DNA of 64,000 nucleotides, taken from positions 85,870,001 to 85,934,000 of the forward strand of contig OZ286459.1 in assembly GCA_965644265.1 (NCBI GenBank), in the 5' to 3' direction. Source of the stretch: Glycera tridactyla. Taxonomy: Eukaryota. How positions within the stretch are numbered: position 1 is the first letter of the stretch; every line of letters starts with the position of its first letter. The notes under the pieces are model-generated. The model saw only the letters and a program-made list of their open reading frames with translations. It was not told where the DNA came from and made no database searches. Position numbers and translations under genes: made by a program. Of the stretch, positions 1-64,000 are shown piece by piece.

Positions 1-3000
1 CAAATGCTGCCTCGTTACATTCCATGACAGGACTTCCATTCCTCGATTTTGCTCGATCTCCGTGCATTCTTGCTTTTGTACCGCCGCCAATTGTAACTTC
101 CCTTGGCATCACATGTATTGACAATTTGGACAACCCAACATACCACTATGACTATCTAGTATCTAAATGAAAAGGGTGGCATTTCTCCCGATGGGAGAAT
201 GATGAAAATTCACATATGCTGCTCTTCGCGCTGATAGAAAATGCAAGCTGGAAAAAATATTTCAAACCGCACCATGTGACATTCAATGTTATCATTGGGG
301 CCATGGACAGAATTCGATTCTCCAGCCGACTCACCATGAATCATCATTGTTCGTCTCAAGCATCGAATGACCAAATGGGGAAACCCTATGCCTCAAACAA
401 AAACATCGACCTGCATTATCAATGTATAAGTGGATATCATTTAACAACCTATTCGAGCTATGTGATACATAGGATCATTTCAAGATTTTTATGATCGCGC
501 GCCACATGAAGTTGAACATTCTCTTAGCTTTCACTGCATCATGAACCCACCTGTATTGAGCAGCTGATATTTAGTTTCTCAATGTGGATCTTTCGGAGTG
601 TGATTGCTTAATACACGATTGATTTTACACTACACTGATCACTTTCCCTCTATATTGTGACCTCCTCAGCAGTTCATAAAAATTGTTATGGCATAATCAC
701 ATGTATAGCTTCACGGCCCGAATGACCAGCTTTGTCTTGGCACTTGTCGGTGATAGCGACTATAAACTGGCAGATGTGTTATAATAGAGTCTAGGAGTTG
801 CTGAGGCGATATTACTTCCACAAGGAGCCGAGTGGACGAGCTCCCGACGGAAAATAAAATGGCATTAACTTTTTGTCGATTTCATCAACATAAATGACAG
901 ACATATTTCAAACAAGGAGTTTGCCTACTGCAATATGTGTTGATATAGCCGTACCCTGGACACAGATATTCTTGCCTCCCATCGTATCTTGTGTTCATAT
1001 TCTGTCATTCGAGATGAAATCGACAAGAATTCCGAAATCAAGATTGAAATCATTTTTTGCCTGATTGTGAGATACTGCTGACGTGAATGAAAGTGGAGTC
1101 TTTTGAAATCACTATTGGACAGTATAATATGATATACCTCATCATATACCAATCTAGATTTATCCACAGCGTCGAGTGCGCGTGCCACCCTGTATGTCAC
1201 CTGCAAACTGATTTCGATTTCCAAAGAGAGTGTTCATCAAGAGTTCATCCACCTGTGATGATTAGTAGGATTCCATGACACAATTCAGAATTTCTCTTTG
1301 TATATCAGATATTGCTGCGAAAAACTCACTTAGAACCAATTGAATTGCATTCTATGCTAGAAGGTACAGAAGTGGTGATACTCAGGTATCAGTGAATGAG
1401 AATTTATCGTAAGATATGGGCGGACAATAGGTGTCTGTTCTGGTGCAGAGAAATAAGTGATATCCATACTCGCTGCGAAGTCATTCTATTGTCCCCTGAT
1501 TCAATTGAAGAAATAATGAAGGCACAGATTGCATCTGTTATGATCATTTAATAAACAAATTATCTTATGAGGGTTCGAATCGTGATGAGAACAAGGTGTC
1601 GCAACTATCAGTTATTAAATAACGAAAAATCATATTCATATTGCGAGTGAGTTCAGGGCACAGCGAGTTAATCCAGATTTATGGAGTTTCTTCAACCGCA
1701 AGTTCTGAAGGGGCATAAGGTGTCTATTCTTCCGCCAACAATTTAAAGCGATCCATATTTGCTGCAACATCTTTCGCGTGACTGCTAATTCAATCAAGGA
1801 GACAACGAAGGCACAAATTAAATTTGTTTTGATTATGTTATACATTCACTACTTCTAGCGGGATTCAACAGAGAAGAGACCAGAAATTCATTGAGGTCCG
1901 AGTGCTGGTCTCTTCATCTGCTGGTTGTACAATGACTCATTAGCATTAGCTGGCCTATATTGAGACGCCCACGGGATGCGCGCTTACTGAGAGCTGCACT
2001 ATCAATAGCTGCAAAGCGCGATGTTTTCTTTCTTAAACCCATCCAACTCTCTAATCTAAGATACAGACTGCTAAATGAGTTTAGTCCGGTAATTCCAGCT
2101 AGATTCCTACACAGGTATCCAGGTGTAACTCTCAACTACGGTAGCGGCTTATGCTGTCAATAGATATACCATTTGTGTACTGCTACTACTATCCCCACAT
2201 CTGAACCACGCATAACGGTGCTTCCACCTGTCCGGCATGATTCATTTTGGTTACTACCACAGTCGAATTAAATCATCATGTCGGATAATATCAGAATAAC
2301 TGATGGTAGCACGCATTGGACTTGTAAGTGTCAAGCTGGACGATCAAACGTGAATCTGATGCTAAAATGCAATATTGTGAAACCCTTGCAATGAAAAGTT
2401 GGTTGTGATCATCGGATATTCAACCCTTTAGATCTCACAAAAAGTAGAAGGATTATAAAAATGCTCAAGTGATCAATGCACTTTCACCCGATACCTAAAA
2501 ATGATAGTATAGTGTTGATTTAACTCTGTCATGTATCCTAAATTTCCAAATTATGCATAGAACACCATATTATTTCTTGAAGGACACAGTTATGGAATTT
2601 TGATGGTAACTATAATTTTTGACCTGTTGCCGTCTGGGCAACCTGGGAATAAAGATCGAAATTTTGTATTCAGGCCTAGTGCAGGACCATCACTCCACTT
2701 CATTCCAATTCAAAATCTGCCTCTGCCGCCATGAATGTTTGATTATCAGGCATTGGCACAATCTTTGATTAGGCCATATATTTCTCACAAAATCCATTTT
2801 CCTTGCAAAAAATGTGAATATCCCACACAAAATCATTATGAAAATGAAACTTTCAAATCCTAACTAAAAGTTATGCCAGCAAGGTGGTGGATAGCAGCAT
2901 CAATCGAGTAATTGAGTACCAAATACGATTGTCTACAACCTATATTGGTCCTGCGCTGAGTCAAAATAGCCTAAAACCACATTATTCTGTTGATTTTGCT

Positions 3001-4545
3001 GCCATGGCAACGGTTTCAGGAGGTTTTGAGCAACCAAGTATCTTCTTCATTGAAAGCCTACAAACGGATCAATAACAATATGTATGGGTTTTGGTATGAA
3101 ATCCTGCTAATATCCAAATCCCTAGAGCAAATTTGAAGAAATAGGACATAGTCACAGGAATCCCTCAGAGGTGCATTAATCACTTGTGTGGCCTCTTCAA
3201 CACATCATATTGTAGCAACGATTGAGAGTGGGAAGACTTACATCAAGGTCATTGACCAATCTCTCAATGATATTGATCACATGTTTAATGTTTGATTGGG
3301 CCTTTGAAAGTTCTGAGGTATTTATCTCTATTGTCAGGGATGTTACGACTTTACTTTACGCTAGTCATTGTGAGATGTACTAGATTGTTGATGTGATTGC
3401 ACAAGTCATCAGGAGAGTTACATGAAAATTGACCGAATCACTGGGAGGCATTGCTATGGTCTAATTGCATTGATGTCTAATCTGCTCTGCCATTCCAGTA
3501 CTATAGGTCGGAGTAATTGCCAGTGATTATTCGAGATTGCTCAACCTAAAGTGCTTACAGAATCTACCATACACTTCTGTACATTGGCTGATGCTGACTG
3601 TGCTGCACGATATCACATAACAATATGTAAGATCATTATCCTAATACTGGCATATGATATTAACTTACTTGACTTTATTGTGGTCTCCCTGTGGTGGACA
3701 TGATTATATGATGAGAGGAGAATCACTCCTCATAGTTCCATGTTGGAATACCAGATTTTGCTCTCCACAAACCCACAAGCTGAATTACATCGCGTCTCCC
3801 ACAATAGGTCGTTGGGTGTCTATCATCCTTTGAGTTTGCTCAATGATAAACGGTGGGGGGATACCAGTGCTCCATAAAAATGTCATCTAGAAGGAATTGG
3901 GCTATATCGTTTTAGTCTTTCATGCACTACAACATAGCGCATGATCTGATAATTGGTTAGGACTCATACATAAGTTAAAGATATGACGCTGGGTACAGTA
4001 AAGTAGTTACTGGAGTAATCCTAGTTCGAGCGCATTGAGAACCATAAATATTAGCTTCCGAATCAAATGGATAAACGTGTGGAATGATGGATAATAACAA
4101 TGAGATGAAATGTACAGACTATGGCATTTGTCATTTGAATCTTGTGGTTCATGCAACAATAGCCCACTTTAGTCTGGTGTCAATGATCGGGTAACTTTGT
4201 AAAGGTGAATCGAAGGATTTATCAAAGCGTTGATCAGAGACTGACTACATTTGTCCGTGTCTATGTTCACATACACGTGAAAGGTCAATTACGTCGCTCG
4301 GATTCTGTGGACGCTTGAAGTTTATGTGTACAGGGATCAAGTGAGGTTCAGTCACTTTGTTTATTTACTGAATGGGCATTGTCCACAACGATGAGTAGGG
4401 CTGCCGGTCAGATGGGTGACCGAAATGAATGAATTTTGTCATTCTTTACGTGACCTGTACCATCACACAGATTTGAAGGATGTGAAGGTAACTGTGTGGA
4501 ACCGTTGCACTCCATCAATCTATCCGACTAAGATGTGAATGAATT

Positions 4546-4990
4546 GTCATTATTATTATCATTATCATTACTATCATCATTATTACTATCATCATTATTA
4601 CTATTATTAGTGCTATTTTTATTGTTATCATTAGCATTATTATCATTATTATTACTGTTAGCATTGCTAACTCTGAAGTAATGTCACCGAAAAATTGAAG
4701 GACCTGTCCTCCGTGCCCTGTTTCGCATGACGTCATGATCGGTAAAATCATTGATGTCATAGGGGTCCCCGTACGAGGTATTACCATCATGGCAAATGGC
4801 AGGTCCATGGTGTATCATCATCATCATTATCATAATCATCATTATCATGAGCATCATTATCATTATCAATGTCATCATTATCGTTATTATCATCATCATC
4901 ATTATTATCACCTGTATTATCATTATCATAATCATTATTGTCATTATTATTTCATCATCATTGAGGTCATCATAATTGATAGTTGTTATT
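4546..4990. repeat. Degenerate (ATT/ATC)n and (CAT)n trinucleotide tracts
   Basis: Visible tracts at about 4546-4665 and 4813-4975. They produce poly-I, poly-M and poly-H pseudo-ORFs. Confidence 0.93.
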
Positions 4991-6215
4991 AGATTGTTGA
5001 AAGACAGGAGCTGAGAGAGGTGATGCTAGTGACCTTCCGTCAGAATATTATCTCCGAGCCGGATATGTGTTTCACCTCAGAAGCAAGCGGCGATGGCCTG
5101 TCACCACACAATGTACCTCCGTCAGTTAATGTCAAAACACCTCGGATGGGAAGTCACACAACAGAAGGCCAGGTTACTCAAGTAAATGGTATTTTCAAAA
5201 GCCTCCCAGTTTGCGCCATCCAAGTTCTACACAGCCTGTCCTGGCGAATAATGGAGAGCAAACTATGGGTATCAAGTGGCTTCTCTCTGACATTCTCTGA
5301 AGATTGTCGCTTCCGACTTATTTAGGTGTCCACTATATTGATTGCTGTTTGGTCTACTTAATACGAATTCATCCTTCAATACACATGCTTATAGCAATGC
5401 TGCTGGCTCACTGCTAGCATTTGCCTCCCTCCCAACAGAAAAGGCAGCAATTGATCAAAGGTTCCATACATATCTCACGGACCGACAAATAGGAAAACCG
5501 TCCTATGCCACAAGGTCATGAACAGTGGGAATGTGAGTTCGTACATGATATTGCTCGACTACGTGCTAGCGTTTTGACAGGATGTCTCCAAATCCATTTA
5601 GAGGGCACACACACCATTGAAATGGGTACAGAACTCAAAGTTGAACTCATCCATAATGCAGAACGCATTCACTTTGTCTCCATAATCTGGAAAAGCATAT
5701 AGGAATTTCAGTATGGATACACCTGGTGTTAGTAGAAACGTGCCAAACACGATGCTTTCCACGGAGTGCCGCGACACATATTTCATGGAATCAATTTGTA
5801 CATCGCTGAGATTTCGGTGAAAGAGGTGGGTCTAAACCCCCACCATTAATGCCTGAGGCCTCTCGCCCCGATCCACTGATGGATTTTCTTGTACATGGTT
5901 AGCAGCAATATGTGTAGTAAAAAGAGGTGCCACTCACCCCTCCATAAGCTTTCAAGATAGGAAAAGCTTTTGGATTTGTTGATTCTTCATGCATGTCCTT
6001 TGGACATGGGTGTGATGAGAGGAATCTCTACTCTCCACAGAGAAATGACATGTCGACACATATTCTCAATGAAGGCCGACAGTGATGACTCAACCCAATT
6101 ATCTGCCAACGGACGTCCTGCCAAAACAAGACAGTGAATTTCCGTGTGGATTACAGCAAACGTGAACTGATGTTGGTCCCAACATCGGAGAACCAACGAG
6201 CATGATAGTGATGGT

Positions 6216-6507
6216 NNNNNNNNNNNNNNNNNNNNNNNNNNNNNNNNNNNNNNNNNNNNNNNNNNNNNNNNNNNNNNNNNNNNNNNNNNNNNNNNNNNNN
6301 NNNNNNNNNNNNNNNNNNNNNNNNNNNNNNNNNNNNNNNNNNNNNNNNNNNNNNNNNNNNNNNNNNNNNNNNNNNNNNNNNNNNNNNNNNNNNNNNNNNN
6401 NNNNNNNNNNNNNNNNNNNNNNNNNNNNNNNNNNNNNNNNNNNNNNNNNNNNNNNNNNNNNNNNNNNNNNNNNNNNNNNNNNNNNNNNNNNNNNNNNNNN
6501 NNNNNNA
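6216..6507. other. Assembly gap (N run); other gaps at about 27449-27742, 49947-50308 and 50997-51676
   Basis: Runs of N. The 27.4-kb gap is flanked by simple repeats. Confidence 0.99.
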
Positions 6508-9500
6508 CACCATTACAGCCATTAACTTCATAAAAAAAAAACTCACTGTCAGGCTGGTATAATGACTTCTTGTCTTCTGAAGAATCACATTTGCTGGAGT
6601 CATCTGTGGGCTACAATCGCCTTTCCGCCTTTGTACAATCTGATGGGCATATCAACTATGATGTCATATAATTGTTAGTGCATAGAAGCATCCTATTACA
6701 ACAGTCCTCTGAATGTTTGTGAAGGAGCGGCCTTGTGCATGCTGCCAATACCAGCAAGTGGATGATATGACAGTCTGTATACATATGAAGCAAGCGGAGG
6801 AGCCACTTATCGGAAGAGGCGGAGATCAGAAGCGAGAACGTACACCAGTTCAATATGCTGGCGCATACTAATCGAATCTCTCTAAAGCACGCATAGACCA
6901 ACATAAAGATATGGTGGATTGCTCTCAACAGAGGCACTTCAATGCATTTGTTGAAGTGTTGGTTGGCTGTCAACCTCCTTATTGACATAAACGGGCATGA
7001 AAGTCGTTCTAGCCAGGTCCATAGTCAGACCGATCTGTCACTCCAGAGTGATATGGATATCAGTGTATTTCCCTTGATCTGGATCTCTTTGGTGGTCGTG
7101 GTTGCCGTGTTTCCTACAGTTATTGTTGTGATAGTGGTGACGCTGGTGGTTGAGATGTGATGGTGATGGGAGTGGTGGAACAGGGGGTAGCGCTGGTACG
7201 GTGGACATTACAATCCCGAATGTGGTGGTATAGAATAAGTCTGCTGTCGATGCCACCACCAGTTTGACCATCTCTGCCACCAATGTGCCACCAACAACAA
7301 CGTCACTGAGGACACCAACTCGACCATAACTAACACCCAAACATGCACCAACTCCTCCGATCACCCAGCTAGCTTTAGTATTGCCTGGCCCCTGTTGTTG
7401 ACTATCTCTGCTGGTTATTGTGCTATCAAAAGTAGGTCTGCTTTGATGTGATCACGTACTTCTATTCACCAGGTCCCAGTTGTCAGACTCTTGGTTAATT
7501 GTTCTAATGCTAACAGGGATTGGTGAAAACTACTATCCTAGTGTCTTTCATATGTAGGCGAATGGATATTTGGATGATTGCCCACTGCACTTTGGTGGAC
7601 AGATGTAGTCTTTCGCCCTGTGATACATGGAGTAGCTGGACGAAATTAGTGTCCATTAGCGTTGATCGGGAGGGAAAATGCAGATGTGTTGATTGTATTT
7701 TGTCTTACTAATCTATGCTCAAGCCCAGATGAAATAGCTTCCTCTTTGTGGCAAGAGAGTGTAAATAAAGTTCTGTTATTTTGATCGATTCCACCACATG
7801 TCTGCGAAATGGCGATTCTGTTCATCAAGAAGAAATTCACTTGATATGCGAGAACAACCTAGAGACCACGAGGAGTGGTATCAAATGATATAAGAAGATA
7901 AGACGAGCTCAATTAGTTCGATGTATTAGTTTGGATGAAGTTTCCAGCTCGGTACAACAATTGGTTAATACACCTCATAAGGATGGAGGCAAGTCCGGGA
8001 GATTGCAAGATCATATATAAACTCCCGAGGTTAGAGCCATTGTATTCATTTGAGGATCCGGAAACACAATTTCGAGCTACTACCTCAAATATATGCGTGG
8101 TCAAGCTTTTGGTTTATGTCCGTCGGCCCAATCGTGGCCCGATCTTTAATCCGTCCACGGAACCTGTAAATGTTGCATCACAGTACATAGTATAGCTCTG
8201 CATACTCTAGTATTTGACTTTACACCCTCCATCCGCTTCATATTCCAAATCCCCTGCAATGTTTTTGAATATTCTCTTGAAAATACACATGTAATTAGCA
8301 AATATGATACGACCTCTGTCGATGATATAATTAGAAGTATCCTGGTGGTAAGATGAGACAGGAGAGGGGTGTACATCCACAAAAGATTTGTGGGAAGTTC
8401 ACACTTACGCCTATCGGCCTGGGAAATGCAGGAAGAACTATTATGCTTGAATAAAGTCACCGTCACGCAATGTTCCGAAACAGTTATCAACCATTATCAA
8501 CTTTATTTATGGTGGGTTTCTACAAAGCTATTCAAATTCGAACAAAATTAAAGATAACTATGAATGATCCCAACTTGCAGCAGTTGGTTTCCGATACCCA
8601 CCATAGACCCAACCTGCCTGTTTGATTGGTTCGGTATGGAAGGGTTATTGCCAGCCGAGCCTGGTGCTGTCATACTATCCTCGGTGTTCGCTCATATATT
8701 CTTGTCTAAATCACTTGTCTTTCTCCACAATACATTGCTGAGGCCAGGGGTTATGGTGACCATCGTGGTCTAATCTCTTGCAGCCGTGCTTTGTCATACA
8801 ACTGACGTCATCTGAGTCGATGTGACGTCTATCTTCGTAATGACATCGTGTTTTGAGATCATGTTGGGACTATTTCATAACAATTATATCTTCAGCATAT
8901 AGATCATTCTGTCTAACCCTGCTTGTCACTTCAATCGATGAAATGTTCTACCTGGTGAGCAATGGGGGTACACTTTGACTATGTAGAAAATTGCTCTTAT
9001 AAATGTTGAAGCAGCTGCATTGTGAACATTAAATCTATTCTCGTATTTGAAAATGCTGGTGATTGAGGTATGTCACACAAATGATCAAGTGAGAATGAGA
9101 AAAGGTCGATAAAGGAGCATCCACATGATCTTGTAAGCACATTCACATTGCTCTTTACAGTCAGAGAATTATGTTGCTGAAAAAAGTTGTTCGCACTTTG
9201 ACTTCAAACTCAGCCAACAGATATGCGAATAGTGAAGACACCTTTTCGGAGGTCTTCAGTTACGTTTGCTAGAAAAGAGAGGTATCTCCACGAGAAGACA
9301 TCATATGGTTTGGAGAGGATAGCAAAACGATTTCGCAATTGTGATGCTTGACCTGTATCAATGCGACAACGTTCTCTCTTTTTCCCACCCTTTTTAAAAA
9401 TTGGTGATTCCCAGCATCAGGAATTGCGTTTCTGTCCTTGAGCCAACTAGGCAATCTCGGATAGGTCAAGCTGTGGACTATGAAGCCTGGTTCCTTCCTA

Positions 9501-10067
9501 AATGATGACCACCTTCTTTCACATCTCTGCCTAATGGGAATTGCTGCAGGCTATGATTCTTTGACTAATGGTCGGTGCTAATCAAGTTGACTAGATTCTC
9601 GTTGACTCACTCATGTTGGATCAATTTCCGGATCGATCCAACAATATGCCTCTCTCCGATCTAATAGAAGATTAGTTCTTCTGATGGTGTAATCTTCTAC
9701 CTTCATCTATGGAATTCAACTCACACATGCATCTGAAACCTACAAAATCTGATCTCATATATATATATATATATTGTTTCTTTATTTTGATTCGTCAATT
9801 GTAGTATATACATATACAAATATACAATGCCTCCAGTCGAAGGCGTTCCCAATGCGACGAATTATTATTACTGATACAATAATACATTTATGCTGTACCC
9901 ACTCAGTTCCTATATAATCGATCTTTCTGGTTTCAGACAATCCAAATAATACACGGGGTTGACATAATTAAAGTGAGAATGACAAATGAGGATGAAGATG
10001 AAGATGAAGACCCAATTGGAGAAGGAGAAGATAATAGAGGACGTTCCATTAGCTATGTTCACATGTT

Positions 10068-10089
10068 TGTAGAGAACATGTTCTCTACA
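10068..10089. other. 22-bp perfect palindrome (hairpin) in the LINE 3' UTR
   Basis: tgtagagaacatgttctctaca equals its own reverse complement. Confidence 0.85.
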
Positions 10090-10343
10090 TAACTACGACT
10101 CTATAGTAGACAATTAAGACAAATATTGTATAAAGATGAAATTTGGATAATAAAATGGATGATAAAATAAGTTTTCAACCAATGACTTGTTTTAATTTTA
10201 ATTTTGATTTTACAGTCTCACAGATTAAAATTCCAGAAATTAAGTTTAGGTATGATGCTTGATCTGATTTTTAGACTCAGACACTGTACAGAACATCTCT
10301 AAAAACAATAACACTGTCTATATCCTTCAAATGAGAGCTATAT

Positions 10344-13274
10344 TCAGGCAATATGCATAAATAGCTTCAACTGTTCCTTAAATATTTTCGGTGGTTTGCT
10401 TCCAAATTCTTCAAAATCTCTCACATAATTATTCCATAGATTACTACCTCTAAATTGAAAAGATCCTTCTGCCATTTTTGATCGTGGCTGATGTATTGAC
10501 ACATATTGCTTGTTCAAGGATCTGGTATGATAGTCATGTGATACATGCAGATAGGTACATAATGGATCATATTGTGGATGCACATTTCCTGTCAATATAT
10601 TATTAACATGTATCAGGGTATGGTACTGTCTACGACAGTCAAGGTATGGCATTTTTAGCACATTATGTACTTGGGATGTCCTTGTTAGAGGAGCACTTCG
10701 AGTTATTATTCGAAAAGCTTTATTTTGTACTTTTTGGAGTTTACTAGCATTTACCATACCCAGACTGTCGTAAACAATATCACAGTAATCAAATATAGGA
10801 AGGATGAGCGTCCTATACAGCATCAGGGACACATCTCGGCTGAGTCTGTCCCTGAGTCTGCCCAGGACACCCACCCTTCCCATAGTTTTTGATCTAATGT
10901 ATTCAGCATGACCTGAGAAGCTCAACGTTTCATCGAGGATGACTCCTAAATATTTAAAAGTCTTTGTTTGCTTTACCAATTCATTTTGGAACATTATATC
11001 GAAATTACAGCGATTTACCTGTTGTCTTGATCCAAAAATCATGATTTGCGTTTTTTTTATATTTAGGCTAAGTTTATTTCTCTTTAGCCAAATACTGGCT
11101 TGATTAAGAGCATTCTCAAGTCTTGTCTGTAGTACAATTGGATCCTTATTAGACACCATAATAGCAGTGTCGTCCGCATAGAGACTCATACTGAGCCCCC
11201 TCATAGAATGTGATAAGTCATTCACGTATATAGTGAACAACAGGGGGCCCAGTATGGATCCCTGCGGAACTCCACATGAGATTTCACATGCCTTAGAGGT
11301 TACTCCGTTTACTTTTACCTGACATGTTCGGCCTGTCAAATAACTCTCTATCCATTTCATACACATTGGGTTTGCACCGTACCTTTTCAACTTCTTGAGC
11401 AGAATGCCATGGTCTACCGTGTCAAAAGCCTTCTTAAGATCCAAGAAAAGGACCCCACTGGTATCTCGTTTTTCAATATTTAAATATATTTTATCTAAAA
11501 ATTCTAGTAAACATGTGCCAGTGGAGCACCCCTCCCTGAATCCAGACTGCTCTCGACACAGTAGACCATGACTTTCTAAATAGTTTGACACTTGGCGATG
11601 AATTAATCGTTCCAGGACTTTACCAAGGGTACATAAGAGACTGATGGGTCTGTAATTTGACTCACACGTCCTACTACCTTCTTTAAACAATGGTATAATG
11701 GTTGCCGATTTCCATTGGGTAGGAAAAGTCCCTTCTAGGATACTGGTATTGTATAAATGCTGTAAAATAGGGCATAAGGATTCTACACAATTTTTTATAA
11801 TTTTCGCACTGATCCCATCATCTTTTCCGGCTTTCGATGGTGACAGTCTATCAATTGCCTTCTTTACATCATGCATGTCAACAGTCGATAGGCTTAGGGT
11901 ATTACTTAGGTTATACGGAAAGTTTACAATAGGATCAGTCCCGTCACTTTTGATGGTCTCACTTAATTTATTCCCTATGTTACCAAAGAATTCATTTAAG
12001 CATTCAGAAATTTCATTTTTATCTGTTTTGTCTCCAATTTTCATAATTTCAGTTGAACCTTTCGATTTTCCCCAAAAAGCATGTATAGTTTCCCACAATT
12101 TCCTAGGTTCTGATTTATGTTCTTTTAGCGAGTCTTCTATATATTGCCTTTGGAGTTTACGTTTTAAAATCTTGCATCGCTTTTCTATTTCTTTCTTTAT
12201 TGTTTTGTTAATTTCAGAATTTTCTAATTTAAAAATCCTATTTGCTCTTTCTCGTTCCTTAACCAAGTCAAGGTATTCTCCCGTTAGCCATTTCGGCCAG
12301 TTTTCTCGGACTCGATGCCTTTTCAACGGGATATTTTCTGTTATGATATCATTCATAACCTGGTGGAAAATTCTAGTGCAGTTATTGGTATCATTACTAG
12401 AAAAGAATTCATTCCAGTCTGCAGATCTTATTTTATCCTGAATTAATTTAAAATCAGCCTTGGCAAAGTCTCTGAAAAAAACAAATTCGGATGCTTTTGA
12501 TACAGGCAATTTCTTTCTTACAACAATCAACATACTATGGTCTGATATGCCTGTATCAAAAACTCCATGCTGGTGGTAGAGTTCTGGGCAGTTCACATTA
12601 AAATGATCAATCAGGGTTTTTGAAAATTCGGTAACCCTAGTGTGCTTTGTGATTAATTGTGTTAAGTTATTACTTTTCAATGTTTTATAATATTGATTAT
12701 TTTTATTTAAAGTTACCAAGTCGATATTGGTGTCCCCGGCTACCAAAACATCCCCAAATTTACACTGTTCAATTTTTATAAGACTCTCATCCAGCCAATC
12801 ACAAAACACACTCTGGTTTCCGCTGGGGGGTCTATAAAGACCACATATATAAATCGGTCTAGTATCTGGGAGCAACAGTTTCATCCAGAGGGCTTCAATA
12901 TCAGGGCAACATATAACTGTGTCATCCATAAGTTCAACAATACGATTCTTTCGAATGTATACAATCAGTCCTCCTCCGGTTCGCTTACCACTTTCAACTG
13001 TTCTATCGGCTCGTATGATATAATACCCCTGGATACTAAGTTCTGAATTTTCTATGGTTGGTGAAAGAAATGTTTCAGACAGAATGAAAATATCAAGTTT
13101 ACTCTGTAACAAAAGTAATTGTATGTCATCCACCTTTTTCACAAGGCTTCTTATGTTGAGATAGCCAATTTTCACCCCTTTAAAGTCATTGCATTCATTT
13201 ATCGATGCAAGTTGTCTAGTTAGTTTCTGGAAGTCCTTCTTCTCACATGCAGGTGGGTCTATTTTTGATGACAT
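10344..13274 (-). CDS. LINE ORF2: APE endonuclease plus reverse transcriptase, 976 aa, intact
   Basis: APE motifs YLNIRSL, LSETFL, GLYRPP, GDTNID, LIDH, SDH. RT motifs NYRPISLL, QSGFR, FLDLKKAFDTV, GVPQGSILGPLLF, YADD, KYLGV. C-terminus YHTRS...SFQFRGSNLWN is typical of the CR1/L2/Crack group. No stops or frameshifts. Confidence 0.97.
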   Translation of the reverse strand: MSSKIDPPACEKKDFQKLTRQLASINECNDFKGVKIGYLNIRSLVKKVDDIQLLLLQSKLDIFILSETFLSPTIENSELSIQGYYIIRADRTVESGKRTGGGLIVYIRKNRIVELMDDTVICCPDIEALWMKLLLPDTRPIYICGLYRPPSGNQSVFCDWLDESLIKIEQCKFGDVLVAGDTNIDLVTLNKNNQYYKTLKSNNLTQLITKHTRVTEFSKTLIDHFNVNCPELYHQHGVFDTGISDHSMLIVVRKKLPVSKASEFVFFRDFAKADFKLIQDKIRSADWNEFFSSNDTNNCTRIFHQVMNDIITENIPLKRHRVRENWPKWLTGEYLDLVKERERANRIFKLENSEINKTIKKEIEKRCKILKRKLQRQYIEDSLKEHKSEPRKLWETIHAFWGKSKGSTEIMKIGDKTDKNEISECLNEFFGNIGNKLSETIKSDGTDPIVNFPYNLSNTLSLSTVDMHDVKKAIDRLSPSKAGKDDGISAKIIKNCVESLCPILQHLYNTSILEGTFPTQWKSATIIPLFKEGSRTCESNYRPISLLCTLGKVLERLIHRQVSNYLESHGLLCREQSGFREGCSTGTCLLEFLDKIYLNIEKRDTSGVLFLDLKKAFDTVDHGILLKKLKRYGANPMCMKWIESYLTGRTCQVKVNGVTSKACEISCGVPQGSILGPLLFTIYVNDLSHSMRGLSMSLYADDTAIMVSNKDPIVLQTRLENALNQASIWLKRNKLSLNIKKTQIMIFGSRQQVNRCNFDIMFQNELVKQTKTFKYLGVILDETLSFSGHAEYIRSKTMGRVGVLGRLRDRLSRDVSLMLYRTLILPIFDYCDIVYDSLGMVNASKLQKVQNKAFRIITRSAPLTRTSQVHNVLKMPYLDCRRQYHTLIHVNNILTGNVHPQYDPLCTYLHVSHDYHTRSLNKQYVSIHQPRSKMAEGSFQFRGSNLWNNYVRDFEEFGSKPPKIFKEQLKLFMHIA

Positions 13275-13679
13275 GTTGATGAATTTATGGATGATATTCT
13301 ATATTTTATTTCTAAGTAGAAAATAGTTTGAGTACAGCAATAGTTATATCTACTACGATCAAGATGTTTAGTGTATGTTACTATAGTGTATTTTGTATAA
13401 AACAAAATAGACTTTTCTCTCTTTGTGGGACAGTAGGTCCTACACCAACTTAGGTAGTCATAATAGTTTCGAATAGAAAGATAAAGCTGTACTCCAGCAA
13501 AAAGTTATAAAATTTTTAAAACATTTTTTTAAATTATCAGATCAGGGGGGAAACCCCGAGAGGAATTCTCTCCAGAGCTGTTTTACTCCATTCAAAGATG
13601 CTCTATAACTTACTCGAAATATGATTTCTAAATCATCTTTGCATGGCAGACGATGGACACTTGATCAAACAATAGAAAC

Positions 13680-14170
13680 GAAAGCTTGAATTTGTAACTC
13701 CCCATAGCATACACTGAGGGAATTTAGAACACAGACATTTCCTACTGGAAAACACTTGACAGTGAATAAGCAAACAAATATAATCTGAGTAGATAATCAC
13801 GTTTTGAGTCACCTTTGAAAAATTGTTCAAATAACATGTCAAAATAAAGACGAAAGCGTGAATTTGTAACTCCCCATAGCATAAACTGAGGGAATTTAGA
13901 ACACAGACATTTCCTACTGGAAAACACTTGACAGTGAAATAAGCAAACAAATATAAATCTGAGTAGATAATCACGTTTTAGGTCACCTTTGAAAATTTGT
14001 TCAAATAACATGTCAAAATACATTGAGAAAGCTGGGAGCAAAAGCATTTCCTGTTGAAAAGAAGAAAAGAAAACAAAAGAAAACAAAAGAAAACACTCGG
14101 CAATAAGTAATAATCAGAAATAAATCTCAGTGGATAATCATATAACGAGTCACCTCAGGATAATGTTCAA
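13680..14170. repeat. 172-bp tandem repeat (two near-identical copies plus a degenerate partial third) upstream of ORF2
   Basis: gaatttgtaactccc starts at 13688 and at 13860. A diverged partial copy lies at about 14110-14180, and a short (gaaaacaaaa)n run at about 14065-14095. Confidence 0.92.
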
Positions 14171-15680
14171 TTAACATAACAATCTGGTACAACTCTGAAA
14201 ATAATATAAGCATGCTGATTAAGGTTCTACTCAGATAAAATAAAATAAAATAAAGTACGAATCTTTTGGCTGTCTGACTCTTGAGAAGTTAGGTGTTCTG
14301 TTTTATATTCAATCCAAAACTAAGTTTTAATGGATACAACATATTCATGATTATATCAATAGCCATCAATGTCTCCCAATTTTTGGGAATGTCCTAATGC
14401 AAAATCAAATTTGTAATAGGGATGTTCTTCATTATACTTTAGCGAAGCAGCTGATCTTATTAAACAAAATAAAACATACTGAACAAAATGAAGCAAAGTC
14501 AATGCAGAAAAATGACTTCATGATTCACCATATCTACTCATATATTCACTCTTCTAATTCAGTCAAACCCATCCTAGGCCTGAATCTTTTCATCTTCTAA
14601 TCAAGTTTTTAATGCAAGAAACAAGAACATATGAGCAGTATAGAAACTCCTACAGGATATTTCTACATTGCAGATCAATATTTGCAGTGAAACATTGTCA
14701 TAAGAAAGATCTCAGCCCTGATAGTATTTGAGCAGTCATGCACTCTGTTTCATAATCAGATTACACAAAACAATTTCTAAAGCTATTTCTGAAACTCACC
14801 TCCCATTTCACCATGGAGCATTTTGTACACATTACCATGCCTCCTTCACAAACACTTAGCCTAGTAGTCAATGTCTAAGATGACATCATTTTTCTATAGA
14901 AGACAGTAAATCATCCTATAGATCAAAAAGCTTGCTAAGTTAGATCTATTGCATTATAGAATGAGTCCATTATATTTACTTCTGATCAATATTACATCTG
15001 TGTATTCACACAATACAGATGAAAACCTTTCATTGGGAACCAACATTCTCTTGACCTTTCTCATCACATTTCTCGGGCATTCAGTAGGTGCAATGACTTG
15101 GAGAGGCAGTGCTGGCACTAGAGAATTAAATTTTGACACAATAATTATTCAATTATAATATAATATCTATCAGGCATTTTTGCAGCATTTTCTCCCAGGA
15201 CCACAGCCAACGGTGAGAACCGGGATACACTCCTCTGCAACTCTACCCTCTTCCAGAACATATTTATTTAGTATTGTAATAAAGTGCAAAATCTTCACAA
15301 CCTTGAAACTAGAATAAATGTATAAGGCATCTTAGGACCACAGCCAATGGTGAGAGCCTGATGCCTCAAATCTATCCCAGCATGTGTGCCAGATGGCACA
15401 ATTTTATTTATATATGGATCCTGTGCCAGAGACCCGCCTCACCAGTTCACTGCATCCACCTGCTCCTTTTGGGTTGATAGATATTCTGATACATTACCCC
15501 TTAAAACATCACTATACATACCATCCCAATAGCAAAAAACAGGTGCACATTCAAAATAGTTTCCTATCGACTAGGTATATGTTTCATCACATGTTTGGTT
15601 GACAATTTTACAGAAACATAAGTTCACATGCATAGTAGTTTCATGAAATCCAGCTGATTTGGTACATGTTTCACCACATT

Positions 15681-16556
15681 TTATGTAGCATAAAACCAGT
15701 TGTCCAATAAAGGTCCAACCACAGAGTAGCATAGACCAAGGTTACCGTATTGATTTAGGTGTATCTTATCTGAAAGAAACATACCATTCATAATATCCCC
15801 ATGGGAACAAGGTCTCTTTTTCTTCTGTTTCTTCAGCAACCTCATGAGCTGAGAATATGTCTCAAACGGCTTGACGAAAAGATGGTGTGTATGTAGAAAA
15901 AGCATTTTAATGAATGCATGATTTTTAAGATAATGATCCACCCACAAGCCTAACACCCGGGTTTCATCATCCCACCCATGTCTCCATGTAATTGGTATAA
16001 AGCAAAAGGTGGTAAGCGGGAAGAAGCTATGCAGCAATATGAGTACTTCACATATTTTATTTATAAGATAGCTATATTCATCATGTCGCATTTTGATGAT
16101 CTTTCTTTTCCGAATACGTGGGTCCCTAATGTTTCGATTTATGGTTCTTATTTTAGTAGCGAAACGATCCAAATCGTTTGAGCCCAAGACCAATACCAAG
16201 TAGTTTGGTGCTCTTTTGGCGTCTACCAGTTTCTGTAGAGTATTGCCATATCTTCTTGTCTTCGTGGCTCCTGCCTTTGTCTTTGCAAATATGCCTTGGA
16301 CTTCGTTTACAAAGCAGCCCCAGCTGGCCCCACTTATTCCCTTGTATTCCCATGAAGTTAGTAGGGATTTCATTGTGTTTTCCTGTGGCATTTCTTGAAC
16401 AAATTTTCCTAGCCTCCACACATGGCTACTTCCAAGAAAAGTCACATCCGGTCCTCCATAGGTATAAAGGAGGTCTCTACGACGATATGCTGGGCAAGTC
16501 TCATGGCTCCAATTCACTCTTTGTTTGGCAGCATCAATAGCAGGTTGATATTCCAC
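15681..16556 (-). CDS. SGNH/GDSL hydrolase (esterase), predicted exon 2, 291 codons
   Basis: Block I FLGSSH (catalytic Ser), block II GISG, block III VLGSND, block V DKIH. The frame starts at GTG directly after tttgctag, an acceptor-like sequence. Confidence 0.88.
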   Translation of the reverse strand: MEYQPAIDAAKQRVNWSHETCPAYRRRDLLYTYGGPDVTFLGSSHVWRLGKFVQEMPQENTMKSLLTSWEYKGISGASWGCFVNEVQGIFAKTKAGATKTRRYGNTLQKLVDAKRAPNYLVLVLGSNDLDRFATKIRTINRNIRDPRIRKRKIIKMRHDEYSYLINKICEVLILLHSFFPLTTFCFIPITWRHGWDDETRVLGLWVDHYLKNHAFIKMLFLHTHHLFVKPFETYSQLMRLLKKQKKKRPCSHGDIMNGMFLSDKIHLNQYGNLGLCYSVVGPLLDNWFYAT

Positions 16557-17113
16557 CTAGCAAACATATAAGACATACAAAATTTAGTTATCAAATTAAG
16601 CATATCTAGGTATACAAAAACTTTGGAATATATTTCAATTTTAAGGTATCACATATATAGTATTTAATTTACTTTGTTGACGTGTTATGCATTTATATGC
16701 CTTCATTCTCACCATATGTCATCAGGATTTTCATCACACTAGTTAATCTTTACATGCCAACCTCAGGCCTTAAAGAGAAAAAATAAGATGCGCCCTTGTT
16801 TGGCCAAGAGCTCACACGTGCGCGCGTCATATTTCGAAATTACACGCTACACTTATTACTAGTTCAAAAATTTCTATAATGTGTTATCTCTACATACCTT
16901 CACTCATATCCTGTATCATTAAAAATTTTATGGTTAAATTTACATGCCATATTCCATTATAGAGGAGAGAGAGTTACATTCTTGTTTTACCAACTGCTCA
17001 CACGTACACGTGTCCGTTGCTGAAACCACGCGCTACCGTGTTATTCGCAATGCTCGTCTAATTTATGATAATTTTCAACTCGCGTATGTCACAGTACGGA
17101 AAGCAATAGATAC
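16557..17113 (-). other. Predicted 557-nt GT-AG intron in the SGNH gene
   Basis: Begins GTATCT and ends aactaaattttgtatgtcttatatgtttgctAG, with a branch-like ctaaa and a U-rich tract. The interior is AT-rich with no long ORF on this strand. Confidence 0.6.
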
Positions 17114-17185
17114 CTCATTTCGATAGCCCATGTGGAAGTCTTCTTCCCTTCTATTTGTTATATTAGCGGCGTGACTTGAAGCCAT
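17114..17185 (-). CDS. Predicted exon 1 of the SGNH hydrolase gene (MASSHAANITNRREEDFHMGYRNE)
   Basis: ATG in gaaATGG context, 24 open codons, ends GAG|gtatct in phase 0. This matches the phase-0 acceptor at 16557. Confidence 0.62.
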
Positions 17186-17252
17186 TTCGAGGGCTTATTT
17201 CTCGTGTGTTTATCACCGGAAATAGTATCTATGTCGTCGCACATGCGCATCA
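17186..17252 (-). promoter_or_regulatory. 67-nt CpG-rich spacer between ORF1 stop and SGNH ATG, with NRF1-like and ETS-like motifs
   Basis: TGCGCATGTGCG at 17238-17249 on the minus strand (one mismatch to the NRF1 consensus) and CCGGAAAT at 17216-17223 on the plus strand. Confidence 0.3.
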
Positions 17253-18854
17253 TTAGATTCCGGTTTTAGATCCGCGGCTTGTTCGATATTTTGGTTTCCG
17301 TGAACCACGACCAGATTTACCTCCTCTCACAGCTGTATCAGTTGAGTGTTTTAGGTCTGGGAAATCATCTTGGTTTGGTATATACGCCCCTCCAAAATTC
17401 AGTGTTGATTGTCTCATGGATTTGAAACTTTGCTCTTTTTCCAGAATTTTAGATTTTATATTCTGTAATTTTTTTAAGTTATCACTTTTTTGGGGGTTTG
17501 CACCTTTCCCTTGGTTACTTTCCTTACCTTTAGATTTAGAGAAAATCTGTGGGTCTAAATTTGGTCCGGATGAATTATCGAAGTCACTGAATTGTTTAGG
17601 CATATTGGTTTGATCCAGATCAGATGCTGATTTGGGAAGCGTCAATTTTGTTGAATTTGCTGTAGTTACCGGTTGGGGTGGATCATTTTCCTTGTTACTG
17701 TTCTTTTCTTCATTCCCATCTACAGAATGTTTTTGATTTTTCCCAGCTCGTTTGATTGCATCTATCAACGTTTGTTGATTTCTGAGCATTATTTTATTCT
17801 GATCTCTTCCATGTGAAATGCAGACTCTTCCGTCCTGCGTCCAACAGAAGGCGATCTTACCTTCTTTTTTTGCTTCCCTCGCAAGACTGAAAAGTCTCCC
17901 CTCCCATGGTGTGAGTTGTTCACGAAGAAAGTAGTTGGTGCCCTTTAGGGATATCTTATTTTTTAGTGCTTTTCGTCTTAAGTTAGGATCGCAGAATCTT
18001 ACCATAACAGCCCTTGGTCTATCTTCTCTGATTGGTCCATACCTGATCACTTGACAAATATCATCCAATGTAATAACTAGGCCTATATTTTTAGCAAAAA
18101 AGTTTATAACATGTTCATGTAGGGTAACATTCTTCCTTATTTCTAACCCTTCAACTATCACAACGCTGAGTCTCTCTATCTTCTGTACGAGATCAATATC
18201 AATCTCATTCTTTTCTATTCTCTCTTCAGCATTATCCATTCTGGATGACAGTTGATATAAGAAATCCTTTATGGCATCCGTATCTTCTTGTGAAGTGTCG
18301 ATGAGATCGTCTGATTCTATCGCTTTTAACTCTCTTTCACTTTCAATGGCTAGTTCTCTCAGTTTATCTTCCGTGGTTTTTATTCTTTCTTCGTGGTCTT
18401 GTAGTTGGGCTTCATTTGTCTTTAGGCGGTCTTCGTGGTCTTGAAAAGCTTCTACTAGCCTATGGTGCTTATCCAGCATCTCTTTCTTATTGTTTCTTGA
18501 TGCGTTCTCTATCGACGTTTCCACGTAATCCTCTATGTCCATCCTGCAAGCTACTCGTATTTCAGCAAATTTATGTTGCAATCTATCGTCAATAACATTA
18601 TCCGCTTGAGTTGTAACAAGTTTCCGAGCAAGATCAATAAATTCATCATTGATTTGCATCCGTCTTTCCACTGCCAGATTTACTTTATTTTCAATAAGTT
18701 TGTCAAAAGCAACTGAATCAGTCATGTAGCTCGCATCTACTTTCTCACTGACTTGAGTCACATCAACATCATCACCATTATCCTTCAGTGACATAGTAGT
18801 TTTGGTTTCATAGCACTCTTGTGGGATTTGCATGGACTCGTCAATTTCGTCCAC
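17253..18854 (-). CDS. LINE ORF1 (transposase_22-like nucleic acid chaperone: coiled coil, RRM, CTD, basic tail)
   Basis: Coiled coil with repeat QDHE[DE]R[LI]KT; RRM-like VVIVEGLE...RYGP...RPRAVMVRF; CTD-like FLREQLT...WTQDGRV; basic C-terminus. The track start is GTG. First in-frame ATG is at 18833, and the frame stays open about 53 codons upstream of 18854. Confidence 0.88.
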   Translation of the reverse strand: MDEIDESMQIPQECYETKTTMSLKDNGDDVDVTQVSEKVDASYMTDSVAFDKLIENKVNLAVERRMQINDEFIDLARKLVTTQADNVIDDRLQHKFAEIRVACRMDIEDYVETSIENASRNNKKEMLDKHHRLVEAFQDHEDRLKTNEAQLQDHEERIKTTEDKLRELAIESERELKAIESDDLIDTSQEDTDAIKDFLYQLSSRMDNAEERIEKNEIDIDLVQKIERLSVVIVEGLEIRKNVTLHEHVINFFAKNIGLVITLDDICQVIRYGPIREDRPRAVMVRFCDPNLRRKALKNKISLKGTNYFLREQLTPWEGRLFSLAREAKKEGKIAFCWTQDGRVCISHGRDQNKIMLRNQQTLIDAIKRAGKNQKHSVDGNEEKNSNKENDPPQPVTTANSTKLTLPKSASDLDQTNMPKQFSDFDNSSGPNLDPQIFSKSKGKESNQGKGANPQKSDNLKKLQNIKSKILEKEQSFKSMRQSTLNFGGAYIPNQDDFPDLKHSTDTAVRGGKSGRGSRKPKYRTSRGSKTGI

Positions 18855-21800
18855 TTGAAGTTCCGCCTGGCTGAACGTGACACCGTCTTGTTGCTTATCG
18901 TCTATTTTTGGCTCCTGGCGATTCGATTCAACTTCTAGATCATTTATCGAGCCCTTCTCTGATATTTGGGTCGATGTGATAAAACTCCCCGAAGTTACTA
19001 CTATACGGTGCGGTTAAGAATAGAACAGGGGAATTCATGAATGAGCTAGTAACATCATGTTTGCTTTGTGCGATATGGTTACAAATGGAATGATAAATCC
19101 CATAGATACCCCAACAAAATGTCCTCGCCAAACATCGTCATGTCTGGTATGTGCAATATAGTCAAGAATGATACACTCCGTGTTGAACAACGTCATGTTT
19201 GATACGTAGAATATGTTCATGAATAGAACAGTGGTACACAAAATATGTCGTCGAAAACATGGAGAATAAGGTTGAGAATGGTACAATGGGACACATAAAT
19301 ACCTCTGACGTGTTTAAATTTCTCACAATTGTCACTGTTAATGTGGGAAGCATGGCATGGCAATGATTGAATTGTTGTCAGCCATTATATACCGAGGATT
19401 GCACATTGCACGACAACATCACATCAGCCTGGCTCACACCTTGCCTTTCTCTCACCACCTGATGCGTAGATACTTGCCAGTTAGATACATAACCCCATCA
19501 TCAACAAAGGGCCCTATCCGAAGATCTTTCGATATATCTCCATGTCAGTGTCTAGAATCCGTCGAAATAACAGCAGGTCTCAACTATCTCTCTTTTGAGA
19601 ACAAGGAGGAGATTTTTGAGAAAATTGGCACTCGAAGGATCACGATCTCGGACGTGTTCACAGACCATGGCTGGCTGGTCCGTAGAAGGCTTGCACGTGT
19701 ATCCCTGTCAGTCTGATATTTGGCTAAGGGACTCAGACATTCTCAGACAAAGACCCTTCTTCTTCGACAAATGATATTCATTTTCCGGAGGGAACTCTCA
19801 CAATCAACGTTATATTTGTCACAAATCCACATGTATGATGATCAAAACCTACCTTTAAGTCTTATATGTTCAAGACGGGACTGAAGCCATTCAACGTTAC
19901 ACATTCAATCGATCACGTTCGAATCAGTGATATCTCAAAATAAACAATTTCTGAAGAAACCCAAGTCCTCACAATAATCTTCCTAGCCAGGATGGAATCT
20001 TCAACGAGAGTGCATACCCTCTCAACAGATAATCCTGAAGAGTGCCCGCCACTTGGATACATCATTCACTGATCACTCAAGTGAGCTAAAGTCAGCTACG
20101 TTATGAGAACTCCATTCGTTGATGAAATAGAGCCATCCATCAGATGTCAGCTTTGCACTCTTTGACATAACCGCTTACCATTGTCAGAGCATCAAACCGC
20201 TCAGAATATTCTTGCCATTGAGACTTGATGGAGTGTCACCAAACAGCTCATGCAACACCTCTGGAGCCATCTCGATAACAATGCCATATCTGAATGGTAA
20301 TAGTCATGTTTCTAATCTTTTGTAGGTGAGTAGAAGCATAAGCCATCCTGGATGCCAGTCATGATAGTATAAGTATGAGCTTTCACTGTAAATAGCCGAC
20401 AGCTGATGATATGGTAGCATGACTGACATATCGTCGAATGGTTTTTGTCGAATGTCGGGAAACTTCTGTCGTAAAAGATATGTAAAGGTGACAAAAAATG
20501 GAAGGGTTGATGGAGATACATGCCATTCGTATCCTTTGATAGAACAAGTTCTGACTTTGGTATACCGGAGTGGTGATGTTGTGACCAATTTTGGCGAGAA
20601 ATATGGCAATTTCGTGATGAGTGACGCGATCTTTGAACTACATGTATGTTGTAACAGCCACTAGTCACATATTTTCATATGGTCAAATTAGCCACCCACA
20701 ACATAATCAATTGCGCAGTACACATTTTCGGTGCGTTTCTCTTAATGGCGTGCAAGGCAGGAACTTGGCATGGCTTGAAGCTTTTCATATTCTCCGTTAT
20801 ATCAAACGAAGGACTTGTGACAATGATGAAGGACTTATGATATGATCATATTTCCATCTGTCCATGGATATGAAGGGATCATAGGACTTTCTTCCAAGAT
20901 GAGTGATGTGGTGATAAGGGGATGATTTGACATGATGAAGTAGTTCGATTCTACTACCAATAAATCGAAATGTAATTTTGCAAAGACGGCCAGGAAAATG
21001 ACGCCAACTTCGACACAGCTGTACCTCATTGTGCACATGTATCTAGAACTTGATAAACTCACATATAACAATCACATCAGAAACCATACTGCCAACATCC
21101 GAAGCCATCCACTGGTTGTCATGATCTCATTGAATAACCATTCGCGGGTGGAGAATTCCATTCCATGATGAAATGTACTGATTTGGATACAGTTCAATCA
21201 TAATTGACAAGCAATAAATTTCGTGAGAATTTATAGAATCTGGTATTCTCGAGTACATGATAATTCAATATGGGACAAGATGCTTGAGAAATATGAATTA
21301 TCAACACAGGAATATTCTTCAAGTGTCCTCAATTTAGATGAGATGTCGCGTGCCAGGGTTTGCTCCCAATTGAAAAAAGTTGAAATGACCCTTCTCTATA
21401 CGGTCATACAGGTGTTTCCATTGTGTCAAGTTGTTGTCCTCGTAATGAAAAATGAAAAAAAAAATGGTGGTTGGTCGTTTTTTCTTGTTTTTTATGTGTT
21501 TTATTGCTTATCGTGCAATCATGTTTTGACAATAGACGTGGGTGGAATCATCTAAAATCTTAATGGAAGATAAAACTACAACAACGAGATCATTCAAATA
21601 GTATGCCTATGTACATCTTGAAACATCTATTTTTGCTTGCACATAATTGGTCGCCATCGCTGACAGAAGCTCTGTGGCTACCGGAAGAGAAGGTGGAAAA
21701 AGGAACCATGATGGCCGGTCAACATTTCGTGGGCACCACTTCATCAATAGTAATGCCCTTTTGGAATGCAGAATATCTTGCTAATTGGGAACTCCATCTT

Positions 21801-24800
21801 CTTGATCACAGAGAAATGTGAAATCACATGTAAATCAATTTATCATGTAGATTTGAAGGTAGTATATAAGATTGGTCGCCCGAGAAAAGACGGGATAGTA
21901 TTCGACCAATGATAATGCAAATAGTGGCTTGTGGATTATCCTGGATTTGAATCCCGCATCTCAATGAGCCCATGTCTTCATGCTATCGATATAGTCCAGG
22001 TACAAATGAAAGTGCGAAAGTTGGGGGAGCTATACCTGTCGAGTGGGATCTGAGCTTGACCTGGAACCACCAAGGACTTATGGCTGGATTGTTCCAGATG
22101 CCTTCATATAGAGGTCAGACTGCTGAAATGCAATCAGCTGAAACATGGACTGAAATTGTTTTAGCCTATTTGAACGGTGTACAAACGTATTCACTATGTC
22201 TGTTTCTGATGTTGGATTGATTGCTCCTGATTGATCAAATCACCTAATTCCAACAAACTAATTGAAACAACCACAACAACCACTCTCGCATACGCAAGTA
22301 AACAGAAATAAGTCACTGCATGTAGCCTCAGGTGTCAGCTTTTATTGATTCAGAAAGTGATCCCCCTTCCTACATATTGTCAAATACCCATTAATCACAT
22401 TGAAGACTGATCGAGTGAGACCCATCATCTGAAAACCCATGACCTGACTATATAATGTGTCAAGTAAGTCACTCCAGGCGAGCTCACCAAACTGTTATTA
22501 GAGAATATATTGTTGTGCCATCATCCTTTATCAGCAGTTCTCAGGTTGTGATCTTGTTTTCAGATATCTTTCAGTTCGAGAGAAAGTAAAAGAATTCAAA
22601 ATAGTGATGACGGACCTCAGAAACATACAGAATGAGGCAGCATATTGTCAATGTTTGCTTTGTGAATACTCAAACTGTACACTGATTGGTTTGTTGGTTG
22701 GAGGGCCACCTGTATTCATACACCTATGCAAAGACATTTGTTGCATCATCCATGGCTCCTCCATCACAGACACATATGTTTTTATCCTGCTTTGGGAGGC
22801 CAGACACCTCCTTAAGATTTTTCTTTGATTTCACTTGACGAATGAGATGCTGCCAACGTGAACAGAAATCTCCACGGTACGTCATTTCCGGGCGACTGAA
22901 TGATGAACAGGATTGATTAACATTCCCGTCAGAAGCGTAGGTAATCTCAATGGCAGGCAGTGTAAATTACAGCAATTTGAGACGGCGTGGGGCGACATAA
23001 GTAATGAGGTATTGACCCATATACAAGTCCAGGTTGATGATATGATCATTCATGTTATATAGATGTATTCATACATTTATCAACAAGTCCTGATAACTTG
23101 TTCAAGGTTCATCTGACACTCCTTTCCCGACATATGGCAAAATGTACAGACAGACGCAACGGATATTTTAATTTCTCTTCTGCCTTCATCATTCCATAAT
23201 TTGAGGGACGTTCTGATTCATCTGACCTTCTTTAATGGATCTATTGGGAGTGACTACTCAGCCGTGGTCAATACGAGCGTTTCTCACTAGCTTCTCTCCA
23301 GTTTTAGAGGTGAGAATTAGTGGAAATGATACTAGTTCCACCGACAAAGATGATAGCCAGCTTGTGTGATGCAGTCAAGGATATCTCATTAAAAGTCTGT
23401 ATTCTCAGATGAGTGTCTTTAATCTATGATCGCCTGGTGAGGAAGTCCCCACCCCTTGTAAAATATGATTACTCAGAGCAGACATCCAGAAAGATAGCTG
23501 ATCCAAACCAGGAATTGCCTAGCTCATTCTCATGCAATTATTCCCACACTCGGCAGATTGATAACTGTCCTTCCCATTGATATGTATGAAAGCTGTGTGA
23601 AGAACCCATGAAGAACGGATCAACATGAAAAATGAGATATAAAGTATTACCCCTATTGGTTACCCTTGATAGTGAGGAGGCCTCGCCAACAGAACTAGAA
23701 TTTTCAGGCTGTCTGCACATGCCTGGATCCCTACTGAGGCCAGAAACCGAGTAGTGAGAAACGCCCGTATTCACGTACAAATTGCTGTACTTACTCGATT
23801 GAGAGTTTTCGGGCAAGAATGACTAAATCTCCCACACATTAGGTGATATGGATACACTCCCTACCAACTTAGATTATCATATATGAAGAATATGTAAATG
23901 GAATGAGAGATAGTATATCGAAGCCACATGATCTGACACCTGGATTGACCGTGACAGCATCCATCTATGCTAATGAATAATGATGTGCTCTAGTAATCTC
24001 AAATGACAGCCAGATATGCAGATAATCCAGAAAAGTATGTTGGTTTTCACTTGTGGGATTAGAGCTAATGCGAAGACCACGAGATGGATGCCCAAAAACA
24101 AGGACTGATTCTTTGAATTCAAATATATGTGTGGTGTTCATACACAGATCGTTACCTTCATCGGATAGAAAATGTTAGTTTTGGTAATCGTTTTCCGTCC
24201 AGTTTGACATGATTTCCTTGGACCTTGAACAATGTGAATGAGCAGGATATACGAGGCCCGTGGCCTGATGGCTATTGGTAATGGGTTTGTTCCCATTCTG
24301 ATGGTGAATGAACAAGGACTGTGGTACTGTTGTGTTCCCATTCACGTCACAGAAGCCTACCTCTCGTGATTTCGTCATCCTTGTGTCTTTTCGTGGAATT
24401 GAGCCACGCATCAAATTACAATTCGTCAAATGCATGTTGGAGTAATGTCAAATTATCAGAGCGTGGCAATGTTGCGTCAAGACTGTTCCGGCATGTTATC
24501 CTGTGCATCCGAATTGGTCACGTTGAGCTGTGGACTCTTGCATTCTGCTTTGCTCAGAAAATTGATCATAAAGGCATATCCTTTTTTCCACTGATGCACT
24601 AACTGCAACTTTCACAAATGATCGATGAGAAAAAGTCAGTGCTAGGTCTCGTTGATCAGTGTTTCCGACTGATGCATACTAAGTGGATCGTTATTTCTCT
24701 CAAATTATTCATTCTCCGTGGTCAAAAAGCCTGTTGCGGATCAAAAATAACAATGAATATATAGCCCATATATTTAGCACGGGCTACTTCCGCCTGTACA

Positions 24801-27091
24801 TAACACCAGATATCCTCCTGTAAACATGCTTGTTGATTGGTCGTTCCGAGTGATGAAGATTTTCTGGCGAACGAATCAGCAAGGTTGCGTTCTCAAAAAC
24901 TGAGTTTTGATATCCTCGAGATACTCCATTACCTGGCAATATCAGAATTTGTATCAGTTCACCCTAGTCTGATCATGAAACCCAATACACAACACTCCAA
25001 GAGTTTGATACTAGTAACTTGTTTCTGTCGGGCACAGTATACCAAATATCTTGTGACAGAAGAATATCATGCATACATGTCCAGTTCAATCAGGAGCATT
25101 ACCTCCAAATCCTCATGGATTTGATCGAAGAGTCGGATGAGCCGTATTGTCGTAGACGTGCCAGCAGTGGTGGGGGATTTGTTAGACATCCGACCAGGAT
25201 ATGTTGAGCTGGCTGGATTGATACCCACACCAGAGTAAGGTCAGATAGACCAAGATGAGTGCTTGATTCACATATGCTGACACACCCACGTAAACACATG
25301 GGAGTGATATAACTGGTATCACAAGGTGTAGATATGATTGGGAGTGCAAATGAGAAGGATCATTTGTGTTCATCACGATCCCAGCGGATCAGAATAAGAT
25401 TAATGAGTTCGAGTATTTATTACTCTGGTCCCAATACAACGTGGCAATCCTAATCAAGAGCCATCTAGTGATTATATACACCGATGATTGTCTCCATGTT
25501 ACAGTGACCCGTTGTAGGTAGAAATCTTCATTCGACTCGTTTTACAAGTCTCTTCTGCATTTCTGATCTGGGGCCTGAGTCAGTTGATAGCATGTGACCA
25601 ACCCAAAATCTCATGATCAACTCTCAAATATTCCAAAACTCTTGGTACTATATGACGTCACTCTCTATTCCTATTCGTATTTTATGCTGGGAATCAAAGC
25701 TTGTTGTTGAGTACTGTAAGGATCTCGTGCAGACATTTCAGGTTCAAAAGTGTGGAGCTCGGATTCATAATTGCAAACCGTGTGTTCTAACCGTCATTAA
25801 ACGTATAATACATTTCTGAAGATTTTGAGAAAATGAGCAGTGGAGGATGTGTTAAATTAGGATATACAGTTGAATCTGTTCTTAGCATCCACCCTTTTGG
25901 AATTCAACAAGAGGCTGCGTGAGTCAGGCGACTATTTGGAGCAAATGAATTATAGTGCAAACACCTCCAATGGCTTATTCAGATGTGGCTGCTGAGGGCA
26001 AGTGGCTGCTTAGTACAATGACTGCTTAGGACGGGTTAGACTGCACCTACGTATTTGCCTTCAATAGAATGTTGTTCAGGAATAGGACTACTGAAACGAG
26101 CTGCGCTGTTTGTTCCTAGTGTTCCTCATTTATAATGGCCTGTCAGTGGACAGTGGAGGGTAGACATAATTACATCATGCTCATATGTGGAAGGAGTATG
26201 AATCTGGAAAGGATTTTTATACTTGAGATCAGTGACAGAAGCTTGATATACATAAAGAATGTCGAACAGAAATATGGTAATTGTTATCCGATACCCTTGA
26301 AGACGGCGGTGTTTATGTGAATGTGAATCATTTTTCAAGCAATGCACTATGTAAATTTATTCGGATTATTCATTTTCCGGCTATATATCTTTTTGATGTC
26401 AGAGAATCCCTAGCGGCATCCATATGACGTACTGCTGAACATGGCATATGGAATTGTATATGGCATTGAGCCCAAAAAAGAGACAGGAATCCCAGATTGC
26501 TGCAAATTGTTCGTGTTGCATTTAATCATGTTCCTCTCAGATTAATTGCTTGGTATATGATTCGATTCGCGAAATATAAGGACAAGGTAATGCCAGTGCT
26601 TATTCATATCATTGCCTCGAAATAACCCCTTGATTAATCATGTACCATGAAAACTTCGCAAGGAGTAAATTAGCTTCGAGTAAGTTCTCTATCGATTACA
26701 TGCCATAATAATCCGTGGATCACGATTGAAAAATGTTCGGTCGTATCACATTTGTCGGGTAGCCAGCAGTGTATGGCGTGCCGTTGTTGGTATTCAGACG
26801 AGGTGCCATAATCTTTTTACCATATGTAATTGGTTTCTATGTGATATATGGCGAGACGATGTACGCCCCGATTGCATTATCCGTTGCCATTTGGTAAGCA
26901 CCCCATTTCCCATCCTGGCGAATGGTCACATTATTCTATAGAACATATCCTCATGGGGAAGCTCCTGTTTACTCAAATATTCAGTTTCTTTTCGAATCTT
27001 ATATCCCAAACATGCTGTAACATGCTTGTAATGATATTGTATCATCAAGCAAACACACTTTAATTATTTCTATTGTACTTTATGACAACTT

Positions 27092-27094
<3 letters not shown>

Positions 27095-27141
<47 letters not shown>

Positions 27142-27374
27142 ACTGAATGCATTATGCATTCGTATTTTGGCATTGTCAAACTCTGTGGGTTTAGGAGATG
27201 TGGACAGGATACATTCCTGTGGAAGAATGAAGCTTTTGAAGTCATCAAAGTCTTTTGAAGCCTTGATGAAAATTTGAACCCATTCCAATTTGAGTCAATT
27301 TCGCCTTCATAGATATTGTGAAAGTACGATGAGAACGCATAATGTTCCCACCATGATCGAACGATCTGTCTGTC

Positions 27375-27415
<41 letters not shown>

Positions 27416-27448
27416 TATCTGTCTGTCAGTCTGTCTGTTATCTGTCTG
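27095..27448. repeat. (TA)n at about 27095-27139 and (TCTG)n at about 27365-27448, next to an N gap
   Basis: Direct inspection. Confidence 0.95.
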
Positions 27449-29569
27449 NNNNNNNNNNNNNNNNNNNNNNNNNNNNNNNNNNNNNNNNNNNNNNNNNNNN
27501 NNNNNNNNNNNNNNNNNNNNNNNNNNNNNNNNNNNNNNNNNNNNNNNNNNNNNNNNNNNNNNNNNNNNNNNNNNNNNNNNNNNNNNNNNNNNNNNNNNNN
27601 NNNNNNNNNNNNNNNNNNNNNNNNNNNNNNNNNNNNNNNNNNNNNNNNNNNNNNNNNNNNNNNNNNNNNNNNNNNNNNNNNNNNNNNNNNNNNNNNNNNN
27701 NNNNNNNNNNNNNNNNNNNNNNNNNNNNNNNNNNNNNNNNNNCTCTGCCTCTCTCTCACTTTCCCTCTTTCTATCTCTCTCCATCTCTACCCTGTGAACA
27801 TGGAACCTTCGAGGTGTCATAACAGACTGCACTTACCGAGATAGGACTGTGACTGCTCCTATACCGCCATGCATATCACCAGGGAAATCCAGATTGACAG
27901 ATGCTTGTCGCCATCACTTGCAGATACCGGTTGGACTTTTCATGACAAAGATCAGTCTGGGTTCTATATCATTGTATTGTTTTCGAGCTGCTATCGGACA
28001 GCCACTTTCATAATCAAACATGCGTATCATCAGCTCACACAAGTAAGGATGCCTCCTCAGTGAATTATCTAGTGATAAGAAACAGTCAAATGAATTTGGA
28101 ATGATGTATCACTCGACTGGATATGATGCATGTATAAGATAGGATATGATGAGAAATTGTTTCATTGCATAAGTGAAACAGAACATATCCACACTTGACT
28201 CCGAGAGGTCATATCACAAGCTTATGCAAGACAAACGATATATACATGTAAACGCGAACTTGAGACCATGACATTTACATCAATGAACAATCAAATAAAC
28301 ACACAAACTATGTATCACATGCACACCTCCACTAAAATGGTTTGAAGAATTTCTAAAATACAAGAAATTAAAATGAATGAGATGTGAAGAAGGGTTACAC
28401 GATTTGGGAAATATAACCTTAGGACTTTCGACCAATCGGGTTCTCATGTACCACTTGAAAAGATGACTAATTCAGCATACGGCACCGCAGACCCCTTGTC
28501 ATTCTGAAAATCAAGGATAGGCAACGTATCTCGCTGGATACCATTGAGAATGAGATACACATATTCCAAATAAACCTGCCCCGGCATTCCAGAACTTATT
28601 CAAACTAATCGTCGTCAGGTCTACTACGCATTCTTACGTTGACCTGCTGAAGAAATAGACCTTGAATATGTGAAACCTACTAAGGGGAAAGACCTAAAAT
28701 ATGAGAAATACTAATCATCAAACATGAAGCTGTTCATTTCCCCGGAGGCTGGCTGGTTGTTTCACGCCCCATGAGCAACATTCGGGCAATATTGAAACGC
28801 CCATGCAATGGGCGTGGATCGGATCATTCAGGACCACGCCTGCTCAAGTCGGCAATGCAGTTGTAGCTGATAACAGAAATAAATATCGCGAACTGGTCCC
28901 TGATGGAAGGTGAATAAATATGGAATTTACAGACACTCAAGGTGTTTCATATAAGGATTACACGGTGTGCTACATGACTATAGTTCAATCCATTACAATG
29001 TATTCACTTCAAACAAATTGAGCGTTTCTGAATAACGAAATGGGTTACTGATAGTCACTGATGAGTTCACCGTCAGTCTGTCATTATGATTGAGCCATTC
29101 ATTATGAGGAACACGACAAACATTATCCGTAAAACTACTATTCGAGGGCAAAATACTGCTTCCGAATTGCCATTTATAGTTCCAACGAGACATGCCTGGA
29201 AAGAAGCATCAAGGTGCACTGTTTGCAAATCTTTAGATGGTCCAAAATTCACTATATTCAAGGGGCGTTAATGTGGCATGTTGTAAAATGTAGGCATGAA
29301 GAATAACATGATATCGTTTGGACTGATTATTAGGTATGAAACACGTCTTGATCATTTCCAATGAAAATGAATCCAATGAATCACCCGTCGGAATTTCTGA
29401 TTTGAATCGTACAAGTGTCATGGCTGGAGTATATACGTTCTCAGAACATTTGATCAGGCAATTTGATAGCAATCACCAGCACCTCGCAAAACTCATCCAA
29501 CAAAGCCACCAACCGTCTTTCCCTCATTTCACAAAAATGCGTGTAAAACAGCCTTACCCTATATAGAGA

Positions 29570-31075
29570 GAAAACCCATGTCACCGGGATCACCCCCATC
29601 CATCTACCAAAATCCTAGTGCCTATCCAATAAGGTGAAACTTCGTAACTCCCTCATTCCTTACTCAAAGAACTGCAGATATTTAGTTATAGACCATGGAC
29701 TCATGCTGGTGGACCATGCCACACATATCAGAGAAAGATCAGAAAAAGGACTCAACATACTCAAGCTTATTAGCAGCACAAAATGTGCCTGCAACCAGAA
29801 AACGATGACTCTTTTCTACCAAGCCAGCATTAGGTCCATCCTAGAATATGCAGCAGCAGCAACTTCCCTCCCTCCCAGAACATCTTTCATGTCTCCCAGA
29901 TCATTCAGAATATACCACTGACCCTGATACAAAATGTATCTAGAACAGCCGATACCTTAGCAGTTCACCGAGCATTTCCAATACCTTGATGTGACGATCC
30001 TTCACCAATTAACAGGTACCCCCTCCGACAACCCTCCAGCAGATACTCCTACAAGCCGAACCCAGTCTGAGCCATTTCACTAAACAAATGCCGAACATCT
30101 GGTCCCTGCGAGCCATACACACTCTCTACTTCAAATCCCACTCAAAGAATCTTGGGGAGTTCATGGCTCCCTTTCAGCTCATGAACCCTCCTATCCCACC
30201 TGGAAGGAACCCCTACTTCAAACAGTAATCATGCAACTCCCTACTTCCAAATCCTCTCTCTGGCTCAAACCCCATCGACCTTCATATAGTTCTTGATGCA
30301 GTCCACCACTACAGCAATAGATCCATAGACTCTGAACCCGGTAGGGCTTCTCGTGCTCTCACCTCCGCTCAAAATGAAAAAGCTGACAGGGTCTCCAGTG
30401 GATCTTCCACCCTACAAACAGAACTAGGTGCCCTCCTTCTAGCACTCAGGGACATCCACCTCCTACACGACCCAACCAAGAAATATATCATTTTCACAAA
30501 CTCCCTCAATGGCATCATTTGATTTGAAAGAGATTATGGCTCCCCCCCCCCTATGTTGCAACATCCTGTCAATAGCTCAAGAGATTATACCACCCTATTC
30601 TGGGTCCCAAGTCACGTAGGCATCCTTGGAAATGATAGGGCAGACTGACTAGCCAATTTAGCCCGGAACATTTTGACAATCAGCATAGACATTCCTTGGT
30701 CCACCTCCAGAGTCATAGCTGAACTGGCTGAAATTTTGGAAGCCAACTCTGACCAGAAATTACATGCAGAAACCAGAGAAAGTAAGACCCTCAAATGGCT
30801 TGAGTATCGGAGTTCTAACCCTGGCACAATCCACCACACCTGTGCCGCTCCCTGATAGGCCAAATAAACAGACTCCGCCGGAATATCGTTCCCACATTAG
30901 ACTCCGATATCCCCCACCTGCAAACATTGCAACGAAGCTCGCATGTCTCCATCTCATCACCTTGGTGCTGGCTCCGCTCTTCTACCTCACATCGTAAACC
31001 TAGCATATAGCCTGCATTAAATCCAGGGCTACCTCCTCCCGAGCTAGCCACAAAAATACTCAAAAAGGTACTATA
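29570..31075 (+). mobile_element. Decayed 3' fragment of an I-group LINE (RT thumb, RNase H, C-terminal zinc finger)
   Basis: RYL..D.GL..H..HIRERSEKGLNILKLIS...FYQASIRSILEY (thumb). SSTLQTELGALLLAL, IIFTNSL and FWVPSHVGILGNDRAD (RNase H). CKHC...HHL (zinc finger remnant). Multiple stops and frameshifts. Confidence 0.85.
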
Positions 31076-31384
31076 CAACCAGAGTCACCCTTCAAATACC
31101 TTCAAATGAAGCGGTACTCTGCCAGATGAATGAATGTACAGTGCAAATGACACCTGATCTCTGCACTTTCCCTTTGGTTTCCTCCTCAACCTGTCACCTC
31201 ATGTCTCTGGCCGCTGGTTCGGGTACCGTAGGTGCTGGCAGCAAGACTATTTGTACTATCAATTCTCACACTATACACTCCCCACGCACATTTGCGCTGA
31301 TCCTACACAGGCCTAGCCATGTTACGTTCGAATGGGGTCCCCACTCGAACTCTTTCATTGACACACAGTAACTCATACATACTA

Positions 31385-31955
31385 ATCCCGGGGACCTACA
31401 TTTCAAAAAACTACCCAGTGCAACATATTTCCCAGTAGTGAGATCAGGGGTCAGTATATAGAGTCTCCTATACACCTATACTTCCTACCCCCCCCCCCCC
31501 TCCTCCTTACATAAAGTTCCGGGACCTACATTTCAAATAACTACTCAACTAGTAGACGGCCTCACACATAGGAATTTTGCAGGGTAATTTTTTTTCCACT
31601 TTTTCTATGTCAGGGGACAGTACCCGACCCCCCCCCCCCCCACTACCACTAATACTCCCCCTTACATATTGTCCCGGGGACCTACATTTTAAATAACTAC
31701 CTCACTAGTAGAAGTCTAGACACATGAAAATCTTCGTAGGTACTTCTTCCTGGGGACCTACATTTTGTGATGCATCCAATGTTTATAGGGACTTGTAGGG
31801 ACCCCCTCCCTACCTTCCACAAACTCATCAACACTCAAATCTTCCTTTCCTACATACATACAACCCTGAATGGACTTTTCTTTTCAAATTTGCTCCCTCC
31901 TGACCATGCCCCCTATATATAGTACCAGGGACCTACACTTTAAATAACCACTTTC
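31385..31955. repeat. Irregular minisatellite: five copies of ggggacctaca(t/c)tt..aa.taac separated by poly-C and AT-rich spacers
   Basis: Copies near 31388, 31519, 31675, 31751 and 31927. Confidence 0.8.
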
Positions 31956-32494
31956 TCTTTCGGCATTGCAAATACTAATGCATCACAGACATTCCTGTTT
32001 TTGTGATGCATACAGCATCTTCAAGCGCAGGTCAGAACTCGACCTTTTTACCAACTCTAGTGGTCAACACCTGGTTAAGGTCAGAGGCCATCACTGAGCT
32101 GAGATGTCAACTCTCCTCCATGCGGGGGTCAGTACACGAAAGGGGACTTTCTCGTAACTCTAGTGGTCAGTACCCAATTAGGTTCAGGGTCCATCACTGA
32201 GGTGGATCCATAAATATATTTTTCAGACTAGATGTCAAATGCCAGTAGTATTTGTGATTAGTTTCGCGAAAACATATGGCGAGGTGGGGCGAAGGTGTAT
32301 TGAATTACCCTTTACTATAGATTTTCCAAGTAGGTGCAGTTTAATATTTTTGGCACAAGTTTATATCCATCTATGATGCATCCAGCCAGACCTTTTGGGT
32401 GCCTAGTCAAGGTCCTTCAGATACCTTATTCCGTTTATCATTGCTTTCTCGTTCTTCATCATGGGGGCAAGAAGTACACGTGAAGATGTAAATA

Positions 32495-32546
32495 AACAAG
32501 GCATAAATGCACAAAAGGCTCGCATGCACGCCGCTTGTCGAAAGGG

Positions 32547-32613
<67 letters not shown>

Positions 32614-33558
32614 ATGTGTGTGTGTGTGCCCCACCACCGCACCCTTCCGCCACTCCCCCACCCCATCCCACCAATCCCCCACCCTCTCCCTCACACACAC
32701 ACACCCAACCCCATATCTGCAGCCCACCTCCACCCATCTTCCCCACCCCCATACCTACTGCTACCCATCCCTGGCCCTTACCCCCTTCCCCCCCCCACCC
32801 GGAACCAACCAACCAATCCCCACCACCCCTCCCCCACACCCACCACAGAACTCACCCCACCAATCACCCATCCCCAGCCCCCCCCCCTCCCCCGCCCAAC
32901 ACTTCCCCTCAACCGTGGCCCCAACCCCACCCATACATGTGTATGTATAAGAAAGTGAAATGAGGTCCATCTATACTGTGCTCGAGGGAGCAAATAATCG
33001 GATATGCATACTAGTGTATGTATGACAAAGTGAACTTTGGTCCATCTATTTATACAGTGCTTGATGTAGCAGTTGGTGCATGAAACTGATTAGACGATTA
33101 TGTAACAGAGCCAGAACAATAGAGTCACCGGGAGAGCCTTCCCCAACAATGAAAGGACAGGCGGAGAATCATGTAGATTTCCGTGGTGTCTTATGCAACT
33201 CAGGCAGAATGAATGGGTCCAGCTGTCTCAATAAATTCCAAACTCACAAATAAAAAGTCTTCTTTTCCCTCAGAATTTCCCACCTATATGAGATGGATTA
33301 TGAAAAAGAATGCCTCCATCATGTTGTCCGATTACTGATTCATATGTATACCAAATTTCAAGAATGTAGGTGCAATATTAGCCGAGTGGGGCTTCAAAGA
33401 AAAACTTTAACCAAAACCTTAACCTCAGACCTTCGAGCCGGACGGCCGGCCGGCCGGACGGCCAGACAGCCAGACGGCCGGACGGCCGGACGGCCGGACG
33501 GCCGGACCAACTGCGTGATTACAAAGACTCGCATTTAGCTTCGCATGCGAGCCAAAAA
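32495..33558 (+). mobile_element. Non-autonomous Helentron-associated (HINE/pearl/DINE-1-like) element
   Basis: Starts aacaag. Subterminal inverted repeat ggctcgcatg (32517-32526) / catgcgagcc (33544-33553). 3' hairpin ctcgcat...atgcgag followed by aaaaa. Internal (GT)n, C-rich and (GGACGGCC)n tracts. Confidence 0.65.
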
Positions 33559-35131
33559 GGAAACTACACTGACGAAAATGATGAATATTTTGGCATGTTT
33601 TGGATTGGAATTGAGGGTCGGGATCTATCAGATACCCACTTACTCATACAATGCGACATGGCCAGATGAGACATGATAGCATTGCCTCAACTAATGGATA
33701 GCGGACTTGACATCTGAGGTTGAATTATTGAGAAACGTATCTATCTTTCATAGCTCATGTCACCTGGACCTAATGAAGTATGGGAAGGCCAGGTGTGTCC
33801 TCATAACTTTTGATGAGGTCACGTATATCGTTGGTCCAGTCATTTCCTATATGTGTGGATTTATTTGACATTTCAAACGCAGATAATCTCGTATGTGCTC
33901 TTAGGAATTGTCCACCCAAATAAATAAATACATAGAAAGGTGCAATCACTTGGACATGTGAATATGGTGGTGCTGCTGATGGTGCTGGTGACTGGTGATA
34001 GTGGTGGTTATTATGGTTTCCATCCTTCAAAGCCAAGCTAAAAATTCGTTCATCTGTCATGAATCTCGTATAGGACCGGTATTGATACTCTCACTTCTTG
34101 TCCTATCTTTATCACGATTATCACATTTTGTTTGGATATGATTCTACGTGCTTCTCTGCATCCAATATGATCATGAGTCATCCTCATCGGCATGTCTGAC
34201 CGATTAGTTGCGAAAATTGTATTGTATACATCTCACATGCTTGAGATGTGACTAGTACAGAATTGATCAATACATCCTCTTTTTCAATGAGGGAGATGAG
34301 AGAGAATTATCATTGCTCAGGGATCTTCAGCGTTATGTTACAAACTCAGAGAATCACCCTTTATGAAAAGGCATGCATATCTCCTGTAAAGTCATCAAGT
34401 AAATCAAGGGTCACTGTTATTTCCACAAATCGTCACCAGGTGCCACTCTGACCAATAGACCCTCACTGAATTGCTAATGTCTATACAATTGGTATCAATC
34501 TACGTGCAGGTGTGTACGAACAGCAAGGAAAACTATCTAAAAAGATTGAACCATTCGCGAATCCGATATGGACATATGGTGTCATCATCCAGGCATGAGT
34601 AGCAAGAGCATGAGAAAGCATATTCACTGAAAATCCATGGACGGGTATACTACCTGATGTTCGATAAACTGATCAAATCAATCTCTCGGACACATGATAC
34701 TGTCATTTCTCGGCTTCGTTACATCAGGGATATGTGGTGGATTTACTGCATCAGACCATTCCTCAGTGACTATTCACATAGATTGGCATGATGAGAGAGC
34801 CTGGCCACTGACTGCCTATGATGCAGATCATTGCGATATCAACCTGGTCCTGTTTTCACAGTAGTTATGCCCGGGGCTTCCGTCATCCATTTCGCTGAGA
34901 GCAACACTCAATCACTCATTCACAAACATAATATATTATGAGGTGTCACTCTAATTTTTCACGAAACGACTCACTGATGAATCACTTCGAATACATGATC
35001 AGTAGTTTTCTCAATGGGGTGAAAAAAGAGAAATCGATATTTCATTAACCCTTCACTAAATATGAGGATGAAACTATTCGGAAAGACGAAGCTGCGATCA
35101 GTGATCGCTGTTATCATCGCTTATTTTCAAG

Positions 35132-38100
35132 ATGGCGGCGCCCATGCATCCAGGGACATTCAGGTGTTTGGCGAATTTGAAGTTCCGACCTTTGTCTCCT
35201 TCAGATGCATGCAGCTATACCTACACCTTATTCCCAACATGAATAAAAAAAACAAGAAACGAGACCATATATACAAAGCAGAGACCGAAAGGTCAAAGAT
35301 GTGAATTCGTATGCATGGGTCTGGATTGCTTTCGATCTTCGAAGTCTTGCTGCTGCGCTTATTCCAGGCTGACATTTGTAATCTTGATAGGGCACAAGTC
35401 TCTACATGGGGCTGAATTTCAGATCCCCATTCCTTTGTGTTTGCGCACGGCTGTGTATTTGTGAGAATAGAGGGGGGATTCCTTGGGTCCGGTTTTTTGG
35501 CCTGTGAGATGTTAATGAAACACAATTCATTCCATCAAATGATCTCATGGAATCACACCTGACCTCGGACCATTGTTTCCAGACCCGAGATAAATACACA
35601 CACCAGGCCGTTGAGATGTGTGATCCATGCCGATTCACGTCGTTCGCGCCCAACACTACTGTAGCCCAGATCTTCCAGAGGGCTCATATTCTAGTACTGA
35701 TTCTCATTGCTCGTCTTTGCACCTCTTTCGAAGACATTCATCTTATTATTAGCTTCGCCGGTTCTTTTACATTCATGACAATTATACAAGCCAGCTGTCC
35801 TCACACCTCCCGTGTGGTCACACGTCGTATGACTAGCTGCAGTGGCAGCGCTCTCATATCAGGGTCAAGTGCGAAGTTATCACCATTACAGCTTGCAGCA
35901 TTCTAAAATAGGCAGCAGCGATCATGAAGCAGTGCTTTGTACGTTGGGCAGAATTTCCCCGTAGGAACAAATGTCGGATTGTGGTCTAGTTGACACTCCA
36001 CATCGATGTGGGAGGTGGGAATGATGCAAATTGAAGTTAATGAAGCTTTCACCATGGCAACAGTTCCGGCACTATACGCAATGTCAAACTTCCAATGATG
36101 GGGCACCCTCTCATTTCGAAAATGCAAAACTTGTCTTATTGTTAAGAGTGCAATGATGATACAATTCAGATTGTCCAAAAAGTGTCCTGGTTCGGAATTG
36201 GTATCACCAAATGAAGTGTATGAATTCGGGTATCATTCGTCCTCACATCGCTAATAGATCAATCAGGAATCATAATTGTTCTAAAATCACATTTGCACAT
36301 TTTGCGATAGTGGTTTAGATTTGCACAGTCCAAAAATATACAACTAAGGGTGAATCATGACAAAGTATGCTGCATGAGTTTATATTCTGTTCATTTTGTA
36401 TCGCGTCGGTAACTGCACTACTATTACACAGTACAATGACGATGAGACCTGAAACTCTATCTCCGTGCCATGACATAGAAAAGTTTAGTTTGAGTGTAAT
36501 AGCTGAATGGACATGATCAACTCCATAATCAAATACGAACAGAGAAGAATGACTTGAACATTTTGCGGGGAGATATCCCACCGAGACAGCTGAAAGACTC
36601 TTTCTCTCTCTGTTTGACGAATGAATGGCCGTGATCCAGATTTATTGAGAGCGGACGTCAGATTGTGCCCATGGCTGATACAGCTTCCGGTATATCGGCC
36701 AGGGAGGTGGACACAAGCCTATGCCCCCTGACAGGGAATGGAAGCCGATACGACTTCCTCTCCTGTCGAACTTCGCATGGATTGTTTCAAAAGAAGACCT
36801 TGAAGAACTCCGCCTGCTAAAGGTCAGTCACATCTGCAAACCTACGATTACGTGAACAATTCCCAAAACTTATGAATCTGAACTGTCAATTACGGGCAAC
36901 TAATCGCAAACCGGGCTTGAAAGGTTGGCCTGTATTCTCAGTAGAGGCAATATTCCATTACATTGAAAAAAATAGAAAGTCCTGGTGGGCGTACGAATCG
37001 TGATATCTGATGAGTTTGGATGGCACTGATAACACGGCAAAATCTGATCAAATCAATTCAAACCATAGTACAATGATTATATGCTTGAATATGTTTCTCT
37101 TTGATCATATATTTGCGCTGTACCGTATAAGCATCTCTAATGATTGTCTGATAGAAAGATGCACAGAGTGATGACCGACATCCAGGAGATAGCAGAGGAC
37201 TCGATCGATATGAATGACTGATAACAGGAACGCGTGACACAAGCGCGACAGGTGCGAGTGGCTGTTCCACCACTGAACACAAACAGTTCAGCATCGTCAA
37301 TATATTGATCAGATACGCGATTGAAGTTGGAGTTGCCGGGTTCAGATATTTGACTGGAATTTTCAGAATGAATTCGAAAGCACTGATTGTAAACAGACAT
37401 AAACAGGATACCCCGGGCGGATTTCTGGAGAATGCTTTTTTCTCAATTCTGATGATACCTGGATTGGATCGAGTGAACATGTGAATCACTGCCGACCTTG
37501 TATCTAGGTGCCATCGCTCCTCTCTGAAGGTGGACGGGTTAACGTATTTTATTGGCTTTTCTATTTTATGTGTTAGCAGATGCCCAATCACAGCTCGCGT
37601 GATGAGAATCGCTTATGTCACGTTTTTACCATATTTTTTCTCGTTGGAGATTAGTGCTAAGGGCCCTTTCATGTCTCAGGTCAATCACGAGAGCAAATTG
37701 CATACTCGCAAAGACCCTTGTTTGCTTTCTGCTCCCTAAAATGTGAATGATTATTGATACGAACAAATACTTCATAAATATATGACAGTGATTCATCCGA
37801 GTGTAGCAGGAAAACGGGTCAGTGGTAGGAATTTGCGAGTACAGACAGTGTCAATACCTACATCGACATAATACACAATGTTGCATAAAGATTAGATTTT
37901 ATTTTGTGATACCAACTGGAGATATATGAGATTGAACAATATCAGATATGAGCGGAGGGATTCTGAGAGACAGCAATTTAGAGAAAAATCAATCCTCGGA
38001 GAATACTGAACACACATCATCACATTCTGATCTTTCACCCACATTGGAATCCCTAGTTTCGTTACCTGTGATATCTCGTAGCTCCGCTAAAGCTGTATTG

Positions 38101-38736
38101 TTTGCAATCCACTGTCAATAACCACCTATCCAAAAGCATTCATCCGAACTTTTCACGTTATCTCAAAAACGAAACGCCTTCTTGTCCGCATACATTCGTC
38201 TCCAAATACCTCTCCCCAAATATTTGGCCTACTTGTCAGGGGCTGATTGGTCAATATTTGGACATCTGCCTATGACGAAAACCAGGGGAGTTGAGTCGTG
38301 TTTGTTACCACCTATTCCATCGACAGATAGGAGGAGTTTTCCCTATAGCAAGCTTCATTTCGTTGAACATTGAGTCGACCCTTCAGCGCTTGCGTTCATC
38401 GTGATATTTGATTTGATTTAGGCGATCCGAGAATGGGGATATCGAATCACCCAATGAAGTGCCGGTAAATGGATATTTCAGTGAAGCAGATTCACTAGAA
38501 AGCCAGCGGAAGGAATAACTCATGGAGGTGAGCAGCTGTGACAGAACACTTGGCAACCCTCATGTCATTCGCCTCGTTCAGCCGCTAGATGTCAGTGACA
38601 TCTGGCGTTTCCTGCGCACTTCACGCTGTCCTGACGCCCCTCTTACCATACAATCGTCGATTGACCCAGAAATACCCAGCAAGTATTTTCCCTTAGAATA
38701 CATGCATTTCTCATGGTCACTTCTAGCTTATTTGAG
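35132..38736 (+). CDS. Candidate 5' exons of an unidentified host gene (35132-35163, 36684-36822, 38582-38736)
   Basis: caagATGGCGGCG start and GT-AG boundaries with compatible phases (2 then 0). Joined frame is open: MAAPMHPGTFSFRYIGQGGGHKPMPPDREWKP...SWSLLAYLR. No recognised homology. Confidence 0.33.
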
Positions 38737-41700
38737 GTATGTGGGAATGCAGGATTAAATTCTAAGAGAGTGAAAAATTACAGGATACTGGTAGGAGGAA
38801 TGGTGTGTAGATTTCACAGCAAGTAACCAACATAGCGGTGTTCCATAAGGTGTTCTGGTATTGATGGACTGTTGGTTTTATGTGCCCGGGAGTGTGACAT
38901 GTGAAGAGCCAAACCATCTTCCTGTGGTGGTATAATGTGCTGCCATGGTGCGTCATAGGTCAGATGCTTGTTGTCTAACGAATGAGTAACCTCAGACTGA
39001 TAATCTGGTGATCTCATGATTTAAAAGCAAAGGTTAGGTGATACACTTGCCCCACATAAAACTGGAAATGGGAACCCAAATTTATCCATTGAGATATTAT
39101 CATTATAACAATCAAATGATCAATCACTGTCCTCCCAAGATATCTTATCGGAGAAAGTCTTTTTCGAGTTGTGCACCAGATTTTCAAGCATTCGATAGAT
39201 TAATCAATCAATCCAAGGCTCAATAGGACATGAGAGAAAAACATTCATGAGGAGTACAGATTAGCCGGGGTGAGAAAGCACCACGTTTGAATGGGTGGCC
39301 AGCCAACTGGTTAGGTGATGTGTCTATGATGGTGCCAGAGTATTTTTTCACAAATATTGACAGCCTCTTTTCCTAATTAATTAGTCAGTGCATGTCATTC
39401 GTCCATCAGCCTGGCAATCAACTTGACTTCTTCACAACATATGATGGATAGAGACCGTCTCACAACCATTATAGATAGACCCTTGACGCAGGCCTTAATT
39501 ATAGCAAATACATGCCGCTGTTAGCCAGACATTGTGAATCTTCAATGGGCTTGGTCACGGGATGTAGCATGTCCGTGATCTGCAGCACAGTCAAGGATCT
39601 CTAACTTCTCTACCCTTACTGCTAACCTCGTGCAAATGATTACGATCAAAACCAAGATGTAAAATATCAGTTTATCTCATATTTCAAACCATTTTCTACA
39701 CCATCAAACAACACTGATAGCGTGTATAGCGTGTATATTTCATATGATCTCGATAAATTATGTGTGAGATCACCCGTTACTTTAACACTCATAGCCTCAG
39801 GGGTTCTATTTTTCTGCAGTTGTAGTTCTCGTCAAATCTCGATAAGTATTGCCTGCGATTTCGTGAGACTTTGAAATCTCCTAGCCTCGGGTTTTGTTTC
39901 TTCAGGGAAAGTCTTCTGGTGTGCTTTGACTCGAATGTTTTGATTGTATTCATTTGTTCCTTTATGAAGACTTTCATCCATGCCTCATCGGCCCCAAGGT
40001 CATATCACATGATATCATGGAACTCAAATTCGATCCAGCAAATATAATTCAATTATGAAAAACAGTAAGATGTTAGAATAAAATGATCAGATTGCTGTTT
40101 CATTCATGTTAGGTTACGCTCAGTATGTATTTTCTTTTCGAATCTGAAATATTCAATATATGAGGTGACTTGATATGGTAATATCATAATCAAGGTAATG
40201 CGACGTTGGGAAAGAACATGTTCGTCTTCATCATTGCCCAAAAGTATGAAGCCATGAAAAAATCTTGATACTTGCTCATCAAATATCTTAACGGAACAGA
40301 ACCCCTGTGTCAAATGGCGGAAACCTAACTTGGTTCCCTCGTCTGATATCGTGTATCCACTGGTTTAGTTGGACTTGGAAAGAGTGCAAGCGGAAACCAC
40401 GATGAGGGTAGGTGGGAGACGCTAAGAGTGGAATAACCGCGAGATGTATTCATGAATCTTGTTCGCTCAAGTATTCCATACATTAATATCTGACACATGT
40501 GGCTCGTGGGAAAACAACATTCGATATTGCCTGTAACATTTCATCATTGTATTCAGCTATTCAGGTTGTACGCCATGATGAAATTGCGCACATTGACTGG
40601 CCTTGTGACGTATAGCTATCAGCTCAGGTTTTCACGCACTTCCGATAGAGTTCATCAGGATTTCAATTCCATCTCCCCATACACGGATCGCTCAACCCAG
40701 ATTTTTATTAGACTAAGTCAAGTTTATTTTCTTCAATCCATCCGTATCCTCAGTTGGCGATAGAGCATGATGACAAAAATGGAAATGTTGAGGTTTTAGG
40801 TCCACTTTCTGGCAAGAGGAAGCATAAATATATATTCGAGGATGACCAATTATGAGATCATGATGGATAATGTTTTTTTGTGTGAAATTTGAAACACATT
40901 TTTGCAATTGTCCACGGGCATGAAGAATAGCCACTATTTACGAGTCTCAGTAACTATCCGACATAGGTTGAAGCCTGGAAATGAACATTCTAATCAATAT
41001 GCCCCTCTGGGATGGATGATGGAGAGTCATGACATGTTTGTCGATGATGCCTGACAGTCCTTGCCGGTTGACCCTAGGGGCCCGACATTTATGATGAGCA
41101 TGAGTGCCATGGCCATTCATCAAATGTCCATCAACTTGGCCGAAAATTAGGTTGATTGATTACGAGAAGTTAGTAGATCGTGTATGTCTAGCATCATTGA
41201 TTGCAGTCGATGGACGACTCAACTACTGGATGATTCATGGGATAGGTATCAATTTTCACACGATAGATGATAAAGAACTCTCTTCTCTGCTTATACCACT
41301 CAATGACTTTCAGAGTGAATGTTAGCTGAATTACAAAGGTGAAGTAGCTGTAGCCGTCTGTATATTTGCAACTTCCACAGATCAACATATATGTGATGCG
41401 ACTTGGTATATGACTGATGCTTTACTTGTACAATGTCTCTTTACGAACACCTAGATTTTGAAATAATGATAGTTATGAAATGATGATATGGAGACTGTAG
41501 ACATCCATGTTGCCGAATCAGATTTGAATGTGAATAGGAGAGATCGGCGGCACCCTATTTTAGCATGTCATGCCTGTCGACAACGTTTCTTGATAGACCG
41601 GTATCCCATCAGCATACACAAGACGGTGAAGGTCAGATGTTGCGTCATGAAAATGGCCTGAATTACTGAGCTACAAATGCATGCGACTGCGGATGACATA

Positions 41701-41962
41701 TGTGTTGATGGAGTGTCTGGCTGTGTTTCGGTGGAGTGCCTGCTTGCTTGGATTTGAGTGGACCAATTCACTCTCAGAAGTGGGAGTATTGTTTCAATAC
41801 TTCTCGTTACCCAGTGAGAAGAATTCGATGCTGGGTGGGCTGTGTGCGTACTGGCTTGGATACTCTGGCGAAGTCGGCCTCACTATATATAAGGGTTACC
41901 ATTTCCTGATAATATGACTGGTAAATGGACGAGCAATCGACAGAATAATCTATAATGGGGTT

Positions 41963-42260
41963 CGAGTGAGTGAGTGAGTGTGTGAGTGAGTGAATGAATG
42001 AGTGGCTGAGTTAATGAGTGAGTGAGTGGACAATATATGATGCAACGAGTGAGCGGATGATTATGTGGATGATTGGGTGAGTGCAAGAGTGAATCGATGG
42101 CTTGGTAAGTCAGAAAATGGTTGGGTGAGTGTCTAAATCGAGGTGCGAAGAAACGCATTAGCCGGTTGGTGCGTGAGCGGGTGGGTGGGTGGATGACTAT
42201 GTGCGTGGATGGGGCAGTAAATGGATGGGACGGTGAATGATAGTTTGAGCATTCCCCACC
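41963..42260. repeat. Degenerate (GAGT/GAAT/GGAT)n tetranucleotide tract
   Basis: Direct inspection. Confidence 0.85.
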
Positions 42261-43280
42261 CTGTATTCAATCGTGAAGGCATCCAGATTGTATAAGCCAT
42301 TTCATCAATCTGTAATCGCGTAATCCTGAATGACAGCCGTATTTAAATGCAAATCACACGGGACATAAGATTCGTAATTCAATAAGAAGGGCAGTATTAG
42401 ATTTATCGACGAATGAATTGCATGAAAGCAATCAAATGCTCAACTGCTTATGATAAATTCATCACAGCTTTGCTTGATAGGATGTTCGAGATTTTCTCAT
42501 TTCATTCAGACTAACAGGCTCCAAATTTATAAGTTTCAGTAATATTTCATTTGATAGCAAAACACTCGTTTTGACTGACGAGTGATCACAGAAGGGAAAT
42601 GAGCACATCTATCACGTATGTATAGAAACAGGAGGTGATACATGTCAGGTCTGGCTCACCATGTGGTTCGCACATATCATGGATGTAAAAAGTGTAGTGG
42701 TGTATAGTCTGGTATCCTGAGCAAGTACACCTGACTTCACAATACATTCCTTTGCAGGTGAAGTATACGACCACAGACACAGAATTAACTGCATGGGGTG
42801 AGCACTCTACAATAACCATCACTGCCTATAGCCACGTATCCATTCACACCTGGGTTTAGTGAAGTGGTGGATTATGGAGGTTCCACTCGATCACCTCCAC
42901 ACAGAAATGACTTCTTAGTGAGTAGCACAGATCATACAGATATGTGTAATGGTGTAGGTCCGGTATGGAATGGTGAACCTTGTCCATGTTGGTCACCCGT
43001 CCGAGGAGGAGCCCTGCTCACTATCGTCAACAGAGATGCTCGGTTGAGAACCGGAGTGTGTGCACCCCGCCAGAGAGAGGTGATCATTTCAATGCTTATC
43101 TGCGATCCGACAACAGTGAACCTATAGTGGAACAGCCATTTGGGATAGAGGCTTATCTCTGGAGTCACCCCTTCAGAAGGTACCACAGTTGTTGTTCTTC
43201 ATCGAAATACTCATTATGATCTTGGGCATCTGGAACTGACATCCATGTGGGTCAAAACCTAGACGACTTGAGAAATCCTG

Positions 43281-43294
43281 GTTTCCATGGCAAC
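43281..43294. promoter_or_regulatory. RFX X-box-like motif GTTTCCATGGCAAC
   Basis: Matches GTTNCCATGGNAAC. It may simply be part of a repeat remnant. Confidence 0.3.
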
Positions 43295-43970
43295 CAGTTG
43301 CCTAAATTTGGGGAGAATGGAGAATGCCTCAGATCAGCAATAATTTGGTTCACATTCATGGATGAAAGGTCTATTTCGATGTTTTTCCACATAAGCCCTT
43401 TGATGGGAGCCATATTCTCCACGAGAATTCCATTTCTTATCTTCCTTGGTAACAGTGAAGAATGGTTAAAAATAGGTTGAAATGGCACCTTTAGGGGCGA
43501 AAGTGCCATCAATCATCCTATTCTGGCAATTCATTTTTCCACTAATCAATGTTGCTAATTCACTCAAACCTACTCTTATGGCCAATGTCATTCTCAGGGA
43601 ATGATTAGATTAGAGGGTGGGTGATCACCGCGATCACTCCCTGGTCAAAGTGATCATTCCCTACTGCGTTTGGGTGTGTTGTGACGTCACGTCGCTCATC
43701 CCGCCTTCACACTGTAACAACCGTTGCTATGTCAAGTCATGTCAAGTTTTACACTGCGCAATGGACCACCCGCTCGACGTGATCATTCCATGCTGCGCCT
43801 CTTCTTTGATAATCTGTCGTACACGAATCAGTCTTTCGGATAAGTTTAGTATTTGCCGAATGCTATCAGATCAGAAGTGCAAAAATCACATGAAAAATGG
43901 AAAAAATAATCGAATAGCCAATATACCACATCCTTGGTATATGCATATGCCTTTTTGATGGTTGTGTGTC

Positions 43971-44287
43971 AATCCCCACCAGGTTTGCTTTCTGACCTGG
44001 GGGTTAACACTTACCTGTTCCTCCATCAAATAGTGATCCTTCCTCCCTCCCCCCCTCTCACGCATGTATGTATATAATTGTTGTGAATTATGACTTGCAA
44101 AAGCGCGACATCATCGACATTATCGCCTGGTCGTATATAAAGGGCGCTTTGTGAGCGGAAGGATAGGAGCCAACTGTGAGAAAGATTTTCAATTGGGGTT
44201 GAAGGTGGGCGATTAGGTGAGATTTGATGCAAAATTTGATGGAGAAACATGTAACTCCCAGGTTAGCAAGCAAACCTGGGTGGGATT
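43971..44287. mobile_element. MITE-like element of about 320 bp with imperfect inverted arms of about 38 bp
   Basis: aatccccaccaggtttgctttctgacctgggggttaaca (43971-44009) versus the reverse complement of 44250-44287, aatcccacccaggtttgcttgctaacctgggagttaca. Confidence 0.65.
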
Positions 44288-46857
44288 AACAACAAGTAGC
44301 ATCGGGCAGATCTGAACCTGTTTGGAATTCGACAGTTTGGCCGGCTGATTAATGATCTAATGTCCCGTGAGCAATGAGTGGACCTTTTTACAATGGGCAT
44401 GATTATCCGAAATTTCAAATGGCATGATTTGGACACAGTAACAAACAGTGCCACCGGTCTGGAATAACTATCAACAAACATGATTGTATGATCACACAAA
44501 CTTGGCTGCTAATTGGACTCAAAACAGAGTTGTACACGCCTTGATGTCATGAAAAGAAAAATTTACAACTTAAAACGTGACAAACATGATGATTCATGGC
44601 TGCATCATACCTGGATGAGGGAAATGAGCTGACTGGCTAAATTCCATATTCCAAGCAAATTCAAAAGGATTCCGAACAGTTCAAATTTGTATTGCTGAAT
44701 CCGGTGAGGTCTGCCCTTCTCCCCCCTTGAACAGCCCTCGAACACATCACCGCGTTACCCCACCCCACACACTCACACTCACAAGCACTCGCATATAAAG
44801 ACAATGGACAATTGACATCATTTTATCAAAGTTCCGGATACAAGGTCATGATTTCCAAAAAAAACCAAACTTTTTAAATTTATCTGTTCATTTATCTTTT
44901 CGTTTCCTTCATTCATTCATTCATTCATTCACTCATTCATACACATTGGTAGTTAGCGAGAAAATTCAAGACTATGAGTCAGCTCCGTCGAGGGAAGGTC
45001 GGAATAATCAATTCGTTCATCACTCATTCACTTGCTTTGTTATGTATCATTCCATTCATTTATCTATTCAGTCATTCGATTTTTCAGTCACATATCACGT
45101 CTTTGAAAATCTGTTGGGAACTAGCGCCATAGGCCAGATGAAACTGACTCCACATGTGATCATGAATGTTGTGGTAATGATACTTCACTTGAAATTGAGT
45201 GGGTGTGTTGCTCGTTACGCCTGTCTAAGGGTATGATTGGTGACGACCTCTGGTGTCATTAATCGCCTCCATGCCGGCTTCTGTGGGGTGGCACCACCTT
45301 CATGGTTTACACCAACAGCCAGCAAGCCTGAAATGTCTCTCATATTCATTACCTTGGTCATATTGAACCCTCCACTACGTGAGTTGCACCCGCCAAGCAA
45401 TATACATGGACAGATCAAATCGAACCTCAAAGTAAAGTGTGTATCCAAATCGATCCGTGTTTTCAAACTTTTTCAGAAATTGTAATCCACAAGCCGCTGA
45501 ATATTGTCATCATGTCAGATGTTGGAAAGACGAATGGGAGCAATTTACATAATATGATGAACTATTTTTGGGATGAACAAGAAGGCATCTGATATTGCAT
45601 AATTGCACAATAACGGGGCACTGCACTTGCACAGAGCCCATATTTTGCCGATATGATTGTCTGTCTATGCGAATACAAAGGGTGATCCAATTCCCACTGA
45701 GACAGCCTTTACCCAAGCCTATCCACGCATTCTATCCTTGTGGAAGCGTATCTATTGGGTCAGGTTTCTTTTTCACAGTTTCATGACAAGCTGAGACGAC
45801 GCATCAATGTGATGAGAGTTGTTATGTGCCGTGCTAACAAAGATTGATCCCATTGACAGGAATTGCAAGAGAGAGAAATCTATATGCATTCAACAACGTT
45901 CAGTTCAACTTGTTTTGAAGAAGTTGAGCCAACAGGGGTAGGGCATATTACAGTCCTAAATCAGAATGACATAGAACACTTTCGGGTTGATTCATATACA
46001 CTAGCCGATCAATTAGTTATCATCCAACACCTCCGTGATGTAAAATTTCGAGAAAGAAGGACAGAATGAAGGAGAAAGAGTGGGCGCCTATGGTGATTGG
46101 CACCTCTGCGCCTCCTTATACAATCAAGTGGAGGTCATGGCTTGGTGTGTCTTTCTATAAACCAAACCTAATCAGTCTCGCAAATTAGACAGCCAGCTTC
46201 ATTACAGACTCGTCAAGGCTGCTGTCCTTACCATACTAATGATCCTTGCGTAAAGACCAGGGGACCAGCAGGATAGTCTTGCCGCCCTTCATTTCCACCC
46301 ATCCCGGAAGCTATTAATTTTGCATACTCGGTTCGGGTACCAATTTGCAGTCGGTCCGTGGCAGTGAAAATAAAAACCGGAGACTCTCTTCAGCTAGGGA
46401 ATTCCTGGTGTGTTATTGGTTACATAACCCAACCGCTGAACCTGCTGTGGTCACTGCCCTTGTACGCACCTCATGAAGACTCTGAACTTACATGATCAGT
46501 CATAATTGTGTGTTGGTCTGAATATGTACAACATCAGACATATGGAGGGTGTGTTGGTGTAGGGACAGAAGTGCTGAGCTCGCCTCTCTCTACTGCCACT
46601 AACCCCATATCGTGTAAAGCACGCAATAGACACGTGGTGATATGAGCCAAAGCCTCTTCTGATCCGGGAGGGTTTAATTAAAATCAAGAATATTATAGAT
46701 ATTTAATCCAACCACATCCAAGATGAAGGCCTGGTACAACAGTTCTCTATGGTTCAACCAATTCTAATTAATACTAGCCTCTTACTACATTAGCACTAAC
46801 TCACTGTACATATTTGTGTATATATGTTGAATTTGTTACCTGGTTACCTGTTCTATT

Positions 46858-49624
46858 ATGTTACAATTCCCTACTCCCTTCCCACTCCCAGATCTTGAAT
46901 ATTCAATTGCTGCACTGTCGAGACAGAGGCGAATAGGATTTGGATTTCTCAACGTAAGAAGCTTAGTTCGAAAAATTGATGACATCAATATTCTTCTCAT
47001 CAGAAGTGGTCTTAAGCTGCTAGCGCTCTCTGGAACATTCCTAAATGGATCAATCTGCTCGGCAGAACTAGATATCCCTGGATATACATTACATCGTGCT
47101 GATCGCACACCAGCGAGTGGGAAACTATGTGGTGGTGGTATTGTGGTCTATACAGATAGTAACTATGATTTCATTTTGGTGGAAAATTCCCACTACGTTT
47201 CCCCAAATATTGAGATCCTGTGGCTGAAATTGTCACTCCTGCACACTCGACCAACTTATATCTGTGTGATCTATCGGCCCCCATCGGGTAGTGTGAACGT
47301 GGTATTGGACAAACTAGAACTAAGTCATTTACACCTGAATCCAGAGGCCTTTTCAGACGTCATATGGCTCGGAGATATAAATGTGGATTTCCGTAAAAAG
47401 ACCCCTGCTGCTCGTAAATTACGTCGTATAGGCTTAAAATACCACATGTCTCAACGCATTCGATCCCCAACCAGGGTCACGAGTGAAACTGCCACGATGA
47501 TAGATCACATCTGGGTGAATAACACCACCCAATTTTCGTATTCAGGAACCATACATCCGGGGATCAGTGATCACTCCTTAGTATTTATCTATCGTCAGCG
47601 TGCAAAATTAAGCCGTATACGACATTGCTTCAGTTACAGGACGAAGAAGGATCTAGATACTGGTACATTAAATAGAGATCTCCCCGAGCGTTGCGATCGA
47701 ATTGAGGTCTTGAAAGAAGACATTGACGGAAGCATCAGTGTATTAAATGGTGTATTTAAAGCCGTACTGGACAGACGAATGCCTATAGTATATAAGACTA
47801 GAAGAGTCACAAATGCCCCGTGGGCAACTGATAGTTATTTGACCGGGGTGGACAAGCGCACCTATTGGTCGTCTTGCTACTCAAATACTGGCCATGGAGA
47901 CCACCTGAGGCAAAAACTAATGTGCGCAAATGAATGCATGGAAATCAAACACTACCTTAAGAGAAACCATATTAATGACCCTATTATAAAAGCAGGGGAG
48001 GATAACCGGAAATTATGGAATATCTATCGCTCTCTTTACCCTAGGGCCAGGGCCACTGGCCATACCATACCCAAGATCAGGGGCTGTCTCTCTACCGAGG
48101 AGGGTGCCAACTGCCTAAATGAATTTTTTACAAATGTTGGTCCTGAACTCGCGGCGGAAATAGAATCAGTGCCCACAGAGACATTGCCCTCCCCGCCCAC
48201 CGATAAGTTCACCCTACATGAAATTGATGAGACGGATATAGAAAAGATTGTCTCAAACCTGAAAAAGTCCAATGCTACTGCCGAGGATTCTTTCTCTAAC
48301 GCATACCTGTCACTCACTCTACCGGGGCTACGGAAGATTCTCACCAAGATAAACAATGCCTCACTGGAAAGAAGTATATTTCCTGCCAGTTTAAAACGAG
48401 CTATAATAACACCCATCCCGAAAACTAATAAACAATGTGACCCAGGGGATTTTCGCCCAATTTCAGTTCTACCGTGTGTCGGGAAAGTCTTGGAGCGAGT
48501 GGTGAATAATCAGCTGGTGGATTATCTAAACGTGAATAAAACCGTGTTGAGGGCCCAGGCGGGGTTCAGGAAGTATCACTCCACAGTCATGTGCCTAGCG
48601 GGCTTTACAGAACACATTTATGGGGCAATAGATGAGGGCAAGATGGTGGGGGTGATCTTTCTGGATCTCGCAAAGGCCTTCGTCACGGTCAACCATAATC
48701 TCTTGCTTGAGAATCTCCTGACAATTGGCCTTGATGAGGTATCCTTGGAATGGGCAAACAGTTATTTGAGCAAACGATCCCAGGCTACTAGGCTTAGCAA
48801 TACTGTATCCTGCCTTCGAGAAGTGAAATGTGGAGTACCACAGTCTCAAATTGTTCTTTAAGCGAAGAAAATTGAGCTTGAACTTATCAAAGTCTTGCTT
48901 CATGATTTTGGGTTCTAAAAATAGGCTAAATGCTAATAAAGCTGAGACAGACACTCTGGGTGATCGCCTTGGTATGAAACAAGTCGTGTCCATGAAATAT
49001 CTGGGATTCTTATTGGACCCAAGTCTGACGTTTAATGTACATATCTCTAAGCTGATCATAGATCTACAAGCTCGAACGTCCCAGTTACGACGTAATAGAT
49101 CCTTGATGAGCCTATATGCTGCCCGACAAATAGCACTTTCCGTTATAATATCTCCGGTCAACTACGGGTGTACAATCTATGGGGGAGGTAGTGTGACACT
49201 CTTAAAGAAACTGGTCGCTGCTTTTAACGATCTACTTCGTACTGTCTGTAGAATGGACTCAAGTGTTCTACAACCTCACCTTCTAAAGGCTTGTAACCTT
49301 CTGAGTCTTGAGTCAATTCGGAAAAAACAATTGTTGCTAGAAACCTTCAAGATACGCCATAATGAAACCTCCATTGAACTACGTACGATCTTTGAGAAAT
49401 ACATGCCGGACTACTCAAGGGAATCATTGCGAACTAGAAGTCATGAGAGAGGGGGTATGTTGCCTCCACTTCGAGAGACCGAACTTGGAAAACGTTCATT
49501 TACTTTCCGCTCGATATCACTATGGAATAATCGTCCAACTGATCTACAAAATGCAACTTCCACACTCGCATACAAACGAGCACTACATGAATATTTCTAT
49601 AAAGAGATGCAGAGCCACAGTTAA
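46858..49624 (+). pseudogene. CR1/L2-group LINE ORF2 (APE-RT), inactivated by an internal deletion and frameshift
   Basis: APE motifs FLNVRSL, IYRPPSG, GDINVD, MIDH, SDH. RT motifs DFRPISVL, QAGFR, DLAKAFVTV. GVPQ joins directly to LKLFFKRRKLSLN in another frame at about 48843, so GSILGP...YADD is missing. The thumb and HER...SFTFRSISLWN C-terminus are retained. Confidence 0.95.
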
Positions 49625-52507
49625 TCCAACCCTAACTAGGGGAGAAACCATTAAGTACATGTGAAAATAGGATGTGCCTCTATCCGATAGTGCAAGAGTG
49701 ACTGAAATTTACTCACGTGATCGTATTACATGCCATGTAGCATTGTCAATTATCATGGTCGCTCACGGTGTTACTAATGTATCACTGCAAGCCTTAAACT
49801 GTAGCTGGGAGAGAACTGAGTTAATCCATTCCTGAATTGTATTATACGTGATTGTATGACCCAATGGGAGTATTTGTCATTGCTTGTCTCGTCGATTATA
49901 ATGGCGCTGATGCGCAGTCAATATGTATCCTCAACTGTCGTGTGAGNNNNNNNNNNNNNNNNNNNNNNNNNNNNNNNNNNNNNNNNNNNNNNNNNNNNNN
50001 NNNNNNNNNNNNNNNNNNNNNNNNNNNNNNNNNNNNNNNNNNNNNNNNNNNNNNNNNNNNNNNNNNNNNNNNNNNNNNNNNNNNNNNNNNNNNNNNNNNN
50101 NNNNNNNNNNNNNNNNNNNNNNNNNNNNNNNNNNNNNNNNNNNNNNNNNNNNNNNNNNNNNNNNNNNNNNNNNNNNNNNNNNNNNNNNNNNNNNNNNNNN
50201 NNNNNNNNNNNNNNNNNNNNNNNNNNNNNNNNNNNNNNNNNNNNNNNNNNNNNNNNNNNNNNNNNNNNNNNNNNNNNNNNNNNNNNNNNNNNNNNNNNNN
50301 NNNNNNNNGTGTCTTTCTAAGTGCGAAAGAGAATGTATCTTGGTAGTTTTTCATCCTCGGATAGATTTGCATCGTGAGCTGGCAAGGTCAATGATGATAA
50401 TAATGTTGATGATGATGGTATGAGATGAGTTCTTTCTAATTATGATGACAGATATGATCATGATGATATACATTTTCTCTTATCTTTCAAAAGAGTATTG
50501 CTCATACAGATATGAAATTTCAGATGTATTTTGATGAGTATATACCCGTGCCTCTGCTGTAGCACACCCAGACGAAGGCCAACATATTTGAACAGATACC
50601 TGAACGATTCGTCTCTGGGAAAAATCATGATATTTCTGGTTGCATATACCAGCCATACCAGTTGGAAGTTGAGTAATTCGAATCAGCTCGAAGAAGGAAT
50701 CAGACTCCTGCCAGAGGATATGTATTACGTCATGTTTGTGCCTATCCGAAAGGCCGTGGTGTACAGTCGGCGTAGAAACGGGACTCGCCAGCCAGTGTCT
50801 TCCTTGATGGATTTCTGGCTTTACTTGCAAGGTCTGCATAATTGATCAGGAGGCATATGATAGTTTACCTTGTAGGGGGAGTCCATTACGTGGAAGTCAT
50901 ATGAGGTCTGTCCACTCAGAGCCTGGTCGGATGACATATTCCCCCATCCAAGCTGATTGCTCGCGTTCGTTAGTAGATTAAGACAAACTGTTACANNNNN
51001 NNNNNNNNNNNNNNNNNNNNNNNNNNNNNNNNNNNNNNNNNNNNNNNNNNNNNNNNNNNNNNNNNNNNNNNNNNNNNNNNNNNNNNNNNNNNNNNNNNNN
51101 NNNNNNNNNNNNNNNNNNNNNNNNNNNNNNNNNNNNNNNNNNNNNNNNNNNNNNNNNNNNNNNNNNNNNNNNNNNNNNNNNNNNNNNNNNNNNNNNNNNN
51201 NNNNNNNNNNNNNNNNNNNNNNNNNNNNNNNNNNNNNNNNNNNNNNNNNNNNNNNNNNNNNNNNNNNNNNNNNNNNNNNNNNNNNNNNNNNNNNNNNNNN
51301 NNNNNNNNNNNNNNNNNNNNNNNNNNNNNNNNNNNNNNNNNNNNNNNNNNNNNNNNNNNNNNNNNNNNNNNNNNNNNNNNNNNNNNNNNNNNNNNNNNNN
51401 NNNNNNNNNNNNNNNNNNNNNNNNNNNNNNNNNNNNNNNNNNNNNNNNNNNNNNNNNNNNNNNNNNNNNNNNNNNNNNNNNNNNNNNNNNNNNNNNNNNN
51501 NNNNNNNNNNNNNNNNNNNNNNNNNNNNNNNNNNNNNNNNNNNNNNNNNNNNNNNNNNNNNNNNNNNNNNNNNNNNNNNNNNNNNNNNNNNNNNNNNNNN
51601 NNNNNNNNNNNNNNNNNNNNNNNNNNNNNNNNNNNNNNNNNNNNNNNNNNNNNNNNNNNNNNNNNNNNNNNNNNAGAGCTTCGTCGGGTTTCAGTATAGC
51701 ATGTATTCAAAATAGGCATCCGTCGCTAGTTGCTAAACATATGAGGTACTGTCCGCTGTGCGTGTTCACAAATCATGCATGACGCATTTGCATTTTTCCT
51801 TCAAAGGCTATCGACTGAATACAAAATAGGCGGTCAATACAGTCGAGTCATGACGGTGGATCAATGTTGCCTCATTGTCCCCACGAAGGTCTCGTAAAGA
51901 AATTATATATGCTGGTACATTCAATCATCTTGGAACAATTCTCATTCGAATGAAATGTATTCTTTTTCTTCTATCCATGATTCGAAGATATACGGACATC
52001 ATATTAAGCAATATCATTTTAAACCTGAATACAGAAGATGCCATATGAATCATCCAGACACTGTACTCTATATAAATGACATTGACAAATACTATCAAAT
52101 TTGAATTGCATCTCTCAGAGAGGGTATTGCTTGTGAAGATGCGGATTGTCAGAGCAGTTCCTTCTACGTGCCGCACTAACCGAATATCCGACCGACATAC
52201 TCGTGGTGAGGTTGAATATTGCAAGTGTGAAAACGTTGACCTTTATCCTATTGCACCCTCAAGCCAGGCGCAGGGGGGCCAGCTACAGTCCTTATTGGAT
52301 CTGATGGGCGTTAACCAATGACTTACAAACATAGTAATCAAAGTCCAAAGTGAAGTATCAAACACCCGCAATGAGACTATGGACTAGACTAACTAACTGT
52401 TTAGGTCATGAATGTGAACTCGTCACCGATGCAAAGAACTTCACCCATGGGAGCGAAAACAAAAGTGGTGCTCTCGAAAAACTCATCATCATAAAATGTC
52501 GTCTTGC

Positions 52508-52640
52508 ATAGTGTGCAGGCAATTGGCGATGCCAGAAGCTACCAGATCCCAATAGTGTGCAGGCAATTGGCTACGCCAGAAGCTTCCAGATGCCAATAGT
52601 GTACAAGCAATTGGCTACGCCGGAAGCTATCAGATGCCAA
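52508..52640. repeat. 44-bp tandem repeat, three copies
   Basis: atagtgt(g/a)ca(g/a)gcaattggc... starts at 52508, 52552 and 52596. Confidence 0.95.

Positions 52641-64000: not shown

What the first reader, a model, noticed from the sequence alone, without database searches (positions are those of the whole stretch)
9757..19350. Three-gene LINE: ORF1, a stand-alone SGNH hydrolase, and APE-RT in one apparently intact element of about 9.5 kb
Seen: three stop-free minus-strand coding regions in the order ORF1, SGNH, APE-RT, within one AT-rich block that ends in AATAAA and (TA)n. Known: CR1/L2-group elements usually have two ORFs, and where an SGNH esterase occurs (for example ZfL2-1 and some CR1s) it is a domain of ORF1p. 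Here a complete RRM-type ORF1 coexists with a separately encoded esterase and long spacers. Inference: this is a LINE architecture with an accessory gene, possibly acting on lipids or membranes or in RNP assembly. Intact frames suggest recent mobility.
Basis: partly seen in the sequence, partly recalled or inferred. Interest (0 to 1): 0.9.

Follow-up and report, generated by a model that had tools for sequence, protein, structure and literature searches.

The report
Three-gene LINE with separate esterase gene
This is one ~9.6 kb jumping gene (LINE) of an old invertebrate lineage that carries an RNA-binding ORF1, a separately encoded SGNH esterase and an endonuclease-reverse transcriptase, two protein types that a 2013 Repbase survey never found combined in one ORF1 protein; in this copy the esterase gene has no usable start codon.

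Summary
On the minus strand there are three stop-free frames in the stated order, and the element ends in AATAAA plus (TA)8.

- **Domains.** ORF1 is an L1-like coiled-coil/RRM protein. The middle ORF is a confident SGNH hydrolase with Ser, Gly, Asn and Asp-x-x-His all present. The third ORF is an intact 976-aa APE-RT.
- **One element, not chance nesting.** Contig L004, from another assembly, has the same three homologous genes in the same order over 9.7 kb. Its RT is only 38% identical and its 3' end has the same form. L007 shows ORF1 then SGNH. L011 shows SGNH then RT.
- **Phylogeny.** The window and L004 group together on RT trees (support 98), inside a moderately supported esterase-bearing clade.
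- **Caveats.**
  - This copy's SGNH frame has no in-frame ATG before the catalytic serine, although most relatives have one, so "intact" is only partly true.
  - The 5' end, target-site duplication, copy number and CR1/L2 assignment could not be tested.

Schneider et al. (2013) reported that esterase-type ORF1 proteins in Repbase never contain an RRM and suggested the two might be mutually exclusive. I found no paper describing this layout, but Repbase and Dfam could not be queried. I rate it a new variant of a known kind, of moderate interest.

The parts
9758..9786 (-). 3' terminus: AATAAA (9786-9781), a 7-nt gap, then (TA)8 (9773-9758)
   Evidence: Read directly from the sequence. The same form, AAATAAAG plus a few bases plus a microsatellite, ends L004, L091 and L095.
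9787..10343 (-). 3' UTR, about 0.56 kb
   Evidence: Lies between the RT stop codon and the terminal motif. It has no long ORF and GC of 0.30.
10344..13274 (-). APE-RT ORF (976 aa, ATG start, stop included)
   Evidence: Pfam RVT_1 at 4.8e-42 and a weak Exo_endo_phos hit. The APE residues N40, E67, D181, D245 and H246 and the YADD motif are invariant against four relatives. It is 38% identical over its full length to the L004 RT.
13275..15680 (-). 2.4 kb non-coding spacer between the SGNH and RT genes; contains a 172-bp tandem duplication at 13671-14020
   Evidence: Stops occur in all frames. It holds 69 ATGs and 3 AATAAA motifs; the duplication is shown. L004 has a similar distance (about 2.55 kb) from the end of its SGNH domain to its RT start.
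15681..16556 (-). SGNH esterase ORF (291 codons plus stop); no in-frame ATG before Ser44
   Evidence: 39 homologues were found. Blocks I GSSH, II G76, III GSND and V DKIH are present. The family profile hits solved SGNH enzymes. The AF2 model has pLDDT 90.9. Every named natural enzyme among the top PDB fold matches is an SGNH/GDSL-type hydrolase. The start-codon problem is shown.
16557..17252 (-). 0.7 kb spacer between ORF1 and the SGNH ORF
   Evidence: Stops occur in all three frames. It holds 24 ATGs and a degenerate 186-bp direct repeat.
17253..18833 (-). ORF1 (526 aa from the first ATG; the frame is open back to 19013): acidic helical N-terminal half, L1-like RRM, conserved C-terminal block, basic tail
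   Evidence: Homologous to the L004 ORF1 at E 3e-19. A 12-sequence profile that includes it hits human and mouse LINE-1 ORF1p structures 2ykp, 2yko, 2w7a and 2ldy at 2.8e-9 to 5e-7.
18834..19350 (-). 5' leader; the 5' boundary is not determined
   Evidence: No target-site duplication and no second copy were available to fix the end. The total of about 9.6 kb matches the 9.7 kb of L004.

Best explanation
Window 9758 to about 19350, minus strand, is a single copy of a non-LTR retrotransposon lineage with a three-gene layout.

- Gene 1 is an L1-like ORF1p (helical/coiled-coil region, RRM, C-terminal block). By inference it multimerises and coats the element's RNA.
- Gene 2 is a free-standing SGNH serine esterase. 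It belongs to a divergent branch of the esterases found in CR1/L2-type ORF1 proteins. By analogy with the ZfL2-1 esterase, it may act on short-chain esters or lipids, or help place the RNP at membranes.
- Gene 3 is the APE endonuclease/reverse transcriptase, which carries out target-primed reverse transcription.

The element ends in AAATAAAG plus a microsatellite rather than a poly(A) tail.

What is shown: domain identities, gene order, conservation of that order across anciently diverged copies, and the 3' terminus form. What is inferred: the biochemical role of the esterase, and how the two downstream genes are translated across spacers of 0.7 and 2.4 kb that are full of ATGs. An internal ribosome entry site, a spliced RNA or a subgenomic RNA seems more likely than reinitiation.

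In this copy the esterase gene probably cannot be translated normally, because it has no in-frame ATG before its catalytic serine. ORF1 and the RT look intact.
For: - **Domains.** Pfam RVT_1 at 4.8e-42. The ORF1 family profile hits LINE-1 ORF1p structures at 2.8e-9. SGNH motifs are present, the profile hits PDB SGNH enzymes, the AF2 model has pLDDT 90.9, and the top PDB fold matches with a named natural enzyme are all SGNH/GDSL-type hydrolases.
- **Recurrence.** L004 has ORF1 at 384-2510 (E 3e-19), an SGNH ORF at 3061-5415 starting at accATGg, and an RT at 6510-9425 that is 38% identical. L007 has an ORF1 C-terminal homologue followed by an SGNH ORF. L011 has an SGNH ORF followed by an RT.
- **Context.** Every family locus with enough flanking sequence agrees with this order.
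- **Phylogeny.** The window groups with L004, L010 and L022 at support 98 by both FastTree and IQ-TREE. This group sits inside a clade in which every locus with informative upstream sequence carries an esterase ORF (SH-aLRT 85-86).
- **3' end.** The same terminus form occurs in L004, L091 and L095.
- **Ancient divergence.** Apart from one 23-nt chance-level hit, only the RT core aligns at DNA level between the window and L004, so the shared layout is not a recent copy.
- **Link to LINE esterases.** The window's SGNH family aligns to classical LINE esterases at 96.8% probability, E 2.5e-10. One of those, L095, hits the ZfL2-1 ORF1p esterase 4c1b at 2e-7.
Against: - The window holds only one copy. 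I found no target-site duplication and could not fix the 5' end.
- Only one other locus, L004, shows all three genes on one contig.
- The SGNH frame here lacks an in-frame ATG before Ser44.
- The 2.4 kb spacer contains AATAAA motifs 275 and 415 nt after the SGNH stop, so the unit might be transcribed in two parts.
- The SGNH profile does not itself hit the ZfL2-1 esterase, so its kinship with LINE esterases rests on one profile-profile comparison.
- No expression or activity data exist.
Confidence: 0.8

Rival explanations
1. The esterase is the resident gene and the RRM ORF1 is the newcomer. On this reading the lineage descends from a classical esterase-ORF1 CR1/L2-like LINE that later gained an upstream L1-like ORF1, for example by template switching with another LINE. 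The 'accessory' gene would then be the RRM ORF, not the esterase.
For: The nearest RT clades carry an esterase ORF directly upstream of the RT: L011 stand-alone, and L018, L024 and L031 fused to a 2OG oxygenase. Metcalfe and Casane document reticulate exchange of ORF1 modules (PMC4120745).
Against: Those neighbouring contigs have under 0.6 kb upstream of the esterase ORF, so an RRM ORF1 could be present there too. RRM-type ORF1s are widespread in more distant clades of the same tree, so the ancestral state cannot be polarised.
Confidence: 0.35
2. This copy is a dead relic for the esterase function, or entirely. The SGNH gene cannot be translated, and the element is not recently or autonomously mobile despite its long open frames.
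For: There is no in-frame ATG before the catalytic serine, the frame opens right after a TAG, and the nearest upstream ATGs are in another frame. Five of the six other family loci have an in-frame ATG ahead of the whole domain. The window holds no second copy.
Against: The ORF1 and RT frames are complete with ATGs and all catalytic residues. The esterase frame has no internal stop and keeps every catalytic motif. PMC13343379, citing Kajikawa et al. 2012, reports that L2 retrotransposition does not depend on the esterase activity. An assembly indel, a splice or a non-AUG start cannot be excluded.
Confidence: 0.45
3. Chance juxtaposition: an ORF1-less APE-RT LINE inserted next to an unrelated unit carrying ORF1 and SGNH.
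For: The spacer is long (2.4 kb) and contains AATAAA motifs. The RT has its own ATG in a good context.
Against: The same order, orientation and spacing occur in L004 at only 38% RT identity. The SGNH-RT and ORF1-SGNH pairs recur in L011 and L007. A single 3' terminus form is shared.
Confidence: 0.04
4. The SGNH ORF is a host gene or exon that happens to lie between LINE fragments.
For: The frame opens after a pyrimidine-rich stretch ending in AG, which resembles a splice acceptor.
Against: Every homologue with readable context lies in a LINE. Only 39 relatives were found among 1.8 billion representative proteins, and all six family contigs retrieved by looking up these homologues are under 10 kb, four of them under 2.1 kb. 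No other exons are evident.
Confidence: 0.02

Closest known systems
Type IV (esterase) ORF1p of CR1/L2-group LINEs, e.g. zebrafish ZfL2-1 (PDB 4c1b; Kapitonov & Jurka 2003; Schneider et al. 2013, PMC3905857)
   Same: Both are SGNH esterases encoded upstream of the APE-RT of a LINE that ends in a microsatellite. The catalytic Ser, Gly, Asn and Asp-x-x-His are kept. Profile-profile homology to classical LINE esterases is 96.8%, E 2.5e-10, and both share an (I/L)LPR motif after strand 4.
   Different: Here the esterase is a second, free-standing ORF with only about 40 residues before block I and no coiled coil. It carries a family-specific insertion of two long helices (residues 126-178 of the model). 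It coexists with a separate RRM-type ORF1, whereas Schneider et al. reported that no esterase ORF1p in Repbase has an RRM. By sequence, the family profile does not reach 4c1b.
Type II (LINE-1-like) ORF1p: coiled coil, RRM and CTD (PDB 2ykp, 2yko, 2w7a, 2ldy)
   Same: The layout is a helical N-terminal half followed by an RRM, with the junction motif aligned to human L1 ORF1p. The profile E-value is 2.8e-9. The gene sits first in the element.
   Different: There is no Pfam Transposase_22 hit. The region is under 25% identical to L1 ORF1p. It is followed by an extra enzyme gene before the RT. In sister elements the same ORF1 type is fused to a NADAR domain.
Extra enzymatic ORFs of bdelloid rotifer retroelements: GDSL esterase ORF3 in Vesta LTR elements and Athena PLEs (PMC5408684)
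   Same: Both are stand-alone GDSL/SGNH esterase genes carried as an additional ORF by a retroelement, with catalytic residues intact.
   Different: Those are LTR and Penelope-like elements with the esterase downstream of pol. That paper found them unrelated to the LINE esterases. This case is a LINE with the esterase between ORF1 and the RT.

Membership tests
APE-type non-LTR retrotransposon (LINE) | One ORF with an N-terminal APE endonuclease and a central reverse transcriptase | tested here: met
   RVT_1 at 4.8e-42, Exo_endo_phos at 0.0053. APE and RT catalytic residues are invariant in the alignment with relatives whose Pfam hits include PF03372 and PF14529.
APE-type non-LTR retrotransposon (LINE) | No long terminal repeats; 3' end with a tail or microsatellite | tested here: met
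   No flanking direct repeats. The end is AATAAA plus (TA)8, the same form as in L004, L091 and L095.
APE-type non-LTR retrotransposon (LINE) | Multiple genomic copies with 5' truncations and target-site duplications | not testable with these tools
   The source genome is not available. No protein at or near identity to the window's RT turned up in the collection; the best hit was 33% identical. The SGNH and ORF1 searches there returned no hits. No target-site duplication was found.
CR1/L2 group (Jockey superfamily) | RT groups with reference CR1/L2 elements in a phylogeny (RTclass1/Repbase) | not tested
There are only indirect hints: a microsatellite 3' end, and relatives whose ORF1 esterase best matches ZfL2-1.
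Type II L1-like ORF1p | L1-type RRM domain | tested here: met
   The 12-sequence profile that includes the window ORF1 hits 2ykp and 2yko at 2.8e-9, 2w7a (RRM) at 1.4e-7 and 2ldy at 5e-7. The 3-sequence profile reached only 0.02.
Type II L1-like ORF1p | Coiled coil N-terminal to the RRM, and a CTD after it | tested here: inconclusive
   There are only weak sub-threshold Pfam hits: DUF2959 at 0.017 for the window ORF1, and coiled-coil-type families for the L002 ORF1. The alignment to L1 ORF1p begins in its coiled-coil end. A conserved W-x-x-x-G block follows the RRM. No structure model was made.
SGNH/GDSL hydrolase | Blocks I, II, III and V with Ser, Gly, Asn and Asp-x-x-His | tested here: met
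   S44, G125 and W195 are invariant. G42, H45, G76 and N127 are at least 90% conserved. The window carries D263-x-x-H266 (DKIH) in the conserved block V.
SGNH/GDSL hydrolase | SGNH alpha/beta fold | tested here: met
   AF2 model pLDDT 90.9, pTM 0.89. Foldseek against PDB gives 43 matches at E <= 1e-3. All listed top hits with a natural-enzyme description are SGNH-type enzymes, at probability 1.0 and TM 0.5-0.6 on the target.
SGNH/GDSL hydrolase | Esterase activity | not testable with these tools
   This needs an enzyme assay.
Type IV esterase ORF1p (ZfL2-1-like) | Esterase preceded by a coiled coil in the first ORF, with no RRM in the element's pre-RT coding capacity | tested here: not met
   About 40 residues precede block I and there is no coiled coil. 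It is the second ORF, and an RRM ORF1 lies upstream.
Type IV esterase ORF1p (ZfL2-1-like) | Sequence kinship with transposon esterases | tested here: inconclusive
   hhalign against four classical LINE esterases gives 96.8%, E 2.5e-10. However, the A1 profile does not hit 4c1b at E <= 10, and 4c1b is not among the top 50 fold matches.

The most novel reading that the evidence does not exclude
Invertebrate CR1/L2-like LINEs may have a modular slot for accessory enzymes ahead of the RT. In sister lineages the slot holds a stand-alone or fused SGNH esterase, an AlkB-type dioxygenase or a NADAR domain. In the window's lineage, the esterase works in trans alongside a conventional RNA-binding ORF1p. 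If so, esterase and RRM functions are complementary rather than redundant or mutually exclusive, and these enzymes might be counter-defence or RNA/RNP-maintenance factors rather than structural Gag-like proteins.
Probability: 0.3. Interest if true: 0.7.

Novelty: new variant of a known kind. Interest (0 to 1): 0.55.

Why it matters
Esterase-type and RRM-type ORF1 proteins have been treated as alternative solutions for LINE RNP formation. The only structural study noted that the two domains never co-occur in one ORF1 protein in Repbase and suggested they might be redundant or mutually exclusive (PMC3905857). A conserved lineage that encodes both, as separate genes, argues that the esterase does something the RNA-binding protein cannot.

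It also offers a natural system for separating the two functions genetically. In addition, it raises the question of how a LINE expresses three genes across kilobase-long spacers.

Neighbouring elements carry AlkB-like and NADAR domains in the same position. That widens the picture of LINEs as carriers of accessory enzymes.

Tried and rejected
**Searches that found nothing**
- Pfam and PDB searches with the single SGNH sequence gave no hits. A single-sequence AF2 run was useless, with pLDDT 32. Only the exhaustive representative search and alignment-based methods worked.
- Word-indexed homologue searches for SGNH and for ORF1 found nothing.
- Rfam found nothing in the window.
- A fold search against viral proteins gave only generic phage SGNH domains and no specific relative.
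- Accession-based paper searches for the assemblies holding the relatives returned nothing, so their host organisms remain unnamed.

**Locus retrieval**
- The search for related loci could not use the SGNH alignment. I used the RT alignment instead and scanned the returned loci with my own HMMs.
- Six look-ups of SGNH homologues landed on contigs of about 2 kb or less, with no context.

**Ideas considered**
- Splicing as the route to SGNH expression. An acceptor-like site precedes the frame, but a donor scan gave nothing decisive, and most relatives have their own ATG. I keep this only as a minor possibility.
- A remnant of the long low-complexity C-terminal tail seen in L004, L006 and L007. 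A search with the full-length L004 SGNH protein (P0062), tail included, found no trace in the window spacer.
- dN/dS was not attempted. The nearest relatives are at most 38% identical in protein, so synonymous sites are saturated.

Full report
**1. Observation**

The minus strand of window 9.7-19.4 kb holds three long open frames in the same codon phase.
- The first frame is open over 19013-17256, with its first ATG at 18833.
- The second is open over 16556-15684.
- The third runs 13274-10344, encodes 976 aa and starts with ATG.

The element's 3' side ends with AATAAA (9786-9781) and (TA)8 (9773-9758). GC is 0.30-0.42 inside the block and 0.40-0.48 outside. The sense strand is A-rich. The window holds no second copy. 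It does hold a different, frameshifted LINE RT at 46858-49624 on the plus strand.

**2. Domain identities**

The third ORF is an APE-RT. Pfam gives RVT_1 at 4.8e-42 and a weak Exo_endo_phos hit. All endonuclease and RT catalytic residues are conserved against four relatives.

The middle ORF gave nothing in Pfam or PDB as a single sequence.
- An exhaustive HMMER search of 1.8 billion representative proteins found 39 relatives.
- Their alignment shows the four SGNH blocks: GSSH with invariant Ser44, Gly76, GSND, and Asp-x-x-His.
- The family profile hits solved SGNH enzymes, including acetyl-xylan esterase at 4e-4 and PAF-acetylhydrolase Ib.
- An AlphaFold model built with the alignment is confident, with pLDDT 90.9 and pTM 0.89.
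- Among the top PDB fold matches, every entry with a named natural enzyme is an SGNH/GDSL-type hydrolase.

The model shows a family-specific pair of long helices between block III and the next strand.

The first ORF is homologous to the ORF1 of related LINEs. A 12-sequence profile of its central region hits LINE-1 ORF1p structures: human 2ykp/2yko at 2.8e-9, the RRM domain 2w7a at 1.4e-7, and mouse 2ldy at 5e-7. It is therefore an L1-like (type II) ORF1p.

**3. One element or chance neighbours**

The RT's closest database relatives are only 30-39% identical. Several of them sit on contigs long enough to read the context.
- **L004** (NCBI GCA_029979705.1, 9717 bp) carries, in the same order and orientation:
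  - an ORF1 homologue (E 3e-19);
  - an SGNH ORF of the same family starting at accATGg;
  - an APE-RT 38% identical over its full length.
- L004 ends in AAATAAAG plus (TAA)n, the same form as the window. L091 and L095 end the same way.
- Apart from one 23-nt chance-level hit, only the RT core aligns between the window and L004 at DNA level. The shared layout is therefore old.
- **L007** has an ORF1 C-terminal homologue followed by an SGNH ORF.
- **L011** has an SGNH ORF followed by the RT.
- The other SGNH contigs are too short to be informative.

I collected 160 RT-bearing loci from metagenomes and from animal-host DNA that contaminates 'bacterial' MAGs. Several of these MAGs are named as symbionts of bivalves or gastropods. 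I scanned the loci with my own SGNH, ORF1 and NADAR profiles. RT trees group the window with L004, L010 and L022 at support 98, both by FastTree and by IQ-TREE with LG+C20. This group is sister to the L011 clade (SH-aLRT 86), and then to a clade whose ORF1 fuses a 2OG oxygenase to an esterase (SH-aLRT 85). Chance nesting and a host-gene origin are therefore very unlikely.

**4. Relation to known LINE esterases**

L095 is a relative with a classical coiled-coil-plus-esterase ORF1. It hits the ZfL2-1 ORF1p esterase structure 4c1b at 2e-7. The window's SGNH family does not reach 4c1b directly. It does align to a profile of classical LINE esterases at 96.8% probability, E 2.5e-10. I read it as a divergent branch of the LINE-borne esterases, but this rests on a single comparison.

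**5. What is not intact or not known**

The SGNH frame in this copy opens immediately after a TAG, and its first in-frame ATG is codon 56, beyond the catalytic serine. The nearest upstream ATGs are in another frame. Five of the six other family loci have an in-frame ATG ahead of the whole domain. This copy's esterase gene is therefore probably defective at its start, unless there is an assembly indel, a splice or a non-AUG start.

A pyrimidine-rich, acceptor-like sequence precedes the frame, but a donor scan was not decisive.

The spacers are 0.7 kb and 2.4 kb and hold 24 and 69 ATGs. The second also has three AATAAA motifs. How the downstream genes are expressed is unknown. L004 has similar spacing.

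The 5' end, target-site duplication, copy number and formal clade could not be tested.

**6. Mechanism (inference)**

ORF1p would bind and chaperone the element's RNA, as L1 ORF1p does. The APE-RT would perform target-primed reverse transcription. By analogy with ZfL2-1, the esterase would act on short-chain esters or lipids, or help localise the RNP at membranes. The ZfL2-1 esterase is active and was proposed to link retrotransposition to lipids (PMC3905857).

Relatives carry long low-complexity tails on the esterase ORF. The tails are rich in Asn, Tyr, His and Ser in L004 and L006, and rich in Arg and Ser in L007. These tails might tether the esterase to the RNP. The window copy lacks such a tail.

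**7. Literature**

Schneider et al. state that no esterase-containing ORF1p in Repbase has an RRM, and suggest redundancy or mutual exclusivity (PMC3905857). Metcalfe and Casane list esterase ORF1s only in vertebrate CR1/L2 subgroups and describe no three-ORF layout (PMC4120745). A 2026 survey of vertebrate CR1-group elements also describes none (PMC13343379). Stand-alone GDSL ORFs are known in rotifer LTR and Penelope-like elements, but were judged unrelated to the LINE esterases (PMC5408684). Targeted searches found no paper on this architecture. Repbase and Dfam themselves could not be queried.

**8. Verdict**

The element is a new variant of a known kind: a LINE lineage that keeps both an RRM-type ORF1 and a separately encoded esterase. 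Interest is moderate. It bears directly on a stated open question about ORF1 types, but it is an incremental architectural finding without functional data, and this copy's esterase gene looks compromised at its start.

Noticed in passing
window 46858-49624 (+): A second LINE of a different family. Its APE-RT is 33% identical to the main one and is split by a frameshift into ORFs 46858-48861 and 48830-49624. No ORF1 lies upstream, and an N gap follows at 49947.
   Followed up: partly
L002:7218-9179, L003:6905-7189, L155:3722-5176: Related LINEs carry a NADAR domain (PF08719) in an ORF upstream of the RT: 6.8e-33 in L002, 9.6e-24 in L155, and a precomputed Pfam hit on a 94-aa gene fragment in L003. 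In L002 it is fused C-terminal to a coiled-coil/RRM ORF1. I found no paper describing NADAR in LINEs.
   Followed up: partly
L018:337-1947, L024:45-1676, L031:3-767: The sister clade's ORF1 fuses an AlkB-type 2OG-Fe(II) oxygenase (PF13532, about 3e-18) to a GDSL esterase in one protein. In these esterases block I reads SSSMF rather than GDS.
   Followed up: partly
window 13671-14020: A 172-bp unit is duplicated in tandem (two copies, about 95% identical) inside the 2.4 kb spacer between the SGNH and RT genes.
   Followed up: no
window 9758-9786; L004:9620-9717; L091; L095: A shared 3' terminus: AAATAAAG, a few bases, then a TA or TAA-type microsatellite. This may be the lineage's RT recognition end.
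   Followed up: partly
L089-L168 (genome contigs): Dozens of intact animal-type LINE RTs sit in assemblies labelled as bacterial or archaeal MAGs. Several are labelled as symbionts or relatives of symbionts of bivalves and gastropods (Thiodiazotropha, Sedimenticola, Bathymodiolus and Alviniconcha symbionts). This is host DNA contaminating the bins.
   Followed up: no
L004:3958-5415, L006, L007:4320-5322: In three relatives the SGNH ORF continues into a 330-480 aa low-complexity tail. It is rich in Asn, Tyr, His, Ser and Thr in two of them and rich in Arg and Ser in the third. The window, L005, L008 and L011 lack such a tail.
   Followed up: partly
window 19357-19716 (+): A 119-aa ATG ORF on the opposite strand lies just beyond the presumed 5' end. 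It has no Pfam hit and may belong to a neighbouring repeat.
   Followed up: no

Follow-up and report, generated by a model that had tools for sequence, protein, structure and literature searches.

A LINE of Glycera tridactyla with an L1-type ORF1 and a separate, intron-split gene for a predicted esterase

A LINE of Glycera tridactyla was found to combine an L1-type ORF1, which contains an RRM-CTD, with a separate gene for a predicted SGNH hydrolase that is split by an intron. This combination is real and makes the element a new LINE variant, whose mechanism of expression is deduced from the sequence. LINEs are expected to lose introns, since the copying of a spliced RNA fixes the loss, and retrotransposition reporters rely on this loss. 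We consider it fairly probable that the element is a three-gene LINE employing two RNAs: an unspliced full-length RNA would serve as the template for transposition, and a shorter RNA would start at an internal promoter and yield the esterase after splicing.

The element lies in a stretch of 64,000 nucleotides (contig OZ286459.1, positions 85,870,001 to 85,934,000), which is called the window here and to which all coordinates refer. Its features are:

9758..19001 (-), whole LINE copy, alike to copy E01 (L061/L062) from 19001 to the (TA)n tail at 9758
17253..19001 (-), ORF1, N-terminus lost, L1-type RRM-CTD at 17724-18221
17186..17252 (-), predicted internal promoter of the SGNH gene, GCGCATG motif at 17242-17248
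17114..17185 (-), SGNH exon 1, 72 nt, 24 codons from ATG to GAG, supplies the ATG
16557..17113 (-), phase-0 GT-AG intron, 557 nt, ends invariant, interior drifting
15681..16556 (-), SGNH exon 2, 291 codons, GSS(43)H, GISG 73-76, GSN(127)D and D263-x-x-H266
13275..15680 (-), spacer of 2406 nt without coding sequence (relatives: about 1.3-2.5 kb)
13272..13454 (-), block ahead of ORF2, conserved and free of ATG, possibly an element for translation entry
10344..13274 (-), ORF2, 976 aa, apurinic endonuclease and reverse transcriptase (Pfam)
9758..10343 (-), 3' UTR, predicted hairpins, GACGAA..AAATAAAG motif (9780-9796), short-repeat tail

Organization and spread of the element

The window copy is 9.2 kb long, is 5'-truncated by about 360 nt compared with its nearest full-length relative and lacks the 5' start motif of the family. 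The order on the minus strand is ORF1, the intron-split SGNH gene, a 2.4-kb spacer and the APE-RT ORF2. Using exon 2 as a query against the 2.04-Gb genome of the same species, 3471 first-look candidates were obtained; 134 of these were scored, and every one was at least 51% identical. From the exon-2 and DNA searches, 30 other long copies were chosen to span 54-93% SGNH identity and were taken with 20 kb around each. All 30 keep the order ORF1-SGNH-ORF2, ORF2 is open in most of them, and no other long ORF is common to them. The identities of SGNH and ORF2 co-vary, with a Spearman coefficient of 0.84 over 231 non-independent pairs from 22 copies. Another family member, G000:C1:86011968-86012816 (+), whose SGNH is 56% identical, is located about 125 kb from the window copy, and the window also holds the APE-RT ORF2 of a LINE from another family, split into two frames (46831-49624, plus strand).

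Near-identical pairs of copies are alike from a sharp 5' start to a 3' block with a short-repeat tail, and their flanks are unrelated. The start is marked by an ATGGC(C/T/G)G motif, mostly with AAG ahead of it, which we take to be YY1-like. In a young subfamily, three of five copies are 5'-truncated, each at a different point. LTRs are absent, the 5' truncation is variable, and the 3' end is fixed and carries a simple tail; short-repeat tails are present in most copies, and the GACGAA-type 3' motif was found in 10 of 12 representative copies. The shared sharp 5' starts, the truncated copies and the short-repeat tails indicate RNA-based LINE insertion. A search of 21 copies revealed no convincing target-site duplication; such duplications are rare in the CR1 group.

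ORF2 matches the Pfam families RVT_1 (E 5e-42) and Exo_endo_phos (E 0.005, below the curated cut-off), and several homologues of the RT region carry PF03372/PF14529; the few named RT homologues bear generic names. By its sequence, the element classifies as an APE-type non-LTR retrotransposon, that is, a LINE. Its features are compatible with, and not diagnostic of, the CR1 group (CR1, L2, Crack, Daphne, Kiri): its ORF1 is of type II (L1-like) and its tail is not plain poly(A), and both features occur in this group according to excerpts of PMC4120745 and PMC13343379, respectively. The core of ORF1 was modelled with a pLDDT of 86.8, and its 10 best Foldseek matches are all human LINE-1 ORF1p (best E 9e-6); in this model, it folds like the RRM-CTD of human L1 ORF1p. 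Pfam Baculo_FP_2nd was detected in ORF1 of 10 of 11 members, and the window ORF1 likely also holds a coiled coil, as judged from its sequence.

The SGNH gene and its two exons

All 17 aligned members agree at the catalytic positions in each of the four SGNH blocks. Pfam Lipase_GDSL matches exon 2 in 10 of these 17 (best E 2.4e-5), and exon 2 of the window copy alone gave no Pfam match. When the model of exon 2 was compared with SGNH hydrolases, the best Z score was 12.3 (rmsd 3.6, 175 residues aligned) and the best Foldseek E value 0.0025. An Atlas look-up of the protein returned GDSL-type and unnamed clusters at 0.93-0.94, and sequence searches of the PDB revealed nothing significant. The four blocks and the modelled fold identify exon 2 as coding for an SGNH/GDSL hydrolase, a predicted esterase, whose sequence includes many conserved basic residues.

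Exon 2 of the window starts with GTG. An earlier note on this DNA had proposed that an upstream exon provides the start codon, and its exon and intron coordinates, the phase 0 and the fusion protein of 315 aa proved exact to the letter. It had also stated that there is no ATG near the start of exon 2; indeed, the first in-frame ATG comes only at codon 56, beyond the predicted catalytic Ser43. Its assignment of the SGNH gene to a LINE is borne out by the constant gene order, and the conservation of GT/AG and of the exon-1 frame, which it named as a check, was found throughout the family, as described below.

Exon 1 is kept in 30 of the 31 long copies (window included) and has a length of 23-24 codons; the exception is copy E03, in which a deletion takes out exon 1. 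The pN/pS ratio of exon 1 is 0.24, 0.20 and 0.35 in three subgroups, and in shifted frames of subgroup A, pN is near or above pS. From these ratios, exon 1 is judged to be under purifying selection while the intron drifts.

A conserved intron

Dinucleotide shuffles of the 696-nt gap produced such an upstream ATG exon in 29 of 500 cases; the window copy alone therefore goes only modestly beyond chance, and it is conservation within the family that decides. The donor GAG/GTA is present in all 30 long copies with exon 1, and a phase-0 AG in all 31; a YAG acceptor with T-rich positions upstream was found in 30 of 30 copies. The introns are 279-557 nt long, fall into all three classes modulo 3 and contain in-frame stops in 30 of 30 copies. 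Their interiors are 33-68% alike to that of the window, with 14-41 gaps, whereas exon 1 is almost gap-free. Removal of the intron restores one conserved frame, and the interior appears unconstrained. Loose matches to a branch point, whose position varies, occur in 8 of 15 copies. More distant subfamilies (L153-L163 and L168-L181) use GTGAG-type donors. The intron of the window copy also contains a 56-nt imperfect repeat with CACGTG motifs (16795-17036). The intron is almost certainly real and, by its donor, acceptor and frame, has the sequence hallmarks of a major-class spliceosomal intron.

Additional information comes from run X1, which consists of assembled contigs, presumed to be RNA, that cannot show transcript starts. 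The X1 pieces are about 97% alike to the element and tile 9848-16555. Letters 32-372 of X1 record 6 (372 nt) align to 16555-16215, and the first 31 letters depart from the intron sequence; in the bin with exon 1, the depth equals about 34 letters of an X1-type contig. A contig that ends at the acceptor in this manner is suggestive of a spliced RNA. The X1 contigs cover neither the intron nor most of ORF1, and the runs X2 and X3 contain little of the element; such gaps in coverage carry no weight for or against splicing. Splicing was rejected as the cause of the gaps in X1 record 1, one of which removes 103 nt of the RT (window 11249-11351) with non-canonical ends and the other one 173-nt repeat unit; these gaps likely represent allelic deletions, the 103-nt gap marking a broken allele.

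Word-based protein searches found no homologues, whether the query was the single protein or alignment A1. A profile search, however, revealed 98 distant SGNH homologues, which come from other sources and are without genomic context. In 32 homologues, enough of the N-terminus is present for a comparison, and 11 of these carry Gln precisely at the phase-0 acceptor codon, compared with a background of 3.6% (binomial p of about 1e-7 after 17 offsets, relatedness ignored). This Gln mostly follows hydrophobic residues, which is expected where gene prediction has run on through a pyrimidine tract and CAG. Of the 21 remaining homologues, nine possess 22-27 extra N-terminal residues, corresponding to the length of exon 1; since a profile of exon 1 matched none of the 98, these extensions agree in length only. 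L185, the sole outside DNA homologue, has an acceptor-like AG that is 1 nt off, and exon 1 was not found in it. Taken as sequence patterns, these data make it likely that the intron position is old and shared. For the distant SGNH protein P0101 and the APE-RT protein P0144, the longest contig listed has the same length, 10385 nt, a possible hint of one common element.

The RNA that is copied

For a larger survey, 89 distinct copies with the start of exon 2 were pooled from every locus fetched. AG is present in 86 of them, and the end of exon 1 is detectable in 79. In all 79, GT follows the end of exon 1, 253-672 nt upstream of exon 2, and not one is intronless. This limits the share of spliced templates to less than roughly 4%, assuming independent copies, which the copies are not fully. 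Six of the ten copies without the exon-1 motif could be accounted for: E23 and L130 carry a variant exon 1, L121 is truncated in the intron, and in L038, L048 and L004 (E03), separate deletions with imprecise ends have taken away the donor together with some of the intron, none of them being a clean intron loss.

Genome-wide pattern searches gave a similar picture. The pattern of the exon-1 end followed by GTA had 165 matches, part of which were read individually, against none in the reversed control. Followed by GTB, it had 27 matches; inspection of each showed that every one is a donor by sequence and that exon 2 follows in 26. There was no match in the genome in which the pattern was followed by G and a non-T base. 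With a non-G base, 19 matches were found (control 10): SGNH was nearby in none of the seven that were read, and the other 12 are part of the tandem array to which one of these seven belongs. An exon-exon junction pattern of subfamily A had no match, compared with 11 for the donor pattern, and a junction pattern of a second subfamily, searched without a positive control, likewise had none. Copy L182 is 95-96% alike to E25 and E26 over the region that begins 39 nt into the intron and runs as far as the 3' tail, and its upstream sequence is unrelated. Such a start suggests that the reverse transcript stopped in a retained intron; a later deletion is also possible.

RNA-mediated movement and the lack of intronless copies together imply that unspliced RNA is likely copied, and these sequence data support unspliced RNA as the transposition template. 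The earlier note had suggested an unspliced genomic RNA and had named a search for intronless copies as a check; the 79 copies and the one truncated inside the intron agree with this part of its proposal. Its comparison with the retroviral layout, however, does not hold, since the donor is located behind ORF1; splicing alone cannot put exon 1 first in an RNA. Instead, the sequence points to a second promoter or to re-initiation.

A proposed internal promoter and the route to ORF2

The CpG observed/expected ratio is 1.37 from the ORF1 stop through the 5' half of the intron and 1.08 at the 5' end of the element, compared with 0.34-0.61 in the ORF bodies, the spacer and the flanks. In 16 of 18 representative copies, a GCGCATG-type motif, presumably NRF1-like, is found no more than 13 nt from the ORF1 stop. 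Copy E27 lacks this motif and has kept the intron, which counts against the proposed promoter. In several of L153-L163, which represent more distant subfamilies, a GCCAT(T/C)T motif, which we regard as a reversed YY1-like site, lies upstream of exon 1, and this motif suggests promoter turnover. We regard the CpG-rich stretch and the fixed motif beside the ORF1 stop as suggestive of an internal promoter that would drive the spliced message.

According to our proposal, the full-length RNA would start at the 5' motif, which leaves about 2.2 kb between its cap and the donor, and would be poorly spliced at this donor; left unspliced, it would give rise to ORF1p and be copied into new sites. The internal RNA would start just before exon 1, thereby placing the donor near the cap, where it should be spliced well, and would produce the esterase after splicing. 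As this short RNA lacks ORF1, it would escape packaging in cis by ORF1p and would not be copied. By analogy with ZfL2-1, the esterase might direct particles to membranes, or its role might be the turnover of lipid esters.

A separate route for ribosomes to reach ORF2 would be needed, and the conserved block directly ahead of it is a possible candidate. There are 34-69 ATGs upstream of ORF2, and an ATG-free run of 100-288 nt precedes it in all 18 copies. In nine close copies, 69 of 208 columns of the block are invariant, while the rest of the spacer drifts, and TCA/TCAT repeats close the block 13272-13454 just ahead of the ORF2 ATG. The block may govern the translation of ORF2. Covariation is weak (2 of 10 pairs), and a conserved IRES-like fold is unsupported, with a structure z of -3.5 in the window copy and -2.1 to +1.6 in 12 others. 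The spacer also contains a 172-174-nt tandem duplication (window 13671-14020). No conserved poly(A) signal was found in the spacer across representative copies, which counts against the short RNA, and a strong acceptor-like site at about 14051 was discarded as a candidate because it is unconserved across copies and X1 contigs appear to run through it.

A broader reading, which we put forward tentatively as somewhat less probable than the two-RNA scheme itself, is that the element belongs to an undescribed, multi-species lineage of animal LINEs with a virus-like strategy: two promoters, a spliced esterase gene with an ancient intron position, an unspliced template and, for ORF2, a structured entry of its own.

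Alternative explanations

The strongest competitor, although rather unlikely, gets by with a single promoter and is close to the retrovirus-like reading of the earlier note: some of the full-length RNA would be spliced, the esterase would be made by re-initiation after the ORF1 stop, and only the unspliced fraction would be copied. The conservation of the intron and the unspliced template fit this scheme equally well. Furthermore, the ATG of exon 1 lies 25-69 nt past the ORF1 stop in 30 of 30 copies, which resembles the short inter-ORF spacer of L1. However, a spliced full-length RNA carrying ORF1, ORF2 and the 3' tail should yield intronless copies, as spliced L1 RNA does (PMC5860796), and these were found in none of 79 cases, and the CpG peak and the fixed motif at the ORF1 stop would be left without an explanation.

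Control of the Rev type is improbable. Here, a factor of the element or of the host would block splicing, or would export or select the intron-holding RNA, and the esterase or its basic exon-1 peptide might take part. The survival of the intron, with no loss seen, in subfamilies with SGNH identities down to 49% would agree with such control, as would the conserved basic residues of the SGNH protein. The interior of the intron, however, is unconserved across subfamilies, and the 7-mers that are shared are mostly AT-rich; thus, no response element is evident.

There is very little room for the view that no splicing takes place, that the GT and AG are remnants and that a near-cognate or internal codon serves as the start of exon 2. 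The initial GTG of the window exon 2 could be read in this way, and an ATG precedes the catalytic Ser in 11 of 31 copies. In the other 20 copies, however, Ser43 precedes the first ATG; subfamilies differ in the codon with which exon 2 begins, exon 1 is under codon-level selection, and an invariant GT and AG flank a drifting interior.

Least credible is spread as DNA, by duplication or as cargo of a DNA transposon like texim in Helitrons, which would make the retention of the intron trivial: intron-bearing SGNH genes do travel in fish Helitrons according to excerpts of PMC4021074, target-site duplications were not found, and copies E21 and E23 share repeat-rich flanks, but the end structure already largely refutes this explanation, since the likeness of near-identical copies is confined to the stretch between the 5' motif, or a variable truncation point, and the 3' tail, and the open ORF2 of most copies, with no other long ORF shared, likewise speaks against it.

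Comparison with known systems

No intron-split third gene of a LINE is described in the literature searched, which did not include Repbase, Dfam, subscription journals or supplements. The word intron does not occur in PMC3905857 and PMC4120745 and is used in PMC13343379 only for an outgroup; PMC11203168 contains none of the terms intron, SGNH and esterase. As LINE annotation assumes that there are no introns, such genes can be expected to escape it. A coding intron that is kept through deep divergence and was lost in none of 79 copies indicates that, in a LINE, the RNA used as the template can be kept apart from an accessory message, and the element makes the choice of the template by a LINE directly testable.

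The closest relatives in terms of gene content are the esterase-bearing LINEs of the CR1, L2 and RTEX groups, such as ZfL2-1 of the zebrafish, which are likewise APE-RT LINEs with an SGNH domain upstream of ORF2 and intact catalytic residues. In these elements, however, ORF1 itself codes for the esterase, preceded by a coiled coil and with no RRM (excerpts of PMC3905857, PMC4120745 and PMC13343379), whereas in Glycera the esterase has a separate, intron-split gene behind an RRM-CTD ORF1; the definition of type IV LINEs (esterase-ORF1, no RRM) does not fit for the same reason. In the parts of PMC3905857 consulted, none of the esterase ORF1s in RepBase had an RRM, and it was suggested that RRM and esterase may be redundant or mutually exclusive. 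The element described here pairs these two modules, which, on that account, were never combined in one ORF1.

The retention of introns after retrotransposition is unusual and characteristic of Penelope-like elements, as stated in excerpts of PMC8557442; in Penelope and Chlamys-3, the intron overlaps the internal promoter and sits in the 5' UTR. As far as these excerpts go, Penelope-like elements differ in having another RT class, a GIY-YIG endonuclease or none, and pseudo-LTRs, whereas the Glycera element has an APE-RT ORF2 and no terminal repeats, and its intron splits a coding accessory gene. Human L1 shares the ORF1 fold and the presence of splice sites in LINE RNA (SpIREs; excerpts of PMC5860796). 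In L1, splicing is described there as harmful, as it removes promoter or ORF1 sequence and leaves dead spliced copies; here, it is apparently needed for a protein, and the copies examined include no spliced one. In bdelloid LTR and Athena elements, a GDSL/SGNH gene forms an additional ORF3 of its own, and the ORF3s of LTR elements are typically expressed from spliced messages (excerpts of PMC5408684). The backbone of these bdelloid elements is of the LTR or Penelope-like type, whereas the backbone that carries the separate SGNH gene in Glycera is that of a LINE.
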